Shown: in pieces, positions 1 to 64,000 of the stretch
Numbering within the stretch: the stretch's first letter is position 1
Layout of the letters: every line of letters begins with the position of its first letter
IMG/VR virus record: IMGVR_UViG_3300010389_000003
Span: 1 to 64,000 of that record
DNA: 64,000 nt
DNA from: a virus
Direction: 5' to 3' (one strand)
Made by a program: the position numbers and the translations under genes
The notes under the pieces: generated by a model
Databases searched by the model: none
What the model saw: the letters and a program-made list of their open reading frames with translations, nothing else
Told to the model about the DNA's origin: nothing

Positions 1-1
1 T

Positions 2-1561
2 CTCCGTGCGGCTGGCGGCGGCGGGGGGACCACCCACACAGGCGCGGCGTCGCTCTCGGGCGCGGCGACACTCGCCGCTACGGGCCGCAAGGTTGCGAGG
101 GGTGCGGCGTCTCTGACCGGCACGGCGTCTCTGAGCGTCTCTGGCACAAAGTCGGTCACCGGCTTATTCGTCCCTGAAGCTACTGTCACAGCTGAGGCAG
201 AGGTTCCTACGATTGCCGCTACAAGACTAGTTTCGATTGCTGGAGCTGAAGGCACAGCCACGATTGAAGGCGAAGCTCCTATCGTTACGACGACCAGGCT
301 TGTTAATATAAGCGCAACTGAGGGTATCGTAACGACCGAAGGAGAAGCACCTTCTGTTGCAGCCATAAGAAATACATCCGTTACCATCCCAGAGGCAACG
401 GCTATAGCCGAAGCAGAAACACCTTCGATTGTCTCCGGTGATGTTGTTTCTGTTTCCGCTGTTGAAGGTTCGGTTACGATTGAGGGTGAACCACCGGTTA
501 TTAGTACCACTATGGTGGCATCTATAAATGCACCCGAAGGGGTCGCTACAGTTGAGGGCGCAGTGCCCACTATTGCGGCTACAGGAAATGTCTCTATATC
601 TACCCCTGAAGCTACTGTCACAGCTGAGGCAGAGGTTCCTACGATTGCCGCTACAAGACTAGTTTCGATTGCTGGAGCTGAAGGCACAGCCACGATTGAA
701 GGCGAAGCTCCTTCGATTTCGGCTCTTAGCCCCCATAGTCTTAATTCTCCTCCAGAGGCTACAGCTACAATTGAGGGTGAGGCCCCTACGGTAACTTCAG
801 TTAGGGCAGCTTCTATATCTGCAGTTGAGGGCACGGCAGTTGCAGGAACCGACGTACCTGTGGTATCTGCTGTTACATCAACGAATATCAATGCGGTTGA
901 AGCTATTGTTACAGTTGAAGGTGAAATTCCTACAATTACAACATCTAGGAATGTGTTGGTTAGTGCACCAGAAGCTACCGCCATTGCTAGTAGCGACCCC
1001 TCTACGGTTGGGGGCGTTAGTGTAGTCTCTATTTCTGTCCCTGAAGCCACAGCTATATCTGAAGCTGAAGCACCTATAGTATCTGTCGTTGAAACAGCAT
1101 CTATAAACGCAGTAGAGTCTACGGTTATGGCGGTAGGTGAACCTCCTACTATAACTACTGTTAGGATAGCTTCTATATCTGCAGTTGAGGGTGAAGTTAC
1201 CGCTGAGGGCGAAGTTCCATTAGTCGGTGCAGCGGAGACAACCAGTGTCGTTGCCCCTGAAGGTACGGGGACGATTGAAGGTGCAGTTCCGACAGTCATC
1301 GCAATCAGGTCTGTAGCTATCGCTGCACCAGCAAGCATCGCTACCGCTTCTGGTTCAGCTGTGATTGTAGATTCGGGAATTTCCCCAGCTCTTATGACCC
1401 TTAATGCTCTTGCCCCGTTGGTCATAGCAAACAGCGCTCCAGATATATCGGTACAAACAATAATAACTCAAATATTCAATACATCTAGCGCTTCTTCTAG
1501 CGTAACCCATTTAGCAGAGGACCATCATGCAACAGTAAATATTATGGTCCCCAAGCCTTAG
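2..1561 (+). CDS. 5'-truncated Ala/Thr/Val/Glu-rich repeat virion protein (fibre/decoration-like)
   Basis: Frame is open from position 2 (LRAAGGGGGTTHTGAASLSG...) through the tracked 512..1561 ORF. About 17 tandem 24-aa units such as SISTPEATVTAEAEVPTIAATRLV. Confidence 0.75.
   Translation, partial: LRAAGGGGGTTHTGAASLSGAATLAATGRKVARGAASLTGTASLSVSGTKSVTGLFVPEATVTAEAEVPTIAATRLVSIAGAEGTATIEGEAPIVTTTRLVNISATEGIVTTEGEAPSVAAIRNTSVTIPEATAIAEAETPSIVSGDVVSVSAVEGSVTIEGEPPVISTTMVASINAPEGVATVEGAVPTIAATGNVSISTPEATVTAEAEVPTIAATRLVSIAGAEGTATIEGEAPSISALSPHSLNSPPEATATIEGEAPTVTSVRAASISAVEGTAVAGTDVPVVSAVTSTNINAVEAIVTVEGEIPTITTSRNVLVSAPEATAIASSDPSTVGGVSVVSISVPEATAISEAEAPIVSVVETASINAVESTVMAVGEPPTITTVRIASISAVEGEVTAEGEVPLVGAAETTSVVAPEGTGTIEGAVPTVIAIRSVAIAAPASIATASGSAVIVDSGISPALMTLNALAPLVIANSAPDISVQTIITQIFNTSSASSSVTHLAEDHHATVNIMVPKP
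172..712 (+). repeat. Exact 109-bp direct repeat (172..280 and 604..712) inside a degenerate 72-bp tandem array
   Basis: ccctgaagctactgtc...ggcgaagctcct occurs twice, 432 bp (6 x 72) apart. Confidence 0.93.
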
Positions 1562-1704
1562 GTGCCATTTCGGAAGGGTCTTTTGCTGAGGTGGGAGAAG
1601 ATAGTCATACCGTTGGTTCCAGCATTAGCTCGTCGTCTGGTTCTGCTATTGTGGTTGAATCAAGAATACAGCCACTGTAATTAAAGGAATCATAGATAAA
1701 TGAT

Positions 1705-1712
1705 TTACTATA
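1705..1712 (+). promoter_or_regulatory. Putative phage late-promoter motif TTACTATA
   Basis: Intergenic; the same motif recurs at 2648, 6270, 6310, 7674 and 53968 upstream of structural genes. Confidence 0.55.
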
Positions 1713-1736
1713 TTGAGATATGGTCTAGGAGATAAG

Positions 1737-2624
1737 ATGTCTGTAATTACCCAAAACCGCACTTACAGAATAACAAATCTGTACACAAACTGGAACGACA
1801 CCCTCAACGAGACAGAGGTTGCTGATCCTGATAGTGTAGAGGTGAGAATTTATACGACTTCTGTTGAAGTAGCCAATTTGGTAACCACAACCGTACCGAT
1901 AAAGGTAACGGATGGTGAATACTATTATGATCTTAATTATTCTGGTACAGGTAAGATCATAGTTGTTTTTGAAGCCACATTTGGAGGATCTAACCTTCAA
2001 GATACCGAATACGAATTGGAGGTTATTGCAGAAGGGGGGTCAAGTAGCGGTACCGTATTTAAAACGCTCATTGAAGATCAAACACTTTTGTTCTCTTCGG
2101 GTATGACACCTCTTTACTTTAATCCAGAAGAAATATTATATCTGTTCCCAGATTCTAATGAGCTAGAAGTAGCAGAGTATATTCATTACGCTTCTTTAGA
2201 GGTTCTAGATATCTTGTGTGCAGATGCGAGCACTACGACGTACGCAGATCTTCCTTATATAGCTATTGAGTATATTCAAGCTTCTGTTGCGTGCAGTCTT
2301 AGTAGAATTTATGAAGATGGATTTGGCGTAGATGCGTCTATCCGTCTTGGTGATATGTCCGTAACAAACCCCAACGCAGGGGGAACAGGCAGATATATCA
2401 ATAGGGCAAACGCTAGTACATGGTGTCAATTAGCGTCTGCACTGAGAAAAGAACTCCTTCAGGAATCAACCAAATTTGGATCAAATAGGGGCCTTAAGGC
2501 ATTCACTAAGGGCTCTAGATATCCTAATCCAATACCAGACAGAACCATCCTACATGTAGGCGAGGCACGCGTTGATCGCTATGAATTGCGAGATAATCGT
2601 GCCTTAAAGTCTCTAGAAGACTGA
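1737..2624 (+). CDS. Virion structural protein, probable head-tail connector/adaptor with N-terminal Ig-like region
   Basis: AGGAGA RBS before ATG 1737; beta-rich N-terminus, helical middle, SIRLGDMSV segment reminiscent of adaptors; position in the neck module. Confidence 0.5.
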   Translation: MSVITQNRTYRITNLYTNWNDTLNETEVADPDSVEVRIYTTSVEVANLVTTTVPIKVTDGEYYYDLNYSGTGKIIVVFEATFGGSNLQDTEYELEVIAEGGSSSGTVFKTLIEDQTLLFSSGMTPLYFNPEEILYLFPDSNELEVAEYIHYASLEVLDILCADASTTTYADLPYIAIEYIQASVACSLSRIYEDGFGVDASIRLGDMSVTNPNAGGTGRYINRANASTWCQLASALRKELLQESTKFGSNRGLKAFTKGSRYPNPIPDRTILHVGEARVDRYELRDNRALKSLED

Positions 2625-2647
2625 CTTTTGGTTCATTAAATAATTGA

Positions 2648-2655
2648 TTACTATA
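2648..2655 (+). promoter_or_regulatory. Putative late-promoter motif TTACTATA
   Basis: AT-rich intergenic copy of the recurring motif. Confidence 0.55.
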
Positions 2656-2709
2656 CAAACCAGATCGCAATAATAGGTTTGTCTTTATTCTAAGGAGTAT
2701 TTTACTAAA

Positions 2710-3147
2710 ATGGCAACAGCAACTATTTATGGTAAATACGTCATGAACGCCCTATCAGGGCTTGTTGACATTGGCAGTGGTTCACCAGACACGCTAACAC
2801 TAACGCTGCACACATCTTCATATACACCATCTCAGCTACATGAGCACTATGATGATTTGACCAATGAGATAACACCAGCAGATGATTACAGTGCAGGCGG
2901 AAAAGCATTAACAAATCTTAGCTTATCTTTTGATAATGTAGATACAATTACGTTTGATGCAGATGATGTTACATGGACTACATCAACTTTGACCGCAAGA
3001 TATGCGGTTCTATCTCAAGACACAGCTACACCAGCTACTGACGTGCTAATCATGTATTTAGATTTTGGTTCGGATCAATCATCCTCCGCTGCTGATTTTA
3101 CGGTACAGTGGAATACTGGTGGCATTTTTACTGTCACTCTTTCATAA
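2710..3147 (+). CDS. Small beta-rich virion structural protein
   Basis: AAGGAG RBS; YSAGG...FDADDVTW...DFG...FTVQWN pattern typical of a small phage virion protein family. Confidence 0.65.
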   Translation: MATATIYGKYVMNALSGLVDIGSGSPDTLTLTLHTSSYTPSQLHEHYDDLTNEITPADDYSAGGKALTNLSLSFDNVDTITFDADDVTWTTSTLTARYAVLSQDTATPATDVLIMYLDFGSDQSSSAADFTVQWNTGGIFTVTLS

Positions 3148-3185
3148 AATTAGTTTTTAGCTACTATCAATGTTATAGAATCTTA

Positions 3186-3225
3186 GGTGGCCAGGATGCG
3201 AAAGTGTCCTGGTCGCTATTTTATT
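3186..3225 (+). terminator. Probable intrinsic terminator
   Basis: ggtggccaggatgc-GAAA-gtgtcctggtcgct stem (with G-U pairs) followed by attttatt. Confidence 0.65.
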
Positions 3226-3256
3226 GGTACTAATTGTTTTAGAAAGTAGGAGTATC

Positions 3257-3649
3257 ATGGCTGATTTAAGAAAAAAATTTCAAACAATCCTTAGAAAATA
3301 CGGACATGATGTTTATCTTCAGAGAAGGATATCGCCGTACGAGAGCGAAAACGTAGAATATGCAGATTCTTTAGAGAAGCATACAACAAGACATATGTAC
3401 GCTTCAAATAAAGGCCTACCCGCTACGGCACAAGAAAACATTGAAGGTATTACTCATGACTCTGAATTAATTTACTATTTTAAGCATGACGCAATCCCTA
3501 GAGAGGGGGACCGCATTTACGAGAATCTTTCGGGTTATCCGGATAATCTCGTAACATGGTTGATTGATTTCGTTGTACCAATGAGGTTTAAGACAGGCAG
3601 AATTGAATATTGGGCCGTAGGAGCATCAAGAGAAGAGCCTTCATCTTGA
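3257..3649 (+). CDS. Probable head-closure/neck protein
   Basis: AGGAG RBS, ATG 3257; YGHDVYLQR...YYF...PREGDRIYE pattern and size fit head-closure proteins. Confidence 0.55.
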   Translation: MADLRKKFQTILRKYGHDVYLQRRISPYESENVEYADSLEKHTTRHMYASNKGLPATAQENIEGITHDSELIYYFKHDAIPREGDRIYENLSGYPDNLVTWLIDFVVPMRFKTGRIEYWAVGASREEPSS

Positions 3650-3696
3650 TTGATGACTGAGCAGGTGTCCTGTAGTGAACTGTAAGGAGGGCTCAT

Positions 3697-3999
3697 ATGG
3701 CAGTAGTTATAGAATTAATAGACATTTCTAATCTTGATGACAATGTAGCACATTCGGGAGAGGAAGTAACTATAACGGTTAGCGCTATTAATGATGGCAA
3801 CCTTTATGATCCGTCTGATATTTCTTTAATTTTCTATAGGCGTGGTGCTGGCGGGAATCTCAGTTCGAGACTTTCTTATTCTAATGGAGAAATTTCAAGA
3901 ATTAGTAAAGGCATATATTCATATACGATTCCATCGTCAATGACAAATAATTTAATTAAAGGAAAATATATTGTACAATGGACTATAGACACTAATTAG
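3697..3999 (+). CDS. Small Ig-like virion protein
   Basis: AAGGAGG RBS; GIYSYTIP...GKYIVQW beta-sandwich pattern. Confidence 0.55.
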   Translation: MAVVIELIDISNLDDNVAHSGEEVTITVSAINDGNLYDPSDISLIFYRRGAGGNLSSRLSYSNGEISRISKGIYSYTIPSSMTNNLIKGKYIVQWTIDTN

Positions 4000-4006
4000 G
4001 TGAAAT

Positions 4007-5266
4007 ATGACTGAAATTACATCCGTATCTTCTTTTGTAATAGAATCAAGGCCCCGCCTTGTTAAGGGCGATATTAGAGACACGCCCCAAAGAGCTGGTA
4101 CGATAAAAGAAACACCAAGTTCGGGCGATCTAGGTCTAGGATTGACTGACAGACTATACTTAATCGGGCATGCAGACGGACTTGAGATAAATGATCCATA
4201 TCAAGTGGCCAATGTTCAGGACCTTATTAATATTTTGGGTGCTGACACAGACTCCCCCCTACTGAGGGGGTTCTTTGATGTTTACAATGAGGGGGCACGA
4301 GATATCTGGCTGGTTGCTGCAGCCCCAATGGATGAATATATCGCAGACCAATCCGATCGTAACGTAGCTTATGATCATCTTGGTGATCAGACCTTTTACG
4401 AAACATATTACGACAGGTTGACTACCACCTACTCTATATTGCGAGACTTTACTGAACCAGAGATCATAGTTCCTCTAGAGGCTCCGATGTATTACACCGC
4501 CGGTGTAGATTTCCTGACTCAGCTATCAGACCACTGCCAAGACGCAATAGCGTGGACCGGCACGGTCAGACTGGGGTTTATCGGTACTCGAATCACGGAT
4601 CAGTCATCATCAGACATAACGGCAATAGCTGCAGACAGCAGACTTGATACGATAGCTGCAACAGCTGGCGGCAAGTTTGTTTTGGTGTTGGGCGGCGAAG
4701 TCTCAGTGAGTCACCCACAGGTAGACGTTGCTTGGTCCTCAAGTGCGGCAACAATAGCTGCTGGAGCACTATCCGCTGCCCGGATTGACAGAGCACTCAT
4801 GCACCTCAAGTTCCGTAGTGTCATGTCCCCATCAGCGGCAAGTTTGACGAATGATCAGCTGAGTACCCTTGCTCTCAAGAAAGTCAATTGGATTGGTCGA
4901 TCTACAATTGGGGAGCGAGGTGTGCCATATCAGACACATGCCAAAACTGATAATACATTGACATCGAGAAATGATGCTCTGTGGGCTGTTTCTCATATGC
5001 GGATATTATCAAAGGTGATCAATAATATACACGCAATCGGTAGCGGCTTCATCGGCAGCATTGGATACCCGAAGCTTCAGCAAGATGTTGAGCTTTATTT
5101 AAGATATCTGGTGACAGATGATATACTGAAGGACTACAACCTAACAATATACAGAAAAGAGGAAGACCCTAACACAGCAGTGGTAGATGTGAATCTTATC
5201 ATATATGGCACTCTGCGTGAACTTTTCTTGAGTGTTTCGGTTGGCAATAAGACCATGGTTTCCTAG
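4007..5266 (+). CDS. Tail sheath-like protein (minor paralog)
   Basis: C-terminal FIG...LQQDVELYLRYLV...VDVNLIIYGTLRELFLSVSV resembles the sheath C-terminal domain and parallels the end of the 6360 protein. Confidence 0.7.
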   Translation: MTEITSVSSFVIESRPRLVKGDIRDTPQRAGTIKETPSSGDLGLGLTDRLYLIGHADGLEINDPYQVANVQDLINILGADTDSPLLRGFFDVYNEGARDIWLVAAAPMDEYIADQSDRNVAYDHLGDQTFYETYYDRLTTTYSILRDFTEPEIIVPLEAPMYYTAGVDFLTQLSDHCQDAIAWTGTVRLGFIGTRITDQSSSDITAIAADSRLDTIAATAGGKFVLVLGGEVSVSHPQVDVAWSSSAATIAAGALSAARIDRALMHLKFRSVMSPSAASLTNDQLSTLALKKVNWIGRSTIGERGVPYQTHAKTDNTLTSRNDALWAVSHMRILSKVINNIHAIGSGFIGSIGYPKLQQDVELYLRYLVTDDILKDYNLTIYRKEEDPNTAVVDVNLIIYGTLRELFLSVSVGNKTMVS

Positions 5267-5271
5267 GAGTA

Positions 5272-6237
5272 ATGATGGAACAGAGAAGGGACGTATATAC
5301 GAGATACTCATCGGTTCAGGCGGCGGGATCTCCACTTTACTCAGATAAGCCGATGCTACGAGCAGATGGTCACATGACATTTAGGGAATTCATTGCCGTT
5401 GTTGAAAAACTTTGGGAAAACATTCATCCAGATATCCCGATCCGACCAACGCAATCTGAAGAATTTGCTAAATATCCAGTGATAGTTTATTCATTGGAAC
5501 TTAGAAAATCCCATCCGTCAGAACCCAAAGCCAAGTACAGGGAAGAGATCGTGGACGATGATGGGACAATATATTCCATATATGGTCATCGTCTCGATAA
5601 TCTAATAGCCTTCTCTGCAGTGACACGTAACAATCCGAAGTTGGCAGAAGCTATCATAGAGCAATTCGAACTCTTCATGGACGAATATGTGGGCACCCTC
5701 AAGCAATTAGGTGCATCAGAGATAGTCTTCTCCAGAAGAATGTCCGATCGGGACGAAAATAGAACCAATGAAGATGTCGATGTAAGGACAGCGGTATATA
5801 AAGTTACCCTAGAAAGAGTCAACTACGTTGCTGAAGCGAAACTTGAAAGCATCAGGACTGAAGTTCGAACCTTCCTCGAGTATCAGCGCGTTCCTTCGTT
5901 TGAGGTTACTGAAGCACAGGTTGGGACTAACGAAATCACACTGATTCAGAAAAATGTGATCGTTAAGGTGGGGGATCTTATCGTATTGAAATCCATCGAC
6001 AATAGATTCTTTAGATATCCATATGGAACCGTAGATGGTAACACCTACCTGGTAAGCGCAGTAACCACAGACACAAGTACAAGTCCGGCAACTTTGACAC
6101 TAAACCTGACAACCCCAGCGGGTGTCGATGTCGAGTTTGCATCATCAGGCAAGGGCGTGTGGCTACATACGGTCAGAGATAATTTGCCAGTCGCCATTAT
6201 AGACCAACAAGCTGAAGGAGCTACTCCATCCTACTGA
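5272..6237 (+). CDS. Probable tail terminator/completion protein with extra C-terminal beta domain
   Basis: YPVIVYSL...DNLIAFSAVT...AEAIIEQFELFM pattern; immediately upstream of the sheath gene. Confidence 0.55.
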   Translation: MMEQRRDVYTRYSSVQAAGSPLYSDKPMLRADGHMTFREFIAVVEKLWENIHPDIPIRPTQSEEFAKYPVIVYSLELRKSHPSEPKAKYREEIVDDDGTIYSIYGHRLDNLIAFSAVTRNNPKLAEAIIEQFELFMDEYVGTLKQLGASEIVFSRRMSDRDENRTNEDVDVRTAVYKVTLERVNYVAEAKLESIRTEVRTFLEYQRVPSFEVTEAQVGTNEITLIQKNVIVKVGDLIVLKSIDNRFFRYPYGTVDGNTYLVSAVTTDTSTSPATLTLNLTTPAGVDVEFASSGKGVWLHTVRDNLPVAIIDQQAEGATPSY

Positions 6238-6269
6238 TCAAATGTAATATTCGTTTGCATTTATATATG

Positions 6270-6317
6270 TTACTATATGTCTAGAAAGAGTATTAACATG
6301 CATAGGGCATTACTAAA
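6270..6317 (+). promoter_or_regulatory. Two putative late-promoter motifs (TTACTATA 6270, TTACTAAA 6310) upstream of the sheath gene
   Basis: Recurring motif in the 120-bp AT-rich intergenic region. Confidence 0.55.
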
Positions 6318-6359
6318 TACATTATGCAGAGTCTAGCATAGGATTTTTGGAGGTTTATT

Positions 6360-7673
6360 GTGGCTCTTCCTGGAGTGTCTACAGTAATTAAAGACCGGTT
6401 TTATAGTCTGTCAAGGACGAATATCCCCACCGGTCCGCGCGTTGCTATTATTGGTCGTCGTACTATTAGTGAATCTTCGGATGTAAACACTGATGGGACC
6501 GAAACCTATATCAATAATGCCACCGCGGTTACTGATGTTGATCCGTATAACGCAGCCGATGAGCAGAGCGTTATCCAGATCTTTGGGTACGGCTCAGACG
6601 TACATCGGGGATATATTGAAGCGATTGCAGGTGGAGCCTCAAGGGTAACACTCATTGCCCTGCCATCTGATACTACTTTTAATCACACGGATGGTACGAT
6701 CGAATCTGCCACCTACACCGCATTGATAGGAAGCAACACGCTTTTTGACGATGTATTTTCTGCTGCAGAGTCTGCACGGGCAGATATCATTGTCCCGTGG
6801 GGCCGTGGTTCTGGCACTACCGAGTTCCAAAGCCCAGCCACACCGGGTGATGACACTGAGCTAGGCTTCCATGCTGATAACTCAACGGTGTTTGTTAACA
6901 GCTGGCTAGCCAAGGTTGCCAGGAAGTGCAAAACCATTACGGCTAATTCGCACCCATGCTTTGCTGTTATGGGTATTGCACCCTATATCGGTGCAGCTAC
7001 GGCGAATGGTGGTATGACACCGGCAGCTGTACAGGGTCACATTGGTTCCGCTGGAATGGCCTCTCTCATTGAGCGAGATAACAGTAACCTAGATAATGAT
7101 GGCGTTTATGTTTCTGTTGTTGCAGCAGAAATTCGCCCGGTTGGATACAACGCCGCGAGCAATCTCGGCTACTCAAACGGTGCAGCCATGTATGCTGGTG
7201 CTATCGCAGCGCTAGATTCGTGGTCTGCTCCCACCGGCAAGGTTGTGTACAACGTGGAATCACTGCGTTACAACCCAACCAGAACACAGCAAAATGCGAT
7301 GATCGCAAAGGGTGTTGTCCCTATAGCGCTTGACGCAAACCGTATAGCACGCTGGGTTGATGCTTTGACATTCAGCAAGCCGCTATCAGACTACACTCGT
7401 CTAACAACCCTAAGAATCGTTTTCGATTCTGTCCTTATGGTTCGTTCTGTCTCACAGAAGTTCATTGGCGAGGCTTCAAACCTACAGGCACGCAACTCTC
7501 TCGAAACAGCAATCACCACAGGCTTGCGCACGATGCAGCAAGAAGGGTCTTTGATTTCGAGTGACTTTACAGTAAGATATGTATCAGCGGACAACGAAGC
7601 ACTGATTGACCTAGTGCTTCGCCCTGCATTCGAGCTTCGTAACATCGAAGTGTCAGTAAGCGTCCAACTGTAA
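6360..7673 (+). CDS. Major tail sheath protein
   Basis: N-terminal ALPGV; C-terminal LTTLRIV...KFIGE...RNSLETAI...LRPAFELRNIEVSVSV; GGAGG RBS; followed by the tube gene. Confidence 0.88.
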   Translation: MALPGVSTVIKDRFYSLSRTNIPTGPRVAIIGRRTISESSDVNTDGTETYINNATAVTDVDPYNAADEQSVIQIFGYGSDVHRGYIEAIAGGASRVTLIALPSDTTFNHTDGTIESATYTALIGSNTLFDDVFSAAESARADIIVPWGRGSGTTEFQSPATPGDDTELGFHADNSTVFVNSWLAKVARKCKTITANSHPCFAVMGIAPYIGAATANGGMTPAAVQGHIGSAGMASLIERDNSNLDNDGVYVSVVAAEIRPVGYNAASNLGYSNGAAMYAGAIAALDSWSAPTGKVVYNVESLRYNPTRTQQNAMIAKGVVPIALDANRIARWVDALTFSKPLSDYTRLTTLRIVFDSVLMVRSVSQKFIGEASNLQARNSLETAITTGLRTMQQEGSLISSDFTVRYVSADNEALIDLVLRPAFELRNIEVSVSVQL

Positions 7674-7790
7674 TTACTAAATAAGTGTACCCCCCTAGTG
7701 AGCCTCTCCCGAGAAAGACGGTGAAGCGCCTAGGGGGAGAACACACCCTTAATAACTGAGGCTAGTGAGAACCACTAGCGACTAAGGAGA
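7674..7790 (+). promoter_or_regulatory. Late-promoter motif (TTACTAAA) plus structured 5' leader of the tail tube gene
   Basis: ccccctag...ctaggggg stem flanked by gtgt/acac, then a gctagtg-agaac-cactagc hairpin just before the AAGGAG RBS. Confidence 0.5.
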
Positions 7791-7797
7791 TAATACT

Positions 7798-8466
7798 ATG
7801 GCAGGCTTTCAGAGTGGTCCAACACAGGTTGGGCAATACACCAATACATACACGACCTTCTCGGGTTCAGACATCGTTGCCTCATTCGGTGGCGTAACAG
7901 TCGGTAACCTAATGGGTATCACCTGGTCAGTCACCAGGGAGAAGGCTCCGATTTACACCATGGGTAGCCCCAACCCCCGCTCCTTCTCAAGAGGTAAGCG
8001 CGGTATTGCTGGCTCACTTATCTTCATGGTGTTTGATCGTCCTTCACTTTACACTATGCTTCTCAAGAACGCAGATAATGATGACATCAAGTACTACACC
8101 CGCTCCAATAACATAGTTCCAGGAATGGCTACGAACGGATCGGTATCCTATCGCGGTATCACCCCAGTTGGTGATGGTAACGATGGAGCGCTAGACGTAA
8201 TTGCTGCATTCCCCCACTACTCAGATCAGATTCCTCCGTTTGACGTAACCGTTACATTTGCTAACGAATATGGTCAAGCAGCCGTTCGCAACATTTACGG
8301 CGTTGAGCTTCTGAACGAAGGTTCCGGTGCGTCCATGGATGACATCGTGATCGAAGAAACAATGACCTATGTGGCTCGCGAAGTAGGACCCATGGTCGCC
8401 CTTAAGGGTCCACGCGATGCAAACTTTAGCGAGAATGCTCTCGAGTCTGATATTGTCACACCGTAA
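7798..8466 (+). CDS. Tail tube protein (major)
   Basis: YTTFSGSDIVA...ITWSVTREKAP...RGKRGIAGSLIF...DQIPPFDVT...IYGVELLNEG; directly after the sheath, with a strong RBS and a terminator. Confidence 0.8.
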   Translation: MAGFQSGPTQVGQYTNTYTTFSGSDIVASFGGVTVGNLMGITWSVTREKAPIYTMGSPNPRSFSRGKRGIAGSLIFMVFDRPSLYTMLLKNADNDDIKYYTRSNNIVPGMATNGSVSYRGITPVGDGNDGALDVIAAFPHYSDQIPPFDVTVTFANEYGQAAVRNIYGVELLNEGSGASMDDIVIEETMTYVAREVGPMVALKGPRDANFSENALESDIVTP

Positions 8467-8496
8467 TTAGAAACACGTAACTCTATTACGTGAATG

Positions 8497-8537
8497 AAGG
8501 GGCGATCTACCAAGTTGTAGGCGCCCCTTTTCATTTT
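8497..8537 (+). terminator. Intrinsic terminator after the tube gene
   Basis: aaggggcg...ctac-caagtt-gtag...cgcccctt followed by a T-rich tract. Confidence 0.75.
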
Positions 8538-8548
8538 AGGAGATTAAA

Positions 8549-9208
8549 TTGTCTGAATCCCCGATAGACTTTAGCAGTGATCTGGTAGCACCAGATGGGA
8601 ACCCAGCACCACGCGGTGCTTTCGATTCACCAAACACTATTGTGTTCGACAAGCTTTCTGAGTCCAACCCCTATGTGACATATTCGGGTGCGGACATTGT
8701 CGCAACCATGAACCTCCCGGGTGGAGAGACCATTGTCCTTGGGGAACTTCAGACCCTTTCATATTCCATACACAGAGAGAATACCCCGGTTCGACTTCTC
8801 GGCCATGCTGCACCTGTAAGCTTTGTAAAGGGCACGAGGACAATAGCCGGGTCACTTATTTTCACCGTATTCAATAGTTATGCTTTCTATAGAATAGCAT
8901 GCATGAGAAATCATGTTAGCAAGGGATTTTATCATTTGGCTGATCAGCTTCCCCCATTTGATATTACCTTGACGTTTGTAAATGAATACGGATCATTTTC
9001 AACCATGAGGATATTAGGCTTATCGATTATTGACGAAGGTGGTACAATGTCCATTGATGACCTAATCACCGAGCAGACATTCACCTATGTTGCAAGAGCC
9101 ATACAGCCAATGACATCGTTCGTTCCCGAAACCATCAGAGAACAAGCTGGCGATCGTTCAGTTGCTAGTAACAGGATAACCAATCAAACAATTATTGAGG
9201 TTCTATAA
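8549..9208 (+). CDS. Tail tube paralog 2
   Basis: YSGADIVA...LSYSIHRE...KGTRTIAGSLIF...DQLPPFDIT...IIDEG, colinear with the 7798 protein. Confidence 0.8.
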   Translation: MSESPIDFSSDLVAPDGNPAPRGAFDSPNTIVFDKLSESNPYVTYSGADIVATMNLPGGETIVLGELQTLSYSIHRENTPVRLLGHAAPVSFVKGTRTIAGSLIFTVFNSYAFYRIACMRNHVSKGFYHLADQLPPFDITLTFVNEYGSFSTMRILGLSIIDEGGTMSIDDLITEQTFTYVARAIQPMTSFVPETIREQAGDRSVASNRITNQTIIEVL

Positions 9209-10137
9209 TGACCATAGACGACTACAATAGTAGAGCCGAAAGAACACGCAGCTCCAGCAGTCCCGGTCCTCTGCCCGTTATCAGTAGGTCGGGCGACGGT
9301 CGACTTCCTGTTGAAGAATGGGACAACACATGGTCCGGCATCACGCCATCTGACAGAGGCGTCTTTGAGTACTATGATTACTTCTTTACGGGGGAAGATG
9401 TTAAAGTATTCGTAGAGGGCGTTGAACCCCCGGATTCCGATGCTAACATCCCAATCATAGAGTTTGCATTCAAGATCACTCAACAGAAATCACCATTGTA
9501 TGGCTTTTGGAGCTACACCTATGACGCAATGCTGAGGGGAACTCGTATTGTTAACGGTGTCATGCGCATTGCAACTCAAAATACTGGATATATGACACGT
9601 CTGTTGACAAAAGCAGCTGAAGCGCGGTCTTCGGGTAAATGGGATTACGTGATTCGAGGTCTAGATTCAGATGAAGAGAATATCAAAAGATACTGGGATA
9701 ACAACATCGAGCCCGATAAAGTTCAAAACCAAAACATATTCTCTGTTCACCCTCCCTTCAATTTTGTGGTAATATATGGTATAGATTCATTAAGCGCATG
9801 TTTAGCACCCAGCCCAAAGATCAATCAGTATGTCGTAGACAAGTATGCTTCGGGGTTTGGTACAACAACTAGTGATATGAATCATAAAATCATAGAAATG
9901 GATCAAGAACACAATACGATGAGGCGAGTAATCGAAGGGGTAGAAATCACAGACATGCAGGTGGAGTATTCACCAAACGGTCAGGTTTGCGCAGAACTAT
10001 ATTCGTTCTTGGCAAAGGATACCTACTCACCTAAGGCGCGTAAGACCAACAAGGTCAATTACGGAAACGTAGATATCCCAAGTGCTGGTGGTTATCAAAT
10101 CGGAACCGCTGCAGTAGAATCCAATCCAGAAGGTTAG
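9208..10137 (+). CDS. Tail tube paralog 3 (tube-initiator-like)
   Basis: FFTGEDVKV...QQKSPLYG...RGTRIVNG...PPFNFVV...IEGVEIT...YSFLAKD, a diverged version of the same pattern. Confidence 0.7.
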   Translation: MTIDDYNSRAERTRSSSSPGPLPVISRSGDGRLPVEEWDNTWSGITPSDRGVFEYYDYFFTGEDVKVFVEGVEPPDSDANIPIIEFAFKITQQKSPLYGFWSYTYDAMLRGTRIVNGVMRIATQNTGYMTRLLTKAAEARSSGKWDYVIRGLDSDEENIKRYWDNNIEPDKVQNQNIFSVHPPFNFVVIYGIDSLSACLAPSPKINQYVVDKYASGFGTTTSDMNHKIIEMDQEHNTMRRVIEGVEITDMQVEYSPNGQVCAELYSFLAKDTYSPKARKTNKVNYGNVDIPSAGGYQIGTAAVESNPEG

Positions 10138-10147
10138 GAGTTAGAAT

Positions 10148-10651
10148 ATGAAGGTAAGTATGGCAGAAGATATGATAGATGATGATGACATCATTGACGA
10201 TGAAGAAATTCAAGATGAACTAGGAGAATTGGAAGATGAAGAATCACTTGAGCAATTTGAAGACGAAGGTACTCCAGTCGAAGATTTGGAGCCTACTGAC
10301 GAGATTTGGCCAGGCGGTCCGACAGCTGCGCAGATTATAGCCTGGAAAGAACAGTTTGGTGACGTGTTCGTTTCCTCGTTCACGCCGGAGCATCATGTTG
10401 TTTGGCGTACGATGAATCGACTAGAATACCGTACACATGTTTCCAACATGGAGCAGATGACGAACTCGGGAACAGTATCTCCAGCAGAGGCTGGTTTGAT
10501 CAACGAGGAAGCCATGTGTGAGATCTGCATCCTTTATCCACCGTTCAACAGTGCCTCACTTCCGGCGGAGCTTGCTGGTATGCCCTCAGCGCTCTCACAA
10601 GACATTGTGGAGGCATCCGGGTTCGTGGCCCTAGAGGTGCGCAAGTTGTAA
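10148..10651 (+). CDS. Tail assembly chaperone-like protein 1 (acidic N-terminus)
   Basis: WKEQFGDVF...VWRTMNRLEY...CILYP...AGMPSALSQDIVEASGF; lies between the tube and tape-measure-like genes. Confidence 0.65.
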   Translation: MKVSMAEDMIDDDDIIDDEEIQDELGELEDEESLEQFEDEGTPVEDLEPTDEIWPGGPTAAQIIAWKEQFGDVFVSSFTPEHHVVWRTMNRLEYRTHVSNMEQMTNSGTVSPAEAGLINEEAMCEICILYPPFNSASLPAELAGMPSALSQDIVEASGFVALEVRKL

Positions 10652-11256
10652 TGAAGGAACTCACACCAGAGCTTATAATCGAACTGAAGAAAGAGCATGG
10701 TGAGATTTTTCAAATAGACTTTAAAGATCAGCCGATCATTTTTAGAGCACTGACATTTAAAGAGTTCGAAGATCTGGCTATCGAAGAGGGCTATACGAAC
10801 TCAACCGAAAGTGAAGACAGTATAGTCAGGACTGCCCTCCTTTATCCTTCATTGGATGATTTGGACAAACTCGGCGCAGGTCTGATATCTGTATTGGCCG
10901 AAGAAGTGTTGGATGAATCAGCATTTCTTGATACCGAGAAAGCGCGCTCCCTCCTACAGGGGCATAGGGAGATGATGACGGAGGCTAAAGCTTTGGCTGC
11001 GATCTTCATCATTTCCGCAATGCCTGCGTATAAGATAGAAGATCTGGACAATAAGACTTTCAGTGAATTACTATACATGGTGGCAGTAGCTGAAGAAATA
11101 CTAGGTATGCGTTTCCAGTCCGAAAGGGCCGTCTTCATGGAAGAAGGCGGCTCTCCCCTTATGATCCTGGGTATAGAAGAAGACGAAGAGGAGGGAAAAC
11201 AAGGGGGGCAATCAATGGATCCAATAGCGCAGAAGCTTCATCAATCTTTTCAGTAG
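10651..11256 (+). CDS. Tail assembly chaperone-like protein 2
   Basis: LKKEHGEIF...IFRALTFKEF...ALLYP...AGLISVLAEEVLDESAF, a paralog of the previous gene with a C-terminal extension. Confidence 0.65.
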   Translation: MKELTPELIIELKKEHGEIFQIDFKDQPIIFRALTFKEFEDLAIEEGYTNSTESEDSIVRTALLYPSLDDLDKLGAGLISVLAEEVLDESAFLDTEKARSLLQGHREMMTEAKALAAIFIISAMPAYKIEDLDNKTFSELLYMVAVAEEILGMRFQSERAVFMEEGGSPLMILGIEEDEEEGKQGGQSMDPIAQKLHQSFQ

Positions 11257-11263
11257 GTAAATA

Positions 11264-14200
11264 ATGGTAGTCAGAAGTGAGGGCCCCCTATATAATATAG
11301 GTTTCGGCCATTATCAAAGACCTCAGACTGATAGGTTCCAAGAAGAAAGCGTCATTGGCCCCAATCAAGAGTCAGGCTTAGTAGCCAAGGCAATGCATGG
11401 CAATCCGGTCATGAGTTTCTTGGCCGCTTCTGCAGCGACTCTCGTCGGCATGGGCGTTGCCGGTAAACTGGTCAAGCAGGGCGGCATAAAGATCGGCATT
11501 GCCGCATCTAATTCCAGCAAGCCTAGAGTGAGAGAGCTGGTCAAGACATTCAGGGATATCCAAGGTACCCTTGACGATATGGAAGGCGTCAGCAGGATTT
11601 TTGCCGACCCTGACGACCCCATGAAGCTTTTTGCCCGAGAGGCCGATGGTTCATACAGGGGCGATACAACTAAGATAGTCAGGGGCTTCCATATCACCCA
11701 GGGCGAACGTGAAGCAGCTCGTGCTGCTGGTGAGAATAAACTCCCTATAGAATGGGGCATAAAAGACGAGATCCAACAGAGGCTAGTGTCACAGGCCAGG
11801 CGCCTGCCTTATGAACTCCCCGCTGCGTACCTTACTCAGCGTGCTGTTGTAGATCCACTTTTTGGCGGCGAAAAAGAGAATGATGTCAATTGGGCTAACC
11901 CAGTAGATGTCATTACAGACTTTGTAGACCAGAGCGTTAAGAACTTGATGTTTATGATCGGCCCATTCGAGGCTGGTCAAGGCGCTGCGGCACATTCATT
12001 CCGTCGTCTTATGACGTACGGCGATGGCATGACAGCCTTCGACCCAAGAACAATGCGCAATGCCAAGACAGCGGTAACGCTGCAGGCATCGATGCAACAG
12101 GTAGGTCATGACGCGTCCAAGTTGATGGACAAAGCGCTCAAGTTCTCTTCACAATTAACCGGCGCATTCGCAACCGGCGTTGAAGAGGCTGCCCGAAAGC
12201 GGGTTGGAGTTGTAGACTTACTGCACCAGATGCGTAATGGTGACTACAAAGCTGCCTTGCGTCAACAAGAGGGTTTGGCTAAGAAGGCTCTTTTTGTTGG
12301 CGACAACATACCCGGAACCCTTGGCGGTATGGTCACCGGTGCGCGTAGAGGCCGAGAGAGGTTCAACGAAATAGGCCAGGGGCACGAAGCCTTCAAGAAG
12401 ATGATGAGGCTGGGTCGAAGGAAATTCGAGGCCACAGCCAGTGAAGCCGAAGTTCGCTCTATCGGCCACACAATGGGTGGGTCCTTTTCTCCCGTAACCT
12501 CATTGGCAGAAGACATCAGGAATATGGGCAGAGGATCCCCAGGTGTCACAGGGAAGGGGTTCACTGGTGATTGGAGTAAGTCAGGCTTCTATAATGATCG
12601 TATTCAGGATGAATATAACAAAAGACTGAAGGATAATCTTCAGAGAAGACTTGAAAATACGATGGAAGACAAGGCGAAGGCCAAGAAATTGGTTGATGAC
12701 TTCGCCGATAGGCACTCTGTCGATATGGCAAGAGCCGAAGATACAAACATCGGCAGACGTCTGCGTATCGGCTTGCAAAGCCCTCCGATAAGTGCCGACT
12801 CCCGAGAGGGTTACGTTTCGCAGTTTGTTGCTAAAACAGGCTTATTCAATAAGGGACAACAAGAGCAGTTATCTAGACACCTTCTTGGTGCGATTGATGA
12901 AACCGATAATATCTTCAGGCCAAAAATCAACAATAAGCAGAACCCCCTCAGGGATAATATAGATAGAGACATCCAGAGACAGTGGCTGCAAGCTTATAAA
13001 AATGACATTCCTGAAATGTCTGCGCATATGTTCGGTAAACGTATGCCCGGATATAACTCGTTTGACATGCGAGTCGGTGGGGCAGACCATGCTTATCTCG
13101 TTGACAAGGCAGCTAAGGTCGCCGGACTTGATGTCAAAGCGGGGGCATCTAAGGAAACCCAGGAAGCCTTCCTCAGGAAGATGGGGCTCAACGCAGATAG
13201 TCCTGAGGTTTTGCGAGGGTTCCTTGTTGGTGAGAAGCAGATTGCCAAGCCTTGGCAGAAAGATGGTTACAACGCATTCGGACTTCGTCAGATCACCAGC
13301 CAGCAGTTCCTTGAGCGTGGTTTGCACGGTGAAGATGATGAGTTAGGGAGGATTATCGGTCACCTCTCAAAGAGTGGCGACGAAAGAATCCAAACAACCA
13401 TGCCTGGTATATACGAAACCAGGGGTGGACACATCCTCAATATCAACAAGGCCAGAAGGTCAGGTAGACGTGCGCTTGACGTACTTGCCAACGAATATAA
13501 GATCCCGATCGTAAACTTCAACCCTCTAGGGCTAGCAAACTACGGTCGTAACCAGGCGATGACTGAAACTTCAGTCCTTTCTTACATCTCTGGCAGCAGT
13601 CGTCAGCCATTTGTTGGTGACTCTGAAGGTGTGGATTTCTACATGATGCTAAGGCGTCATGGTAGAAAGAGCAAGGGCGAAGTAAGGGCATTCTCTAAAA
13701 TGGATCCCGGCAAACCACTTGGCGTATTCCAGCCCACTGCGGCTGGTTCTGTTGGCCTTGCTGGTAGGCAGGCCAGAATCGCTAGCGGAGACCTTGGCAC
13801 CGCTCCACTTAGTGAGGCCCCGTTAGAGGGGACACCCGCACAAAAGGGTAGGCTCAAATCTTTCTTCCTCAGAAACAACGCTGATTACCAGCAGGGCTCT
13901 ATAAAGAGTGTTGGCAATCGTTTCATGGGACGCAATCGTGATGTTAGAAATCCAGTCACGATGGGACGCCTGCTCAGGGGCGAAAAGGTTTCTGATGCCA
14001 GGGGGACCTATCGTCTTGTAGATGGAGAACTGATCAACCTAGATAATGGTAAAGCCGTCGCGTCAAAAGAAGAAGTCACTGATGCCCTGGATGTATTCCA
14101 TAGGTTTGTCAACAAGAACGTTTTCCCCAAATCTCTACATGAGAAAGCGTCAGCAATACCTAGCGCACAAGAAGCGCTAACGAAAGTACGCAATGCGCTT

Positions 14201-17200
14201 TCTTATAGCCCAAAGAGGTCCGGGCAGAAAATCGCCAATAAAAAAGCAGCAATGCTCGCTGGTGAAGACGGCGTCATATCCGTTGGTGACCTAAAGACCG
14301 TAGAGGAGAAAGTATCCTTTGGCAGGGTATTACAAGAGGAGGGTACCGATGAGGTCCAGACACTCTTCAAACAAGGTAGAGCAGAAGAAGCCCGTCGCCT
14401 AAGGCAAGCTCGAGAAACCTTAATTGATAGGCACCTTAAAGATTCATCTGGTCCCGGCTATTGGGATAAGCCGGTTGGAGACAGTAAACAAGGCGCAGGG
14501 TTATCTCGTAGGATCGATGAGTTTACCTCAGACATGCAACAGTACATCCTTATGCGGCAGGGTATATCTGGGCAGAATCAGTTTGCCTCGGTTGTTGCAG
14601 ATCTGGGAACACAGCTGGATGAACTTAGTAGGTCAGGAGTTCTGACCTCAAGCGAGACGGCAGAAGCTTACGCTGCCCTTTTGAGCACGCAGATTCACTA
14701 CGCCAAACTTAAGACCTTCAAGGGATCGAACGATGTCGTAGAGACCGCCGTAAAGGTAATCTCTGGAATACAGGGCGATACTGCAAGGCCTATGCAAAGG
14801 GCCCTTGAGGACGTTGCATCCGGATTGACCGGGGCCACTGGTAGAAACAGCCAAATACTAAACCGTGGCCATCAGATGGCTAGAAGGTATTTAAGCCTCG
14901 CTGACGATTCCTATGAGGGCTTCTCCTATAGTCCATTCGGTAATACAGATATCGTATTGACTCCTAGCCTTGGTCAAGCCTTTAAGCAGGCGGGCGCCAA
15001 GCGAGCCACCAAGAGCGCCCTGGGCGTATCAACATACAGGGATCCTGAAGCCTTCAGTCCCGTTTCCGCATTCAGTTCCCACTTGGTTGACAGGCTAAAC
15101 CGTTACGCCAACGTTTTCGGTGCAGGCCTTGATCCTACCAAGTTCACTGGTCCGATTGACATGTTTGCCAGGGGCATGGTCGGACAAAGGGCCATGCCGC
15201 TTTATGCTGCGGGCGTTACAGGTTTGGCTGCGGATTCCACTCTCGGGGGCCTACTTAACGACAGGGACGAGCAGGGTGATAGAGTCTATGCGCCTTATGT
15301 CCTTGGAAAGGTTGCCACGCCATTTGCCTATGCCCAGGCTGGCATAGCGGGGTTGGTGCCAGGTGGCCAGAATTATGAGCAGGCACGAGCAGACATCTTT
15401 GAAGGTGAAGTGCCAGTTCGGCGCAACCGCTATTGGCCGTTAAATAGAACTCCGTTCAGGGGAGATAGCGTAGAGTACTATCGTCCCAGCTGGTATCGCA
15501 GAATGCAAGCGGGATCAGCATATACCGAATCCGGTTGGGATAACCCAGTAGAAAGAATGCTGTTTGGGCACGACTTCTCTCCATTGCGCCCCTTCGATCC
15601 CTATAGGTTCGAAAAGAAACATGAGCAGGATAGGCCTTATCCTTTGACTGGTGATTATTTCACCGGACCATATGGCCCCGTTACCTCGATCTTGAATGCT
15701 ACTGTTGGCAAGGTTTTGAAGCCGCAAAAAGAAATGCATGAAACCGATACAACAATAGCGCTGAGCATGGGGTATGCACCCGTTGGCGAATCTGGCGCTT
15801 ACTCAACCATTCCTTACGGTATGGCCGGTGGCAGCCTTGGTGCTCAAGGGTCATATAGCGTGCTCAATAGCTTGGGTGGCACCACTGGTGGTGACCTGGC
15901 TGGCGCTAGTATGTCAAGGTACAATAACAATGTACAGACGCCACAGTGGACAGCTCAAGGAATCGTCAGGGACTCTTTGAACACTGCTAACTTCATGTTG
16001 GTCGCTGCCGCAATGGACGGCAATACAATGGGTCCAAATAGCGCAGCTGGAGCATATGGAATACCCAACATGCCCGGTATTATGCCGCCGACAGTCATCC
16101 CCAACTTGACCCCCGTAATGGAGGGTGGATTCCAGATGCACACGCGGGGTGCAGCTTACAGGACTCAGGAGGCCTTGGGTATTTATGGCTTCGGCTTCGG
16201 TGCGGCCAGGACTGCGCTTGGTTTCGGTGATCAGGACTTCACATCCACGGCTCCAGTACTCCAGAATGCAAGTGGAGCTTATAGTCCGACAAGAGCATTC
16301 TGGGACCTTAACATCGGTGGTATCGGTGATGCCCCCTCAGAAACACTGAACCTTAACGTCTCAGAGGTCGTTCGTCGTTTCGTGCCCAAAACGCCATCCG
16401 GCACCAACTTCATTAACCCCATTTCTAATACCATGGGCGTAGAGAACCCATGGCTGCCCGGTGCCAATTACTTCACCGACTTCACCAGAGGCGATCCTTT
16501 CACTAAGATAAAAGAGGGCGAAATAAGACTGCCTGGTCAAGCCTATGAGAGGCTCAATAGGCTCAGCTCCGATGCCTCAGGTAAGTATGGGTTGGTTGAT
16601 CAGCATAAGATACTTGCAAACGTTGCCCCATATTCTCAAGAATTCAAATCACTTGATGCGATGATAGACAGCACCGACCTGTCTCCTTCAGACATGCTCA
16701 AGCTTGAAACAACTCGGATGCAAGTGAAAAGAACAACCCGTAAGAACGAGTTCCACGAATACAGCTACGATCCAAATCAAACAATGAGTGAGAGTCTCAT
16801 AGAGCGCGCCCTGCATATGGATAACATGGTGACGCGCAAGCTTGGTAGACACTCTTCGGCGGTGGAGGATTGGGAAAGGGACAACGTATACGGACCTACG
16901 TTCCAGCAATGGCAGACCCCGGTGGAGAGTTTCCTCAAGCCAATGATTCATGATGCCACCCAAGACAATCCGATCCACGCGGCTGGTCGTGTAGGATTCG
17001 CCATGAGCTTCTTTGGTAGGACACCCACTGCCCGACTTACCGCTTCTGCCGTTGGTGGTCTCAGCGGTGGTCTAGCGGGCTTGTATGGAAATGCTTACGA
17101 AAAGATTACCGGAGACCGTTTCCTGCCGAAAGCAAGAAAAGAGCAAGCAGCACTTGAAGAATACACAGATGTTCTAACCTATATAAAGAATAAGAATTTA

Positions 17201-17788
17201 GAGTCCCAAGCAGCGGCAGCAGGCGACGCTCAAATGGCTAGCGCCGCTGCCCGAGCATCTAAGAGAACAATGTACGGTGTAGATTTGGCAAATGCCAGAT
17301 TGCAAGACATAATGGCTGCAATTCCAAAGCGTAAGCGTGAACATTTCGAATCATTCTTGAGCGCGCCAGAACAAGAAAGGGAGCGGATACTTTCAACTGC
17401 GCCACGACTCGAAAGGCGCATACTTCAGGCAGCCTGGGGGATGAAGGTAGAGAACCTGCCTTCGTTAGAAAACATATTTGCCAATAGGGAGTTGCCAGGC
17501 CCAAACTGGGAGGGCTGGGATGCCAACACCAACATGGAACAGGTGAAAATTAAAATGGGTAACCATATGGGGCTGGATATGTCCCAAATGGGTTACTATC
17601 CACAGCAGGTGCAGCAAGCAAACCTGGTAAACCCATCGTTCCCCATGTTTGGGTTCCAGGACGATCCACGCAATGTCCGCACCAAGTTGGAAGCCCTCAT
17701 GGATGATATGGGAATCCAAGGGTCAGTAATAGAATCTCCAAATCCATTCTCAGGGTTTAGCCTTAATCTCAGTCAGGTGTTGTTCTAA
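11264..17788 (+). CDS. Tape-measure-like / ejected giant protein (2174 aa)
   Basis: Position right after the chaperones; Ala/Gly/Arg-rich helical composition; several hydrophobic Gly/Ala segments. Confidence 0.6.
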   Translation: MVVRSEGPLYNIGFGHYQRPQTDRFQEESVIGPNQESGLVAKAMHGNPVMSFLAASAATLVGMGVAGKLVKQGGIKIGIAASNSSKPRVRELVKTFRDIQGTLDDMEGVSRIFADPDDPMKLFAREADGSYRGDTTKIVRGFHITQGEREAARAAGENKLPIEWGIKDEIQQRLVSQARRLPYELPAAYLTQRAVVDPLFGGEKENDVNWANPVDVITDFVDQSVKNLMFMIGPFEAGQGAAAHSFRRLMTYGDGMTAFDPRTMRNAKTAVTLQASMQQVGHDASKLMDKALKFSSQLTGAFATGVEEAARKRVGVVDLLHQMRNGDYKAALRQQEGLAKKALFVGDNIPGTLGGMVTGARRGRERFNEIGQGHEAFKKMMRLGRRKFEATASEAEVRSIGHTMGGSFSPVTSLAEDIRNMGRGSPGVTGKGFTGDWSKSGFYNDRIQDEYNKRLKDNLQRRLENTMEDKAKAKKLVDDFADRHSVDMARAEDTNIGRRLRIGLQSPPISADSREGYVSQFVAKTGLFNKGQQEQLSRHLLGAIDETDNIFRPKINNKQNPLRDNIDRDIQRQWLQAYKNDIPEMSAHMFGKRMPGYNSFDMRVGGADHAYLVDKAAKVAGLDVKAGASKETQEAFLRKMGLNADSPEVLRGFLVGEKQIAKPWQKDGYNAFGLRQITSQQFLERGLHGEDDELGRIIGHLSKSGDERIQTTMPGIYETRGGHILNINKARRSGRRALDVLANEYKIPIVNFNPLGLANYGRNQAMTETSVLSYISGSSRQPFVGDSEGVDFYMMLRRHGRKSKGEVRAFSKMDPGKPLGVFQPTAAGSVGLAGRQARIASGDLGTAPLSEAPLEGTPAQKGRLKSFFLRNNADYQQGSIKSVGNRFMGRNRDVRNPVTMGRLLRGEKVSDARGTYRLVDGELINLDNGKAVASKEEVTDALDVFHRFVNKNVFPKSLHEKASAIPSAQEALTKVRNALSYSPKRSGQKIANKKAAMLAGEDGVISVGDLKTVEEKVSFGRVLQEEGTDEVQTLFKQGRAEEARRLRQARETLIDRHLKDSSGPGYWDKPVGDSKQGAGLSRRIDEFTSDMQQYILMRQGISGQNQFASVVADLGTQLDELSRSGVLTSSETAEAYAALLSTQIHYAKLKTFKGSNDVVETAVKVISGIQGDTARPMQRALEDVASGLTGATGRNSQILNRGHQMARRYLSLADDSYEGFSYSPFGNTDIVLTPSLGQAFKQAGAKRATKSALGVSTYRDPEAFSPVSAFSSHLVDRLNRYANVFGAGLDPTKFTGPIDMFARGMVGQRAMPLYAAGVTGLAADSTLGGLLNDRDEQGDRVYAPYVLGKVATPFAYAQAGIAGLVPGGQNYEQARADIFEGEVPVRRNRYWPLNRTPFRGDSVEYYRPSWYRRMQAGSAYTESGWDNPVERMLFGHDFSPLRPFDPYRFEKKHEQDRPYPLTGDYFTGPYGPVTSILNATVGKVLKPQKEMHETDTTIALSMGYAPVGESGAYSTIPYGMAGGSLGAQGSYSVLNSLGGTTGGDLAGASMSRYNNNVQTPQWTAQGIVRDSLNTANFMLVAAAMDGNTMGPNSAAGAYGIPNMPGIMPPTVIPNLTPVMEGGFQMHTRGAAYRTQEALGIYGFGFGAARTALGFGDQDFTSTAPVLQNASGAYSPTRAFWDLNIGGIGDAPSETLNLNVSEVVRRFVPKTPSGTNFINPISNTMGVENPWLPGANYFTDFTRGDPFTKIKEGEIRLPGQAYERLNRLSSDASGKYGLVDQHKILANVAPYSQEFKSLDAMIDSTDLSPSDMLKLETTRMQVKRTTRKNEFHEYSYDPNQTMSESLIERALHMDNMVTRKLGRHSSAVEDWERDNVYGPTFQQWQTPVESFLKPMIHDATQDNPIHAAGRVGFAMSFFGRTPTARLTASAVGGLSGGLAGLYGNAYEKITGDRFLPKARKEQAALEEYTDVLTYIKNKNLESQAAAAGDAQMASAAARASKRTMYGVDLANARLQDIMAAIPKRKREHFESFLSAPEQERERILSTAPRLERRILQAAWGMKVENLPSLENIFANRELPGPNWEGWDANTNMEQVKIKMGNHMGLDMSQMGYYPQQVQQANLVNPSFPMFGFQDDPRNVRTKLEALMDDMGIQGSVIESPNPFSGFSLNLSQVLF

Positions 17789-20700
17789 TGGGTATTCATG
17801 AAGAAAATATCAACTTCCTAAAAAGCCACCATTCTCTCTCGGTCATGCGAGATATCGGCTTTCTCAAAATGGACATCGAAGGTGATGAGGTTGTTTTTAC
17901 TTCGGCATTTGATGCGCCGGTAAGAGTCAGTCTGGATGATACAGCTGAGATTCGTAATACTTTGGCTTCCCTGCAAGCAAGAAGAGCTGGGCTTGGTTTC
18001 AACACCGGTTTCAACTTGGATCCAAGGAAGACTCCAAAAGTAAAGCTGGATAGAAACCTGCAATGGGTACAGGAAGCGCTTGGGCTTAAGGTTGGGGATA
18101 AGGTCTCACCCATGCCAGAAGAATATCTTAGGATACATGGAATCAGCCGAAATCAAAAACTTATGAATCTATATCGAGATGGATATCGCGTTCAGCAGCA
18201 GATTTTCTCACCAGATGATCATCATGTGGATGAAGTGATCGATCACCTGAAGAGCAAGTTGATTGATGAGAAAACTGGTATCATGCACGGCAATTTGTGG
18301 AAGACCCAAAGCGGAATAGCAGTGCAACAGGTATACGACCCGTCCGGCAAAGCTCTTTCAATTAATGAAATCTATGGTTTGTTTGGGACCGAATTCGGGG
18401 CCGGAAAACAAATGAGTTTTACAGAACTACTGGGAAAGGGTTCAAAGAGAGCTAGGGCATTGTTCCAGCAGAAGGCACTATCAGCTACGGCAAAAAGCGC
18501 AGACATCAATGTTGCTGTTTTCGATCCCACAGAGATGTTCGGTGACCTCGTAGAAAAGCTTACCAAAGAATACACAGCCTCAGGAACGTACGGAGACGAG
18601 GCAGCTGCGGCAGCTAAAAAGACAGTAAGCGGAATGTTTGATGGTTTCAATATAGTGACAGACATCAAGCTATTGACTGACACATTTCAGAAATCACAGA
18701 ATATTGAAATTGGATTACGAGTGAAAGACTCGCCCACATATAGAATCCAACAGTTGCAGGATCAAGCGAACAAAGCGCTTAGAGCACTGAAGCAAAGATC
18801 TGGTCGCGGCAACTTTAGGTTGACTGGCGGCAACATATTAGAGGTAAGCGGAGGCCTATCCAAGTCGAGCCAATGGTATCGTGAGAAAGTGGATAAAGGT
18901 GTGGTCAATGATTTCACACGTCTGGGTCAGATCAAGGGAGATATCAACCTAACTAAGACCCTTGATGAGCTTGATGAATTGATCGATGAGCATCCAGAGT
19001 TCGCTCGATTGATTGACTTCGTGAAGAACGCCAGAGAAAAGGGTGCCATGATGATCGTCCCAACCACTAACATTGGTACGGAAGCTGGAGCCCTTAACAC
19101 CGGAGAGGCCATCCTGTCCCTCAATCCATACGGGGATAGCGGAGTGGTAAGAACCAACCCCATCGCACTTGCTGCTCATCCCGAGTTTTTTGACATGGAT
19201 CAGATAACAAAGGAATCAAAAGAGAGGCTTTCTCGTACCTACGAAAAACTTGCAGCTGGCGAAATTACAGATGAATTAAGGGCTCATATAGAAAAAACGG
19301 CCGGTATGGTCATGGAAGATATAGATGAAACGTTGAGCACCCCGGCCGCAGTCAGAATGCAGAATGCAATCACTGAAGCTCGCTCCATTATGGTCGGGCT
19401 AGATCTGGGTATGGATATTCGTGCTGACCCAGGAATGATGTCTATGGTTAGGAGTGCAGCCCTCAACTATGAGGTGAGGCCTTCGGGCAAGCCGTCACTA
19501 GTTGTGCCCAATGCTCATCGCGCTCACTTTACATCCGAAGTTACGCTGACCTTTGATTCTGATTACAACCAACATAGGCGTCGGGGTGGGTCAATGTATC
19601 AGGACGTATGGGTTAAAAATGAGGAAACGGGCAAGGCAGGCAAAAACCGCATGCTGAAGAAGAACTATGTCACCTACAACAGGAGAACACACTCTTTCGT
19701 TCTTCCCGACATTGCCGACCCCGAAGACCTAAGCAGGGTGTTGGAGCTTTTCGGTGGCGCTGACTTCGACGATGCTATGGCCGGTATACTAAGGTACGAT
19801 AAGGAAAACAAAGTCATGCGCCTCCTCAGCTATCGTGACCCTACTGCTCGTGGTGAGAATGAAATTTTCAAGATGGGCATAGAAGATGCTCTCGTCAGGG
19901 ATCAGATCACCGCCGCTGCAGCGAAGGGCGCGGATCCCGAATTAACACGAATAGTGGAAGAAAGGCGTCAAGCCTTAGCTGCCATATCACGGCAACAAAA
20001 GGAAATAAAAAAGTTAAAGCAGCAAGAACAAATCATATGGGAAGATAAGCCGTGGCATCACAGATATCAAAGTCTCGTTGATTATCAAGGTGATGGCCAT
20101 GAAGAACTAAGAGCTGAAATGCAGGCAGCATACGATAGAATGGACGCCCTGAAAACAGAGTACAAAACTATTCAACAAGAGTTTACAGATCGCCTCCCCG
20201 AATTTGCAGAAAAGATATTTAGAGCATATGACCCCACAGAACGTCCCGCACAATACGTTGGCAAGGGGTCGGGGGCCCATAGATTAAAAATGGTGATGGG
20301 CGAACATGCGCCTGATGTTGTTGACTTGAAGCAGTTAGCGGACGATGTTCCCACAAGGCAGATCACAGACGCTGCGGAATATATTGAGACTGCGGTCAGA
20401 AGTCAAGCGGATAAAAGAATATTGGGTCAAGGCATTAACTACATGACAATGCTCGACTCGCTGTTCAACACCAAGTTTGATGACGAACTCATCGGCGGTG
20501 CTGGTATCAAGCCAGAGAGTATAGTGTCTTTCCTTCGAGAGTCACTCATTGACACGGTGCAGCAGGAGGGTGCTGGGGCCACTCAATTCATTGAAGAAAA
20601 TATGAAAGAGGGTGGCAGAAAGATTGCTCAACGTCTGGTTGAACTTGGGCCGGATACTGATGTGAAGCTGCCCTATTATCTAGTCTCAGACCAGGCAGAC

Positions 20701-21858
20701 GCTCTGAACAAGATACCTGGGTTCGTAAAAGATGCGATGAACGAAGTACTTCATGATGCGGGTATGTCTTTAGCGGATGTAACATCAACCAGAGAGGGAG
20801 ACACGAGCATCATAGGTGAAGCTATGAGGGCGTCTAAGGAGATCGAAGATTTCAATTCAGAGCTTGAAAGAACACTCAGAAACACTGTGGATTCTGTCTC
20901 CCCAAACTCTTTCCCCATGAATCCACAACTCACAGGCACCGTTGATGAACTAATGTCACGTTTGGCGGAACATAAAGAACACTTTGAATTGGATCTACTT
21001 GAAGACCTCAAAGATGAGATAGACCCATCAGAGAAAATAGCAAGGCGCGCTCAGGTTAACGATGCTCTCGTTCAGGATATATTTGCAGCAGCCAGAGATC
21101 AAGCTAAGGCAAATAAGACAGGTGTGCGTGAAACGCTCCAAGACATACTTTTGATGATGCGATCCCAGGCTGGGGATGATTTGGGCAGCTTGCTTTCATT
21201 GTCGACCAGAGAAGGCCACCATTCAACCAGCCTGAAGACTATGCTGCAGAATGCCTACAACACCCATTTGATAGCTCAGCAGGAACGCCGTGCAATCATC
21301 CATCCTGGTATGGCTTCCGATGTAGACCTTGAGCGTGCTCGCGAATTGGTACAGTCACTTGAGGTTCCTGACGAGATCCTTGGAGTAAGTGATGGCAGAT
21401 TCAGACGAGCAGCACGTGAGACCGCGGACAATGTATCTTCGATAATATCAGGAATCCGTGCGCCAGAGGGAATCAGCCTTGGCGAGGGCCTGCGTAAGCT
21501 ATGGGACATGGGAAGCGTACGTAACGCGACCTTAGCAACAGCTGCTGTTGCGGCTGCCTCAGTTATATATCAGGGCAGTAAAGAAAGGACAGCGGACGAT
21601 ATGGCTGGTCCAGCGTTCCTTCCTGGCGGGTCAGCTTATGAGTCTGGGATGTCAGGCAGTGGCGGATCTGGCATATCAAGCTATAACTTTGCGCCAGGAG
21701 GCGGTACTACATATAGTATAAACGCCAGAGGGAACCATGACCCTTATGAGTTCGCTTCCAGAGCGGGGGCCTTGGCAGGAACGTCTGCGTTTGGTACAAT
21801 AAGTACAGCGCAATCATCATTTTCGGATTATGATAGAGCCATAAGCAACAATTACTAG
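17788..21858 (+). CDS. Candidate virion-associated single-chain two-barrel RNA polymerase (divergent, variant catalytic motif)
   Basis: Ordered motifs KGSKRARALF (217-226), FDGFNIV (284-290), FRL (343-345), GQIKG (380-384), then GGADFDD (656-662) and RDP (683-685). Confidence 0.6.
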   Translation: MGIHEENINFLKSHHSLSVMRDIGFLKMDIEGDEVVFTSAFDAPVRVSLDDTAEIRNTLASLQARRAGLGFNTGFNLDPRKTPKVKLDRNLQWVQEALGLKVGDKVSPMPEEYLRIHGISRNQKLMNLYRDGYRVQQQIFSPDDHHVDEVIDHLKSKLIDEKTGIMHGNLWKTQSGIAVQQVYDPSGKALSINEIYGLFGTEFGAGKQMSFTELLGKGSKRARALFQQKALSATAKSADINVAVFDPTEMFGDLVEKLTKEYTASGTYGDEAAAAAKKTVSGMFDGFNIVTDIKLLTDTFQKSQNIEIGLRVKDSPTYRIQQLQDQANKALRALKQRSGRGNFRLTGGNILEVSGGLSKSSQWYREKVDKGVVNDFTRLGQIKGDINLTKTLDELDELIDEHPEFARLIDFVKNAREKGAMMIVPTTNIGTEAGALNTGEAILSLNPYGDSGVVRTNPIALAAHPEFFDMDQITKESKERLSRTYEKLAAGEITDELRAHIEKTAGMVMEDIDETLSTPAAVRMQNAITEARSIMVGLDLGMDIRADPGMMSMVRSAALNYEVRPSGKPSLVVPNAHRAHFTSEVTLTFDSDYNQHRRRGGSMYQDVWVKNEETGKAGKNRMLKKNYVTYNRRTHSFVLPDIADPEDLSRVLELFGGADFDDAMAGILRYDKENKVMRLLSYRDPTARGENEIFKMGIEDALVRDQITAAAAKGADPELTRIVEERRQALAAISRQQKEIKKLKQQEQIIWEDKPWHHRYQSLVDYQGDGHEELRAEMQAAYDRMDALKTEYKTIQQEFTDRLPEFAEKIFRAYDPTERPAQYVGKGSGAHRLKMVMGEHAPDVVDLKQLADDVPTRQITDAAEYIETAVRSQADKRILGQGINYMTMLDSLFNTKFDDELIGGAGIKPESIVSFLRESLIDTVQQEGAGATQFIEENMKEGGRKIAQRLVELGPDTDVKLPYYLVSDQADALNKIPGFVKDAMNEVLHDAGMSLADVTSTREGDTSIIGEAMRASKEIEDFNSELERTLRNTVDSVSPNSFPMNPQLTGTVDELMSRLAEHKEHFELDLLEDLKDEIDPSEKIARRAQVNDALVQDIFAAARDQAKANKTGVRETLQDILLMMRSQAGDDLGSLLSLSTREGHHSTSLKTMLQNAYNTHLIAQQERRAIIHPGMASDVDLERARELVQSLEVPDEILGVSDGRFRRAARETADNVSSIISGIRAPEGISLGEGLRKLWDMGSVRNATLATAAVAAASVIYQGSKERTADDMAGPAFLPGGSAYESGMSGSGGSGISSYNFAPGGGTTYSINARGNHDPYEFASRAGALAGTSAFGTISTAQSSFSDYDRAISNNY

Positions 21859-21863
21859 GTGAT

Positions 21864-22226
21864 ATGCAAGCTAAAACTAACCGTCGCAGAAATCAAGGCA
21901 GCAAGACCACGCCGTCGCAAGACAGGGCTGCTGCCGTTGTGTCCACGGGCTCAAAGAGGACTGTCGCAGTTAAGGGGAGGCGGGGCTCAAGTGCCGGGTA
22001 TGAAAACACGCCTAGAGCGTATCTCGCTACCAAGGGTGGAGGCTATTTGGCCAAGAGTGCCCAAAGTGCCAGGACGGCGAACAAGCGCACAGATGTCAGG
22101 GGCGGCGATTCACCTGCGTTTATTCCCATCAAGAAAAGCAATCCGCATGCGATGTCCACAATCGGCTTCAGGCCAACGGGTGCTTCACTCCTACTGAAGA
22201 AGCGTATGGAGCTGAACAACATATGA
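21864..22226 (+). CDS. Small highly basic, low-complexity protein
   Basis: AGGTGA RBS before ATG; very Arg/Lys/Ser/Ala-rich with few acidic residues. Confidence 0.6.
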   Translation: MQAKTNRRRNQGSKTTPSQDRAAAVVSTGSKRTVAVKGRRGSSAGYENTPRAYLATKGGGYLAKSAQSARTANKRTDVRGGDSPAFIPIKKSNPHAMSTIGFRPTGASLLLKKRMELNNI

Positions 22227-22246
22227 TGAAAGAGGGAGAATAGGAC

Positions 22247-25200
22247 ATGACAGAATCGGAAATGTCAGCTGACGACCTTCGAGACATTGTCATCAATAGG
22301 TTGCCACCCGATATAGTCGGAGGCACTGTTGAATGGCAATTCACCCCCAATTGGGATCTGCTGAACGTCTCCGAAGAGGACCTGGGCTACGTGGGGATAG
22401 GCACAGGCCGGATAAGCGAAACAAGGGTCGACGAACTCCGTGCTGAGTTAGAATTAAAGTTTGGCTATCTTGTCAATAACTGGGAACTCATTGTATTCGG
22501 TTTAGATAATTTTAACTATGATAATCTTCCTGCAGATGTAGCCGCAGCGATTCAGCTTTTGGGTGTGGTGAGGGTCCAGGAGCCAGCATTATATCAATTA
22601 GCCAGCATGGTATGGCCTGGATTGGCTGCACTGGTGGCCAAATATGATACGTGGCGTAGTGAACAACTGCCCCTTGTTGAACAGGCCCTTGCTTCGGGCA
22701 ACGCCAGCATGGAGGAACAGTTGGCCCGAGCATTCAACAGGGAAGGCGAAACTGCGTTTACGGTTAAGATCGGTGAGGACGTTAGTCAGAACCTGATAAA
22801 CGAAGCCCTTGAGGGTACCGAACGCGAGAATGTGGAGCCTGCGACTTCTCTTCCTTGGGAGCTTGCTTTGGGGGCGTCGCGTTTTGCCATTCCTCCACTA
22901 AATATATCTGTTAACTCCAGATTCAAAGTTACCAACGTGTCCGGTGGGGCAATACGTCAAAGGAATACCCCAAAGTTCAATACCGGTCATTCGGAAACCG
23001 TTGTCAACGTCACTCTCTATTTTCCTAATCACGAATCGATATGGGGTTTCGAGGGCGAGGGAGAACTTGATATAGATTTCGATAACGACTCAGAAGAGAA
23101 GGTGGACAGGTTCCTCTCTTCATTGAGGGGACTTGTAGCTGCATTCAAATATTCGCCATTCCTTCCGCTCAAGAATCAATATCTCAATAGCACATTCAAT
23201 ATGACTGGCGCAACCCTTCAGTCAATGTCGATCCAGACCCTTGAGGGCTTCCCCTTCGTCTTAGCTGTGAACCTCACGCTTTTGAAGTTCAATCACAAAG
23301 CATACCTGCCAATGATAAGGGACTTCAATGAGGCAATACATTGGGGCCGATATCGTCAATATATGGGCAGAGCTGCTGAGCACATCTCTACAACTGTTGG
23401 CAGGGGCTTCTTGGATGCTAGTTACAAAAAGTACTTGAACCCCATGGAAGTTGGCGCAGCCAAGTCCTTTGGAACAGAAGTGTTCACCGATGATGGTGGC
23501 AGCTATGTTCTTGATCTTGGTAAATCGGAAGAGTTCAAATACAAGAACACCTATAGCAAGCTTCAAGAATTTAATGACGGACGACATTTTCAATTGTACT
23601 TCCCTCGGAATACGATTTCAGACGTTTTCGCTCCAGACATCGCAGACTTCAGGACCCCAACAGAAGATAATTATACAGACCTGAACCAAAAAGATATGTG
23701 GGAAGAGTTGATGACCGGCCTGGGATTCGATGTCATCGATCCGCTTAATACGGACTTTGAATACGAAGGTGTCGCCAACTACGCTAGGTACATTCGCGAA
23801 TCCAGCCCCATGACAGACCTTCAGAAGATGATTGAGTGGCTAGATCGGGTACAGTCCGCAACAGCCGATCAGGCCAGCAAAGCCCTTTTTGACCAGTATG
23901 TGGAAGAGTACATCGAAATAGAAAGAAGGAAGAAGGGCTCAATTGAACAGAATTATGAAGACGAGCTAAGAGAGCGACTGCAACGAGAGTGGTATGCTCT
24001 TGTTTTCTTTGGGTTTAGGGATACTCCGTATATCCAATCACTCCTAAACGGAGCCGAGGTAACTAGCACCGGTGACATCATCAAAGAATGGCAAGTGCCG
24101 ATGGAACAGATGCAGGTTGATTGGAGCAAGGTTATCGTTAACGGCGTGTCTGTTACGATGTCAAATAACATTGCTCGACTACAGCTTCAAATGCAGGACG
24201 AACCAGTACATCAGCACATCGGTGGTAAGGATACGGTGGTCAATGTATCCATGACAATCATCGGTGAAGAAGAGCTTGTCTCATTTCGGCGTGTCTTTGA
24301 TCACATCAACGGTCTAGCGAGGCTGGAACACGCCCACGGTGTGCTGGGATTTCTTGGAATCAAGAACGTCGTTACAGCGCTATGTGGCGTTAAATACGTG
24401 CTACCTTTGAACTTTGAAGTCGATACCATACCGGGCTATCCTCACGTTTATAGCGTGAGTATGTCTCTTGTTGATTTTGATATATTTCAACAAAAAAGGG
24501 AGCAACTAGATAGCTCTCAGCAGCAACGGCTCATTGATGCATTCGGAAAGCGCAATCCGTTCTTGAGGATCAAGCAGATGTGGGGCGTGTTCAACGCCTA
24601 CCCCGACTTTCCCCTTTCGGTGAAAGATAGCAATGGAGAGACTGTTGGTCATCTGGATCCAGATTTCTATTTCCGCTCCTTTCAAACAATTGATGACGAT
24701 CTGACACACTGGAAGAAGTCTGAATCAAACCGTGTTGATGATGGTGAGCCTGCAGCCAGCGGTACGGTGCCCACCTCACAGTTGGCAGGCGGGTACGGAG
24801 AGCATGGTGAACCTCCGACGACTGCGGTTGATGAGGATTCTTCTGGTGAACGAGCATTCAGTGAGGACTCACCATACTGGAGCCTTCGGGTCGACCATTC
24901 TCTGGGTGACTTTATGGACGAAGAGAACCTCCAGCCCATGATTGGGGTGACCGGAGATAGCCTCGAACTAATGGTTGTAGATACCGAAACTGGAGACATC
25001 AGAGACCATGCACCAGGTGGAATTCTTGAGGAGGACCTTGGAGAAAGGACTCTAACCCAATCGGGCAACCCACTTCTCACACCGTACGCCAACTACAGCG
25101 GCGCCTATTACGATTCAGATACTCTCAACACCCTTGGATTGGATAGCAAGGCGGGATTCAATCCAAGCTCCCAGTTTGAAAAGATGATGTTCGATGCCCA

Positions 25201-28200
25201 ATATCGCGACATATCCGGACGTATGATCAGAGCTTTCCCAACATATATGCTGTGGCTTATTGATGAGGGCGGAAACTTTGCTGGCGTAAAGCTCTTTGAC
25301 AATTTCTATGGTCTACAATCTGTCATTGATTTCTCATTGGTTCGATCCGAAGACATTCTTGCGGACACCCTTATTCTGAATCTTTCCAATATGTTCAGCA
25401 AGTTAACAACCGATGAGCAGGATTTCCTATTCTACGACCCGGATCAGACAGCGCCAGATGGGAGCAATTCCACAACGAATGCAATTGATAATATACGCAA
25501 TCAATACACCAACGCTCTGCGCCATACCGCCGAGCAGCCTCCAGCCTATGTGCAGGAATTAGAACATATCAGACTCCGTCCGGGCGTGAGACTGCATCTC
25601 CGTGCTGGCTATGGTGCGAATCCAAATTCTCTAGAAACAGTTTTCAATGGTGTCATTACCGAAGTTCAACAGGGTGATATCGTAACCGTGGTTGCCCAGT
25701 CTGACGCGGTGGAGCTGAGCCCTTACGTAAACACGGCAGACAAAGATGGGCACAGCGGCAAGATTGATGGTTCACTCAATACAGGTTTTTGGTTGTCGGA
25801 ACCACGAGATCTCATTGTGAGACTTCTGACTATGGGTACATCGGTGGGGAAGGAAGCAATCAGCAGGGGTACCAGGGGTACCATTTTCTCTGAGAGTAAA
25901 TTCGGTATCAAGCACTTTGGTATGATACTCTATGAACCGATGACCGAGATGGAAGAAAAAGCCAGACAGGCAAGAGTTGAATCAGCTTCTTCTGCTTTTG
26001 CACCGGGTACGAACATTTCCGCAATGCAAGAATTTCTAGGACAGGGTCAGGTTGCTGATATCACTAATGGGGTAAACTCCTTGGCCGGTGGGCATCAGGC
26101 ACCCGGAATCGTTGACGCGTTGGCCGTTACCGCTGGCAATACGTTCACCCCAGGGCTTGGTACCTTCTTCCAGCGTAATGGTGTCCTCGATTTGATGACC
26201 AGTCTGTGGGTGAATAGCTTCAAAGAACGAGATTTTGAAATATTCAAACGTAATATTTACCCAGGAAATGGCACAGGGGTAATGCAATTCGCGGGTGTTG
26301 ATACCCTCGACGCGGATATCTATTGGCAAAACTATGCCCCCGCTGGTCTTTCGACAGAGATCAACGCTGAAGCATTTAGTAGGCAACAGGTGAACCAGTA
26401 TCTCAACAACGCACTGAACGAGTCTATCAGAGATGGAGATAGGCTTTTGGAGGGCGAGTTTACGGAAGATGAGTTGGTAGAGTTGCTTGGCTCAACGCAG
26501 GCAGCCAGGCTTGAGGATCTTTTGGCCGCTAGGGGTGGTAAAGCGTTCCAGATACCAACAACTGATGTTGAAACCAATTCTGGGAATCCAGCTGCAGTAA
26601 TAGGTACAGGGATGGTCTTGGCTGGCCTAGTGAACCCAGCGCTAGGTCTAGGGGTAGGGGCACTCGGTCTAGTGGCACATGGCATCAGTTCTCGTAGTCA
26701 AAATCCTATTTACCAGTTCTTGGGCATTAGCCAGACTGTTCAGGATGATGATCTGGCAGGGTTTGATGAGGTGTCATTCCGGGCCCAGACTTTCATGAGA
26801 ACCGTATGGGACATGTTCCAGATTTGTGCTGACATGCTTCCCAATTACATTGTTTCTGTCAGACCATTTGAAGATAGATCAACGGTGTTTTATGGTAAAC
26901 CCCATTGGCTCTATACTTCTGGTGTAGTCCCATTGACCTCCGGTGTTCCGGTTGACAATGCCCTTAAGTTCGACGAGCCCAATGAGGAACAGCGCAAAAT
27001 ACTAGAGCTATTTTCTCAGGTGGCCAATAGACGATCAGACGCATCTGCAACTGACGAGTTCCTTGCCGGTTTGGGTAACTACTCTGATCCGTATAGCACT
27101 TCAATACCAACTGCTTGGGCCGGTGGAGATATTAAATCACTACCATTAGAGAACTCTGCTGGCGGCAAGATACCGCTTGGCAAGCGTAAGGTGATAGCCG
27201 GAATTGAGATGCACCTGCCGACACATGATGGTGAGCCCTCCCTTGCCGACAACCATTTGCGTCATACTTATTTTCAACAGATAGGTTCGATCGGTGGTAT
27301 TCCAGAACTGCCGACGTATTATAGGTATCCGTTTTACATGGATAGAAAGGATGGCCCAAGGGGAGGTTATGCCGGGATATACCAAAGTAGAGAGGATGCA
27401 GAAACCGCTGCCGAAGCCGAAGGAAAGAACTTCTTCTTTGATTACTCCGTACTCAAGGGGGAGGTTGGACAAACGCCGGGTGAACCAGGAGCCTTTGGTA
27501 TCTTGGATCCCGAAGAGGAAGTCTACTATTGCAATATGAGGTGGCCATACTCATCCGATAGTGGAGGCATAAAGGTTGAAGGGCAGACCCAAGATATGTT
27601 CAGACACAAAAGATTGATGGTCTTCAATGAAGACAATGGCAGGATGTGTATTTGTGTTCCCGGCGAATATGGTCCGAATGTAACAACAGGTAAGGATATG
27701 GGTCTATCACCCGAAGCCATGTTTTACCTGGGTGGCGAACTTGTAAATAATAATTTCAGAATGAGACATGAAAAATTGTCTAATCTATATATTGGTTGGG
27801 TAGACGACAATACCAAGCCGGGGCCGGTGGGTGGTTATGCAACGGCTACCACTGTCACGAACGGATACGTCGGAAATCGAAGTATTAGCGATTTGTCACC
27901 GGAACAGATTGCCGCCAGCGATACGTTAATTATAGAAATAGATTATTCTCATTCGGAAGCTTATGAAGCTATAAGTGAACTGTTCGAAAAAAACTCAGAA
28001 CGTATAGCATTCTTGAATGAATCGGGTGCGCTTTATGATCAAAGAGGCGGGCGTAAGGTGCTCATCCAGGATCTAGAGCAATTCGCTTATGATAACTTTC
28101 CTGATGATATGGGCACATTCATCAACCTCTACGGTTGGGCTTTTGAAGATATACATCCAGCGCTCGATGAAGATCGTATTTTTGGCACACGCGCTATCGA

Positions 28201-31039
28201 GCACTGGGATGATTCTACTGGCAACATGTTGTCATATCGTACCCAAGCATTGATGTACGAAAGTTGGGATCGTGAAGTTGATTCAATTGGTGGGGCCACG
28301 ATTTATAGCGATCGCGCAATTTCAATATGGAATCAGCTCAGAACAAGATTCTCCACGAATGGTCAAATACGACAGGCATATCTGCTTCACGAAGAAAACG
28401 AAGCAGCTTTTGTTGTATGGAACGCAACAAGAGACTCAGATCTTGAAGACTTTCCGGCCTTCCAAAAGGCGGTTGCACAATTCCTGCAATTTATGTGGGC
28501 TGACCCCTTTAGGCGTGCGTGGGTCACTGTGGTTGTTGATAGGAATAATAACTGGTATGACGCAGGTTCAGACTTCTTCACTGACCGAATAGACTACGAT
28601 CTTGATGATGGGTTCTGGGGTACGCTTGCGGGCCCACTCGATGAAATTGCGCTTGGGGTTGTAGATGGCACTAAGGCCACTGGTCGTTGGATTGAATCTG
28701 GATGGGACTACGTAACTGGTAGTGAACCGGACGAAGAGTTCTCAATAGGAAACCTTTTGCCGGTTTGGATACATTTCGTTGCACCGGAGAATGAAGGGGA
28801 TCGAGACACCTACATTTCAGGCTTGGCAGACAGACAGGAAGACTCTGAACCGAAAACAATCATGGATGAGTTAATAAACCAAAATCGGAGCCCAGGAAGT
28901 GATTCCACAGACGCTTGGGATGACACCGTTAGCGACATACGCAACTGGTGGGATAGGAATGTCGGAAGCGTCATAGCTGCAGTTGGAGATCTGTTTTCCG
29001 CTGTAATCACAACCTATAGGCAACAGATGGCCATGATGGGGATGAACCTCACAAATGTTGCACAGATGCAAATGCAGGCGAATGTTCTAAATCGCACCTA
29101 TAATGATAGTATCTATTACAGTGATCGATACGGTGACTCGATACTGAAAATGGCTGATAACCCATTCACACGGGAATACAACGAACCTGTTGTGGAAATT
29201 CGGGAGCCATTTCAAAGGCTTCATTATCTCAGTTCTTTCCAGCATATCCTATCTAACAACATATCTGAGAACCTGAATGACGTTAATACGGTCATGACTG
29301 CAACATCTGACGGTAAGTATCCTGTGACGGTATACTTCGATAAGGGAGCGCCTCCCGAGCGCCAAAAAGAGGGCGTTACTGAGACGGGCCTTTTCTGGGA
29401 TAACGCCAGAGGTTCTGGTATATTCAGCTTCCTTCACCCAATACTCCACCCCATGCAGACATTAAGGGGTACCGTAAAGAATTCTACTGGCGCTAGTGAT
29501 GAGACCGTCTCCAAGAGAATCGCTCTCTCGAGGCTACGTGAAGGCCTTAAGGATATTTATCAAGGAGAGATCCTCATCATCGGTGATCCAGATATCCGTC
29601 CACATGACCTGATTTACATAGGAGACGTATATTCGCGGATTTATGGCATGTGTGAAGTCGAACAAATCGTGCATCACTTTACGCCGGATCAGGGATTCGT
29701 CAGCTCGATTACGCCTAACGCTCTGGTGACCGTCAATGACCCCGCACGGTGGTCTATGCTGTCATACATTGGCGGGCTTTTTGGAATGAAAGATATCAGA
29801 GACACTCTCAGGGCTAAGTACAACATAGTCGCCGATTCATCTTCACCCATTAAGGTGGGGGACGTCACGGTGGATGCACTGCATAGATCGGTTCTGGAAC
29901 AGGCTCATGGTTCGCGACAGTACACGAACGGCAATGCTGCTCTTTTGAGGGATCTGAATAATCACAAGAATATGGGATTGATGACATGGCCCGTTTCATC
30001 AAATGGTCCAACAGAAGAGAAAGTAAACTATGGCCAAAACGATCTCAGAGAGGCCCTCGGAGATCCAACCTCCTTTACTGATTTGGTCACGAACCTCATT
30101 CCTGGAGTGGGGATGGTTCAAAAGGCATTAGATTGGGTGGCAGAGAACCTGAATGACCAGCACGGATGTTATATTCAGTATCTAAATAAAGATGGTCAAC
30201 CAATGGATGCCGGTCTATCCTACAACCAAGGTGTTGCTGTAGGCCAATGGTATAGTCGGGACGTGTTGCCAGGGATCTTAAACATACCTCATAGAATTAT
30301 TGTTGATGAACATGTCAGGATAACTTCTGATGACCTTTTGGGCGCACTAGGCTGGAATGAGGTTGACACGCATCGCACGATTAGGGATGTATCCTGGTGG
30401 GTCAATCAGACCAACAGAAATGTTCTAAAGCTGTCTGGATTCGGTCCAGATCCCATCACTGTCGGTAAGCCCAGTGTTATGATGATAAGGGTCAGAGAAG
30501 TGATCGATGGTGATACCATTGCGTTTGATTATGTACATGAAGATTTCGATTTCACTCGAGAACTTTCCAGTGATATCCAGAGCCTAAGCACCGAAGACCA
30601 CCTTAGATTACGGTTTAGTGGTATCGATACCCAGGAAATCAAGTACAAGTTCAACGATGATGATTATAAGTTTAACGAAATATCACTCGGTACAGCAGCC
30701 GCAGAATATGTTAATCTCAAATTGGTGACAGAACCACAGGAATTGGGGGTTGATCCAATTTTCGCAGTTCGAATAGACGCTTCATCCACACGTGATACAT
30801 ATGAACGTGTTCTTGGTACTATATTCCATACCGTTCCCATAGGAACTAACATTGAAGATAGACCAAGGGTACTATATGATCTGGCGAGAGAGTGGCCAAT
30901 TAACCCGTGGGACTCCTATCATCCCGATGGCAGGCCATATACCTTGAACTGGGATCTTGTTACCAAGGGGCTCGCTAACGTTTACCTTAAGGGAATTGGC
31001 ATCGGTATCAAAAACTACGAAGACGAGTTCGAGGGCTAA
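22247..31039 (+). CDS. Giant baseplate hub-like protein with internal RlpA-like barrel and C-terminal thermonuclease-like domain (2930 aa)
   Basis: Hub-type RLHLRAGYG...VFNGVITEV and YQGEILIIGDPDIRPHD...VEQIVHHF...GFVSSIT; RlpA-like VFNEDNGR...GP...GLSPEA...LG; SNase-like VIDGDT, RFSGIDTQE, DTYERVLG, LNWDLVTKGLA. Confidence 0.75.
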   Translation: MTESEMSADDLRDIVINRLPPDIVGGTVEWQFTPNWDLLNVSEEDLGYVGIGTGRISETRVDELRAELELKFGYLVNNWELIVFGLDNFNYDNLPADVAAAIQLLGVVRVQEPALYQLASMVWPGLAALVAKYDTWRSEQLPLVEQALASGNASMEEQLARAFNREGETAFTVKIGEDVSQNLINEALEGTERENVEPATSLPWELALGASRFAIPPLNISVNSRFKVTNVSGGAIRQRNTPKFNTGHSETVVNVTLYFPNHESIWGFEGEGELDIDFDNDSEEKVDRFLSSLRGLVAAFKYSPFLPLKNQYLNSTFNMTGATLQSMSIQTLEGFPFVLAVNLTLLKFNHKAYLPMIRDFNEAIHWGRYRQYMGRAAEHISTTVGRGFLDASYKKYLNPMEVGAAKSFGTEVFTDDGGSYVLDLGKSEEFKYKNTYSKLQEFNDGRHFQLYFPRNTISDVFAPDIADFRTPTEDNYTDLNQKDMWEELMTGLGFDVIDPLNTDFEYEGVANYARYIRESSPMTDLQKMIEWLDRVQSATADQASKALFDQYVEEYIEIERRKKGSIEQNYEDELRERLQREWYALVFFGFRDTPYIQSLLNGAEVTSTGDIIKEWQVPMEQMQVDWSKVIVNGVSVTMSNNIARLQLQMQDEPVHQHIGGKDTVVNVSMTIIGEEELVSFRRVFDHINGLARLEHAHGVLGFLGIKNVVTALCGVKYVLPLNFEVDTIPGYPHVYSVSMSLVDFDIFQQKREQLDSSQQQRLIDAFGKRNPFLRIKQMWGVFNAYPDFPLSVKDSNGETVGHLDPDFYFRSFQTIDDDLTHWKKSESNRVDDGEPAASGTVPTSQLAGGYGEHGEPPTTAVDEDSSGERAFSEDSPYWSLRVDHSLGDFMDEENLQPMIGVTGDSLELMVVDTETGDIRDHAPGGILEEDLGERTLTQSGNPLLTPYANYSGAYYDSDTLNTLGLDSKAGFNPSSQFEKMMFDAQYRDISGRMIRAFPTYMLWLIDEGGNFAGVKLFDNFYGLQSVIDFSLVRSEDILADTLILNLSNMFSKLTTDEQDFLFYDPDQTAPDGSNSTTNAIDNIRNQYTNALRHTAEQPPAYVQELEHIRLRPGVRLHLRAGYGANPNSLETVFNGVITEVQQGDIVTVVAQSDAVELSPYVNTADKDGHSGKIDGSLNTGFWLSEPRDLIVRLLTMGTSVGKEAISRGTRGTIFSESKFGIKHFGMILYEPMTEMEEKARQARVESASSAFAPGTNISAMQEFLGQGQVADITNGVNSLAGGHQAPGIVDALAVTAGNTFTPGLGTFFQRNGVLDLMTSLWVNSFKERDFEIFKRNIYPGNGTGVMQFAGVDTLDADIYWQNYAPAGLSTEINAEAFSRQQVNQYLNNALNESIRDGDRLLEGEFTEDELVELLGSTQAARLEDLLAARGGKAFQIPTTDVETNSGNPAAVIGTGMVLAGLVNPALGLGVGALGLVAHGISSRSQNPIYQFLGISQTVQDDDLAGFDEVSFRAQTFMRTVWDMFQICADMLPNYIVSVRPFEDRSTVFYGKPHWLYTSGVVPLTSGVPVDNALKFDEPNEEQRKILELFSQVANRRSDASATDEFLAGLGNYSDPYSTSIPTAWAGGDIKSLPLENSAGGKIPLGKRKVIAGIEMHLPTHDGEPSLADNHLRHTYFQQIGSIGGIPELPTYYRYPFYMDRKDGPRGGYAGIYQSREDAETAAEAEGKNFFFDYSVLKGEVGQTPGEPGAFGILDPEEEVYYCNMRWPYSSDSGGIKVEGQTQDMFRHKRLMVFNEDNGRMCICVPGEYGPNVTTGKDMGLSPEAMFYLGGELVNNNFRMRHEKLSNLYIGWVDDNTKPGPVGGYATATTVTNGYVGNRSISDLSPEQIAASDTLIIEIDYSHSEAYEAISELFEKNSERIAFLNESGALYDQRGGRKVLIQDLEQFAYDNFPDDMGTFINLYGWAFEDIHPALDEDRIFGTRAIEHWDDSTGNMLSYRTQALMYESWDREVDSIGGATIYSDRAISIWNQLRTRFSTNGQIRQAYLLHEENEAAFVVWNATRDSDLEDFPAFQKAVAQFLQFMWADPFRRAWVTVVVDRNNNWYDAGSDFFTDRIDYDLDDGFWGTLAGPLDEIALGVVDGTKATGRWIESGWDYVTGSEPDEEFSIGNLLPVWIHFVAPENEGDRDTYISGLADRQEDSEPKTIMDELINQNRSPGSDSTDAWDDTVSDIRNWWDRNVGSVIAAVGDLFSAVITTYRQQMAMMGMNLTNVAQMQMQANVLNRTYNDSIYYSDRYGDSILKMADNPFTREYNEPVVEIREPFQRLHYLSSFQHILSNNISENLNDVNTVMTATSDGKYPVTVYFDKGAPPERQKEGVTETGLFWDNARGSGIFSFLHPILHPMQTLRGTVKNSTGASDETVSKRIALSRLREGLKDIYQGEILIIGDPDIRPHDLIYIGDVYSRIYGMCEVEQIVHHFTPDQGFVSSITPNALVTVNDPARWSMLSYIGGLFGMKDIRDTLRAKYNIVADSSSPIKVGDVTVDALHRSVLEQAHGSRQYTNGNAALLRDLNNHKNMGLMTWPVSSNGPTEEKVNYGQNDLREALGDPTSFTDLVTNLIPGVGMVQKALDWVAENLNDQHGCYIQYLNKDGQPMDAGLSYNQGVAVGQWYSRDVLPGILNIPHRIIVDEHVRITSDDLLGALGWNEVDTHRTIRDVSWWVNQTNRNVLKLSGFGPDPITVGKPSVMMIRVREVIDGDTIAFDYVHEDFDFTRELSSDIQSLSTEDHLRLRFSGIDTQEIKYKFNDDDYKFNEISLGTAAAEYVNLKLVTEPQELGVDPIFAVRIDASSTRDTYERVLGTIFHTVPIGTNIEDRPRVLYDLAREWPINPWDSYHPDGRPYTLNWDLVTKGLANVYLKGIGIGIKNYEDEFEG

Positions 31040-31042
31040 GCT

Positions 31043-31948
31043 ATGTCACATTTTGTTTTTAACGATCAAGATCTGCTCACCCGTAATAATCGAGCCCGTG
31101 CTGCAGGCAACAATATACGAAACAACATTTCTGAAGGGCGCCTGAAGACCACCAGAGCAGAAAGTGATGGAACTCAATTCCTTACTGTTTATACGCTTTC
31201 TGATATTATGCAGGGTGCCGCCCTATATAAGCCCGCAGAGTTTGCATTCGATGCACAAGATAAGGCTTTAACAGACTCTTTTGGGCGCTTTATTGACAAA
31301 GAGGGTGGCGGAGATATATTGAACGTTGTGAGTGGAGGAAGGCAGTCACTCCTACCGGGTAACGTTTCCGCGAGAGGTGCCAATATGACGGCAGCTTTGG
31401 AGTCTGCTGTGAACTTGACTTTTTCAACAATCGCTCCGACAGATGTTGAGTTCTACGAGGACATTTCCGGTGATGGTTTTGCGCCTCCGGGGTTTTTAGA
31501 GTTTGGAAATGGAAGAATACCAATATCGATTCTAGTTGGATTGGAAGGTCAGGCGGGACACTTCTTGCTTTGGAGTCAAGCTGCAGGGGCTTTTAACGCT
31601 ATGCGGCAGGACTCTATGAGAACCGGTTTCGTGGATCCGATTGTCTCTTCGGCATATCGAAGCTATGAAAGACAAGTGACAATGAAAGCTGAGAAAACAC
31701 AAGCAGGCCACCCTGAGCAGGCAGCCACTCCGGGTTTTTCCAAGCATGGGTGGGGCATAGCGATAGATCTGGCTAGAGGCTGGAGAAGGAATCAGAGAAA
31801 TGACAAGGGACAGACAGGTCTAGACTGGATGAAAGAAAATGCCTACAAATACGGTTTCGTTCATCCAGGTTGGGCCAAGCCACGCTCAGAGGGTGGCACT
31901 GTGCCTGAAGAATGGCATTGGGAATATCGTGGTCATTTGGTTAGATAA
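31043..31948 (+). CDS. Tail-associated peptidoglycan peptidase, M15 (VanY/D,D-carboxypeptidase-like)
   Basis: SAYRSYERQ, PGFSKHGWGIAID (SxHxxGxAxD), YKYGF, EEWHWEY. Confidence 0.9.
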   Translation: MSHFVFNDQDLLTRNNRARAAGNNIRNNISEGRLKTTRAESDGTQFLTVYTLSDIMQGAALYKPAEFAFDAQDKALTDSFGRFIDKEGGGDILNVVSGGRQSLLPGNVSARGANMTAALESAVNLTFSTIAPTDVEFYEDISGDGFAPPGFLEFGNGRIPISILVGLEGQAGHFLLWSQAAGAFNAMRQDSMRTGFVDPIVSSAYRSYERQVTMKAEKTQAGHPEQAATPGFSKHGWGIAIDLARGWRRNQRNDKGQTGLDWMKENAYKYGFVHPGWAKPRSEGGTVPEEWHWEYRGHLVR

Positions 31949-31950
31949 AA

Positions 31951-32319
31951 ATGAGACAACATAACGAGAGATTTGATAAAAATATACAAGAAAAGATCAC
32001 AAGATCGGAACAGAAGAAGGTCAACGATAGGCATGGGATGATCCTGTCATATGACCCCTTTGCCAACACTGCAACTGTGGCCCTTTCTGGTCAGGACTCA
32101 GATAACATTACGGACATACTGAAAAAGGTACCATGTCCGACCTATAATGGCATACAGCTTGTGGCACCTGAGGTTGGTCGAGGCTGCTATGTGGTTTTCA
32201 AGGGTGGACGAGAGTCGCAGCCGATGATAACCCACTTCTATAACCATGACTATAAGAAGTATGACCAGCACCGAATGAATGTAGCTGTCAGCGATCTACC
32301 AAAATACTTAACGATGTGA
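31951..32319 (+). CDS. Baseplate spike N-terminal OB-fold-like protein
   Basis: GMILSYD...ATV...VPCP...PEVG..CYVVF.GG, typical of the gpV/gp5 OB region; fits gene order. Confidence 0.65.
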   Translation: MRQHNERFDKNIQEKITRSEQKKVNDRHGMILSYDPFANTATVALSGQDSDNITDILKKVPCPTYNGIQLVAPEVGRGCYVVFKGGRESQPMITHFYNHDYKKYDQHRMNVAVSDLPKYLTM

Positions 32320-32323
32320 TTTG

Positions 32324-32695
32324 ATGTCAAAAGAATCAGACTTTAGAAGATCAGAGCTGGCGTCCAAGATATCTCAACAAGACAGATATGGGATGAGCGA
32401 TACGGGTGTCACAAATCCACACACCGACGCCTACATAAAACTATCTGTCAATGGGGAGGTCGAAATCTATGCTGGAAACGGAACTGGTATAATTCTCAAC
32501 CCGGACTCAAGAAGCATTACCCTTATGGGGGACTCAATCAAGTTTATTACTAATGATGAAGATGGTATGAGATGGAATGGAATGTCATTCAACAGCCAAG
32601 CCACCGAATACTCGGAGCCAGCATTACTACCATTTGAGCAGGGGACTAGACCAAATGTTTTCAGGGATTTGAACGACTATTTCGAGGATGACTGA
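32324..32695 (+). CDS. Baseplate spike beta-strand-repeat protein
   Basis: AYIKLSVNGEVEIYAGNGTGIILNP..RSITL short beta repeats. Confidence 0.55.
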   Translation: MSKESDFRRSELASKISQQDRYGMSDTGVTNPHTDAYIKLSVNGEVEIYAGNGTGIILNPDSRSITLMGDSIKFITNDEDGMRWNGMSFNSQATEYSEPALLPFEQGTRPNVFRDLNDYFEDD

Positions 32696-33078
32696 TGGCT
32701 GATTTATATTTTTCTGAAGATGGCGATATCAAGATATCCGTTAACGGAGACATTGCCATAACACAGACCGCTTCCAGAGATGTAGCTCAGCAGATTTATA
32801 TGCGTGTTATGACAGAATTGGGAGATTTTGTAATCTACCCAAACCTGGGTGCACAGCTTGACCAGCTGATCGGGTTACCGCAGACAGCAAAAACTGGTCA
32901 GTTTGGTGAGCAGATCATACTTGAAGCACTGAGAAGAGACGGCAGACTCAGGGGTAGGCCTATGTCGATAAAGGCAGTACCTGTCGGAAGTCAAACTATT
33001 AGATTCGACATTTATACTATGATAGAGAACAAGAATTCTCTTATTCTTTCTGTAGAACAAGATCTTGGAGTAAGCTAA
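32695..33078 (+). CDS. Baseplate wedge protein, gp25/GPW-like
   Basis: QQIYMRVMTELGD...YPNLGAQLDQLIG...EALRRD, directly before baseplate J. Confidence 0.8.
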   Translation: MADLYFSEDGDIKISVNGDIAITQTASRDVAQQIYMRVMTELGDFVIYPNLGAQLDQLIGLPQTAKTGQFGEQIILEALRRDGRLRGRPMSIKAVPVGSQTIRFDIYTMIENKNSLILSVEQDLGVS

Positions 33079-33080
33079 TA

Positions 33081-34229
33081 ATGGCACTTTATTTGAAAAA
33101 GCAACGTTCAGAAATCCTAAGGGAAGCATTGGAAAAGGTTTCCAAAAACTCGAACCTCACAGCAACTGGGCCCGGCTCAATTATGCGAGCCCTCATAGAG
33201 AGTGTGACAACCGAGATCGGTGATCTCTTCGATGCTATGGATTTCAACATTGCCCAGAGCGTACTTACTACCGCGAATGGTAGAGCCTTAGATAAAATAG
33301 GTGCCCTGTATAATGTCAGGCGTAGAGAACTGTCGAATGTCACGGCCATCACCGCTACGGTCGGATCTTTCTACTTCTATATAGACTCACCATATATATC
33401 AGATATTGTTATACCACAAGGAACGATCGTCTATACCGCCACAGATGATTTTATTGGTCGGCAGTTCACATACCAGACAACCGAAGCTACGACAATTCCA
33501 GCAGGTCAGACGTATGCGTATGTGGGGATCAGGCCCAAATTCACAGACTCGGTCTTTACAGCTGGCGCTGGAACTCTAACTGTCCACAATTTTGTGGCAC
33601 CAGCTGGGGTCTCACTTCTTTGCAACAACGCAAAAGCAATCCCTTCGCAGATCGGATATGAATTGGATGATGACTATAGGCTTCGAATCACAAAGGGTAT
33701 CAGGGTCACTTCTGCGGGAACTCCTGAGGCTATTCGCTTCAAGGCCCTGTCTTACGAGGGGGTTCGTGATGCAAGGGTCATTCAGAACCCTTATGGTTTA
33801 GGGTCCTTCAAACTTCTAATAGTGCCAGAAAACATAAGCAATGGCAGTATACTCGTGCGTAGAATCATGAACGAGGTAAAGGCCGTTGCACCCGCAGGAT
33901 CAACAATGTTCTTGGCGCTACCCGAATCACTGCCGTTCGATGTCTCCGTAAACCTCACCATTTCGGGAAACACTACCCAGCCGACAAGAGAAAGAATACG
34001 ATCAAGAGTAAAAAGTATTATCCAAAGATATTTGAATAATCTGCTCCCAGGTGATACAGTAGTCTATAACCGAATGACATCTCTAATATTCGCAGCATCG
34101 ACGGAGATTCTGGATGTGCAAGTTACAACTTATGCCGCAAACGGGACAGAACTAGTGCGTAAAAATTATACCCCTGACATAGATCAACAAATAGTTCCTG
34201 CTGGAATTACTGTAACGACATCCAACTAA
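33081..34229 (+). CDS. Baseplate J-like protein
   Basis: GSIMRALIE, TANGRALDKIG...RR, VIPQGT, ELDDDYRLRI, GTPEAI...GVRDA. Confidence 0.9.
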   Translation: MALYLKKQRSEILREALEKVSKNSNLTATGPGSIMRALIESVTTEIGDLFDAMDFNIAQSVLTTANGRALDKIGALYNVRRRELSNVTAITATVGSFYFYIDSPYISDIVIPQGTIVYTATDDFIGRQFTYQTTEATTIPAGQTYAYVGIRPKFTDSVFTAGAGTLTVHNFVAPAGVSLLCNNAKAIPSQIGYELDDDYRLRITKGIRVTSAGTPEAIRFKALSYEGVRDARVIQNPYGLGSFKLLIVPENISNGSILVRRIMNEVKAVAPAGSTMFLALPESLPFDVSVNLTISGNTTQPTRERIRSRVKSIIQRYLNNLLPGDTVVYNRMTSLIFAASTEILDVQVTTYAANGTELVRKNYTPDIDQQIVPAGITVTTSN

Positions 34230-34240
34230 AGGTTAAATAC

Positions 34241-35506
34241 GTGCAGAACATAAACGACTTCATTACCGCAAACTATCAGGACATGACAGATAGTGAGATG
34301 GCAGCAGCAACAGGCATCTCTACTAAAGCAGTAAAGAATAGACGTCATCGCATGGAGCTCTTCAAAGACAAGGCATTTCCTTCTACGCTTCATGATGGCC
34401 CAGTCACAGAGAGCGTAGAGAGCCTTGAGAAGCTCCTGAAGGACGTAGGAGAGGTTGGGAGAGTATCTCTCACCAAGTACGTCAGCGTTAAGGACAAGGG
34501 CCCTGACGAGCCTCCTGAGACGACTACGAACTACACCACTAGGGTTGCGGTTCAACCAGCGGTAGAGCCACAGTGGGACCATATAAGACAGGCACCTCCA
34601 GTAGAGATTCATCCTGTCCAAATCAAGAAGAGCAAGCGAGATACCAAAATTGCAGTAATCTTGCCCGATCCCCAGATCGGTTATAGGTTCGATCCAGAGA
34701 CCAAAGAATTCGATTCTTTCCACGACGAACACGCCATGAATGTGGCGTTGCAGGTGATACAAGAGCTTCAGCCCGATCAGGTAGTAAACCTGGGTGATTA
34801 TCTTGATCTCCCACAGTATGGGCGTTTTGCTCAGGAGCCATTCTTTGCTCACACGACGCAGCCCGCAATAGATCGAGGTTCGTCATTTCTTGCTGAACAA
34901 CGAGCATCGGCTCCTAAATCTGAGATTGTGGTGATTCAAGGCAATCATGACAAGCGATTAACGGAATATCTCAAGATCAATGCTATGGCTGCCTGGGGTA
35001 TAAAGCGGGCCAACTCCGAGATGCATGAGCCACCGGTGATGTCTATCCCCTTCCTGCTTCGATTTGAGGATATGGACATTAAATACGTTGAAGGTTACCC
35101 AGCTGGCGAGTACTATATAAACGATCACCTGAAATGTATTCATGGTAAAAGAACTGGTCGTAAAACCCGTATAGCACCTACCGTTGTGGAAGACGAAAAA
35201 GTATCAACGATCACTGGTCACAATCACCACATCGAGGTGGCCTACCGCACAATACATAAACGGAAAGGTCTATTCATGCCGTTTGCTGCTATTCTCGGAT
35301 GCTTGTCCAGAATAGATGGTGCGGTACCATCGGTACATTCCTCGTTGGGTGTCACTGGTAGACCCATAAGAAACTATGAGGACTGGCAACAGGCTATCGG
35401 CGTCGTGTACTATAACGATGAAGACCCAAATCCTCAGCTGGACATAATCAGAATCTTTGAAGGTCGTGCAATCTTCCAGGGTAGAGAGTACGTATCTAAC
35501 ATCTAG
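34241..35506 (+). CDS. Calcineurin-like metallophosphoesterase with N-terminal HTH
   Basis: PDPQIG, NLGDYLD, IQGNHD, CIHG, TGHNH motifs; N-terminal TDSEMAAATGISTKAVKNRR. Confidence 0.88.
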   Translation: MQNINDFITANYQDMTDSEMAAATGISTKAVKNRRHRMELFKDKAFPSTLHDGPVTESVESLEKLLKDVGEVGRVSLTKYVSVKDKGPDEPPETTTNYTTRVAVQPAVEPQWDHIRQAPPVEIHPVQIKKSKRDTKIAVILPDPQIGYRFDPETKEFDSFHDEHAMNVALQVIQELQPDQVVNLGDYLDLPQYGRFAQEPFFAHTTQPAIDRGSSFLAEQRASAPKSEIVVIQGNHDKRLTEYLKINAMAAWGIKRANSEMHEPPVMSIPFLLRFEDMDIKYVEGYPAGEYYINDHLKCIHGKRTGRKTRIAPTVVEDEKVSTITGHNHHIEVAYRTIHKRKGLFMPFAAILGCLSRIDGAVPSVHSSLGVTGRPIRNYEDWQQAIGVVYYNDEDPNPQLDIIRIFEGRAIFQGREYVSNI

Positions 35507-35514
35507 AGGGTAAA

Positions 35515-38500
35515 GTGAAACGTTATTATCTTAGACTAACTGAATCCGATTTTGTTCAAGATGGTGACGTCTGGGTTAGCCCTGTGTATGACCTGTACGA
35601 GAACGCTTCGTATACTAACTACTCAACACTTAAGTCGGCATATGGTCCTGATGTTTTAGGTAATAGGACATGGGTTGGTCTGAATTACAATTACAGCACC
35701 AACGAATCGGAGACTGGCAGGGTTTCCAATGGCAGGTATATAGATAAGTCTGGTCGAATTGATATTCGGTCATATGAGCTAGAGAACATAGTCGTTGCCG
35801 GTATGGAGTCCAATATTGATTATGGATTCTCTGTGTACACAGCTACTGAAGCCGATGCCGCAACCCCTTATCAGTGGACAGAAAATCTTAATCTATCCAG
35901 GAACATAGGCGTATACGATTCTAATCAGTACGCTTATTTCAAGTTAGAATTCACTGATGATAGCGATAAGTCCGACATGACTTTCGATCTTCTGATTCGT
36001 GTTGACATTGCACGTCCCAATATTGCACCTCTTTATGAGAGGTCCAGGAAGATACTGGAAAAGTTCCCTTCTTGGACAGAGCTATATACGGATTCGGCCC
36101 TTCTAGCTACACCTAACTCTGCCACACCGAGCACTTTGGGTGGGCTATTCATCAATTCCATGGCCGGTGAATGGCTAGAGGAAATGGATGAAGATGTTGA
36201 TGATCTGAGGGTGGATCAGTTCATTACGACAGCAGATACCGGGATGGTCTCCCTGGTATACGTCGTTCAGATGCCAGGTATCGATAAGGTATGGAGTGTC
36301 GTTGGTGATGGTGTCACATTATCTAACTGTTATGATCTTGATGATTTCTACGAACTCGATGATACTGAAGACGGCTATTTCTGGACACCAACAGAACAGG
36401 CCCTCTATCTGCGCAAAAATTACACCACTATAGAAATCAATGGATCCAGTGTTTATGACACGACCGCTGCAACACCATCGGTGTTCACGCCTGCCACTAG
36501 ACAAATCTGGAACTGGTTCGATGAATTCGGTCTGAGGGTTGACCTTTACAGGCTTCCCGAAGAAAGTAATGAGTCTTTCAAATCAAGAATACTCGATGTT
36601 TACATCAACAAGCCCGGTGCGGGCAGAGAGGCATTCAAGCTAGCGCTAAGGCGAGAACTAGATACCTGGCAGTCTTTCGGGGCATCCCCAGACTCCAATT
36701 ATCTTGGCGCTACTCCAGAGATATATGATCTCGAGGAGCTACGCAATCTCGTAGATGGTGCATCACCCTATATGGGTTTCGATAACATTCCAACCGAGAA
36801 GCTAAGGTCACTTGTCCAGTGGATGTCAGACGAATATCCCACTACGTGGGGTCACTTCAAGTGGGGTCAGGCGCTATGGGATGTTGGTGGAGAAGAAGCT
36901 GAGGGTTACTCTAACCTGCCATACGGCTTCGATGCAGCTTCTGCAGAAAGTCTTGGTCTGGAACACGCAGGCGTTGGCGATGGCGATGATCTTTATGTCT
37001 ACCGTCCAGACGAATATACCGGCCCGCAAGAGTTTAGTCTCAACTTTAAAGCACGTGGTCATCAGAAGTCCACGGTAACTGGTTATCCTGGAGTAGACGT
37101 AGAACTTGCTATTTATGGCACAGGAACCTACGACGAATACACCAACCCAACACAGACAGAGAACTTCTGTTTGCGAGTGACTACAGCATCCGAAACGTAT
37201 CACACCAATTTCCAGGTAAGTGTTGCCAGTAACTCTTCGAAGTTCTCCCTCACTGATACAAGCTTTGTAACTCGTAGCTTCTTTGAAGATGATGGCCTTT
37301 CAAGGGAAGAGCTGACTTGGTATGATCTTGCCGGTAATGAATACTCGGGTAGCGAGGCAACCCCATTCCAGTTGGCCTTCGAAGATCTAACCAATATAGA
37401 ACTGGTACCCGGTGAATTCTCTGCCGGAAGCACACCTGCGTTTATCAATGCTCCGACAGGCAATACAGTAAGGGCTTGGTTCTCTGAAGACTCTGGACCC
37501 AATAGTGTACCGGTGGGGGCGTCTTCCCTGGTGACTGACGGCACCATGAGAATGGGCGTCACTGGGCATGATGGTGCGATAACATCCGGCAATGCTTACC
37601 ATGCATGGGTAGCATTCACATATGATACTGCCACCACCTTGTCAGAAGATTCGGTACTAATAGGTAATACAACTTATAATGGTGGTGCCCCACTGTGGGA
37701 TGATGGATGGGTGCTCGGGATCAATGCATCGGATGGGCTTTTCGCATTTGCGAGGGATGGCGGTTCCAACGCTACGAACACACATGCTGATGCCATCACG
37801 GATGGCGAGGTTCATGTGGCGTTCATTATTGTCGATGACAGCAGCGCCGATCTGACGGTATCTCTGGATGGCGTTGTGGAAACTGATAGCGGCGTAGGGT
37901 TCACTACGGTTCCAGCTTCGCATACCAGCATCGTTGTGGGTGCAGCTGTAACGGGATCGGAAATCGATGGGGTCACGATACATGGTTTCGGCGGCGGAGA
38001 CACAATACCCACTACCGATGAGATTCGAGGTGTAGGAGCCTACTTCGGAGCGAACGAAGGCGTGCTAGAGTATGCCTACGACCTTTTCACTGCAGAGGCA
38101 TTTTTGAGCCTGAATGTTCCTGAAGCACCGTATTCAGACGAGAAGTCGGTTGACATCACCGACGATCTAGCGGCGATTGACTCGGGCGATATAGTTCTCG
38201 ATACAAACGTATACAATAGAGCATCAATGTGGCAATATGGAGATACGGTTCTTGCCGCTAACGGAATTGGTTCGGCAACCCCGATCATATCCGACTTGGT
38301 ATTCCAGTCCATAGTGTCAACACCTACGTCGAGCACAACCTGGACATCAGATCAGTTTGTAGAAAATCTTACCATAAACGGCGATCATCCCCTTACATCG
38401 ACCAAAGATGTAACCATTTTTCCGCCTGTCGATTCGATATTCAATGCAACAGTGTCAGCAATTATATCTTCACCTGAAATAGTATTTGATTTAATAGGGG

Positions 38501-40644
38501 ACGTCGGATCCTCTGTTGATGCAGCTGGCGCTGCTGCGTCGGTCCCGGCCGCATCAATCTCAATTGACGGCAACGATTTTGGCACCTCTGATCCAATAAC
38601 GCTTAGCTCTGCTGCAAGTTATACAGCATCGAGCACATACCAAACTGATGTTACAGTATTGACAGACTTTGAAGCCACATACTCCAATGCCGTATCCGGC
38701 ACAGTGGATATAAATGGTCCATGGAGAAATGGTAATCCTCCCGCATTGGGCAATGTCAACCAGGTTTTGGAAAACATCTCTTTGACTCGATCTAATTTCG
38801 GTATCGCGAACAGTGCAGATTATATAGTCAGATGGATTGGCGTCGAGGTTGCTAACAATTCCAGGGTAAGCGCATGGGTTGATGCAAACACCGTTCTGCC
38901 CGCTGTAGACGAAGGACTTGTAGGCGAAGCATCTTCCTATCCGTCTAACGCTATACTTGAGCAGGAGTCTGGGGGAACGTATTCTTATGCGGCTTTCCCG
39001 GTTAAGGTCAGAATCAAGTCTGGACCAGACAAAGAATGGAATCCGTCCGTCCACGCTGGCTATTACTATGAGGATGATAGGGAAGTATATCTATACGCAA
39101 ATGAGGGCAATGAAACTGCTACTCCGGATTCTGATGATCACATACTTGGTACTGTGGCCAGGCAAGGAGCGCCCATCATTGTCAAATCTGACGATGGAAC
39201 CGAACTGCGCCACGTATCATTCTGGAACGCTAGCACTCCGGGAATATCTTTGGTTCACACGGAGACCGTGTATGGATCTGGCACCAACAAGCTATACCTG
39301 GGCTACGAAAATCTTTATGATGTGACCGTACAGGATATCACGACTGGTCGCACTGTGGTCGCGGATACTACCACTGCAACGCAAATTTTGACCACGTCCC
39401 AAGTGACAGAACGCGATCATCAATATGAGGTAACCTATAAGCTGGTCAACTCATTTATAGCGGATAACACTTACATCTATACTGATGGAACTCAGAGGAC
39501 TAAGCTGACATTCGATAAGACTCCCACCTCAGCTGGCTTTGGAAATTATGAGATCTGGTACGAAAAGAACAAGTACAACCCCGCAACTCCAATCTCACTG
39601 CCTCTGCATCCATTCTATACTGTTATAGATGAGGGGTTCATATTCCTATCTGATAACGAGTATGACCTTTCTGATAGCGTTGAAGTAAGGTTCTCTCCGT
39701 CATCCATCGTTGCCGACGGAAATGACTACATCATGATGAGCCTCAGAACCTATGACATATATGGTAACCCAAAGCCCAACCAAGACTTCACCTTGAGCAC
39801 CGATTTTGGTAGTTTCGACTACAGTGGAGCGACCCCTTCCAGTGTTGATATCACCACTGATCGAGATGGCTTCTTCAGCATACCCGTCCTGTCTGCCTCC
39901 AGTACGTCAGGTACCACCGGTACTGTGACCATCACAAATGGTCTGACCGGAGACTTCACATTCACCATTGTTCCATCAAAGACTCCTACGCCAACGCTGG
40001 TAGCAGCAGTCACATCCGATAGGATACCCGCAGATGGGCTATCTCAAGTCTATGTGTACGGAAGGTATACAGATACTGACCGGTCTCCATTGGCGGGCGA
40101 AACGATCAATTGGCGCAAGGGTCGCCATATATACGACATGTTTGGCCTCGCCAGGAGTTCAGACCCTGCGACTCCTACAAGTACTTCTTTCGCTGGAGAG
40201 GTTACTACTGATAGTGACGGCAAGTTCGTGATAGGTCCATTCACCGCCGAAGAGCCCGCTTATCCCGGATATTGGTTCGTTGGGGTAGAGGGCACCTATA
40301 ACGGTGGCATGGATTACCAGGGGGATGTTGTTTTCTGGCAGGAGTATCCAGATGTGATCTATGGTGTGGAGATTTACTCTGGTTTACCACAGTCATCGGT
40401 GCAGGATCTGGAGTGGTGGGATATACCAGATTACGCAACGCCATTGAGTTTCCCGGTAAGCTATGACGAGGCAACTCCGACCTATGGAAGCACTCCATCG
40501 AGTAACCTGATATGGGAGCCACCCAAGTGGTACGCCATTGATAAGTACACCCAGTATCAGCTCAATCTGCTTGGCTCAGATTACTATGAGTATGATTACA
40601 CAACAGCCCAAGCCAATGAACACCCAGATTACAAGGAATTGTAA
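35515..40644 (+). CDS. Large baseplate wedge/fibre protein with LamG-like and Ig-like (Big_1) domains
   Basis: WNWFDEFG...RLPEESNESFKSRI wedge-type segment; DGEVHVAF..LTVSLDG LamG-like; two IVADG/IPADG..D..G.P Big_1-like repeats. Confidence 0.7.
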   Translation: MKRYYLRLTESDFVQDGDVWVSPVYDLYENASYTNYSTLKSAYGPDVLGNRTWVGLNYNYSTNESETGRVSNGRYIDKSGRIDIRSYELENIVVAGMESNIDYGFSVYTATEADAATPYQWTENLNLSRNIGVYDSNQYAYFKLEFTDDSDKSDMTFDLLIRVDIARPNIAPLYERSRKILEKFPSWTELYTDSALLATPNSATPSTLGGLFINSMAGEWLEEMDEDVDDLRVDQFITTADTGMVSLVYVVQMPGIDKVWSVVGDGVTLSNCYDLDDFYELDDTEDGYFWTPTEQALYLRKNYTTIEINGSSVYDTTAATPSVFTPATRQIWNWFDEFGLRVDLYRLPEESNESFKSRILDVYINKPGAGREAFKLALRRELDTWQSFGASPDSNYLGATPEIYDLEELRNLVDGASPYMGFDNIPTEKLRSLVQWMSDEYPTTWGHFKWGQALWDVGGEEAEGYSNLPYGFDAASAESLGLEHAGVGDGDDLYVYRPDEYTGPQEFSLNFKARGHQKSTVTGYPGVDVELAIYGTGTYDEYTNPTQTENFCLRVTTASETYHTNFQVSVASNSSKFSLTDTSFVTRSFFEDDGLSREELTWYDLAGNEYSGSEATPFQLAFEDLTNIELVPGEFSAGSTPAFINAPTGNTVRAWFSEDSGPNSVPVGASSLVTDGTMRMGVTGHDGAITSGNAYHAWVAFTYDTATTLSEDSVLIGNTTYNGGAPLWDDGWVLGINASDGLFAFARDGGSNATNTHADAITDGEVHVAFIIVDDSSADLTVSLDGVVETDSGVGFTTVPASHTSIVVGAAVTGSEIDGVTIHGFGGGDTIPTTDEIRGVGAYFGANEGVLEYAYDLFTAEAFLSLNVPEAPYSDEKSVDITDDLAAIDSGDIVLDTNVYNRASMWQYGDTVLAANGIGSATPIISDLVFQSIVSTPTSSTTWTSDQFVENLTINGDHPLTSTKDVTIFPPVDSIFNATVSAIISSPEIVFDLIGDVGSSVDAAGAAASVPAASISIDGNDFGTSDPITLSSAASYTASSTYQTDVTVLTDFEATYSNAVSGTVDINGPWRNGNPPALGNVNQVLENISLTRSNFGIANSADYIVRWIGVEVANNSRVSAWVDANTVLPAVDEGLVGEASSYPSNAILEQESGGTYSYAAFPVKVRIKSGPDKEWNPSVHAGYYYEDDREVYLYANEGNETATPDSDDHILGTVARQGAPIIVKSDDGTELRHVSFWNASTPGISLVHTETVYGSGTNKLYLGYENLYDVTVQDITTGRTVVADTTTATQILTTSQVTERDHQYEVTYKLVNSFIADNTYIYTDGTQRTKLTFDKTPTSAGFGNYEIWYEKNKYNPATPISLPLHPFYTVIDEGFIFLSDNEYDLSDSVEVRFSPSSIVADGNDYIMMSLRTYDIYGNPKPNQDFTLSTDFGSFDYSGATPSSVDITTDRDGFFSIPVLSASSTSGTTGTVTITNGLTGDFTFTIVPSKTPTPTLVAAVTSDRIPADGLSQVYVYGRYTDTDRSPLAGETINWRKGRHIYDMFGLARSSDPATPTSTSFAGEVTTDSDGKFVIGPFTAEEPAYPGYWFVGVEGTYNGGMDYQGDVVFWQEYPDVIYGVEIYSGLPQSSVQDLEWWDIPDYATPLSFPVSYDEATPTYGSTPSSNLIWEPPKWYAIDKYTQYQLNLLGSDYYEYDYTTAQANEHPDYKEL

Positions 40645-43600
40645 ATGGAGAATTTCGTAGACAGAACTACAGCAGGCAATGAGCGAGCCTTCCGAAGGGG
40701 AAAGCGAGTTCCCGATGGGGACGTTAACCTTGCATGGGTCAAATCGCCTGAGCTTACGCCAGACAATAACATAGTCATTCTGGATACGTCCCGCACCACA
40801 GAAGAAAACAGGGTCGATGCCCCAAAAAAGACTCAGCTCATGTATGCCAATTCACTGGGCATACTGGAGGATGAGTTCGGTAATCAAGTGATAGATGACG
40901 AATATCCCTGCGTGGCTGATGTCTTTACCCAAGACGAAGACTTTCTGCTGGTTGAAGGTAGTGAGTACGAAGATGATGACACACTCCCGTTTGTCCACAT
41001 CAGCAGGTATCTCCATGCCGATTTTGTTGGGATTACTTTGGGCACAGAACTCCATACTTATTCATCGGAGTCCTTGCAAGTAGTTGATCAACAGGGTAGA
41101 AACTATGTTGACGACGCAGGTGAACCGAAATATAAGATCAAGATATCACCGGCCTACAACTCAGTCGTGGACACAGTCATAGATCAGTCCACCGGTATCT
41201 ATAGGGTTTGGGCATTCGTAGACAGCAACGCCAATGAAAGTTTGTACCTCAAGTACAACAAGGTAGAGCTTGACACTTCTGGTGAGATCCGTAATCAAAA
41301 TGTCGATTACACAGAGATACTGAACCCACAACCGTACTTTACGTATGTTCCAGAAGAGAGCGACGTTGTGGATCCAGCGAATCATCGCAAGAAGATCTAT
41401 ACAACTAAGCCGATCAACAAGAAGAACAAGGCTGTCGGCCAGTCCCAGAAAGATGTTGAGGGTTATAGGGTCTACGTGCCTAAGAAGGCAGTGCCTGATC
41501 CAAGGCTTTATCAACTCTTCAGGTGGAGAGTTACCTGCGATTTTGTGCAGGACTATAAAGTGCGAGCCGACAAGATTGATGAGGATACCCTAGAGCAGGT
41601 CAATGTCGGTGTCATTGTCACGAATCAGAATGATAGCAGCTATGCCGCTTATGCTCTGCACAATCTCGAGAACAGTAATTATAACAAGTCGAACGTTAGA
41701 TTTGTCAACCCCTTTGCCAGCACCACCGAGAAGCAGACTGCTGCGTACTGGGAAGTCAACTTAAGCACCATTAATACCGCAGATCTATCAACATACGACA
41801 TGCTGATACTGTCACCTGTCAATACAACATTTGATGTCTCACCGATACTTGGGAAGATAGATCATTTCGTGAACGTTGTCGGTGGCACTCTGCTCATAGA
41901 TACGAACAATCAATCAATCCTCAATAACTTTGGTTTTACCTTCTCCAACACCTTCTATCCGGTTAATGGTGGTACCAAGACTACTGGCTCATCTTCATAC
42001 CCATTAAGGGGAACGACAATCTCCATCGAGGACTCGACACATGAGATCATAGATGGACTCACGAGCCTTGGTGGCTGGCCTATTACTGATGGTTCCAGCG
42101 ATAATTTTGAATCAGTTTCTTTGTATTCAAACGGAGTTTTGGGTGAATACATTCAGTCTATAGAATCCTACCCAAGCGACTATGATGAAATTTTGACGGG
42201 AACAACCACTAATGGAGCTACCAAGCCTGTTCTGGTTGGGAAAACAGCCATAGCAGATTCTGGTAGCAGAAAGGGGAAGGTTTATGTATGCACCTCAGGG
42301 TTGACATACTCCGTCAATGCCTTTGTGGATCCGGATACTGGCAAATTGAAGTACGCCAACTATGGCAGAGACAATGTTATCAATACGGCTGATTACGATT
42401 CATATATTAACTCTGTTTATTCGGCCACTGCTGCGAAGATGCTATACAACATGGCTTTGTTCTCCACTAAAGGCAAATACATTAATGTAGATCTTACCGG
42501 AGATTACAGTTCGGTATGGACCGTGAATTCCAATTGGGCTTCAAGTTGGGTTATCGACGGATCAGTGCTGACTGACTACGAAAAAGGAACCAACGATTTT
42601 GTCTTCCTTCCAAAGAACCCTGTTGGGGATACCGATACGGTATGGCAGAGGCGCTTGGGCACGAAAAATCTAAAACAAATGATTGATGAGCAGCTTGTCG
42701 ATTCACAACTTACTCGACTTGATAATGCAACTCGTGTTTACAGGATAGAAACAACTAATGCAGCTGTTAACACGCCTGTAACCCTTTCAGATAATACGAT
42801 ACCTCATGCCTGGACCGAGTCTTACAGTCCAGTATTCAATGTTCCCATTGAACTCGGCGCCCATATTGTGAGATCCGAATTGATCCAAGGCGATTTCGAT
42901 GCGGGCACCTATGTGCACAAGTCTTACCCGAGCAGAAATTACGATCTTCAAACTCAGATAACTCACACTTATGAATCCGATGCTTTCGTAAATCAGACAA
43001 CTACATGGACCGCTACTGGTACGGCCACAAAGACAACAACATACAAAGGTACGACAAAGGTATCAGAGCCTGTTACCACGACGAGTACCAGAACAATAAC
43101 GCGAGATGAAGAGATAACCTGGGCTGATTCAGGCTATGGCACCTATAGTGCAATGCCATCTTCCATCCCGTGGGGAACGGCTCAAAGGCCCAACGGTATT
43201 ACTACTTGGCAGGAGCAGAATTATTTCACAACAGCGTGGGGTTCCGGCCTCAATAGCTGGCCCTACTGGGGCATGACGTCTAGATACAGCACGGGTGAAA
43301 ATGCAAGGGGAGAGGTTGTTCAGTTTATCCAAGCTGCACTAAATCAGTTTATCTTCTGGGGGATTGTCAATGTACCGTTCCTGCCCGAGGATGGCTCGTT
43401 CGGCTCTAGAACTGCGGCGGCAGTGAGAGCATTACAAGTAGCTAGAAATGCCAAGTACGTGGACGGCATCGTGGGGGCCGAGACATGGGGCATGATTGGT
43501 TTTCAGATTATTAGAATTGGTCAGTTGATTGGCGCGAACAAACTAAAAGGTCAAGCGGGCTATAAGAGATTCTTCGGTTGGCCGTTTGATCGTTCAGACA

Positions 43601-45885
43601 TGTTCAATATTTCCAATGGAGACCCATCCAAATCCTTTGTAAAGAAATCGTGGGTCAGAAATGGACCGTCAACAATATGGGATATGTTTACAGTTGTATT
43701 CCCCCTTGCGTATGACATCCATGCGGTGACGGTGATACCTTATGTGGAAGGGGCATCAAATAGTTGCATGGTTAGATCCCTGCACACATCTCCTAATATC
43801 ATCGACCTTACAAATTGGGATTCTAGAAACAGTCGTTATACATACCTTCCTTTCAGGCCTAAAGACGGTCAGGAATTGACTATACCAATCAGCGCACAGA
43901 GTGGACGTCAGATCATAGTCGGTATGGGACAGGATCAGTCTTCTGGTTTCGGTGCCGCTAGGATCTTTGGAGTCAGAGATATAAGGGCTCATGTCAAGAC
44001 AAAGAAGACCATCACAGACACAAAGACCATACCGGGTGGAACCACATTCACTCCAGGTAAGCGAGAGGTCGAGAATATCACCTTTATTCAGACCGGAACT
44101 GTGACCGTTAATGCTAACGGGTCCAAGACGGTAACAATCAATGCGCTTGATTCAAATGTCTTGCAGCCTAGTGGCTCCATACAGAGTGCGAACGTGGACC
44201 ATATCCACTTCAATAATGTGCGATTCACGGGTATAACATCCTCGAACCCAAATGTGACCGCCGAGTTTGATATCACTGGCGCCAATGCCAAGATGGTCTT
44301 TTCTACGAACTACGAAAAGAATAGTTCATCCACAAACATCCAATATGGACAGCGACTACCTGCACCTAATGGTGGATTCACATACTATTCAAGAACAGCT
44401 TCAGGATTTGTGAATTCAGCTCCGGAGTCGGGATGGGTTTCGAAAGAGGACGGAGTCAAGCTTCTTTGCGATTCGGCGGGTAAGCCCCTTGGATTTCCGG
44501 CATTACCCACAGGAATCAATACCGCTCAAGGTGAAACAAGCGCCTTCATAACAATGATCAGCAGGGGCACCGATCCCAGCGTTGTATATGGCTTCTATGA
44601 CGCTTCGTCTAAGGAATTCATAACGTCGGGAAGTGGCGGCCAACAGGTCTTGTCCTACGAAGATTATGCTAACCGTGGATTCGGCAATGTTTTCATTGCG
44701 GTAGTTACTTCATATGAGGTCGAAGAGAATAAGGATCTGCCGGACTCATCCGACGCACCATTGATCCCCAGGTTGTGGGCAATGCCAGTCTACGGCATAT
44801 GCTATCGATCCAATTCCAGAATCGGTATAGACCCACTACCTGTTGGTCTTGGGCCCATGGACTTGTGGTCCATACCAATCAGGGTTGGATCTTTTGACAA
44901 GAACATATTCATACAGGATAGATTCTCCGTCAGCTCAACACACTGGTCGCAATCCTATGAAGGCACTACACTTAGAGCTTTTTATGGAGTACCCGAGGCG
45001 GCTAATGGAGCATGGTCATCACTCTATGGTCGTCCGAATGTGGATATCCAAGACGAAATACCGGATGTCTTGTCGGACAGGGTGATTCAAGTTCGTCAGG
45101 CACCCATCCTCATGGTCAGGGAACCAACTGAACAAAATACCTGGGCCGATCCACTGAGACCCATCTTTACGGTTTCCACCAGAGCTACAGTGAACAGCCC
45201 CTGGGTTACTTTGGGTAGAGAAGAAATCCTCGACTACAATGTATCAAATGGTACCATATACCTTAAGGATTCATTAGCATCTGAAGACGCAAATCTTGTG
45301 AAGGTCAGCTACACATCTTCTAGGATGGTCTATGATTTCAAGCAGTATGCTGGGAACAAGATAAACCTCAATCCCTATATATTGCGAGATGAATCGCTGA
45401 TTGGTAAGCCGATCTATATCTACGTTGTGCCAGAGTACGTACACACAGAATCTGGCAGCCTTATCGCTGAGTCGGTCGAAACTGCTACCATACGTTGGAC
45501 GACGGATCCGGGTGTTTTCTCGGTATTGGACTCTGCCATGTACAATCCTTTAGCTATAAGACTAGGGGTTGTGTACATAAGCAGTGCAGCGGACATAGAG
45601 AATCTTACAATGCTGGACACTCGCCATCGCGGCGGAGGTGCTTCAGAGAATGTTTCTGATGGAGAACTTATCGGTAAGCATGTCATACCTAGAAATTACT
45701 GGGATGTGAACTATGCCGCTGGCGAAGCATATCAATCTGGTGGGTTTGTTCTCATCAGGCTCCCGGCCGAGTTGAAATCACGATTCAATGACGATGACAG
45801 GTTTATAATGGAAGTCATTGATCGTAACATACCAGCTGGTGTAGGATATAAGATAGAGGATCTCAACGGAAACTCTTGGAGATAG
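40645..45885 (+). CDS. Large baseplate/receptor-binding protein with peptidoglycan-binding domain
   Basis: GEVVQFIQAALN...DGSFGSRTAAAVRALQ...VDGIVGAETW (about 43300..43500) matches the PG_binding_1 pattern; C-terminal DTRHRGGG...IPAGV. Confidence 0.72.
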   Translation: MENFVDRTTAGNERAFRRGKRVPDGDVNLAWVKSPELTPDNNIVILDTSRTTEENRVDAPKKTQLMYANSLGILEDEFGNQVIDDEYPCVADVFTQDEDFLLVEGSEYEDDDTLPFVHISRYLHADFVGITLGTELHTYSSESLQVVDQQGRNYVDDAGEPKYKIKISPAYNSVVDTVIDQSTGIYRVWAFVDSNANESLYLKYNKVELDTSGEIRNQNVDYTEILNPQPYFTYVPEESDVVDPANHRKKIYTTKPINKKNKAVGQSQKDVEGYRVYVPKKAVPDPRLYQLFRWRVTCDFVQDYKVRADKIDEDTLEQVNVGVIVTNQNDSSYAAYALHNLENSNYNKSNVRFVNPFASTTEKQTAAYWEVNLSTINTADLSTYDMLILSPVNTTFDVSPILGKIDHFVNVVGGTLLIDTNNQSILNNFGFTFSNTFYPVNGGTKTTGSSSYPLRGTTISIEDSTHEIIDGLTSLGGWPITDGSSDNFESVSLYSNGVLGEYIQSIESYPSDYDEILTGTTTNGATKPVLVGKTAIADSGSRKGKVYVCTSGLTYSVNAFVDPDTGKLKYANYGRDNVINTADYDSYINSVYSATAAKMLYNMALFSTKGKYINVDLTGDYSSVWTVNSNWASSWVIDGSVLTDYEKGTNDFVFLPKNPVGDTDTVWQRRLGTKNLKQMIDEQLVDSQLTRLDNATRVYRIETTNAAVNTPVTLSDNTIPHAWTESYSPVFNVPIELGAHIVRSELIQGDFDAGTYVHKSYPSRNYDLQTQITHTYESDAFVNQTTTWTATGTATKTTTYKGTTKVSEPVTTTSTRTITRDEEITWADSGYGTYSAMPSSIPWGTAQRPNGITTWQEQNYFTTAWGSGLNSWPYWGMTSRYSTGENARGEVVQFIQAALNQFIFWGIVNVPFLPEDGSFGSRTAAAVRALQVARNAKYVDGIVGAETWGMIGFQIIRIGQLIGANKLKGQAGYKRFFGWPFDRSDMFNISNGDPSKSFVKKSWVRNGPSTIWDMFTVVFPLAYDIHAVTVIPYVEGASNSCMVRSLHTSPNIIDLTNWDSRNSRYTYLPFRPKDGQELTIPISAQSGRQIIVGMGQDQSSGFGAARIFGVRDIRAHVKTKKTITDTKTIPGGTTFTPGKREVENITFIQTGTVTVNANGSKTVTINALDSNVLQPSGSIQSANVDHIHFNNVRFTGITSSNPNVTAEFDITGANAKMVFSTNYEKNSSSTNIQYGQRLPAPNGGFTYYSRTASGFVNSAPESGWVSKEDGVKLLCDSAGKPLGFPALPTGINTAQGETSAFITMISRGTDPSVVYGFYDASSKEFITSGSGGQQVLSYEDYANRGFGNVFIAVVTSYEVEENKDLPDSSDAPLIPRLWAMPVYGICYRSNSRIGIDPLPVGLGPMDLWSIPIRVGSFDKNIFIQDRFSVSSTHWSQSYEGTTLRAFYGVPEAANGAWSSLYGRPNVDIQDEIPDVLSDRVIQVRQAPILMVREPTEQNTWADPLRPIFTVSTRATVNSPWVTLGREEILDYNVSNGTIYLKDSLASEDANLVKVSYTSSRMVYDFKQYAGNKINLNPYILRDESLIGKPIYIYVVPEYVHTESGSLIAESVETATIRWTTDPGVFSVLDSAMYNPLAIRLGVVYISSAADIENLTMLDTRHRGGGASENVSDGELIGKHVIPRNYWDVNYAAGEAYQSGGFVLIRLPAELKSRFNDDDRFIMEVIDRNIPAGVGYKIEDLNGNSWR

Positions 45886-45886
45886 T

Positions 45887-48394
45887 ATGAGAGACTTTTT
45901 GAACGATTTTATAGACACACTGCCCGACCGAACCAGGGTTAAAGCGTCCGTGATGATGAGGCGTGCTGCACTGGAACGTAAAGAGGTGGGTGCCCTAATA
46001 AAAAAGGTGACGACAGACCTATCCTTGGGTGATGTTAGATTTCCGGAAGTCTCACTGTTGGGCAGGATTGACGCATCCGAACTGCTCTTAAGCTATAGGG
46101 AACTACTGCTTAGGACAGATATGTTTTACAGGCTTTCCAGAGACATAACTGACATTCTTGATTCAGAAACAATCACGATGATGTCAGAGATCAAAGAGCT
46201 GGAACAAGAGCTGGAATCAATAGAGAAGTCCATTGCGAACTATTCTTTCTTGCTATCCGATGGCAATTCATACGACTATGCCTACATGGAACCGTTTTCA
46301 GATGAGATAAACAGGGCAGTCGATCTTGACTTTCTGATACCCGATCGCGCCGGTCTTACCTTCTCGCCCGACCAGCAAGCTGCAGTGAACCGTTCACAAG
46401 GCAGATTAGTGCTTGCTTCGCACACCCAAAACACCACGCCATTTATAGCAGAAGTAGGTGAAAACAATTACGCTGGCTTCGTTACATCAGATACGGGAGT
46501 GTCCAATATTGCTCAGAGTGAGGTTGGCACAGGGTGGAAGGTGTCCATCTCTTCTCCGGCACCCTTGACTGGTACCATACCCAGTTTTGTCGGCCTACAC
46601 GGGGTCTCAACTTACTCCGGTGCTCAAGCGGTAGTCAACCTGCAAATGGCTGCACCCGCCCCTTGTGACTTTATCACAGTGGCCCCACTTTCCGATTCAT
46701 CTGTGGATATCGCGCAAATTACCACATACTCTGATGATCAGGGTTCCGATCCGATTGACCTGCTTCAGGCAGCACTGTCGATTGAAAAACCTGTGGGGAT
46801 TTTCTTTGAACCGAGATCAATTTCTGCGGTGAAGATACTCATCAGGCAGAGAACATACCGCAGAGATAATAGAGAACCGCAAGATTCAGAAACGATTTAT
46901 AAACGAGTATTCAAGAATCACAGATCCAGAGTTTCTTTCGGTGGTCGCAGGCAGAAGAATAAGATTCGCAGTATTAGTGGACTATCTCAAATTTTTGTCA
47001 AGAACTACACAAGAAGAGCAAGGGGGCTGGAACCATTGTCGGTCCGAGTGTCCAACAAGAGGCTGGGCCTACACCGCTGGGGTCCTCTTGATGCTAGGAT
47101 GAACATATCAAGGAATTCAGAAAACATAACGGCTAGGCCAGATTGGTTTGCCGGCAATGAATCTGAAGTGATAGTGAAGGCCGCGTATGATACAAAGCAG
47201 ATGGGGGATCAGCTGAAAAAGGGAATCTTCACCAAGCGCAATGATGATACCCGCAGAGTCAACCCAGCCTACGAATACCTCTCTGAGGGAACCTTCGGAG
47301 ATCGCATGAGTTCCAGGAGCACCTACGGGGACGGGCGCCCGAACCTGGAGACTGGTCGAATTCGGTCTATATCTTCAGTTGAAAATAAGATTGCAACTTC
47401 ATATAAGTATAATCTTGGCCTAAATTATATAACCCTTGGAATTCAATCTCAAATCGAAAAGGGCGTCTTTGTATCTAAGAGCATCCCGTCAAGTGGCGAC
47501 GTGATCCAAGTAAAGATAAAGGAATCACACACTGACGCAATCATCAATAATGATGCAACCCTGGATACGAAGTTGGCATCTTCTGTAGAATATTCGGTGA
47601 GCAACGTTGCGAGACCAGCTTCAGAGAGTGATTGGGTACCCATTCAGCCGGTTAACTCTTCTGTTGTTCGTGGAGAACTACTTATGCTGGACGATAAGGG
47701 TAAGGCATTCCTCCGTTTCCCAGCGAAGAAAAATGAAGGTATAACCGTTTATAAGAACAACTTCATCTTCCCTTTTGATGGTTCCGATATAGTTCATTCA
47801 CAGGGCGATACAACCATAGTCGGGGTCATATTCGATACAGCAATGTTTACACCGACAGACATGTTCACGGTAGACTATGTGCCATCTGGAGATCCCAGTC
47901 TGGTTGATTTCTCTAAGCGTGGCTATGTTGAAACCCCGCTCGTCTCATCGTTCGATGAAGATGGTGCAGGCGAAGGGTTTGACAGTACTGATGGTCAGCT
48001 CAGCATCCAGCTTAGCAATCACCCGTTTATAGACTATGCACAGGTTACCACTTCTACATACAATTCCACTACTGGTATGACACCATATCAGCCTTTGACG
48101 CCGGTTTTCGATGATGGAACGGTGGCGATCAACCTAACGAATTACAAGAGTGGTGCCGAAGCATCGCTCAATGCTGCATCCGCATCCTATCAATTTATTC
48201 ATAGGGGAAAGACCTTACTATTTAACAAGGAAATAGCCAGCCCTTTCAGGGTGTACTATAATCACCTTCCAAACAATATCAGGGTCAGAACCGTTCTCAG
48301 ATCCAATATCCAAGGTGGACTGGTCTCTCCTTCTGTGGACTATGTTCAGCTAAAGGCTAAGACAAGAGCGGCAAACGCCAAGGAAATATCGTGA
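45887..48394 (+). CDS. Virion structural (baseplate/fibre) protein
   Basis: Helical/coiled N-terminus plus beta-rich body; C-terminal SP.VDYVQL shared with neighbours. Confidence 0.6.
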   Translation: MRDFLNDFIDTLPDRTRVKASVMMRRAALERKEVGALIKKVTTDLSLGDVRFPEVSLLGRIDASELLLSYRELLLRTDMFYRLSRDITDILDSETITMMSEIKELEQELESIEKSIANYSFLLSDGNSYDYAYMEPFSDEINRAVDLDFLIPDRAGLTFSPDQQAAVNRSQGRLVLASHTQNTTPFIAEVGENNYAGFVTSDTGVSNIAQSEVGTGWKVSISSPAPLTGTIPSFVGLHGVSTYSGAQAVVNLQMAAPAPCDFITVAPLSDSSVDIAQITTYSDDQGSDPIDLLQAALSIEKPVGIFFEPRSISAVKILIRQRTYRRDNREPQDSETIYKRVFKNHRSRVSFGGRRQKNKIRSISGLSQIFVKNYTRRARGLEPLSVRVSNKRLGLHRWGPLDARMNISRNSENITARPDWFAGNESEVIVKAAYDTKQMGDQLKKGIFTKRNDDTRRVNPAYEYLSEGTFGDRMSSRSTYGDGRPNLETGRIRSISSVENKIATSYKYNLGLNYITLGIQSQIEKGVFVSKSIPSSGDVIQVKIKESHTDAIINNDATLDTKLASSVEYSVSNVARPASESDWVPIQPVNSSVVRGELLMLDDKGKAFLRFPAKKNEGITVYKNNFIFPFDGSDIVHSQGDTTIVGVIFDTAMFTPTDMFTVDYVPSGDPSLVDFSKRGYVETPLVSSFDEDGAGEGFDSTDGQLSIQLSNHPFIDYAQVTTSTYNSTTGMTPYQPLTPVFDDGTVAINLTNYKSGAEASLNAASASYQFIHRGKTLLFNKEIASPFRVYYNHLPNNIRVRTVLRSNIQGGLVSPSVDYVQLKAKTRAANAKEIS

Positions 48395-50175
48395 CACAGC
48401 TCTCTCCGAACACTTCAATATACTCAAAGGCCCTATCAAGATTAAGAGATGTGAATAGGAACTATTCATTGGGCAATCTGAAGACACCCGAAGATTACAT
48501 CGCAGCCATCAATGATATAGCACATCAGCTTCTTTCAGAGGGTGAGAAGCCGCACCTGTTCTACGACTTCATTGAACATGGTGAGCCTCCGCTATCCAGG
48601 GAATATAATAGGTTCTGGGAGTCGATGAGTTCCGATGTCACAATTGCTTATGATCAGATTAATTACCTGAAGGCGCATGTCATTAATGGGTATAATCTTT
48701 CAACCGCAGAAATAAAGAAGGCGCGCAACGAGAACGCAAGAGTAAAGGGGAAGCTGAAGACACTCCAACTGTATTCAACTTCTGTTGACAATGGGATACG
48801 CATCTTTGGTGACTTCTTTACTAATTTCGATTTCATTGACTTGGAAAAAACCCCAAATAGCGAAAGGGCGGAACTTGCGAATTATGGCTTGATCACCTTG
48901 GGTAAAACGAACGAAGTAGAAAACCTGTTAAATAACGCTGTTGTGACCGTTGACGATGAGTCAAATGGGTTCCTTGGCAGAAACCAAGAGATCTCCAATC
49001 CAGAGTCAGCTCCAATAGATCCGGTTACGAATACGGCGTACTATACGTTCACCGCAGAGAATGCTTCATACAACGATATGAATGCGATACTTGACGATAA
49101 TCCAGATACGTGGCTTGAGTATGAACACAATTGGGTTGACAATGCAACTCGAGAATCTGTTGGCAATATCGATTTCAGATACAGAGATGACAGGGACAAC
49201 GCCGAAGAGCCCTACCTCGACTGGGCTTCTGGTCCGGAGGACGGGGTGCTGAAACTGGTCTTAAACTTCGATCTTCAATCAGTCAAAAAGGCAAGCAGAA
49301 TCGTATTCATTCCACACAAGGTTTCACCGTACGGTTTACATCCCATCAGGATCAAGAATGTTACAGTTTCACCTAATGGAGCAGATTGGACAAGGGTGTC
49401 CAACAAGACCGTATGGGTGGGGACCGATATCAACATATCTGGTATTTCGGCAAACGAAGAGATAGTGATCGGAAGTGCAGTGTGGGAGTTCGATGAGCAA
49501 ACAATAAGATATGCTAAGATGGAGATCGAACAGATTTGGCCCATACAGTCAAACATTGGGCATATGTATTTCCAGGATCAATCAGCAGTCACCCTAGAGC
49601 GTGATGAAAACGGAGAGTCCATATATCTCTACACCGCTTCAGACAGGATCGAAGGCCCAGTCCCACCGGTATCTGACATAGGCAAATACTATGATCCAAC
49701 CTATGCGTCCAGCAAAAATCTCATTCAGTTCCGAGAATACTTTGAGGGGCAAAGGTGGGTGATAGGGATCAAAGATATCTCCATCGAAAGTGTACGTTAT
49801 AACGAGACCAGTACTATCATCAGCAAGCCATTCAGAATTGACGGTGAGGTTGATCGGATAACCATAGACGCAGACTATGATATCCCCCCATCCTTTGCCA
49901 GCGATCAGAAGTGGGTCAAGTTTTATGTTTCCACAAACAATGGCCTTGACTGGTATCAAATATCTGACATTCGCGATTCTTCGTTGGATATCCCCGAGAT
50001 AATTGCGTTCAATGATCCGCTTCCAGCTGAATTCAGGGAGCAGGGTGTCGCCTACTATAACACCGGCGATCGGGTGGATTCTCTGCTTGTGCGTATCGAC
50101 CTATCGAGACCCAGTGACGCTAGTCATTCCACCCCAGTAGTCAGAAACTATCAACTGAAGGTACTCAAACGATGA
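48391..50175 (+). CDS. Virion structural (baseplate/fibre) protein
   Basis: Same architecture; ILDDNPDTW discoidin-like segment; C-terminal TPVVRNYQL. Confidence 0.6.
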   Translation: MTQLSPNTSIYSKALSRLRDVNRNYSLGNLKTPEDYIAAINDIAHQLLSEGEKPHLFYDFIEHGEPPLSREYNRFWESMSSDVTIAYDQINYLKAHVINGYNLSTAEIKKARNENARVKGKLKTLQLYSTSVDNGIRIFGDFFTNFDFIDLEKTPNSERAELANYGLITLGKTNEVENLLNNAVVTVDDESNGFLGRNQEISNPESAPIDPVTNTAYYTFTAENASYNDMNAILDDNPDTWLEYEHNWVDNATRESVGNIDFRYRDDRDNAEEPYLDWASGPEDGVLKLVLNFDLQSVKKASRIVFIPHKVSPYGLHPIRIKNVTVSPNGADWTRVSNKTVWVGTDINISGISANEEIVIGSAVWEFDEQTIRYAKMEIEQIWPIQSNIGHMYFQDQSAVTLERDENGESIYLYTASDRIEGPVPPVSDIGKYYDPTYASSKNLIQFREYFEGQRWVIGIKDISIESVRYNETSTIISKPFRIDGEVDRITIDADYDIPPSFASDQKWVKFYVSTNNGLDWYQISDIRDSSLDIPEIIAFNDPLPAEFREQGVAYYNTGDRVDSLLVRIDLSRPSDASHSTPVVRNYQLKVLKR

Positions 50176-52343
50176 GCATATCCCGGATCCAAAAAGAGAT
50201 GGTCTTAGATGAAGTGGCAAGGTTCTATTTTTCGAATGGAGAAAAACCAACCTCATCAGCCATTCTTCGAGACATGTCGATGTTCTTTGCCGACAATCCA
50301 ATTGGGCGTCCCTTTAATATTGAGCCCAATAACATGCGAGAGGGACTTGTCTCTAATGTAGATGAAGTTAATGACAACATGATTAGAGCCGTGTTGAACA
50401 TATCGATATTATATGAATCCATGCTGCAGGATACAGAAAGGTCGATGTCCCTGTATAGCATAGTCCAAACAAAACTCGAGAACCTAAGAGGCAGGCGGGC
50501 CAGAATAGAATCGGATATTGATGATTTCCTGTTGGCCCTGAATGATTCATCTGGCTATTTTTATAGCTTCTCTGATTACTTTTCGACCCTCGACTATACC
50601 GATTTGGGCATGTCATCTGCGTTTGTCGACATAGTTTCCGGTCAAGTATCTATACCACCTGTCGCTGAGTTCAGTCGACCACTGCCCGCAGGTGCTTATG
50701 CGGTGAACTCTGCTACCATGACGGTTGATGGAGCATCAGTGTCGTACCAAACAGAGAGCCCATTCGATGGTGCAATAGATGGGCTCTCCAACACAAATTG
50801 GGCCGTTTCTGTTTCAACAAATGAAGTGGCAGAAGTGATTATGGAAGTTCGTATAGACTTGTCTGATTTTCTCCCTCCTGTTATATCGAAGGTTGAGATA
50901 GATCCATTCACCATGGTGCCAATGCAGGTATTCGTGGAGACAGAAAATACGCTATCCAATTCTGGTGTATTGCGTCAGCGTGATTCATTTGGTCAGAACG
51001 TCAAATATGGTTCGTACAAGATGACATTTGTGGACACCGCCACCAAAGCGAATATCGTATATATCACAATGCGTAAAACAGAACCTGACTATCAGATACA
51101 GGATAATAGTACAAATAAACATGTCTATGTTTTTGGTGCCTCTCATCTTGAGATCTCAAGGCAGTCTTACGACACAAGTGCCAAATTCGTGTCCGCCTCA
51201 ATTGCCCTGCCTGAAGAGATAGCCACTGATCATGTCATAGATTCCGTATCCCTTTCGGTGGATGAGTACCTCCCAAACAACACATCCGCTGATTATTTCA
51301 TAGCGGCAGATAGCGGTAACGGTTCTTCATTAGACGACTTCAATTGGCAACAGATATTCCCGGTTGAATCCTCATCTTCAGCCACTGGCGCTGCCCTGAA
51401 ATTGGACGGTGCTGCACTCCACTCCAGGAAGGTAAAACCTGCCGCCGAGGCTCTTTTCAATGACCTGGAGCTGATTCCCATAGACGTAAGTGACAGTGAC
51501 CTTTCCAAACGGAACCCCACAACAACCATCGTCGGTGGAGTTGACATCTATCGAATAGCAGAATTTAAGGAAGAGTTCATTCCTCAGACTATGGCTATGA
51601 GCGAAGGTGTCAATAGTACGAGAATACTGTCAACGGCTTTAGATCCCACAGTTACCAGTGACCTGACATATTGGGCCAGCTACATTGATGGCACCCTCAC
51701 GGCTAATGAGTTCTATGGTCGGATAGATACTGGTAATGAATTCTTTTATGGGGGCGATATAGGCGCAAACAGTAAGAGTGTTTATATAGAGACGTATGTT
51801 GATTCTCCCATCGACAGAGAAACTATTCTGAAAGAATTCCGAAAGTCAGATGACAACTCCCAACAGTGGGACGTTTACGTTTACCTGAATGGCAGGACCA
51901 TAGCTTCACTTCCAGCTGGAACAGACACTGCATTGATACCTTGGAAGTTTAACAATGGGCTAAATCATGTGGCGATGACAATTGATATACCAGCTGCCAC
52001 CACTGATCATCCTACGCCATATCTGGGCACAATAGATCTTATGGTGGGCGAAGACCTTAGCGCATTTGGCAAGGTGCGGCTCGGTGAGTGGGTTTATGTT
52101 GACCCATTCAAAATGGAATACAATGAGATTGATGAGCCCATGACCTTTACTATATATAATGGGGAAGTCATTTCTCGGCGTCGCCCTACCACTAACTTTG
52201 AACTCAGGTACGCAAAGCCCACCGGAAGAGGCACTAGTGCTATTAGATTCAGGGCAGACCTGCAGAGATCAAATGATGATGACAGTGTTACGCCGATTTT
52301 GGATAAATATTCGATCAGATTTTCATACGGAGATAGTGAATAA
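50172..52343 (+). CDS. Virion structural (baseplate/fibre) protein
   Basis: Same architecture; AIDGLSNTNW segment; C-terminal TPILDKYSI. Confidence 0.6.
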   Translation: MSISRIQKEMVLDEVARFYFSNGEKPTSSAILRDMSMFFADNPIGRPFNIEPNNMREGLVSNVDEVNDNMIRAVLNISILYESMLQDTERSMSLYSIVQTKLENLRGRRARIESDIDDFLLALNDSSGYFYSFSDYFSTLDYTDLGMSSAFVDIVSGQVSIPPVAEFSRPLPAGAYAVNSATMTVDGASVSYQTESPFDGAIDGLSNTNWAVSVSTNEVAEVIMEVRIDLSDFLPPVISKVEIDPFTMVPMQVFVETENTLSNSGVLRQRDSFGQNVKYGSYKMTFVDTATKANIVYITMRKTEPDYQIQDNSTNKHVYVFGASHLEISRQSYDTSAKFVSASIALPEEIATDHVIDSVSLSVDEYLPNNTSADYFIAADSGNGSSLDDFNWQQIFPVESSSSATGAALKLDGAALHSRKVKPAAEALFNDLELIPIDVSDSDLSKRNPTTTIVGGVDIYRIAEFKEEFIPQTMAMSEGVNSTRILSTALDPTVTSDLTYWASYIDGTLTANEFYGRIDTGNEFFYGGDIGANSKSVYIETYVDSPIDRETILKEFRKSDDNSQQWDVYVYLNGRTIASLPAGTDTALIPWKFNNGLNHVAMTIDIPAATTDHPTPYLGTIDLMVGEDLSAFGKVRLGEWVYVDPFKMEYNEIDEPMTFTIYNGEVISRRRPTTNFELRYAKPTGRGTSAIRFRADLQRSNDDDSVTPILDKYSIRFSYGDSE

Positions 52344-52717
52344 TGGCAGCGGGAGATAGCCCCACTTTTGAGGGCGTATTCTATTCTAGGTTAGACAAGA
52401 AAGGTTGGCTTCACCAGCCCTCTTTTGTTCGGAGGCGCCACAGGTATCGCGGGCACCGCGAGAGCTTGAAGATCAACCAGGAAATAGACAGCCTCTATGC
52501 CGACATGTCTTATCTTGATATGGAATTGACTGAAGCTGAAAACAATCTTGATACGTATGTCAGCAATATCCTTAATGGAGTGACCCATACGGGCATTACC
52601 TACACAGACGAAGATGCTACTCCGGTAGATTTTGAAGTTACAATACTGTCTATAGACACCCTTGCCGCCAATATGGCAGCATTGGAACAGAGAATTGAGA
52701 GGTTGGAGAATGGTTGA
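52343..52717 (+). CDS. Small coiled-coil virion protein
   Basis: RYRGHRES..IN...LYAD N-terminal motif; LEQRIERLE coiled-coil end. Confidence 0.6.
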   Translation: MAAGDSPTFEGVFYSRLDKKGWLHQPSFVRRRHRYRGHRESLKINQEIDSLYADMSYLDMELTEAENNLDTYVSNILNGVTHTGITYTDEDATPVDFEVTILSIDTLAANMAALEQRIERLENG

Positions 52718-53960
52718 TTCGCTATATACCAAGAAACGCAACGCGCAATCGAGAGGTCCTACGACTAGCGAGGACTATAATGATCGTATAGAAGAGAATT
52801 ATAGAGACCTTGTTGTGCTATACAACAGAACCGGATCTCTTAAGGAAGATATGCGTGCGTTCTATGGGCGTTTGGCTCAAGACTTCCTGTCTCTACAGAA
52901 GAGATATGACGAGCTGGTATCTAGAGTAAGCGTTTTAGAGGATGCCACCAATACGCTAACCTTTTATTCCGCGACCCAAATCGACAACGACCGATTCGAT
53001 TCGAGCGAGTATGCTGTCCCCGCAGCATCAAGGTGCTATCATGACGAGAATCACGGACTTGTTGTCCTGCCAAGATCTTCTTCGGTATCCAAACTAAGGC
53101 TTACCAACGCCGATGGAACCCAGTTCATACCCTCGTCTTTTGAGGCCCTTGCATCAAACGTGCCTGGTGCCCTGGATGGGGATTCGGGATCAGAAGTAAT
53201 AGAGTCTGACATTTACTACTCAATAGTGAATGAGGTGGGCAAAGTGTGGGAAAGGCACGTTGTAGCTTCTGCCGCTGATGCGGAGGGTGCTGCCGTGGAT
53301 CTTTATATCAGGGTGCCCACAGAATTCTTAACCACCGCTAAGGCGAACGTTTTTGTAATCCACCCCTACCCTATATTTGGTTGCGATGTAGAAAGCATCT
53401 CGTATTCGACCGCGCAGGATGTCAATCTCAACAGTACAGATGGTTATACGCCACTGAATTCAGGGTTATTTAGTAATGGTAACGATGATGCTGTTGGATG
53501 GGTGGCTCCAGGTGCGTGGACAGACGACAAGATTGTCAAGTGTGGATCCAAGGCTTTCTACTTCGACCCCAAAACCGTAACCGGTTTGAAGATCAGATTG
53601 CGTCAAAAATCCTATCTCAACGAGGGTGGTAAAGCTCTCTACGCTTATGGTGTGTCCCATATGGACCTTCGTTACGACAGCTTTGCCGATACTGGTAGAA
53701 CCATCATAAGATTTGATGCGCCAACTGGTAGCACTATTTCATCGGTATCCGATGTTGAGCTAGATATGTTCAATGTGGCAGTAGGTGAGAAGCCATTCTT
53801 ATTCGATTATCGGGTCATATGGGAAACTAGTCACGAATCTGGAACATATACAACCGAACCCGTCCCTCTTTCACAGAGGGTTTGGGTAGAAATCACGCTA
53901 AATAAAGCGAATACGGGAACAACTCCAGCTTTGTCGGGTATGACAATTGCATATAGCTAA
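52710..53960 (+). CDS. Virion structural protein
   Basis: ATG 52710 after GGAG; RGPTTSEDYN...DLVVLY N-terminus; C-terminal TPALSGMTI. Confidence 0.6.
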   Translation: MVDSLYTKKRNAQSRGPTTSEDYNDRIEENYRDLVVLYNRTGSLKEDMRAFYGRLAQDFLSLQKRYDELVSRVSVLEDATNTLTFYSATQIDNDRFDSSEYAVPAASRCYHDENHGLVVLPRSSSVSKLRLTNADGTQFIPSSFEALASNVPGALDGDSGSEVIESDIYYSIVNEVGKVWERHVVASAADAEGAAVDLYIRVPTEFLTTAKANVFVIHPYPIFGCDVESISYSTAQDVNLNSTDGYTPLNSGLFSNGNDDAVGWVAPGAWTDDKIVKCGSKAFYFDPKTVTGLKIRLRQKSYLNEGGKALYAYGVSHMDLRYDSFADTGRTIIRFDAPTGSTISSVSDVELDMFNVAVGEKPFLFDYRVIWETSHESGTYTTEPVPLSQRVWVEITLNKANTGTTPALSGMTIAYS

Positions 53961-53967
53961 TCATTAG

Positions 53968-54052
53968 TTACTATTAGTGCCAGAGGGTATGGGTGCTTGT
54001 TAAACCAGGCGTGCAGTAACCTTGACCGTTATGACCTATACCCTCATACTTT
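53968..54052 (+). promoter_or_regulatory. Late-promoter motif (TTACTATT) followed by a branched structured leader
   Basis: gagggtatgggt (53983-94) pairs with acctataccctc (54034-45), enclosing two small hairpins. Confidence 0.5.
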
Positions 54053-54071
54053 TATATAGGAGACAAGAAAT

Positions 54072-54683
54072 ATGGCTAAATTTTACACAGGATACAGACC
54101 AGTTCTAAAGGGTCGTAACCGCAGTAACATGGTTCACCCCTGGAGGGGCGCTGGCGTCTACTCTAATTGGAGCTTGTATAGCACAGACCATGTTCTCGAT
54201 GGCGCTCCTGACACCCATGTAGAGCCCGGTGAGGGCGCTTTCCCGCACGGACTCCAGCTATCCCGTTGGTACCGTGGCCTCCGCGATAAGTGGCCCCTCG
54301 AGAATGCAGGTGAAGGTGCTCGTCAGCTAGGTGCTCGTTGGAATCCCCTAGAGTACAAGGGTCTCGACGGTGCTGCGGCATTCCAATCCACGTTCGGACA
54401 TGTTCGTGATCGGAACGTAAGCTATGCCTACTACGACAACTATACCTTTGATGGTGTTACCTCCGCTGAGGTATTTGCTACTCTCGGCCACGCACAGCGC
54501 AAGGAAGGCCTTGGGGGTATGGGGGCATTTGACCCATATGAGCACAACGGCCCTGCTTCGACAGTGGTCTTTGCTAGCTCGTTCGGACAGGCCATACCAA
54601 CCGGTTCACAAAATGCGTATGGACATAACAGAGTTAAAGAACACAGAGGCGTCACTTCCTCTAACGCACTCAATATCACTTGA
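54072..54683 (+). CDS. Hypothetical late protein with C-terminal ~30-aa repeats
   Basis: AGGAGA RBS; repeats of the form Y/F/H-x-G...(A/V)F...(F/L)G(H/Q). Confidence 0.7.
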   Translation: MAKFYTGYRPVLKGRNRSNMVHPWRGAGVYSNWSLYSTDHVLDGAPDTHVEPGEGAFPHGLQLSRWYRGLRDKWPLENAGEGARQLGARWNPLEYKGLDGAAAFQSTFGHVRDRNVSYAYYDNYTFDGVTSAEVFATLGHAQRKEGLGGMGAFDPYEHNGPASTVVFASSFGQAIPTGSQNAYGHNRVKEHRGVTSSNALNIT

Positions 54684-54700
54684 GCCAAGGGAGACATTAC

Positions 54701-54940
54701 ATGTTTGAAAGAGTACGGGATTTTTTCCTAAACCGTGAATGGGCGATGTTCGTTGGTATTATTACGACACTCGTTCTTTCCGGTGAGGAATTTCTAGAAT
54801 GGATTTCTGTTCTAGCAAACGAGAACAATGACTGGAGCGTTGTGGGTATCCTGCCCCTCGTTGCAGCTGCAATCACTCGCTTTAGAGTTACATCTAACAG
54901 AACTGTTGAGGAGATCAAGGATCAGCTTGATAAGGGCTAG
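54701..54940 (+). CDS. Holin-like membrane protein
   Basis: Two hydrophobic segments; ITRFRVT motif like actinophage-type holins; charged C-terminus; at the end of the late region. Confidence 0.62.
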   Translation: MFERVRDFFLNREWAMFVGIITTLVLSGEEFLEWISVLANENNDWSVVGILPLVAAAITRFRVTSNRTVEEIKDQLDKG

Positions 54941-54987
54941 TATAGGCGCTATACTCTAGTTACAACAACTTAGGAATTTCTAGGATC

Positions 54988-55026
54988 TGCGGATCCCTGC
55001 CTTCGGGTTGGGTCCGCATTTCTTTC
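54988..55026 (+). terminator. Intrinsic terminator ending the structural region
   Basis: tgcggatcc..cc-TTCG-gg..gggtccgca followed by tttcttt. Confidence 0.78.
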
Positions 55027-55068
55027 TCTAAGCACAAGTTTTATACAGGTTTTGGTAGGGATTAACCA

Positions 55069-55719
55069 GTGGCAAATACAAAATCAGAAGACTTTGTAAT
55101 CAAGAAGGAAGATGCTATCAAGTATCTAGTTCTCTATGTTGCACCAGGAGAAGACCAATGGATTGATGCGTTGGCCTCCTTGTCTAAGAGAATCGGAGAT
55201 AAGGATCTACTGCGAAAAATAATCGCGGCCACCATTTTGCTTCCTGCTATGGATAAATCTGTGATCCCTGATATTCCCTACAATCTCATCCACTGGATTA
55301 AGAAGTACGATCAATTCGGTAAACATGACTGGACAAAGAAATTGGAAACAGTCATGAAGCAAGATGAAGTAATAGCATCGTCAAGAGATCAGCTTTTGGT
55401 GTTGGGGTGCATAGACCCAATAGAGTATGCACCGTACCCTCGCCAATCATTCAGATGGCTGGTTCAGAGAAGTAAGAAAGCGGAAGAATTCTCCAAAAAA
55501 GCAGAGGGGAAGTTTCGTTCAATGGTTCACGTTTATGGTGGGGTATCCATAAACAATGTTTTCAAGGTGCATGAATCAAAGGTTAACAGAATACCCAACT
55601 GGAGAAGTCACTACTTCTTCGAAAGACTTATGCACAAGGTGTATAACATCGATCAGCTCGTAGAAATGAAGCGAGCGGAAATAGAACAAACAAACCCGAC
55701 ACTTGTCAAGAAACTATAG
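55069..55719 (+). CDS. Hypothetical protein
   Basis: 216-aa ORF filling the gap before nrdJ; no motif recognised. Confidence 0.7.
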   Translation: MANTKSEDFVIKKEDAIKYLVLYVAPGEDQWIDALASLSKRIGDKDLLRKIIAATILLPAMDKSVIPDIPYNLIHWIKKYDQFGKHDWTKKLETVMKQDEVIASSRDQLLVLGCIDPIEYAPYPRQSFRWLVQRSKKAEEFSKKAEGKFRSMVHVYGGVSINNVFKVHESKVNRIPNWRSHYFFERLMHKVYNIDQLVEMKRAEIEQTNPTLVKKL

Positions 55720-55734
55720 CCTCAAGGAGCCGCA

Positions 55735-57774
55735 GTGAATAACAGCCATCTCTCATTTACGTTGCCAGAAGATTTCATCAAAACCTACTCAAAGAAGCAG
55801 CCCAATTGGGGCTTTCCTGTTGGTGGTGGTAATAGCCTTGGTGAGATTACTTTCCTTACTAAATACTCAAGAAAGAAAGAGGACGGATCAAAGGAACGCT
55901 GGTTCGAGGTCTGTAGAAGATGCGTAGAGGGTTACTACTCAATCCTCAAAGACCACTGTAAACAGAACCGGACGCCATGGAACGAGAATAAGGCGCAGGC
56001 TGCTGCGCAAGATGCGTATGATAGAATGTTTGCTTTTAAGTGGCTTCCGCCCGGTCGTGGACTGTGGGCCATGGGTACTCCTATGGTTCATGAGGATCGT
56101 GACTCAGCGCCCCTGTACAATTGCGCCTTCATTTCAACCGAGTTTATTTCAGCGCGATCGAAATACGATGCCACGTATCCATTCGTGAGACTGATGGAAA
56201 TGTCAATGAACGGAATCGGTGTTGGCTTCGATGTGGCTGGTGCTGGTAAGATTGAGCTTCATCAGCCACTTGAAGACACATGGACCTTTACCGTGCCCGA
56301 CACTAGAGAGGGCTGGGCAGAAGCGCTGGGTCATCTGTTGGAGTCTTTCTTCTTCAAGAACCGTAAGACTGTGTTGTTTGATTATTCCCTGGTACGGCCA
56401 GCCGGTGCTCCTATCAAGAGATTCGGAGGTACTGCATCTGGTCCAGAACCACTTGCTTTCACCCTAGAAAAGGTGCGCTCACTTCTCAGCAATCGTGAGG
56501 GCGGTAGAATCACTTCTCGTGATATTGTGGACATCAATAACCTCTCTGGCAAAGCTGTTGTTTCCGGCAACACGAGAAGATCAGCAGAGATAGCTTTGGG
56601 CTTTATTGATGATGATGATTTCATTAATATAAAGAACTGGGAAAGAGAAGAGAATTCTGAACGCATGAAGTACGATGGTACCGGTTGGGGTGGCCTTAGC
56701 AATAACACGGTTATCATTCGTGATGAGGAATCACCTGCTACGCTGGTCGACAGTATTGCCATCAACGGTGAGCCAGGGATCTTCAACATCGATCTAGCCA
56801 GAAAGTATGGCCGAATGGTTGATCCTGTAGATCCGAGTTTGGATTCGAAGGTAAGAGGTCTTAACCCCTGCGCTGAAATAACCCTTGAACATAACGAGCT
56901 ATGCAACCTGGCAGAATCCTTCCCACAGCATCACGATTCCATGGAGGACTATCTCCGGACAGAGAAGCATGCATACTTATACAGCAAGGCGGTAACCCTT
57001 CTGCCCACTCCTTGGCCCGAAACAAACGAGGTCATTGCAAGAAACAGAAGAATAGGTAGTTCGATGTCTGGTATTGCACAGTTCATCGAAAGCAATGACT
57101 GGGCAGTTCTGAGAACCTGGTCCGACACTGCCTACCATGAGATTCAGCGTAGAGATGAGCAATACTCTGAATGGTTGGGTATCCGTAAATCAATCAAGAC
57201 AACAACCATCAAGCCTTCCGGAACGGTGTCCATTCTTTGTGGAGCGACACCGGGAGTTCATTGGCCGGTTAAGAGTGGCGGCTACATTCGCCGTCAGCGT
57301 TTCTCAGCGGAAGATCCAATCGTCCCCATTTTCATTGAGGCTGGATATTATGTTGAGCCATCAGTCTCTGATGAGGGTACCGTTGTTGTTGATTTCTACA
57401 CTACCGGACCGGAGATGAGAGACGAGCGACAGGTTTCCGTGTGGGAAAAGGTTTCTGTTGCCGTTCTCATGCAGCGTTACTGGGCGGACAATGCCGTGTC
57501 AGCAACGTTCACATTTACGCCAGAAGAGGCAGATCAAATACCTCATGTCATCTCAGCCTATGGTGATCAGTTGAAGACACTCAGCTTTCTCCCGCTTGGT
57601 GAAGCCTCTTCTCCTGGTATGTATCCCCAGATGCCCTATGAAGCAGTGGAGGACAAGAAGTTTGAGGAAAAGGTTAATAAAGTCAAACGTCTTGACTTCG
57701 ACATGCTGTATCATGGTAACCTAGGAGATGTCGATGCAGAAAAGTTCTGCACGAATGATACATGTGAGATCTGA
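55735..57774 (+). CDS. nrdJ: Class II (adenosylcobalamin-dependent) ribonucleotide reductase, monomeric RTPR type
   Basis: PPGRGLW, NCAF, RRSAEI, NPCAE, CNLAE, TTIKPSGT, C-terminal CTNDTC redox pair. Confidence 0.93.
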   Translation: MNNSHLSFTLPEDFIKTYSKKQPNWGFPVGGGNSLGEITFLTKYSRKKEDGSKERWFEVCRRCVEGYYSILKDHCKQNRTPWNENKAQAAAQDAYDRMFAFKWLPPGRGLWAMGTPMVHEDRDSAPLYNCAFISTEFISARSKYDATYPFVRLMEMSMNGIGVGFDVAGAGKIELHQPLEDTWTFTVPDTREGWAEALGHLLESFFFKNRKTVLFDYSLVRPAGAPIKRFGGTASGPEPLAFTLEKVRSLLSNREGGRITSRDIVDINNLSGKAVVSGNTRRSAEIALGFIDDDDFINIKNWEREENSERMKYDGTGWGGLSNNTVIIRDEESPATLVDSIAINGEPGIFNIDLARKYGRMVDPVDPSLDSKVRGLNPCAEITLEHNELCNLAESFPQHHDSMEDYLRTEKHAYLYSKAVTLLPTPWPETNEVIARNRRIGSSMSGIAQFIESNDWAVLRTWSDTAYHEIQRRDEQYSEWLGIRKSIKTTTIKPSGTVSILCGATPGVHWPVKSGGYIRRQRFSAEDPIVPIFIEAGYYVEPSVSDEGTVVVDFYTTGPEMRDERQVSVWEKVSVAVLMQRYWADNAVSATFTFTPEEADQIPHVISAYGDQLKTLSFLPLGEASSPGMYPQMPYEAVEDKKFEEKVNKVKRLDFDMLYHGNLGDVDAEKFCTNDTCEI

Positions 57775-57933
57775 ATGATATCAGAAATTGTTTCCACGAT
57801 CATGATCGTACTGTTGACAGCCGTTCCATTGAGCATGCTTGCTTATTGGTGCTCTTCCATTATGGACAATATCAATCATGAACCCCTGCCAGAAAATTGG
57901 CAAACAATCGAAGAGGATATTGAGGGACAATAA
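57775..57933 (+). CDS. Small single-TM protein (52 aa, not in ORF track)
   Basis: MISEIVSTIMIVLLTAVPLSMLAYWCSS...EGQ* exactly fills the nrdJ-thyX gap. Confidence 0.55.
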   Translation: MISEIVSTIMIVLLTAVPLSMLAYWCSSIMDNINHEPLPENWQTIEEDIEGQ

Positions 57934-57936
57934 AAA

Positions 57937-58641
57937 ATGAGAGAACAAGTAGACTTCCTGGACAAGGGCTATGTAAGATTAGTCGATGTCATGGGCTCGG
58001 ACTTGAGTGTCGCCAATGCTGCACGCGCTTCTTATCAGAAAGAGTCAGATGAGTTTTCTGACGCAGATGCAAGATTGATTGATTTTCTCGTCAAAGAGAA
58101 TCACACATCTCCATTGCGCCATGCATTCGTCACCATTGAGTGTCATGCTCCTTTGATGATTGCTCGTCAATGGTTTAAGTATGTGGTTGGTTCCGATCAC
58201 ACAATGGATTCGTGGAACGAGGCTAGTCGTCGGTATGTGACATCTGAACCAGAGTTCTATTTGGTCAAACCAGATGAATGGCGTGGTGCCCCCGAGAATT
58301 CAAAGCAAGGTTCGGGTGGTCCAGTATCGGACGATGTCGGCATGACATTAACTGCCGAACTTGGTAGCCATATCTCTCGTTCGGTAGAATTGTATGAGCA
58401 AGCAATGAAATGGGGTGTTTGTGCAGAGCAGGCAAGACTTTTCTTGCCAGCCTATGGACTCTATGTCTACTGGAGATGGTCAGCTAGCCTTCAGGCTGTT
58501 TGTCATTTCCTGGCACAGCGCCTTGCTCACGACGCTCAGCATGAGATCACTAGGGCCGCAGAGGCCGTTGCAGAGCTTGTGCAACCAAGATTCCCAGTAA
58601 CTATAGGAAAGTGGTTAGAGGTTCATGGAACTCATAAGTAA
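57937..58641 (+). CDS. thyX: Flavin-dependent thymidylate synthase
   Basis: AARASY, HTSPLRH, IARQW, NEASRRY, EQARLFLP, AQHEI. Confidence 0.92.
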   Translation: MREQVDFLDKGYVRLVDVMGSDLSVANAARASYQKESDEFSDADARLIDFLVKENHTSPLRHAFVTIECHAPLMIARQWFKYVVGSDHTMDSWNEASRRYVTSEPEFYLVKPDEWRGAPENSKQGSGGPVSDDVGMTLTAELGSHISRSVELYEQAMKWGVCAEQARLFLPAYGLYVYWRWSASLQAVCHFLAQRLAHDAQHEITRAAEAVAELVQPRFPVTIGKWLEVHGTHK

Positions 58642-58780
58642 TATAATCGCAAGTATATTATTGTTCTTGTCGGTTGGTTTTACGATCAGCGCAGTCAATG
58701 ATCTTGAGGCGGGCAAGCGGTCCGCGATCTTGTATCTAGTTTCATTGGCCTGTATTGTGGGAGCCGTGTTTCTGCTGTGA
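58625..58780 (+). CDS. Small two-TM protein (51 aa, not in ORF track)
   Basis: MELISNIIASILLFLSVGFTISAV...AILYLVSLACIVGAVFLL*; GAGG RBS; overlaps both neighbours. Confidence 0.55.
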   Translation: MELISNIIASILLFLSVGFTISAVNDLEAGKRSAILYLVSLACIVGAVFLL

Positions 58781-59244
58781 TGAAGATCACCCGTAAAGAT
58801 GAGCAGATGATGGCGCTGTGTCTTGCACAAGCTAAGATTTTCAGAACGTGTTCAAGAAGAGCGGCCGCTGCAATTATTGTTGATGAGAGATATCATGTCA
58901 TTGGCACGGGCTACAATGGGGTTCCATCTGGAATGACCCACTGTATAGATGGCGGCTGCCCTCGGGGTCAGTCTGATGTCAAGCCCGGTAGCGAGTACGG
59001 AAATTGTTTCGCTATCCACGCAGAAGCCAATGCTCTACTGCATAGCGACTATACGGCAAACGGAAAGTACATGTACGTCAGCAGCGAACCATGCTTTGAT
59101 TGTGCTAAACTGATAGCGAACAGTACCATAATAGGAATTTACTACCTGCACGATCCCAACTTTGATGCAGAGAAGTCTATGATGATACTGCATAAAGCAG
59201 GAGTTGAAACGTGCGTGATGGGAGAGGTTGAAAGTGCCAGCTAA
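58780..59244 (+). CDS. dCMP deaminase
   Basis: TGYNG.P.G, HAEANA, PCFDC zinc motifs. Confidence 0.92.
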   Translation: MKITRKDEQMMALCLAQAKIFRTCSRRAAAAIIVDERYHVIGTGYNGVPSGMTHCIDGGCPRGQSDVKPGSEYGNCFAIHAEANALLHSDYTANGKYMYVSSEPCFDCAKLIANSTIIGIYYLHDPNFDAEKSMMILHKAGVETCVMGEVESAS

Positions 59245-59482
59245 CAAGATGAACTATTTAGTTATATACGAGGGCCATAGTCAAGTATATGGTGCTGGTA
59301 GTGAAAAGATAGCCCTTGCATCACCACCCCCTGAGGGGTATGATCTTGAAGACAAGCACGTCTTGTTCGTGACTTACGAGCCAGACAACGAAGAGGTTGC
59401 GGTCTTTGAGGTACCCAAGGATGAAGTGATGGAAGCAGAGATTGTATATCCGAAAACCATGACAAAGAGAGCAAAGAAATGA
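59234..59482 (+). CDS. Hypothetical protein
   Basis: GGAGAGG RBS before GTG; translationally coupled to neighbours. Confidence 0.6.
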   Translation: MPANKMNYLVIYEGHSQVYGAGSEKIALASPPPEGYDLEDKHVLFVTYEPDNEEVAVFEVPKDEVMEAEIVYPKTMTKRAKK

Positions 59483-59670
59483 GATTAGATGTTGGCCCCG
59501 GACAGGCGGGGCTGGTCCTGGACAAGAGCTTGCTGGAACACATATGCCTTACCTATACCGTTTTAGGTGATGAACAAAAGGATTATGATCTACGCAAGCA
59601 ATGGCATTCAGTTGCTTCCGAGATAAAATCTTGGCTAGAATGGAATGAGCAGGCCGATGAAGAAGACTGA
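59479..59670 (+). CDS. Hypothetical protein
   Basis: ATGA overlap with the upstream gene. Confidence 0.55.
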   Translation: MRLDVGPGQAGLVLDKSLLEHICLTYTVLGDEQKDYDLRKQWHSVASEIKSWLEWNEQADEED

Positions 59671-59890
59671 GCATCTCGCAATTGTTGGCTTGTTGGCTCT
59701 GATGATCCTCTCCAGAAAGGCAACCGAGAGAAAGCACATCAAGGAAGTTCAGATGATGACGAGATTAGGTGAATTTTTTGATAAACAGGATCTCACCTAT
59801 GCGAAAAAAGATTATCTAAACCTGCGCAGCCACTACAGTCCGGAGCAATCATTCAACATGGTGGTCATCAAGGGCGGCGGTGAAATATGA
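59645..59890 (+). CDS. Hypothetical protein with N-terminal hydrophobic segment
   Basis: LAIVGLLALMILS; ATGA overlap with the downstream GT gene. Confidence 0.55.
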   Translation: MSRPMKKTEHLAIVGLLALMILSRKATERKHIKEVQMMTRLGEFFDKQDLTYAKKDYLNLRSHYSPEQSFNMVVIKGGGEI

Positions 59891-60660
59891 TCGACCTCTG
59901 TGTGGTCAACTACAAGACCCCAAAGCACCTGAATCGCCTACTCGAAACACTCTGCCGCAGAGAGGGCAATTGGAAACTCTATATAGCCGATAACGGTGGA
60001 GACGAAGAGTCCGCTAGGGTGATTAACAAACATGCCGAGTTTATAGAGCATGCGGTATTCAATGAGAACATAGGATACTCCGCTGCCTGCAATCAATTGG
60101 CTTCTATGGGCGACAGCAAGTATCTCTCTCTGCTCAATGCAGATGTTTGGATGAGACCCGAGCATGTCGAAGCCATCGAGGAGGTGCTTGAGTCTGATGA
60201 ATCCATAGCCATATTGGGTCCCAAGCAGATGAACGAAAGAAACGAAATAGTCCATGCTGGAATCATTGGAACCAATACCCATCCAGCACATAGGGGTTGG
60301 CGCGTGGTGGATCACCAAGACACCATGTTCAAGGATCGGATAGACTGTGTAACCGTATCCGGTTCTGCATATTTCGTTCGTAGAGATGTGTGGGAAAAGC
60401 TGGGAGCTGACCCTGAATATAGAGATTTGTTCCCTGATGCCCTTGGCCCCTTTTTGCTTACACCTCATTACTACGAGGAAACCTTTTGTTCCTATTTTGC
60501 AAGACATAGGGGTTATCGCGTTGTCTATGACGGCACCGTCACCATTGGGCATTCATGGCATGCCAGCTCTGATGTTGGTGGTAGTGCAGATAGAATGTTC
60601 ACGGTATCCAGAGACATATTCCGCAAGACATGTGAACACCTCAACATAGCAACCGATTGA
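59887..60660 (+). CDS. Glycosyltransferase family 2 (WbbL/rhamnosyltransferase-like)
   Basis: VVNY, ADNG, NIGYSAACN, LLNAD, VSGS, YYEET. Confidence 0.88.
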   Translation: MIDLCVVNYKTPKHLNRLLETLCRREGNWKLYIADNGGDEESARVINKHAEFIEHAVFNENIGYSAACNQLASMGDSKYLSLLNADVWMRPEHVEAIEEVLESDESIAILGPKQMNERNEIVHAGIIGTNTHPAHRGWRVVDHQDTMFKDRIDCVTVSGSAYFVRRDVWEKLGADPEYRDLFPDALGPFLLTPHYYEETFCSYFARHRGYRVVYDGTVTIGHSWHASSDVGGSADRMFTVSRDIFRKTCEHLNIATD

Positions 60661-60679
60661 ATTTTTCTGTAAAAAGGCG

Positions 60680-60708
60680 TTGCAATAGATTGAAGTACCT
60701 GATAGATT
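60680..60708 (+). promoter_or_regulatory. Host sigma70/sigmaA-type promoter
   Basis: TTGCAA-N17-TAGATT with TGn extended -10 and an AT-rich upstream region. Confidence 0.65.
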
Positions 60709-60744
60709 AATCCACAGCTTACAACCAACAAAAAAGGAAGCATA

Positions 60745-60927
60745 GTGAGCAACAACAAGAACAAGACATGGACAGTTACCTTGACCGCAGTAGTCAAGGC
60801 CAACACAAAGCGTGAGGCTGAGCTAGCCGTTAGCCGCGCCCGTGTTCCAGAGACAACGGTTGTCAGCCGAGACGTTACCGTTGAGCAGATTCCAGCTCGT
60901 GAAGCCAATAGGTATATGGCCTCCTGA
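60745..60927 (+). CDS. Small basic protein in its own transcription unit
   Basis: AAAGGAAG RBS, GTG start; flanked by a promoter and a terminator. Confidence 0.7.
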   Translation: MSNNKNKTWTVTLTAVVKANTKREAELAVSRARVPETTVVSRDVTVEQIPAREANRYMAS

Positions 60928-60950
60928 CCCAAGGTACACTAATAGAGTTC

Positions 60951-60982
60951 AAGGGGAGGGCTTGTCCCTCCCCTTTTTCTTT
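60951..60982 (+). terminator. Intrinsic terminator
   Basis: aaggggaggg-cttgt-ccctcccctt followed by tttcttt. Confidence 0.85.
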
Positions 60983-60990
60983 GATAAAAT
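60962..60990 (+). promoter_or_regulatory. Second sigma70-like promoter overlapping the terminator
   Basis: TTGTCC-N17-TAAAAT with TGn extension, upstream of the 61017 GT gene. Confidence 0.5.
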
Positions 60991-61016
60991 AGTGTTGACT
61001 CTAGGAGAGAACGGTT

Positions 61017-61718
61017 ATGAAAATAGTCGCCAACATGATTGGTTACAACGAGGCAGATAGATATCTACCCGAAGTGTTAGAACATTTACGGCCCCTGGTT
61101 GATGACATTGTTTTTACTGATGACGCCTCAACTGATAACACGCTGGAAGTGGCAGAGGGCTTCGGTGCACACGTGTATGCAAGCCTCTGGAAAGAGCCCA
61201 TGTTCAAGATGAACGAAGCTCGCCTTCGTCAGTTCTCTTGGTGGAACTTGGAGAACCACGCATCTGTTGGTGACTGGGTCTTGGCAATTGATTGTGACGA
61301 GAAACTATACGAGACGTTTGACGACATTAAGATGCGTGATCTTATCCAGGAAGAGGACTTCGATGTCATCAACATCAAGTTCGTACATATGTGGAGTCGT
61401 ACACACTTTAGGGTAGACAAGCTGTGGGCTCCCACCGACTCTCAAAGACTGTTTAGGTTCAGAGAAAACGCACAATATCGAAACAAGAGATTAGCTTGCG
61501 GCGCAGAGCCAGCATATGTTATTGAGGCATTGAGACAAAATAGATTCCTCGTGAACAGTGGTCTAGTGATGCAGCATCTGGGGTATGCCGCCGAAGGAGA
61601 TAAGGACGTTAAGTACCAAAGATATATGGAGCTTGATAAGGGCCAATATCACAATATCGATCATCTAAATTCCATCATTGACGAAGAAGTAGAACTAGTG
61701 GAGTGGAAGCTTTCCTAA
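61017..61718 (+). CDS. Glycosyltransferase family 2
   Basis: YNEA, DDASTDNT, WVLAIDCDE, HLGY. Confidence 0.85.
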   Translation: MKIVANMIGYNEADRYLPEVLEHLRPLVDDIVFTDDASTDNTLEVAEGFGAHVYASLWKEPMFKMNEARLRQFSWWNLENHASVGDWVLAIDCDEKLYETFDDIKMRDLIQEEDFDVINIKFVHMWSRTHFRVDKLWAPTDSQRLFRFRENAQYRNKRLACGAEPAYVIEALRQNRFLVNSGLVMQHLGYAAEGDKDVKYQRYMELDKGQYHNIDHLNSIIDEEVELVEWKLS

Positions 61719-62401
61719 TGCCAAGAGTAAGTATTATCTTAACCTCATACAACAGACCATATTTCCTAATGCAGTCGATCTGCTCTGCAATCAATCAGAC
61801 CAGCAGAGACTTTGAGTTGATTGTGTGTGACGACAATTCGCCAGACCCCTTAGTAGAAGAGATTCTTTCTACTTTTGAAGAACATGATGATCACGTAAAG
61901 GTTTATCGCAGTGGGGTAGCGGAAGAGGACAGATATAAGACTGCGCGATACGCGACCATGATCAATCACGCAGTAAGAAACATTGCAGAAGGTGACCTCA
62001 TTACATATCTTACCGATGATGATATCTTCTATCCAGATAGAATCGAGAGAGGCATTGCAGCTTTTGATAACAACCCGTCTTATCAGGTTGTTTATTTTAA
62101 TCAGAATGTTTTAGATCTAGATCTTAGGATATGCGGCCAGCGTGAATTTGGAGACAAGCCCGTCTACAAAGCAGGGGATGCCGTTGATCATAATTCTGTC
62201 ATGCATACAAAAGAGTTGTTCGATAGGGTTGATGGTTGGCCTGATATGGAACACCTGTGGGGTGGAGCAGACGCTGGGTTCTTCAAGGGAATCAATGACA
62301 AAGGCATAGCTTTCATGCCAGTCGGCGGCGCACCGGGAGATGGTCATCGGTATCACGAAGAGTCCGTACAATGGAAGCTAGCCAACGGAGTCTTTGGGTA
62401 A
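61718..62401 (+). CDS. Glycosyltransferase family 2 (SpsA-like)
   Basis: VSIILTSYNR, SAINQT, DDNS, YLTDDD. Confidence 0.9.
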   Translation: MPRVSIILTSYNRPYFLMQSICSAINQTSRDFELIVCDDNSPDPLVEEILSTFEEHDDHVKVYRSGVAEEDRYKTARYATMINHAVRNIAEGDLITYLTDDDIFYPDRIERGIAAFDNNPSYQVVYFNQNVLDLDLRICGQREFGDKPVYKAGDAVDHNSVMHTKELFDRVDGWPDMEHLWGGADAGFFKGINDKGIAFMPVGGAPGDGHRYHEESVQWKLANGVFG

Positions 62402-62931
62402 TGGACATTACAGTTGTAACACCGACGCTGCCACAGAGAAGCCCACTATTGGCAGAAGCTGTGGCTTCGGTTTCCAAACAGACCCATCAGGTATCTGGGC
62501 ATTTGATTGGAGCAGACTATCGGCGTGATGGTCCTGTTGATATGAGAAATCGGCTCATCAATATAGTGGACACAGAATGGACTGCGTTTCTTGATGATGA
62601 TGACATACTCTTCCCTAAACACTTTGAGGTTATGCTACCCTACGCAGATAAAGCCGACTTGATCTGGACCTGGTGTGTTTCAGAGGGTAGGGGCAGCTTT
62701 AACCCGAACAGCAGCTTCAATGAGCGTAGACTTAGAGAGGATGGCAATTATATACCCATAACGGTAGCGGTCAGAACAAGCTTCTTACGTGAAGTTGGTG
62801 GGTTCAGAGAACATCCACAGGAAGATTGGGACCTATGGGTACGCCTTCTTGATGCAGGTGCTCGATTTCTTAATGTGCCTGTGATAACATGGAACTATAG
62901 ATTCCTTGGAGAGAATAGGACATTTGGATGA
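62401..62931 (+). CDS. Glycosyltransferase family 2
   Basis: ITVVTPT, RNRL, AFLDDDD, VGGF, EDWDLW. Confidence 0.9.
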   Translation: MDITVVTPTLPQRSPLLAEAVASVSKQTHQVSGHLIGADYRRDGPVDMRNRLINIVDTEWTAFLDDDDILFPKHFEVMLPYADKADLIWTWCVSEGRGSFNPNSSFNERRLREDGNYIPITVAVRTSFLREVGGFREHPQEDWDLWVRLLDAGARFLNVPVITWNYRFLGENRTFG

Positions 62932-63629
62932 AAGATTTGACGATTGTTATTCCATTTAGGGCTGCCAGTGAACGTCGCATGCAGATAATGGATTGGATTT
63001 GTAACAGATATAGAATATTGTTTCCCGAATCAAACATTGTTGTCTCGGATTCCGATAAAGATAAGCCCTTTAGTAGGGCTCAGTCTAGGAACCATGGGGT
63101 AGACATGGTTGATACGGAATATCTTTTGTTAGCTGATGCAGACACGATACCGTTTCGTCCCTTCATTGAACTTGGTGTCAAGGCACTTCAGGAAGGTGCA
63201 AACTGGGTAGTGCCTTATGGTACTAGAGGTTTCTATGTCTTGAAGAAACCATTTTCAGATAAGTTGCTATCTGGTCCGCCCGATGCATTTGTTACGCCGG
63301 ATACATTTGAATGGCTACATCAAACCGAATCATGGGGAGGACTTATCTTGATGAGAACAGAATCCTTCTACGAGGTCAATGGTTATGATGAAAGATTCCA
63401 GGGTTGGGGATACGAAGATAACGCTTTCCAGCGTGCGATGGATACGATCATCGGTGAGTTTACTCGCATCGAATCAGGATGGAGCGCTCACCTGTGGCAT
63501 GAAGCACCCATGGAAGAGACCTGGGAGCACCCACAAATAAAAGTCAATATTGACAGATTGAGTCATTATGTAGAGGCAGTAGGCAATCGTGAACAAATGC
63601 TTTCTGTAGTAAGCGGAAATAGGATTTGA
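62928..63629 (+). CDS. GT-A glycosyltransferase with GT7-like C-terminal motif
   Basis: IVIPFR, FSRAQSRN.G, DAD, NGYDERFQGWGYED, HLWH. Confidence 0.88.
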   Translation: MKDLTIVIPFRAASERRMQIMDWICNRYRILFPESNIVVSDSDKDKPFSRAQSRNHGVDMVDTEYLLLADADTIPFRPFIELGVKALQEGANWVVPYGTRGFYVLKKPFSDKLLSGPPDAFVTPDTFEWLHQTESWGGLILMRTESFYEVNGYDERFQGWGYEDNAFQRAMDTIIGEFTRIESGWSAHLWHEAPMEETWEHPQIKVNIDRLSHYVEAVGNREQMLSVVSGNRI

Positions 63630-63632
63630 TTG

Positions 63633-64000
63633 ATGGACAAGCTTAAGTTGAACATCATAGGTGACACATTCACCTATAGACATAGTGGCAATAAGGGCTT
63701 CTCTGTTCACCAGAAAGAAGCAAAGCACCTGGAGTGGACTCAAGATGGCTCCGGGGTTGGCTCTGTTTATGTCGATGTAGCAGTCCATAGGGGTCAGAAT
63801 TTCAATTTCGGTGGCCCCAGATATGCCTGGTTGTATGAATCGAAATTTATAGTTCCGGGTCCAACGGCAGATGTCTTGTCTCACACTGATTGGTATTTAG
63901 ATAACTTTGACTTGATCTTCACACACGATCAAGAGATATTAGCTTTGAGCGACAAATGCAAGTTCGTTCCAGCTAATGGGATCTGGATCGAAGAGCCCAA
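63633..64000 (+). CDS. 3'-truncated probable glycosyltransferase (GT10/fucosyltransferase-like N-terminus)
   Basis: Open frame MDKLKLNIIG...YAWLYES...FDLIFTHD...FVPANGIWIEEP runs off the window; family call from recalled pattern only. Confidence 0.5.
   Translation, partial: MDKLKLNIIGDTFTYRHSGNKGFSVHQKEAKHLEWTQDGSGVGSVYVDVAVHRGQNFNFGGPRYAWLYESKFIVPGPTADVLSHTDWYLDNFDLIFTHDQEILALSDKCKFVPANGIWIEEP

Follow-up and report, generated by a model that had tools for sequence, protein, structure and literature searches.

The analysed window comprises 64,000 nucleotides from the genome of a large uncultured phage (IMG/VR record IMGVR_UViG_3300010389_000003, positions 1 to 64,000), and the open reading frame under study, P0001, occupies positions 17788-21858 of its plus strand and encodes a protein of 1356 aa. 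The TAA that closes the preceding 2174-aa ORF and the ATG of P0001 overlap as TAATG, with an AGGTG located 9 nt before this start; the overlap from which a preliminary description had proposed coupling to the preceding gene is thus present in the sequence. The same description had located P0001 in a tail module, and the neighbouring genes bear this out. By sequence homology, the coupled upstream gene (11264..17788, plus strand, 2174 aa) is a homolog of ORF145 of Bacillus phage 0305phi8-36, which is a virion structural protein by mass spectrometry, and the downstream gene (22247..31039, plus strand, 2930 aa) is a colinear homolog of ORF147 of that phage, the baseplate hub with a lysin domain. 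The upstream gene had been regarded as tape-measure-like, a view that had to be abandoned, as no recognisable tape measure was found there but rather the ORF145 homolog.

The tail module as a whole resembles that of 0305phi8-36, and P0001 fills the slot of its tape-measure gene ORF146. The gene order of ORF145 homolog, P0001-family member, and ORF147 homolog was found to be conserved in six metagenome loci. No further tape-measure homolog was detected in the tail module; for P0001 itself, PHROGs yielded no tape-measure match, and an Atlas feature search returned a weak "tape measure" score of 0.77, below the usable level. These observations bear on one alternative explanation, namely that a polymerase fold was exapted in P0001, has lost catalysis, and now has a purely structural task in the tail lumen, as a tape measure, or in ejection. 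Its position exactly in the 0305phi8-36 tape-measure slot, the lack of any other tape-measure homolog in the module, and the conservation of its C-terminal hydrophobic helix and tail speak for such a role; however, at 1356 aa P0001 is far smaller than the tape measures of its neighbours (2434-2537 aa). For the polymerase reading, in turn, the slot by itself is no proof of function, as its 0305phi8-36 occupant is a tape measure unrelated to P0001. Elsewhere, the phage genome encodes an ECF-sigma-like protein, a DnaE-type replicase, and a DnaB-like helicase. The 104-kb record is about 49% complete, and a scan of every ORF in it with the family HMM turned up no paralog, indicating that this half genome holds no second (non-virion) copy. 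A repeat search of the minus-strand small-gene region (84-104 kb) gave no convincing shared promoter-like motif.

Relatives of P0001 among known proteins were sought by a variety of sequence-based methods. Pfam and PHROGs searches with P0001, and Pfam searches with all 21 family members, gave no match, and searches of PDB sequences with either the protein or the family profile returned spurious designed-repeat matches only. Likewise, no match was obtained by tblastn when four family members were compared with 50,697 GenBank phages, no relatives were recovered by scanning IMG/VR with family patterns, and a second word-based protein search with the family profile added no new sequences. With the Pfam RdRP model (PF05183), no match reached E<=10 anywhere in the 104-kb record; the same model matched ORF099 of 0305phi8-36 at 1.1e-20. 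When the family was aligned by hhalign with P23-45 gp96 (residues 1-1200) and gp64, nothing was found, and with 0305phi8-36 ORF099 the single local match, loop to loop, was insignificant (E 0.24). In addition, the family HMM detected no members among the slot genes of 0305phi8-36, Moorella phage MTATph1, KLEB27-3, and ME3. Across the searches made, a sequence-level link between P0001 and any known polymerase is absent.

All of the motifs that had been listed for the 1356-aa ORF were found at their reported positions. These are K217xxK220R221...F226, D285G286, R344, K383G384, and R455TNP458, followed by S570LVVPNAHR578, L623KKNYV, G656GADFDD662, and Y682RDPTARGE690. Conservation was assessed over 21 family members of 16-38% identity, with columns counted over the members covering them. 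K383 was present in 21/21 members, and K220, R221, R344, G656, G657, D659, D661, D662, R683, P685, G689, and E690 were each retained in 20/20 covering sequences. Position 285 was acidic in 20/20 (D in 13, E in 7), G286 was kept in 19/20, and K383-G384 was invariant or nearly so even in distant homologs. The Asp, Arg, and Lys residues originally picked from the sequence therefore coincide with the conserved ones, and both parts of the GGxDxDD...RxP pattern, whose conservation was to be checked, were kept in all 20 covering homologs. Not every listed motif fared as well: the core residues stood, but neither RTNP (R455 in 11/21, P458 in 4/21) nor LKKNYV was conserved, and RTNP was ruled out as a canonical RxP on these grounds. 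SLVVPNAHR was partly conserved (P574 in 18/21, R578 in 14/21). Judged from the alignment, the constellation of family motifs is far above chance expectation. These results also weigh against the notion of a dead fold, given that dead enzymes lose catalytic residues and that here the constellation is kept 20/20 while identity falls to 16-20%.

The structure of P0001 was next predicted with AF2 without templates, from an input of only 21 sequences. The model of residues 1-1150 (pLDDT 79, pTM 0.77) was globular and not an extended tape, which again argues against a purely structural tape-like protein; the model of residues 200-720 reached a pLDDT of 81.9 and a pTM of 0.80, and pLDDT around the Asp loop was about 80-94. 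In structural alignments of these models, the predicted fold matched single-chain RNA polymerases (RNAPs) of the QDE-1, RDR, crAss, and P23-45 types, in agreement with the two-barrel RNAP reading first put forward. The predicted order within one chain is a beta-like barrel, a connector, and a beta-prime-like barrel, superposable on the solved members. Alignments to six solved RNAPs were colinear from about residue 220 to 9-14 residues beyond the Asp loop, and stopped at this distance after the loop in the model and in each target alike. The alignment ends place the P0001 loop on the DxDxD of QDE-1 (1007-1011), gp66 (1361-1365), and gp96 (779-783), so that by the aligned ranges, rather than at atom level, the loop appears to superpose approximately on the canonical DxDxD. 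In a search of BFVD, three uncharacterised uncultured-phage proteins came first (E down to 9.5e-13), followed by a phage "RNA-dependent RNA polymerase" and then by crAss-like proteins; BFVD also contained a class of roughly 850 aa. We consider it very improbable that the resemblance in fold arose by chance or from the modelling and that P0001 is in fact some other enzyme, or a structural protein, that happens to have an acidic loop.

The domains of P0001, all encoded on the plus strand, were delimited from the model, the family alignment, and the structural alignments. By model secondary structure and alignment, an N-terminal alpha/beta domain (aa 1-200; 17788..18387) is poorly conserved. Conservation and structural alignment define a first barrel region, beta/Rpb2-like "DPBB-B" (aa about 215-455; 18430..19152), which aligns with the DPBB-B side of QDE-1, RDR2, gp66, and gp96. 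It contains K220-R221 (nt 18445-18450), D285-G286 (nt 18640-18645), N342-x-R344 (R344 at nt 18817-18819), and K383-G384 (nt 18934-18939), and also carries N428..E432. In the model, a helical connector of roughly 110 aa (aa about 458-565; 19159..19482) joins the two barrels; the connector of QDE-1 and gp66 is about 140 aa (bioRxiv 10.1101/2020.03.07.982082). The second barrel region, beta-prime/Rpb1-like "DPBB-A" (aa about 569-696; 19492..19875), was defined by model, conservation, and structural alignment. Its predicted order begins with the P574..R578 strand, a variable hairpin (604-623), and strands 625-631 and 635-640, and ends with helix 645-654, the Asp loop, strand 663-671, and an extra hairpin (676-696). 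Within it lie the candidate metal loop G656-G-A-D659-F-D661-D662 (GGxDxDD; 19753..19773), conserved in 20/20, and a displaced R683-D-P685-T-A-R-G689-E690 (RxPxxxGE; 19834..19857), of which the R, P, G, and E are kept in 20/20.

Beyond the second barrel, the model shows a long antiparallel helical hairpin (aa 715-805; 19930..20202), which could be a neck or bridge-helix-like element; it matched generic coiled coils only, and in a wide fold search with the model at full length this hairpin (715-815) swamped the results. A C-terminal helical domain (aa 806-1136; 20203..21195), recognised from the model and from conservation, carries the motifs LGxYxNxRxxxD (879-890) and QExxID (E918 and D922 in 19/19) and falls inside the range of the full-length model that aligned with RDR2 and QDE-1. 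About 220 residues are left beyond the modelled globular part (1-1136). As the preliminary description had it, the protein ends in a hydrophobic helix and a Gly/Ser-rich tail; the helix (about 1244-1262) is rich in Ala. In the alignment these belong to a family-wide module (aa 1240-1356; 21505..21855) that consists, in order, of an Ala/Gly-rich hydrophobic helix, KDRxxEDMxGPxxLPGGSxYE, a GxTY...GxxD stretch, and a conserved end. A database search with this module matched family members alone, and we propose that it may act as a virion or tail-lumen anchoring signal.

Eight residues have been described as invariant in two-barrel RNAPs from bacteria to RNAi enzymes (PMC2919709). The P0001 family keeps seven of these, together with an eighth position that is always acidic. 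The first barrel has one acidic and two basic residues in the expected order, D/E285, R344, and K383; from this order and the aligned ranges, they would be equivalent to D709, R738, and K743 of QDE-1. In full-length members the spacing of R344 and K383 ranges from 12 to 54 residues, compared with 5 in QDE-1. The second barrel departs further from the canonical site. The DxDxD Mg-binding loop has been described as invariant (PMC2919709), but the family has D659-x-D661-D662, with the second and third Asp adjacent in 20/20; the claim that the loop lacks the Gly thus holds for every covering homolog. The canonical R-x-P stands 35-45 residues before the Asp loop (QDE-1 R962/P964; Rpb1 R446/P448). 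In the P0001 family, the segment just before strand 625-631 is variable and no conserved RxP was found upstream, P574 and R578 standing in reversed order relative to R-x-P. As had been noticed, an R-x-P instead follows the loop: R683-x-P685 is invariant, lies 21 residues downstream on the extra hairpin, and keeps a D662-to-R683 spacing of exactly 21 residues in 17/20 loop-covering members.

These departures had been explained by a circular permutation or half-swap of the barrel. This explanation was not borne out, given that the alignments remain colinear across the two barrels until shortly after the Asp loop and that the predicted secondary structure around the loop (strand-strand-helix-Asp loop-strand) is that of the canonical second half of the barrel. 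A simple circular permutation was also rejected on the ground that a 4-residue turn alone parts the post-loop strand from the RxP strand, leaving no room for three required elements. The breakage of both "universal" features, the DxDxD and the upstream RxP, adds to what can be said for a dead fold; set against the retained constellation and the globular model, we judge that explanation quite improbable.

Taken together, these data suggest that P0001, a single chain, is very probably related to cellular RNA polymerase, and that the phage probably has an unusual transcription enzyme of its own. P0001 could also be a genuine two-barrel polymerase with another job, whether an RdRP (QDE-1/RDR), a DNA polymerase or primase (PolD), a non-templated nucleotidyl transferase, or an enzyme that is not packaged. 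We regard this as unlikely. A closest likeness to QDE-1 is shared by crAss gp66 and P23-45 gp96 and gp64, the first two of which have been shown to be DNA-dependent; the phage already has a DnaE-type replicase and a DnaB-like helicase; and a late tail-operon position, coupled to a structural gene, would be odd for an early enzyme unless it is packaged. On balance, we favor, with somewhat better than even confidence, the reading that P0001 represents a so far unannotated family of nucleotide polymerases with two barrels in a single chain. It is most probably a DNA-dependent RNAP, which would be packaged in the virion and transcribe early genes.

In such an enzyme, the first barrel would contribute D/E285 as an acidic residue and R344 and K383 as basic ones, and the connector of about 110 residues would lead to the second barrel, where D659, D661, and D662 would bind metal ions through a DxDD loop one residue shorter. 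R683-x-P685 on the post-loop hairpin may provide the active-site arginine. Catalysis, template, and product are inferred from these features. From the tape-measure slot, the coupling to a virion gene, and the hydrophobic helix with its conserved tail, we infer that P0001 would be synthesised late, incorporated into the tail lumen or virion, and ejected together with the DNA to transcribe the first genes; packaging and ejection are suggested by the gene position and by neighbours that are homologous to virion proteins known from mass spectrometry. For later genes, host RNAP would act together with the phage sigma-like protein. More tentatively, and in our estimate with the chances somewhat against it, the universal active site may have been rewired in a working enzyme that replaces the tape measure and travels down the tail to start infection; its three catalytic Asp would be packed into DxDD, and its Arg-x-Pro would come from a hairpin that follows the last strand of the barrel instead of the strand that precedes it. 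If true, P0001 would be the first case of a natural two-barrel polymerase whose catalytic barrel is threaded in a non-canonical way; a family that keeps all eight residue kinds under strong selection, yet has a shorter Mg loop and a moved RxP, would show how far the site can change. It would also extend tail-delivered polymerases, described for P23-45 in 2024, to jumbo contractile-tailed phages. Given that such jumbo-phage genes are annotated only as hypothetical, standard annotation would miss the phage's own transcription enzyme.

Among known systems, the virion RNAP of Thermus phage P23-45 forms one protein with the tape measure (PMC10770324; Chaban et al. 2024). This polymerase, gp96 (PDB 8H2M/8H2N), has the non-virion paralogs gp64 and P74-26 gp62 (8F5M), and neither gp96 nor gp64 has detectable sequence similarity to P0001. 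The gp96 polymerase is the N-terminus of a 5002-aa tape measure, whereas P0001 stands alone, ending at 1356 aa with no tape-measure fusion bearing a membrane/peptidase extension. In gp96 and gp64 the loop is DFDGD or DYDGD and an RNP or RRP lies 38 residues before it, in contrast to the DxDD and post-loop RxP of P0001; 0305phi8-36 ORF099 and ME3_36 likewise have the upstream canonical RxP. The P0001 phage also differs from P23-45 in its contractile tail and jumbo-sized genome. The eukaryotic RNAi polymerases QDE-1 (2J7N, 7Y7P-T) and RDR2 (7W82, 7W84, 7EU1, 7ROZ) belong to PF05183, which also takes in YonO and ORF099 but not the P0001 family. QDE-1 (D1007-1011; R962/P964) and ORF099 have DxDGD with RxP 45 residues upstream, and P0001 has neither; the QDE-1, RDR, YonO, and ORF099 polymerases are not virion or tail genes. 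The virion RNAP gp66 of the crAss-like podovirus phi14:2 (PDB 6VR4) is 2180 aa long, about 1600 residues of which make up unique domains; it differs from P0001 in that it retains the five-residue DxDxD spacing and has no C-terminal module of the tail-lumen type. Finally, 0305phi8-36 ORF146, a "hypothetical tape measure protein" of 2537 aa and a virion protein by mass spectrometry, shares the slot of P0001 between the ORF145 and ORF147 homologs but is not homologous to it (family HMM E=4) and has no Asp loop, and the two-barrel RNAP of that phage, ORF099, sits elsewhere, near the terminal repeat.

Searching 1.84 billion representatives exhaustively with HMMER for homologs of P0001, the 1356-residue product of the ORF at 17788-21858 (+), returned 21 proteins (most of them 1150-1440 aa) with 16-38% identity to P0001 across the family alignment. 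P0001 itself had no match in Pfam, PHROG, PDB sequences or GenBank phages. All motifs quoted in the preliminary description were found at the P0001 residues assigned to them, with GGADFDD encoded by nt 19753-19773. In the alignment of the 21 proteins, K383 was invariant, and K220, R221, G286, R344, G384, E432, G656, G657, D659, D661, D662, R683, P685, G689, E690, E918 and D922 were at least 90% conserved; position 285 was acidic throughout (13 D and 7 E in the column). The Asp loop read D-x-D-D in 20/20 sequences and R683 and P685 were likewise kept in 20/20, bearing out the conservation check proposed for GGxDxDD...RxP; moreover, of the 20 members covering the loop, 17 had R683 exactly 21 residues after D662. 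Thus, the proposed motif set held for D/E285, R344, K383, D659, D661 and D662, which follow one another in that order along the chain, and for R683xP685, whereas RTNP (R455, 11/21; P458, 4/21) and LKKNYV were not conserved in the family. Conservation was moderate at P574 (18/21) and R578 (14/21). The whole family also shared a C-terminal module, in which a hydrophobic Ala/Gly helix is followed by KDRxxEDMxGPxxLPGGSxYE and a conserved end.

The fold of P0001 was predicted with AlphaFold2 from the 21-sequence alignment, using no templates, as a full model (residues 1-1150; pLDDT 79.0, pTM 0.77) and a core model (residues 200-720; pLDDT 81.9, pTM 0.80). In Foldseek, the full model matched QDE-1, RDR2 and crAss gp66 best, at probabilities of at most 0.99 and E values of 2.6e-3 or weaker. 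Fold comparison gave Z scores of 8.1 for QDE-1 (7y7p_A), 6.9 for P74-26 gp62 (8f5m_A), 6.5 for ZmRDR2 (7w84_A), 6.1 for crAss gp66 (6vr4_B), and 5.8 and 5.7 for P23-45 gp96 (8h2m_A and 8h2n_A); for the full model, all other high-Z rows aligned solely to the helical hairpin at 715-815. The authors of the gp66 structure reported 479 residues, 3.5 Å and 8.6% identity for gp66 against QDE-1 (bioRxiv 10.1101/2020.03.07.982082). In BFVD, the top three matches were uncharacterised proteins of uncultured phages (E = 9.5e-13, 1.1e-12 and 2e-6), followed by a phage "RNA-dependent RNA polymerase" and then by crAss-like proteins. These three, A0A6J5NTF7 (851 aa), A0A6J5M9G6 (1141 aa) and A0A6J5MEC6 (861 aa) of uncultured Caudovirales, share the core fold; those of ∼850 aa are too short to hold the C-terminal module and may represent paralogs outside the virion. 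Homology of P0001 to the two-barrel polymerases is judged very probable, the rival reading being a modelling artefact.

Structural alignments of the core model (own numbering; Asp loop 460-463) stopped 9-14 residues past the Asp loop, both in the model and in every target: at 473 and 1025 for QDE-1 (target loop 1007-1011), 475 and 1377 for gp66 (1361-1365), and 473 and 793 for gp96 (779-783). The loops of P0001 and its targets are therefore approximately superposed. In the models, the alignment is colinear from the first barrel through the connector and second barrel to the strand after the Asp loop. The loop itself was preceded by strands 625-631 and 635-640 and helix 645-654, and followed by strand 663-671, an order that we take, from the E. 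coli beta-prime sequence, to be the canonical second half of a beta-prime-type barrel. In canonical enzymes, RxP lies 38-45 residues upstream of the Asp loop (FRNP in gp96, NRRP in gp64, FRSP in 0305phi8-36 ORF099), whereas the matching segment is variable in the P0001 family. Instead, a family-invariant strand-R-x-P-xxx-G-E-strand element, locally closely resembling the canonical RxP element, sits past the loop in an extra hairpin (676-696). The earlier reading of a Gly-less Asp loop preceding RxP was thus correct. The circular permutation drawn from it is unlikely, at least in simple form, because the post-loop strand and the strand bearing RxP are just a four-residue turn apart.

In the tail region, PHROGs recognised a pair of sheath paralogs, a wedge protein of the baseplate, and virion proteins. 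The tandem sheath genes (4007-5266 and 6360-7673) are arranged as ORF137 and ORF139 of 0305phi8-36, and, judged by sheath sequence, the closest relatives in culture are tailed viruses of Bacillus, Moorella and haloarchaea. The baseplate wedge gene is separated from two structural genes of ∼1700 aa each by a metallophosphoesterase gene (34241-35506; phrog_20266, E 5.5e-77). The start ATG of P0001 overlaps the stop of the upstream ORF (TAATG), confirming their coupling. This upstream gene (11264-17788) had been called tape-measure-like, but the C-terminal half of its 2174-aa product is 32% identical, over 70% of the query, to 0305phi8-36 ORF145, annotated as a structural protein of the virion detected by mass spectrometry. 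The 2174-aa protein, which begins with a hydrophobic helix in its N-terminal part, had no match in Pfam, PHROG or PDB; at 40-46% identity, its conservation far exceeds that of the polymerase-like gene, and in related metagenome loci it is divided into two or three ORFs. Downstream, a 2930-aa protein (22247-31039) aligns colinearly with ORF147, the baseplate hub; it carries a strong "endolysin" match (phrog_20474, residues 977-1228) and, near its C-terminus, a weak endonuclease-family match (phrog_452, residues 2744-2860, E 0.0044). Flanked by ORF145 and ORF147 homologs, P0001 itself therefore occupies the slot of ORF146, a "hypothetical tape measure protein", to which the family HMM showed no relationship. 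Scanning metagenome contigs with degenerate codons for FGGFD[LF]DD yielded six loci with family members, lying downstream of ORF145-like genes in 6/6; a hub-like gene came next in both loci extending far enough (L020 and L089). In four of the six, the family HMM matched two separate or overlapping ORFs (L020:5773-10456, L053:3642-5760, L089:7497-12362 and L104:388-5261), pointing to frameshifts, recoding, intervening elements or misassembly within the polymerase-like gene.

The window covers the first 64 kb of the 103,983-bp IMG/VR record, which CheckV rated 49% complete, so the phage genome should be ∼200 kb. Past the end of the window, at 84892-85752 (L124:892-1752) and 78575-81928 (L123:14575-17928) of the whole record, lie genes for an ECF-sigma-like protein of 286 aa, a DnaE-type Pol III alpha and a DnaB-like helicase. 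The family HMM found no second copy among the ORFs of this record, about half of the genome. A sigma factor encoded by the phage agrees with a scheme of two phases, the first run by a phage polymerase and the next by redirected host RNAP.

The same slot, between ORF145-like and hub genes, is occupied in the cultured 0305phi8-36-like jumbo phage Acinetobacter vB_AbaM_ME3 by ME3_36 (L130:18310-23121; 1603 aa). Its signature looks canonical, with R-E-P, then GGDHDQD (first Asp 43 residues past the Arg) and a hydrophobic strand. The P0001 family HMM does not pick it up; ME3_36 may represent a separate family of two-barrel RNAP in the tail slot, carried by a growable phage.

Taken together, P0001 most likely belongs to a novel family of two-barrel RNA polymerases made of a single chain; by analogy, it would be incorporated into the virion as part of the tail module and, once ejected, initiate transcription. 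With its presumed catalytic residues conserved, the predicted polymerase is probably active, the competing view being an exapted structural protein. Delivery in the virion, suggested by gene position, is probable too, by a slightly smaller margin; a further rival is a different polymerase activity or a protein that is not packaged. A literature search found no description of such a DxDD polymerase family, and the survey table of catalytic motifs of viral two-barrel RNAPs in the P23-45 paper has no DxDD entry and none of the family's loop strings (PMC10770324). P23-45 gp96 has been shown to be a virion-built RNAP ejected to begin transcription (PMC10770324). In 0305phi8-36, the canonical PF05183 RNAP is ORF099, encoded near the right terminal repeat, whereas P0001 is encoded within the tail module.

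Follow-up and report, generated by a model that had tools for sequence, protein, structure and literature searches.

Phage-encoded glycosyltransferases reportedly O-glycosylate the virions of the mycobacteriophages Che8, Corndog and Myrna, in work that Freeman et al. are said to have described in Cell Host Microbe in 2023. To our knowledge, a few actinophages are the only phages in which glycosylation of the virion has been demonstrated, and we know of no simple acceptor motif defined for it; nothing relevant to a sequon on phage virions or to phage glycoproteomics turned up in the literature searched. Virus-encoded glycosylation with atypical sequons is known from the chloroviruses (Vp54 of PBCV-1), and fibril glycosylation from the giant viruses of the Mimivirus group. 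The acceptors of mucin-type O-GalNAc glycosylation favor Thr over Ser and have Pro nearby, as in peptides of the XTPXP type. In Listeria monocytogenes, GmaR is a cytoplasmic GT2-type O-GlcNAc transferase whose N-terminal domain moves GlcNAc onto flagellin (PMC9638930).

The locus analyzed here lies in a window of 64,000 nucleotides, the whole stretch of DNA under study, from an uncultured large phage (a myovirus). Like the mycobacteriophages, this phage has glycosyltransferases of its own, and in both cases the sugars are proposed to be attached to virion proteins within the host cytoplasm. In the mycobacteriophages, however, the glycans have reportedly been demonstrated chemically, their carriers being capsid and tail-tube subunits of siphoviruses that infect Actinobacteria, whereas in the present case glycosylation is a proposal, the candidate acceptors belong to the baseplate, fibers and sheath of a myovirus, and there is a sharp three-residue candidate sequon, Ala-Thr-Pro (ATP), scattered through folded domains. 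The phage resembles the chloroviruses and the Mimivirus group in having its own transferases and nucleotide-sugar genes, glycan gene clusters that vary from clade to clade, and acceptor motifs outside the cellular consensus; unlike it, those viruses infect eukaryotes, and in PBCV-1 the glycans are N-linked. The strong preference for Thr over Ser, the Pro at +1 and the placement of the sites in predicted loops recall mucin-type O-GalNAc acceptors with their exposed, unstructured segments, but no enzyme with a GT27 catalytic and ricin-type lectin domain architecture was found among those of the phage, and Pro is depleted at +2 and +3 around the motif in the homologue family.

Abundance and conservation of the motif in a baseplate-module protein

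Two genes of the baseplate module are needed for the description of the locus.
33081..34229, + strand: baseplate J-like wedge subunit
35515..40644, + strand: 1709-aa ATP-rich virion protein of the baseplate module, with a GTG start

The ATP-rich gene was assigned to the baseplate module because of the gene for the baseplate J-like wedge subunit at 33081..34229. The protein starts with a LamG/galectin-like β-sandwich, has a helical domain in common with gp162 of Bacillus phage 0305phi8-36, and contains many Ig-like β-sandwiches, including a Big_1 domain at aa 1390-1477. Every match from its fold searches was a generic one, either LamG/galectin-like or Ig-like (invasin, intimin, macroglobulin), and none points to a specific baseplate homologue.

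The original prediction, made from the sequence without database searches, counted 13 ATP tripeptides in this protein where fewer than about one was expected. The exact count is 13, at residues 116, 198, 203, 319, 399, 615, 921, 1202, 1357, 1439, 1552, 1641, and 1653, against an order-0 expectation of 0.62 (P 1.7e-13), and the excess is stronger than had been claimed. A Markov-1 model predicted 2.56 copies (P 3e-6), and at most 5 were seen in 20,000 shuffles of the sequence. ATP is by a wide margin the most deviant tripeptide of the ORF, which also holds 4 STP, 2 ASP, and 1 SSP; the several STP and ASP copies noted earlier were thus recovered as well. Self-BLASTP (word size 2, E up to 10) detected no internal repeat, the flanks of the sites are unrelated to one another, and the motif is encoded by 57 of the 64 possible codon combinations across homologues, all of which agrees with the earlier view that this is not a DNA repeat. 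The signal resides in the protein sequence, and the DNA level is excluded as its source.

When 82 homologues were pooled, 1123 ATP were observed and 40 expected, corresponding to a family-wide observed-to-expected ratio (O/E) of 28. ATP was the top tripeptide in 80 of the 82 homologues, with 6-21 copies apiece; one ATP-poor member of the family (P0057) has 1 ATP in 2440 aa. STP and ASP reached family-wide O/E values of 5.6 and 4.1, while every other xTP stayed at or below 1.1 (GTP 0.9) and the other AxP tripeptides at or below 1.7. The permutations APT, TAP, and PTA gave values of 0.3-0.8, and those of TPA (2.6) and PAT (4.0) probably come in part from overlap with ATP sites. In the family, Thr outnumbers Ser about 7:1 at the middle position, neither Ala-Pro nor Ser-Pro is enriched by itself, Thr is required, and the surroundings of the motif (-5 to +5) are depleted in Lys and Arg, with Gly favored at -2. 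The motif has a narrow form, [A>S]-[T>>S]-P; other residues and other orders of the three occur no more often than chance predicts.

The sites themselves are conserved and also turn over. In homologues of 46-49% identity, 11-12 of the 13 sites are retained; at 20-30% identity, 30% of sites are in common and the counts are still high. ATP sites are far better conserved than average residues. The alignment of homologues contains 161 ATP columns, in which a shared site that is not ATP is mostly STP or ASP, and within rare lineage-specific insert columns the O/E of ATP is 18.7. The motif is under purifying selection with turnover of sites, and it also arises in newly inserted sequence. In two Firmicute jumbo phages, Moorella phage MTATph1 and Bacillus phage 0305phi8-36, the homologue keeps the fold with 0 ATP, which indicates that ATP is not intrinsic to the fold. 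The motif is a selected and ordered short linear motif of sequon-like character, and neither a composition effect nor a DNA repeat. A selected short linear motif had been proposed in the original prediction, and the ordered enrichment, the lack of repeats, the conserved yet shifting sites, and the recurrence in unrelated virion proteins described below all bear this out.

Individual sites and their predicted structural setting

The sites of the 1709-aa protein are as follows.
35860..35868, + strand: ATP at aa 116-118, common to few homologues
36106..36129, + strand: twin ATP at aa 198-200 and 203-205 (LATPNSATPS), ATP in 56/82 and 53/82 homologues, coil between two helices
36469..36477, + strand: ATP at aa 319-321, nearly private to the subclade of the source phage
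36682..36717, + strand: conserved loop G-A-S-P-D..G-A-T-P-E, with ASP at aa 390-392 and ATP at aa 399-401
37357..37365, + strand: ATP at aa 615-617, 35/75 homologues, coil
38275..38283, + strand: ATP at aa 921-923, low-confidence coil
39118..39126, + strand: ATP at aa 1202-1204, hairpin loop immediately past a strand
39583..39591, + strand: ATP at aa 1357-1359, ATP in 52/82 and STP in 15/82 homologues, linker ahead of the Big_1 domain
39829..39837, + strand: ATP at aa 1439-1441, loop within the Big_1 domain
40168..40176, + strand: ATP at aa 1552-1554, 30/55 homologues, long loop
40435..40479, + strand: ATP at aa 1641-1643 and 1653-1655, C-terminal coil

In the conserved loop, ATP at aa 399-401 is kept in 79 of 81 homologues, and the position of the ASP at aa 390-392 is occupied by ATP in 60 homologues and by STP in 16. 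This loop is replaced in the Bacillus and Moorella phage homologues, and the latter has no such motif at the position of the aa 1357-1359 site. Mapping of the motifs on predicted structures had been suggested as a check, and all 13 lie in predicted loops of the AF2 models, outside regular helices and strands; such a placement carries little weight, given that coil makes up about 64% of the models and is itself favored by Pro.

The loop placement also bears on a purely structural explanation, by which a small residue followed by Thr-Pro would form an ST-turn or cap a loop or helix, stiffening exposed loops and protecting them from proteases, and would have built up in the outer proteins of this lineage with no reader of the motif. 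All 13 sites agree with this, some of them lie just ahead of helices (aa 117-118 and the 399-405 stretch), and the depletion of basic residues near the motif would remove trypsin-type cleavage sites. However, the distant homologues retain the fold with 0 ATP, and the giant β-rich virion proteins in the neighborhood lack the motif. Furthermore, Ser, Asp, or Asn would be expected to serve at the cap position as well, and any small residue at -1, yet Thr exceeds Ser about sevenfold, Gly at -1 only reaches the chance level, and neither Asp nor Asn is preferred ahead of Pro. Such a structural habit is thus rather unlikely to account for the motif.

Recurrence in other outer virion proteins

Two further virion genes of the window carry single copies of the motif.
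5272..6237, + strand: virion structural protein encoded upstream of the sheath gene, ATP close to the C-terminus (nt 6220-6228)
6360..7673, + strand: putative tail sheath, with one ATP at aa 160-162 (nt 6837-6845)

The single copies that had been listed for the ORFs at 2710, 5272, 6360, and 52343 are all present, and the giant proteins of 2174, 1356, 2930, and 1746 aa together hold one ATP, as had been counted; the neighboring 1746-aa virion protein has 0. The rest of the contig contains 9 ATP against about 6.5 expected, and its non-giant structural proteins contain 5 against 1.78 (P 0.035). When enrichment was computed protein by protein, as the original prediction had advised, it was found for the 1709-aa protein but for no other contig protein individually. 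A general ATP excess across the other proteins of the contig was accordingly rejected, since significance appeared only after orthologues from complete relatives were pooled. Across 76 related loci, only the family of the 1709-aa protein was enriched, and neighboring genes (415,000 residues) contained 76 ATP against 63 expected.

In three complete relatives, unrelated tail fibers, the sheath family, and small virion proteins were also enriched in ATP, while the giant inner proteins, the replication genes, and other enzyme or non-virion genes were not. For example, a 1618-aa FN3 fiber of one complete relative (G004) has 11 ATP against 0.83 expected, with no repeats and no similarity to the 1709-aa protein, and a 925-aa fiber of another relative (G016) has 8 against 0.45. 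The sheath ATP at aa 160-162 is conserved in the orthologues of the three complete relatives (6 ATP in the family against 0.78), and the ortholog family of the 5272..6237 protein has 6 against 0.29. Pooling of orthologues thus supports the sheath and the 5272 protein as carriers, which single copies had suggested. Because ATP is enriched in unrelated fiber, sheath, 5272-6237, and small virion families, a reader acting in trans is implied.

Candidate transferases and the proposed O-glycosylation sequon

Five GT2-type genes lie within the window, three of them in a cassette that continues beyond its end.
59887..60660, + strand: GT-a, GT2 glycosyltransferase and candidate extending enzyme, single-copy in 19/19 long relatives
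61017..61718, + strand: GT-b, GT2 glycosyltransferase and candidate initiating protein O-glycosyltransferase, single-copy in 19/19 long relatives
61703..64000, + strand: start of a glycan-building cassette with three further GT2-type genes in the window, candidate variable elaborating enzymes

The phage also encodes a nucleotide-sugar pathway alongside the transferases. The best solved relatives of GT-a are the chondroitin synthase K4CP and GalT1 of Fap1 glycosylation. GT-b has 233 aa, consists of the GT domain only, and matches the Pfam families Glyco_tranf_2_4 and Glycos_transf_2. The best match of its profile to the PDB was the GT domain of GmaR (E 3.3e-9), with the next match five orders worse (1.9e-4), and its AIDCDE region aligned with AIDADE of GmaR in the DxD region. 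Both are small soluble GT-A domains, and GmaR glycosylates Ser/Thr of a folded structural protein prior to its export and assembly. However, the similarity is confined to about 105 N-terminal residues, the nucleotide-sugar half of the generic GT-A fold, and GT-b was not classed as a GmaR orthologue because it has neither TPR nor anti-repressor domains. We know of no A-T-P sequon reported for GmaR.

Co-occurrence of the motif with glycosyltransferase genes in related phages had also been proposed as a check. GT-a and GT-b are full-length and single-copy in all 19 long relatives, including all 6 that are at least 90% complete, and both are absent from the two ATP-free outgroups, MTATph1 and 0305phi8-36. 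The pair and the motif therefore do occur together, but this co-occurrence is phylogenetically weak, because one clade set against two related outgroups amounts to one evolutionary contrast. Caudovirales GX15bay has the sole GT-b homologue in the cultured/deposited phage collection, with 9 ATP against 4.4 expected (no excess); at 31% identity, it neither supports nor refutes a link between GT-b and ATP. On the contig, the downstream cassette continues as far as about 71.8 kb; three complete relatives have nothing that corresponds to it. It includes a 233-aa enzyme at 62928-63629 with a short Glyco_transf_7C match, which is unconserved in relatives. GT2 islands in phages can also have different roles, for instance in remodeling host surface glycans, and this, like the lack of ATP in the neighboring 1746-aa virion protein, counts against the proposed glycosylation of ATP sites.

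The leading hypothesis is that ATP is an O-glycosylation sequon for the GT-a/GT-b pair, and we give it a probability of about 0.5. The motif, loosely [Ala>Ser]-[Thr>>Ser]-Pro in a Lys/Arg-free loop, is selectively kept on outward-facing virion proteins of the clade, most densely on the 1709-aa protein, and its likeliest reader would be this conserved pair of small soluble GT2 enzymes. In the host cytoplasm, either ahead of virion assembly or while it proceeds, the GmaR-like GT-b may attach the initial sugar to the hydroxyl of Thr; GT-a may then add a second, and the phage-specific downstream cassette might elaborate the glycan, with a hydrophilic glycan coat on the baseplate periphery, fibers, and sheath as the outcome. 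The glycosylation of Thr, the role of each enzyme, and the purpose of the coat are what we infer. A sequon on the virion surface had been among the readings first offered; the selected motif, its outer virion carriers, and the co-occurring transferases agree with it, while the GX15bay homologue without an ATP excess and the single clade compared with two outgroups limit that support, and the glycosylation sequon is put forward as a hypothesis and not as a result. The broader proposal, in which ATP is the acceptor sequon of a cytoplasmic, phage-encoded O-glycosylation with a conserved core of GmaR-like GT-b and GT-a and with swappable cassettes, coating virions across the clade, is tentative, with a chance somewhat under even.

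If this hypothesis is correct, ATP would be the first sharply defined sequon for bacteriophage virion glycosylation, and it might be one case of a wider rule by which different phage clades use different tripeptide tags. Glycan coats would then be a common property of large environmental phages that can be read from genomes, with consequences for how hosts are recognized, for resistance to proteases, and for the stickiness and persistence of particles, and the pair would offer a compact orthogonal tag and enzyme for cytoplasmic protein glycosylation. A three-residue tag enriched 28-fold makes the pairing of candidate enzyme and candidate acceptor directly testable. If it is wrong, ATP would still call for an explanation, as an unusually clean case of selection on a short motif specific to one lineage.

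The motif could also be read by a binding protein: a chaperone of assembly, a decoration protein, or a component of the host surface, for example, might use ATP on the outer virion proteins as a docking motif in many low-affinity copies. The specificity at three positions and the recurrence in unrelated outer proteins fit any reader acting in trans, but a tripeptide is very short for protein-protein docking, no candidate partner was identified, and the two transferases were the only clade-wide conserved candidate readers found among the genes screened. We see only a small chance for docking. A smaller chance still is given to another modification, either proline-directed phosphorylation of Thr or hydroxylation of Pro followed by Hyp-O-glycosylation. 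The Thr-Pro core is reminiscent of the sites of proline-directed kinases and of [AST]-Pro hydroxylation modules, and in plants and green algae [A/S/T]-Pro glycomodules carry Hyp-O-glycosylation; transferases and a nucleotide-sugar pathway are indeed encoded here. However, neither a protein kinase nor a prolyl hydroxylase was found in the scanned parts of the contig, and Ala-Pro and Ser-Pro without Thr show no enrichment. Finally, an artefactual origin, whether from composition, from hidden repeats, or from a signal in the nucleotides, has in its favor only the C that codons for Ala, Thr, Pro, and Ser share as their second base. It is effectively refuted by the freely varying codons, the empty self-BLASTP, the Markov-1 expectation, the other orders of the same NCN codons at or below chance (TPA and PAT excepted), and the near-expected ATP count in the neighboring genes.

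Ala-Thr-Pro in the baseplate-module protein and its family

The original prediction reported 13 copies of the tripeptide Ala-Thr-Pro (ATP hereafter), with fewer than about one expected, in the 1709-aa product of ORF 35515-40644 (+), the ATP-rich protein of the baseplate module (the main protein). Our count was also 13, in the same contexts, against 0.62 expected from composition and 2.56 from a first-order Markov model, and the maximum in 20,000 shuffles of the protein was 5. ATP was its most enriched tripeptide, with all others far behind, and Thr-Pro was preceded by Ala in 13/22 cases and by Ser in 4/22. No internal repeat was found by self-BLASTP, the flanks showed no mutual relatedness, and 66 distinct homologous ORFs together used 57 of the 64 ways of coding ATP, with codon usage near background, in agreement with the claim that the flanks are unrelated and that this is not a DNA repeat.

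A search with the main protein gave 81 homologues at 26-63% identity (82 sequences including the query). ATP was the single top-enriched tripeptide in the query and 79/81 homologues (6-21 copies, 0.2-0.9 expected); P0057 is the single ATP-poor member of the family, and scans of the collections turned up no locus for it. The pooled family contained 1123 ATP against 40 expected, an observed/expected ratio (O/E) of 28, and Ser-Thr-Pro (STP) and Ala-Ser-Pro (ASP) reached 5.6 and 4.1. Each of the other residues preceding Thr-Pro had an O/E of at most 1.1 (Gly 0.9), and each of the others between Ala and Pro at most 1.7. The permutations APT, TAP and PTA stood at only 0.3-0.8, which rules out a run of codons with C at the second position as the cause. 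Flank preferences were weak (Gly at -2, Asp/Asn at -3, Ser/Asn at +2 and +3); Lys and Arg were clearly under-represented throughout positions -5 to +5, and no Pro occurred at +2 or +3.

Distribution over virion proteins

Tripeptide enrichment was scored per protein across the source contig (103,983 bp), as had been proposed, and was found in the main protein; the other 96 ORFs together contained 9 ATP against about 6.5 expected. The non-structural genes had 2 (2.0 expected), and the remaining structural proteins, apart from four giant ones, had 5 (1.8 expected, P 0.035). The four giants, of 2174, 1356, 2930 and 1746 aa, held only one ATP between them, as originally noted, against 1.7 expected, and their homologues in relatives have 0-1. 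The lone ATP of the 2174-aa protein, like that of the ribonucleotide reductase, is unconserved in orthologues. A survey of 76 related IMG/VR loci, taken with flanks of 10 kb, showed the main-protein homologue enriched in every locus (P 1e-5 to 1e-28) and none of the other ORFs; over 414,899 residues the neighbours had 76 ATP where 63 were expected.

In three complete relatives the enrichment extends to further proteins. A 925-aa tail-fibre or minor-tail protein of the related genome G016 has 8 ATP (0.45 expected), and G004 encodes a repeat-free protein unrelated to the main protein, with no homologue on this partial contig:

L089:12772-17628 (-), tail-fibre-like protein of G004, 1618 aa, three FN3 domains, 11 ATP against 0.83 expected

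When four proteomes were clustered into 510 ortholog groups, ATP excess was significant for the virion-structural group phrog_5906/6002 (9 vs. 0.40), a group of 256-aa proteins (6 vs. 0.20), the group of window ORF 5272-6237 (6 vs. 0.29) and the sheath group including window ORF 6360-7673 (6 vs. 0.78), in which the sheath site is kept in orthologues. The predicted occurrence in other virion proteins thus fails within the window alone, but holds for the sheath and 5272 proteins once orthologues are pooled.

Several further ORFs were also recorded. A small ORF just upstream of the ATP-rich gene in G016 and G019 has 3 ATP (0.03 expected). The 1746-aa virion protein directly downstream of the main gene (40645-45885, +) carries PG_binding_1 (peptidoglycan-binding) at aa 888-950 and has zero ATP despite its similar size and shared module. 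The putative ORF 2-1561 (+), 5'-truncated and open at the contig start, encodes 519 aa (349 aa if counted from its first ATG). Ala (17.5%), Thr (12.3%) and Pro (7.4%) are all very abundant in it, but it contains no ATP; it had no Pfam or PHROG match, and an opposite-strand 475-aa ORF overlaps it, so that either strand may be the coding one.

Conservation, fold and gene context

In the 82-sequence alignment ATP spans 161 columns, a few nearly universal and many clade-specific. The site at aa 399-401 is ATP in 79/81, the preceding site is ATP in 60 and STP in 16 more, and the sites at aa 198, 203 and 1357 are ATP in 52-56 sequences each; non-ATP residues at shared sites are mostly STP or ASP. 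Homologues with 46-49% overall identity keep 11-12 of the query's 13 sites; those at 20-30% have only about 30% of sites in common, yet their ATP counts remain high. By column, O/E was 18.7 in lineage-specific inserts, 43 at mid-occupancy and 28.7 in the core. From this retention, the enrichment of inserts and the STP/ASP substitutions, each site seems to be held by purifying selection while sites are slowly lost and replaced.

Homology of the N-terminal helical domain and a C-terminal block extends to gp162 of the Bacillus jumbo phage 0305phi8-36, which its record gives as a virion protein by mass spectrometry, and to CDS49/50 of Moorella phage MTATph1. These proteins have zero ATP, and other sequence stands in place of the conserved G-A-T-P loop; on this comparison the enrichment is no property of the fold.

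AF2 models of the main protein (aa 1-880, pLDDT 73.6; aa 860-1709, pLDDT 79.8) contain a LamG/galectin-like sandwich at the N-terminus, a helical domain and numerous Ig-like sandwiches; the sole Pfam domain is Big_1 (aa 1390-1477). The suggested mapping of the motifs on predicted structures placed 13/13 ATP outside the listed helices and strands, with one Thr in an isolated bridge. This is only weakly consistent with exposure, because coil accounts for about 64% of the models and Pro itself tends towards coil. Within the baseplate module, the main gene directly follows a J-like wedge gene and, between the two:

34241-35506 (+), metallophosphoesterase gene (PHROG 20266, E 5e-77; weak Pfam Metallophos)

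Conserved glycosyltransferases and a candidate sequon

Pfam identified five GT2-type genes at 59887-63629, and the complete relatives have orthologues of only two of them:

59887-60660 (+), GT-a, GT2 glycosyltransferase; nearest solved structure chondroitin synthase K4CP, with a weaker match to GalT1 of Fap1 glycosylation
61017-61718 (+), GT-b, GT2 glycosyltransferase; profile closest to the GmaR GT domain

In profile searches, both were present as one full-length copy each in 19/19 long related records (six at least 90% complete), and neither they nor any PF00535 match was found in the two ATP-free outgroup genomes. They are the only GT2 genes of two complete relatives, and GT-b, which holds at least 50% identity over more than 100 clusters, is better conserved than the main structural protein. 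The co-occurrence with glycosyltransferases that the original prediction proposed to test is seen for this pair, although it essentially contrasts a single clade with two outgroups. Some 10 kb of glycosyltransferase and sugar-pathway genes, from 61703 to about 71.8 kb of the contig, are specific to this phage and lack a counterpart in the three complete relatives; the genes on either side are conserved, so that this block is a swappable glycan cassette. Genes for a class II (B12-dependent) ribonucleotide reductase and a ThyX thymidylate synthase (55735-58641, +) separate the structural block from the transferase island; G004 does not have this reductase.

Against solved structures, GT-b matched the GmaR GT domain at E 3.3e-9 (next match 1.9e-4), with weak SunS/ThuS-type matches. 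The N-terminal domain of GmaR transfers GlcNAc to Listeria flagellin (PMC9638930). The likeness is restricted to the nucleotide-sugar half of a common fold, and GT-b does not have the TPR domain of GmaR.

The tight three-position specificity, the strong preference for Thr over Ser, the recurrence in unrelated outer virion proteins and the absence from distant same-fold homologues together speak for a trans-acting factor that has a defined pocket, and against chance or a structural habit. Since GT-a and GT-b were the only clade-wide candidates identified for this factor, and one resembles a protein O-glycosyltransferase, we favour ATP as a candidate O-glycosylation sequon, at roughly even odds. 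One of the pair would initiate and the other extend the glycan, and variable elaborating cassettes would be combined with them. GT2 islands can serve other roles, and Caudovirales GX15bay has a GT-b homologue (31% identity) inside its own GT island and no ATP excess. The sequon suggestion of the original prediction is kept as the leading candidate.

Virus-specific sequons exist in chloroviruses, and phage-encoded virion glycosylation has reportedly been described in mycobacteriophages by Freeman and colleagues in 2023 (cited in PMC12582341); here, the difference is a candidate tripeptide acceptor. If true, the sequon would give a large uncultured myovirus clade a defined tripeptide acceptor on its baseplate, fibre and sheath proteins, which would be new within phage-encoded virion glycosylation.

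In GX15bay (MK557849.1), the product of L119:42901-46815 (+), 1304 aa long and with the annotation glycoside hydrolase family 25, contains the tripeptide GYW 8 times (P 4e-11). This excess probably reflects repeated binding modules, an example of repeats mimicking a motif excess.
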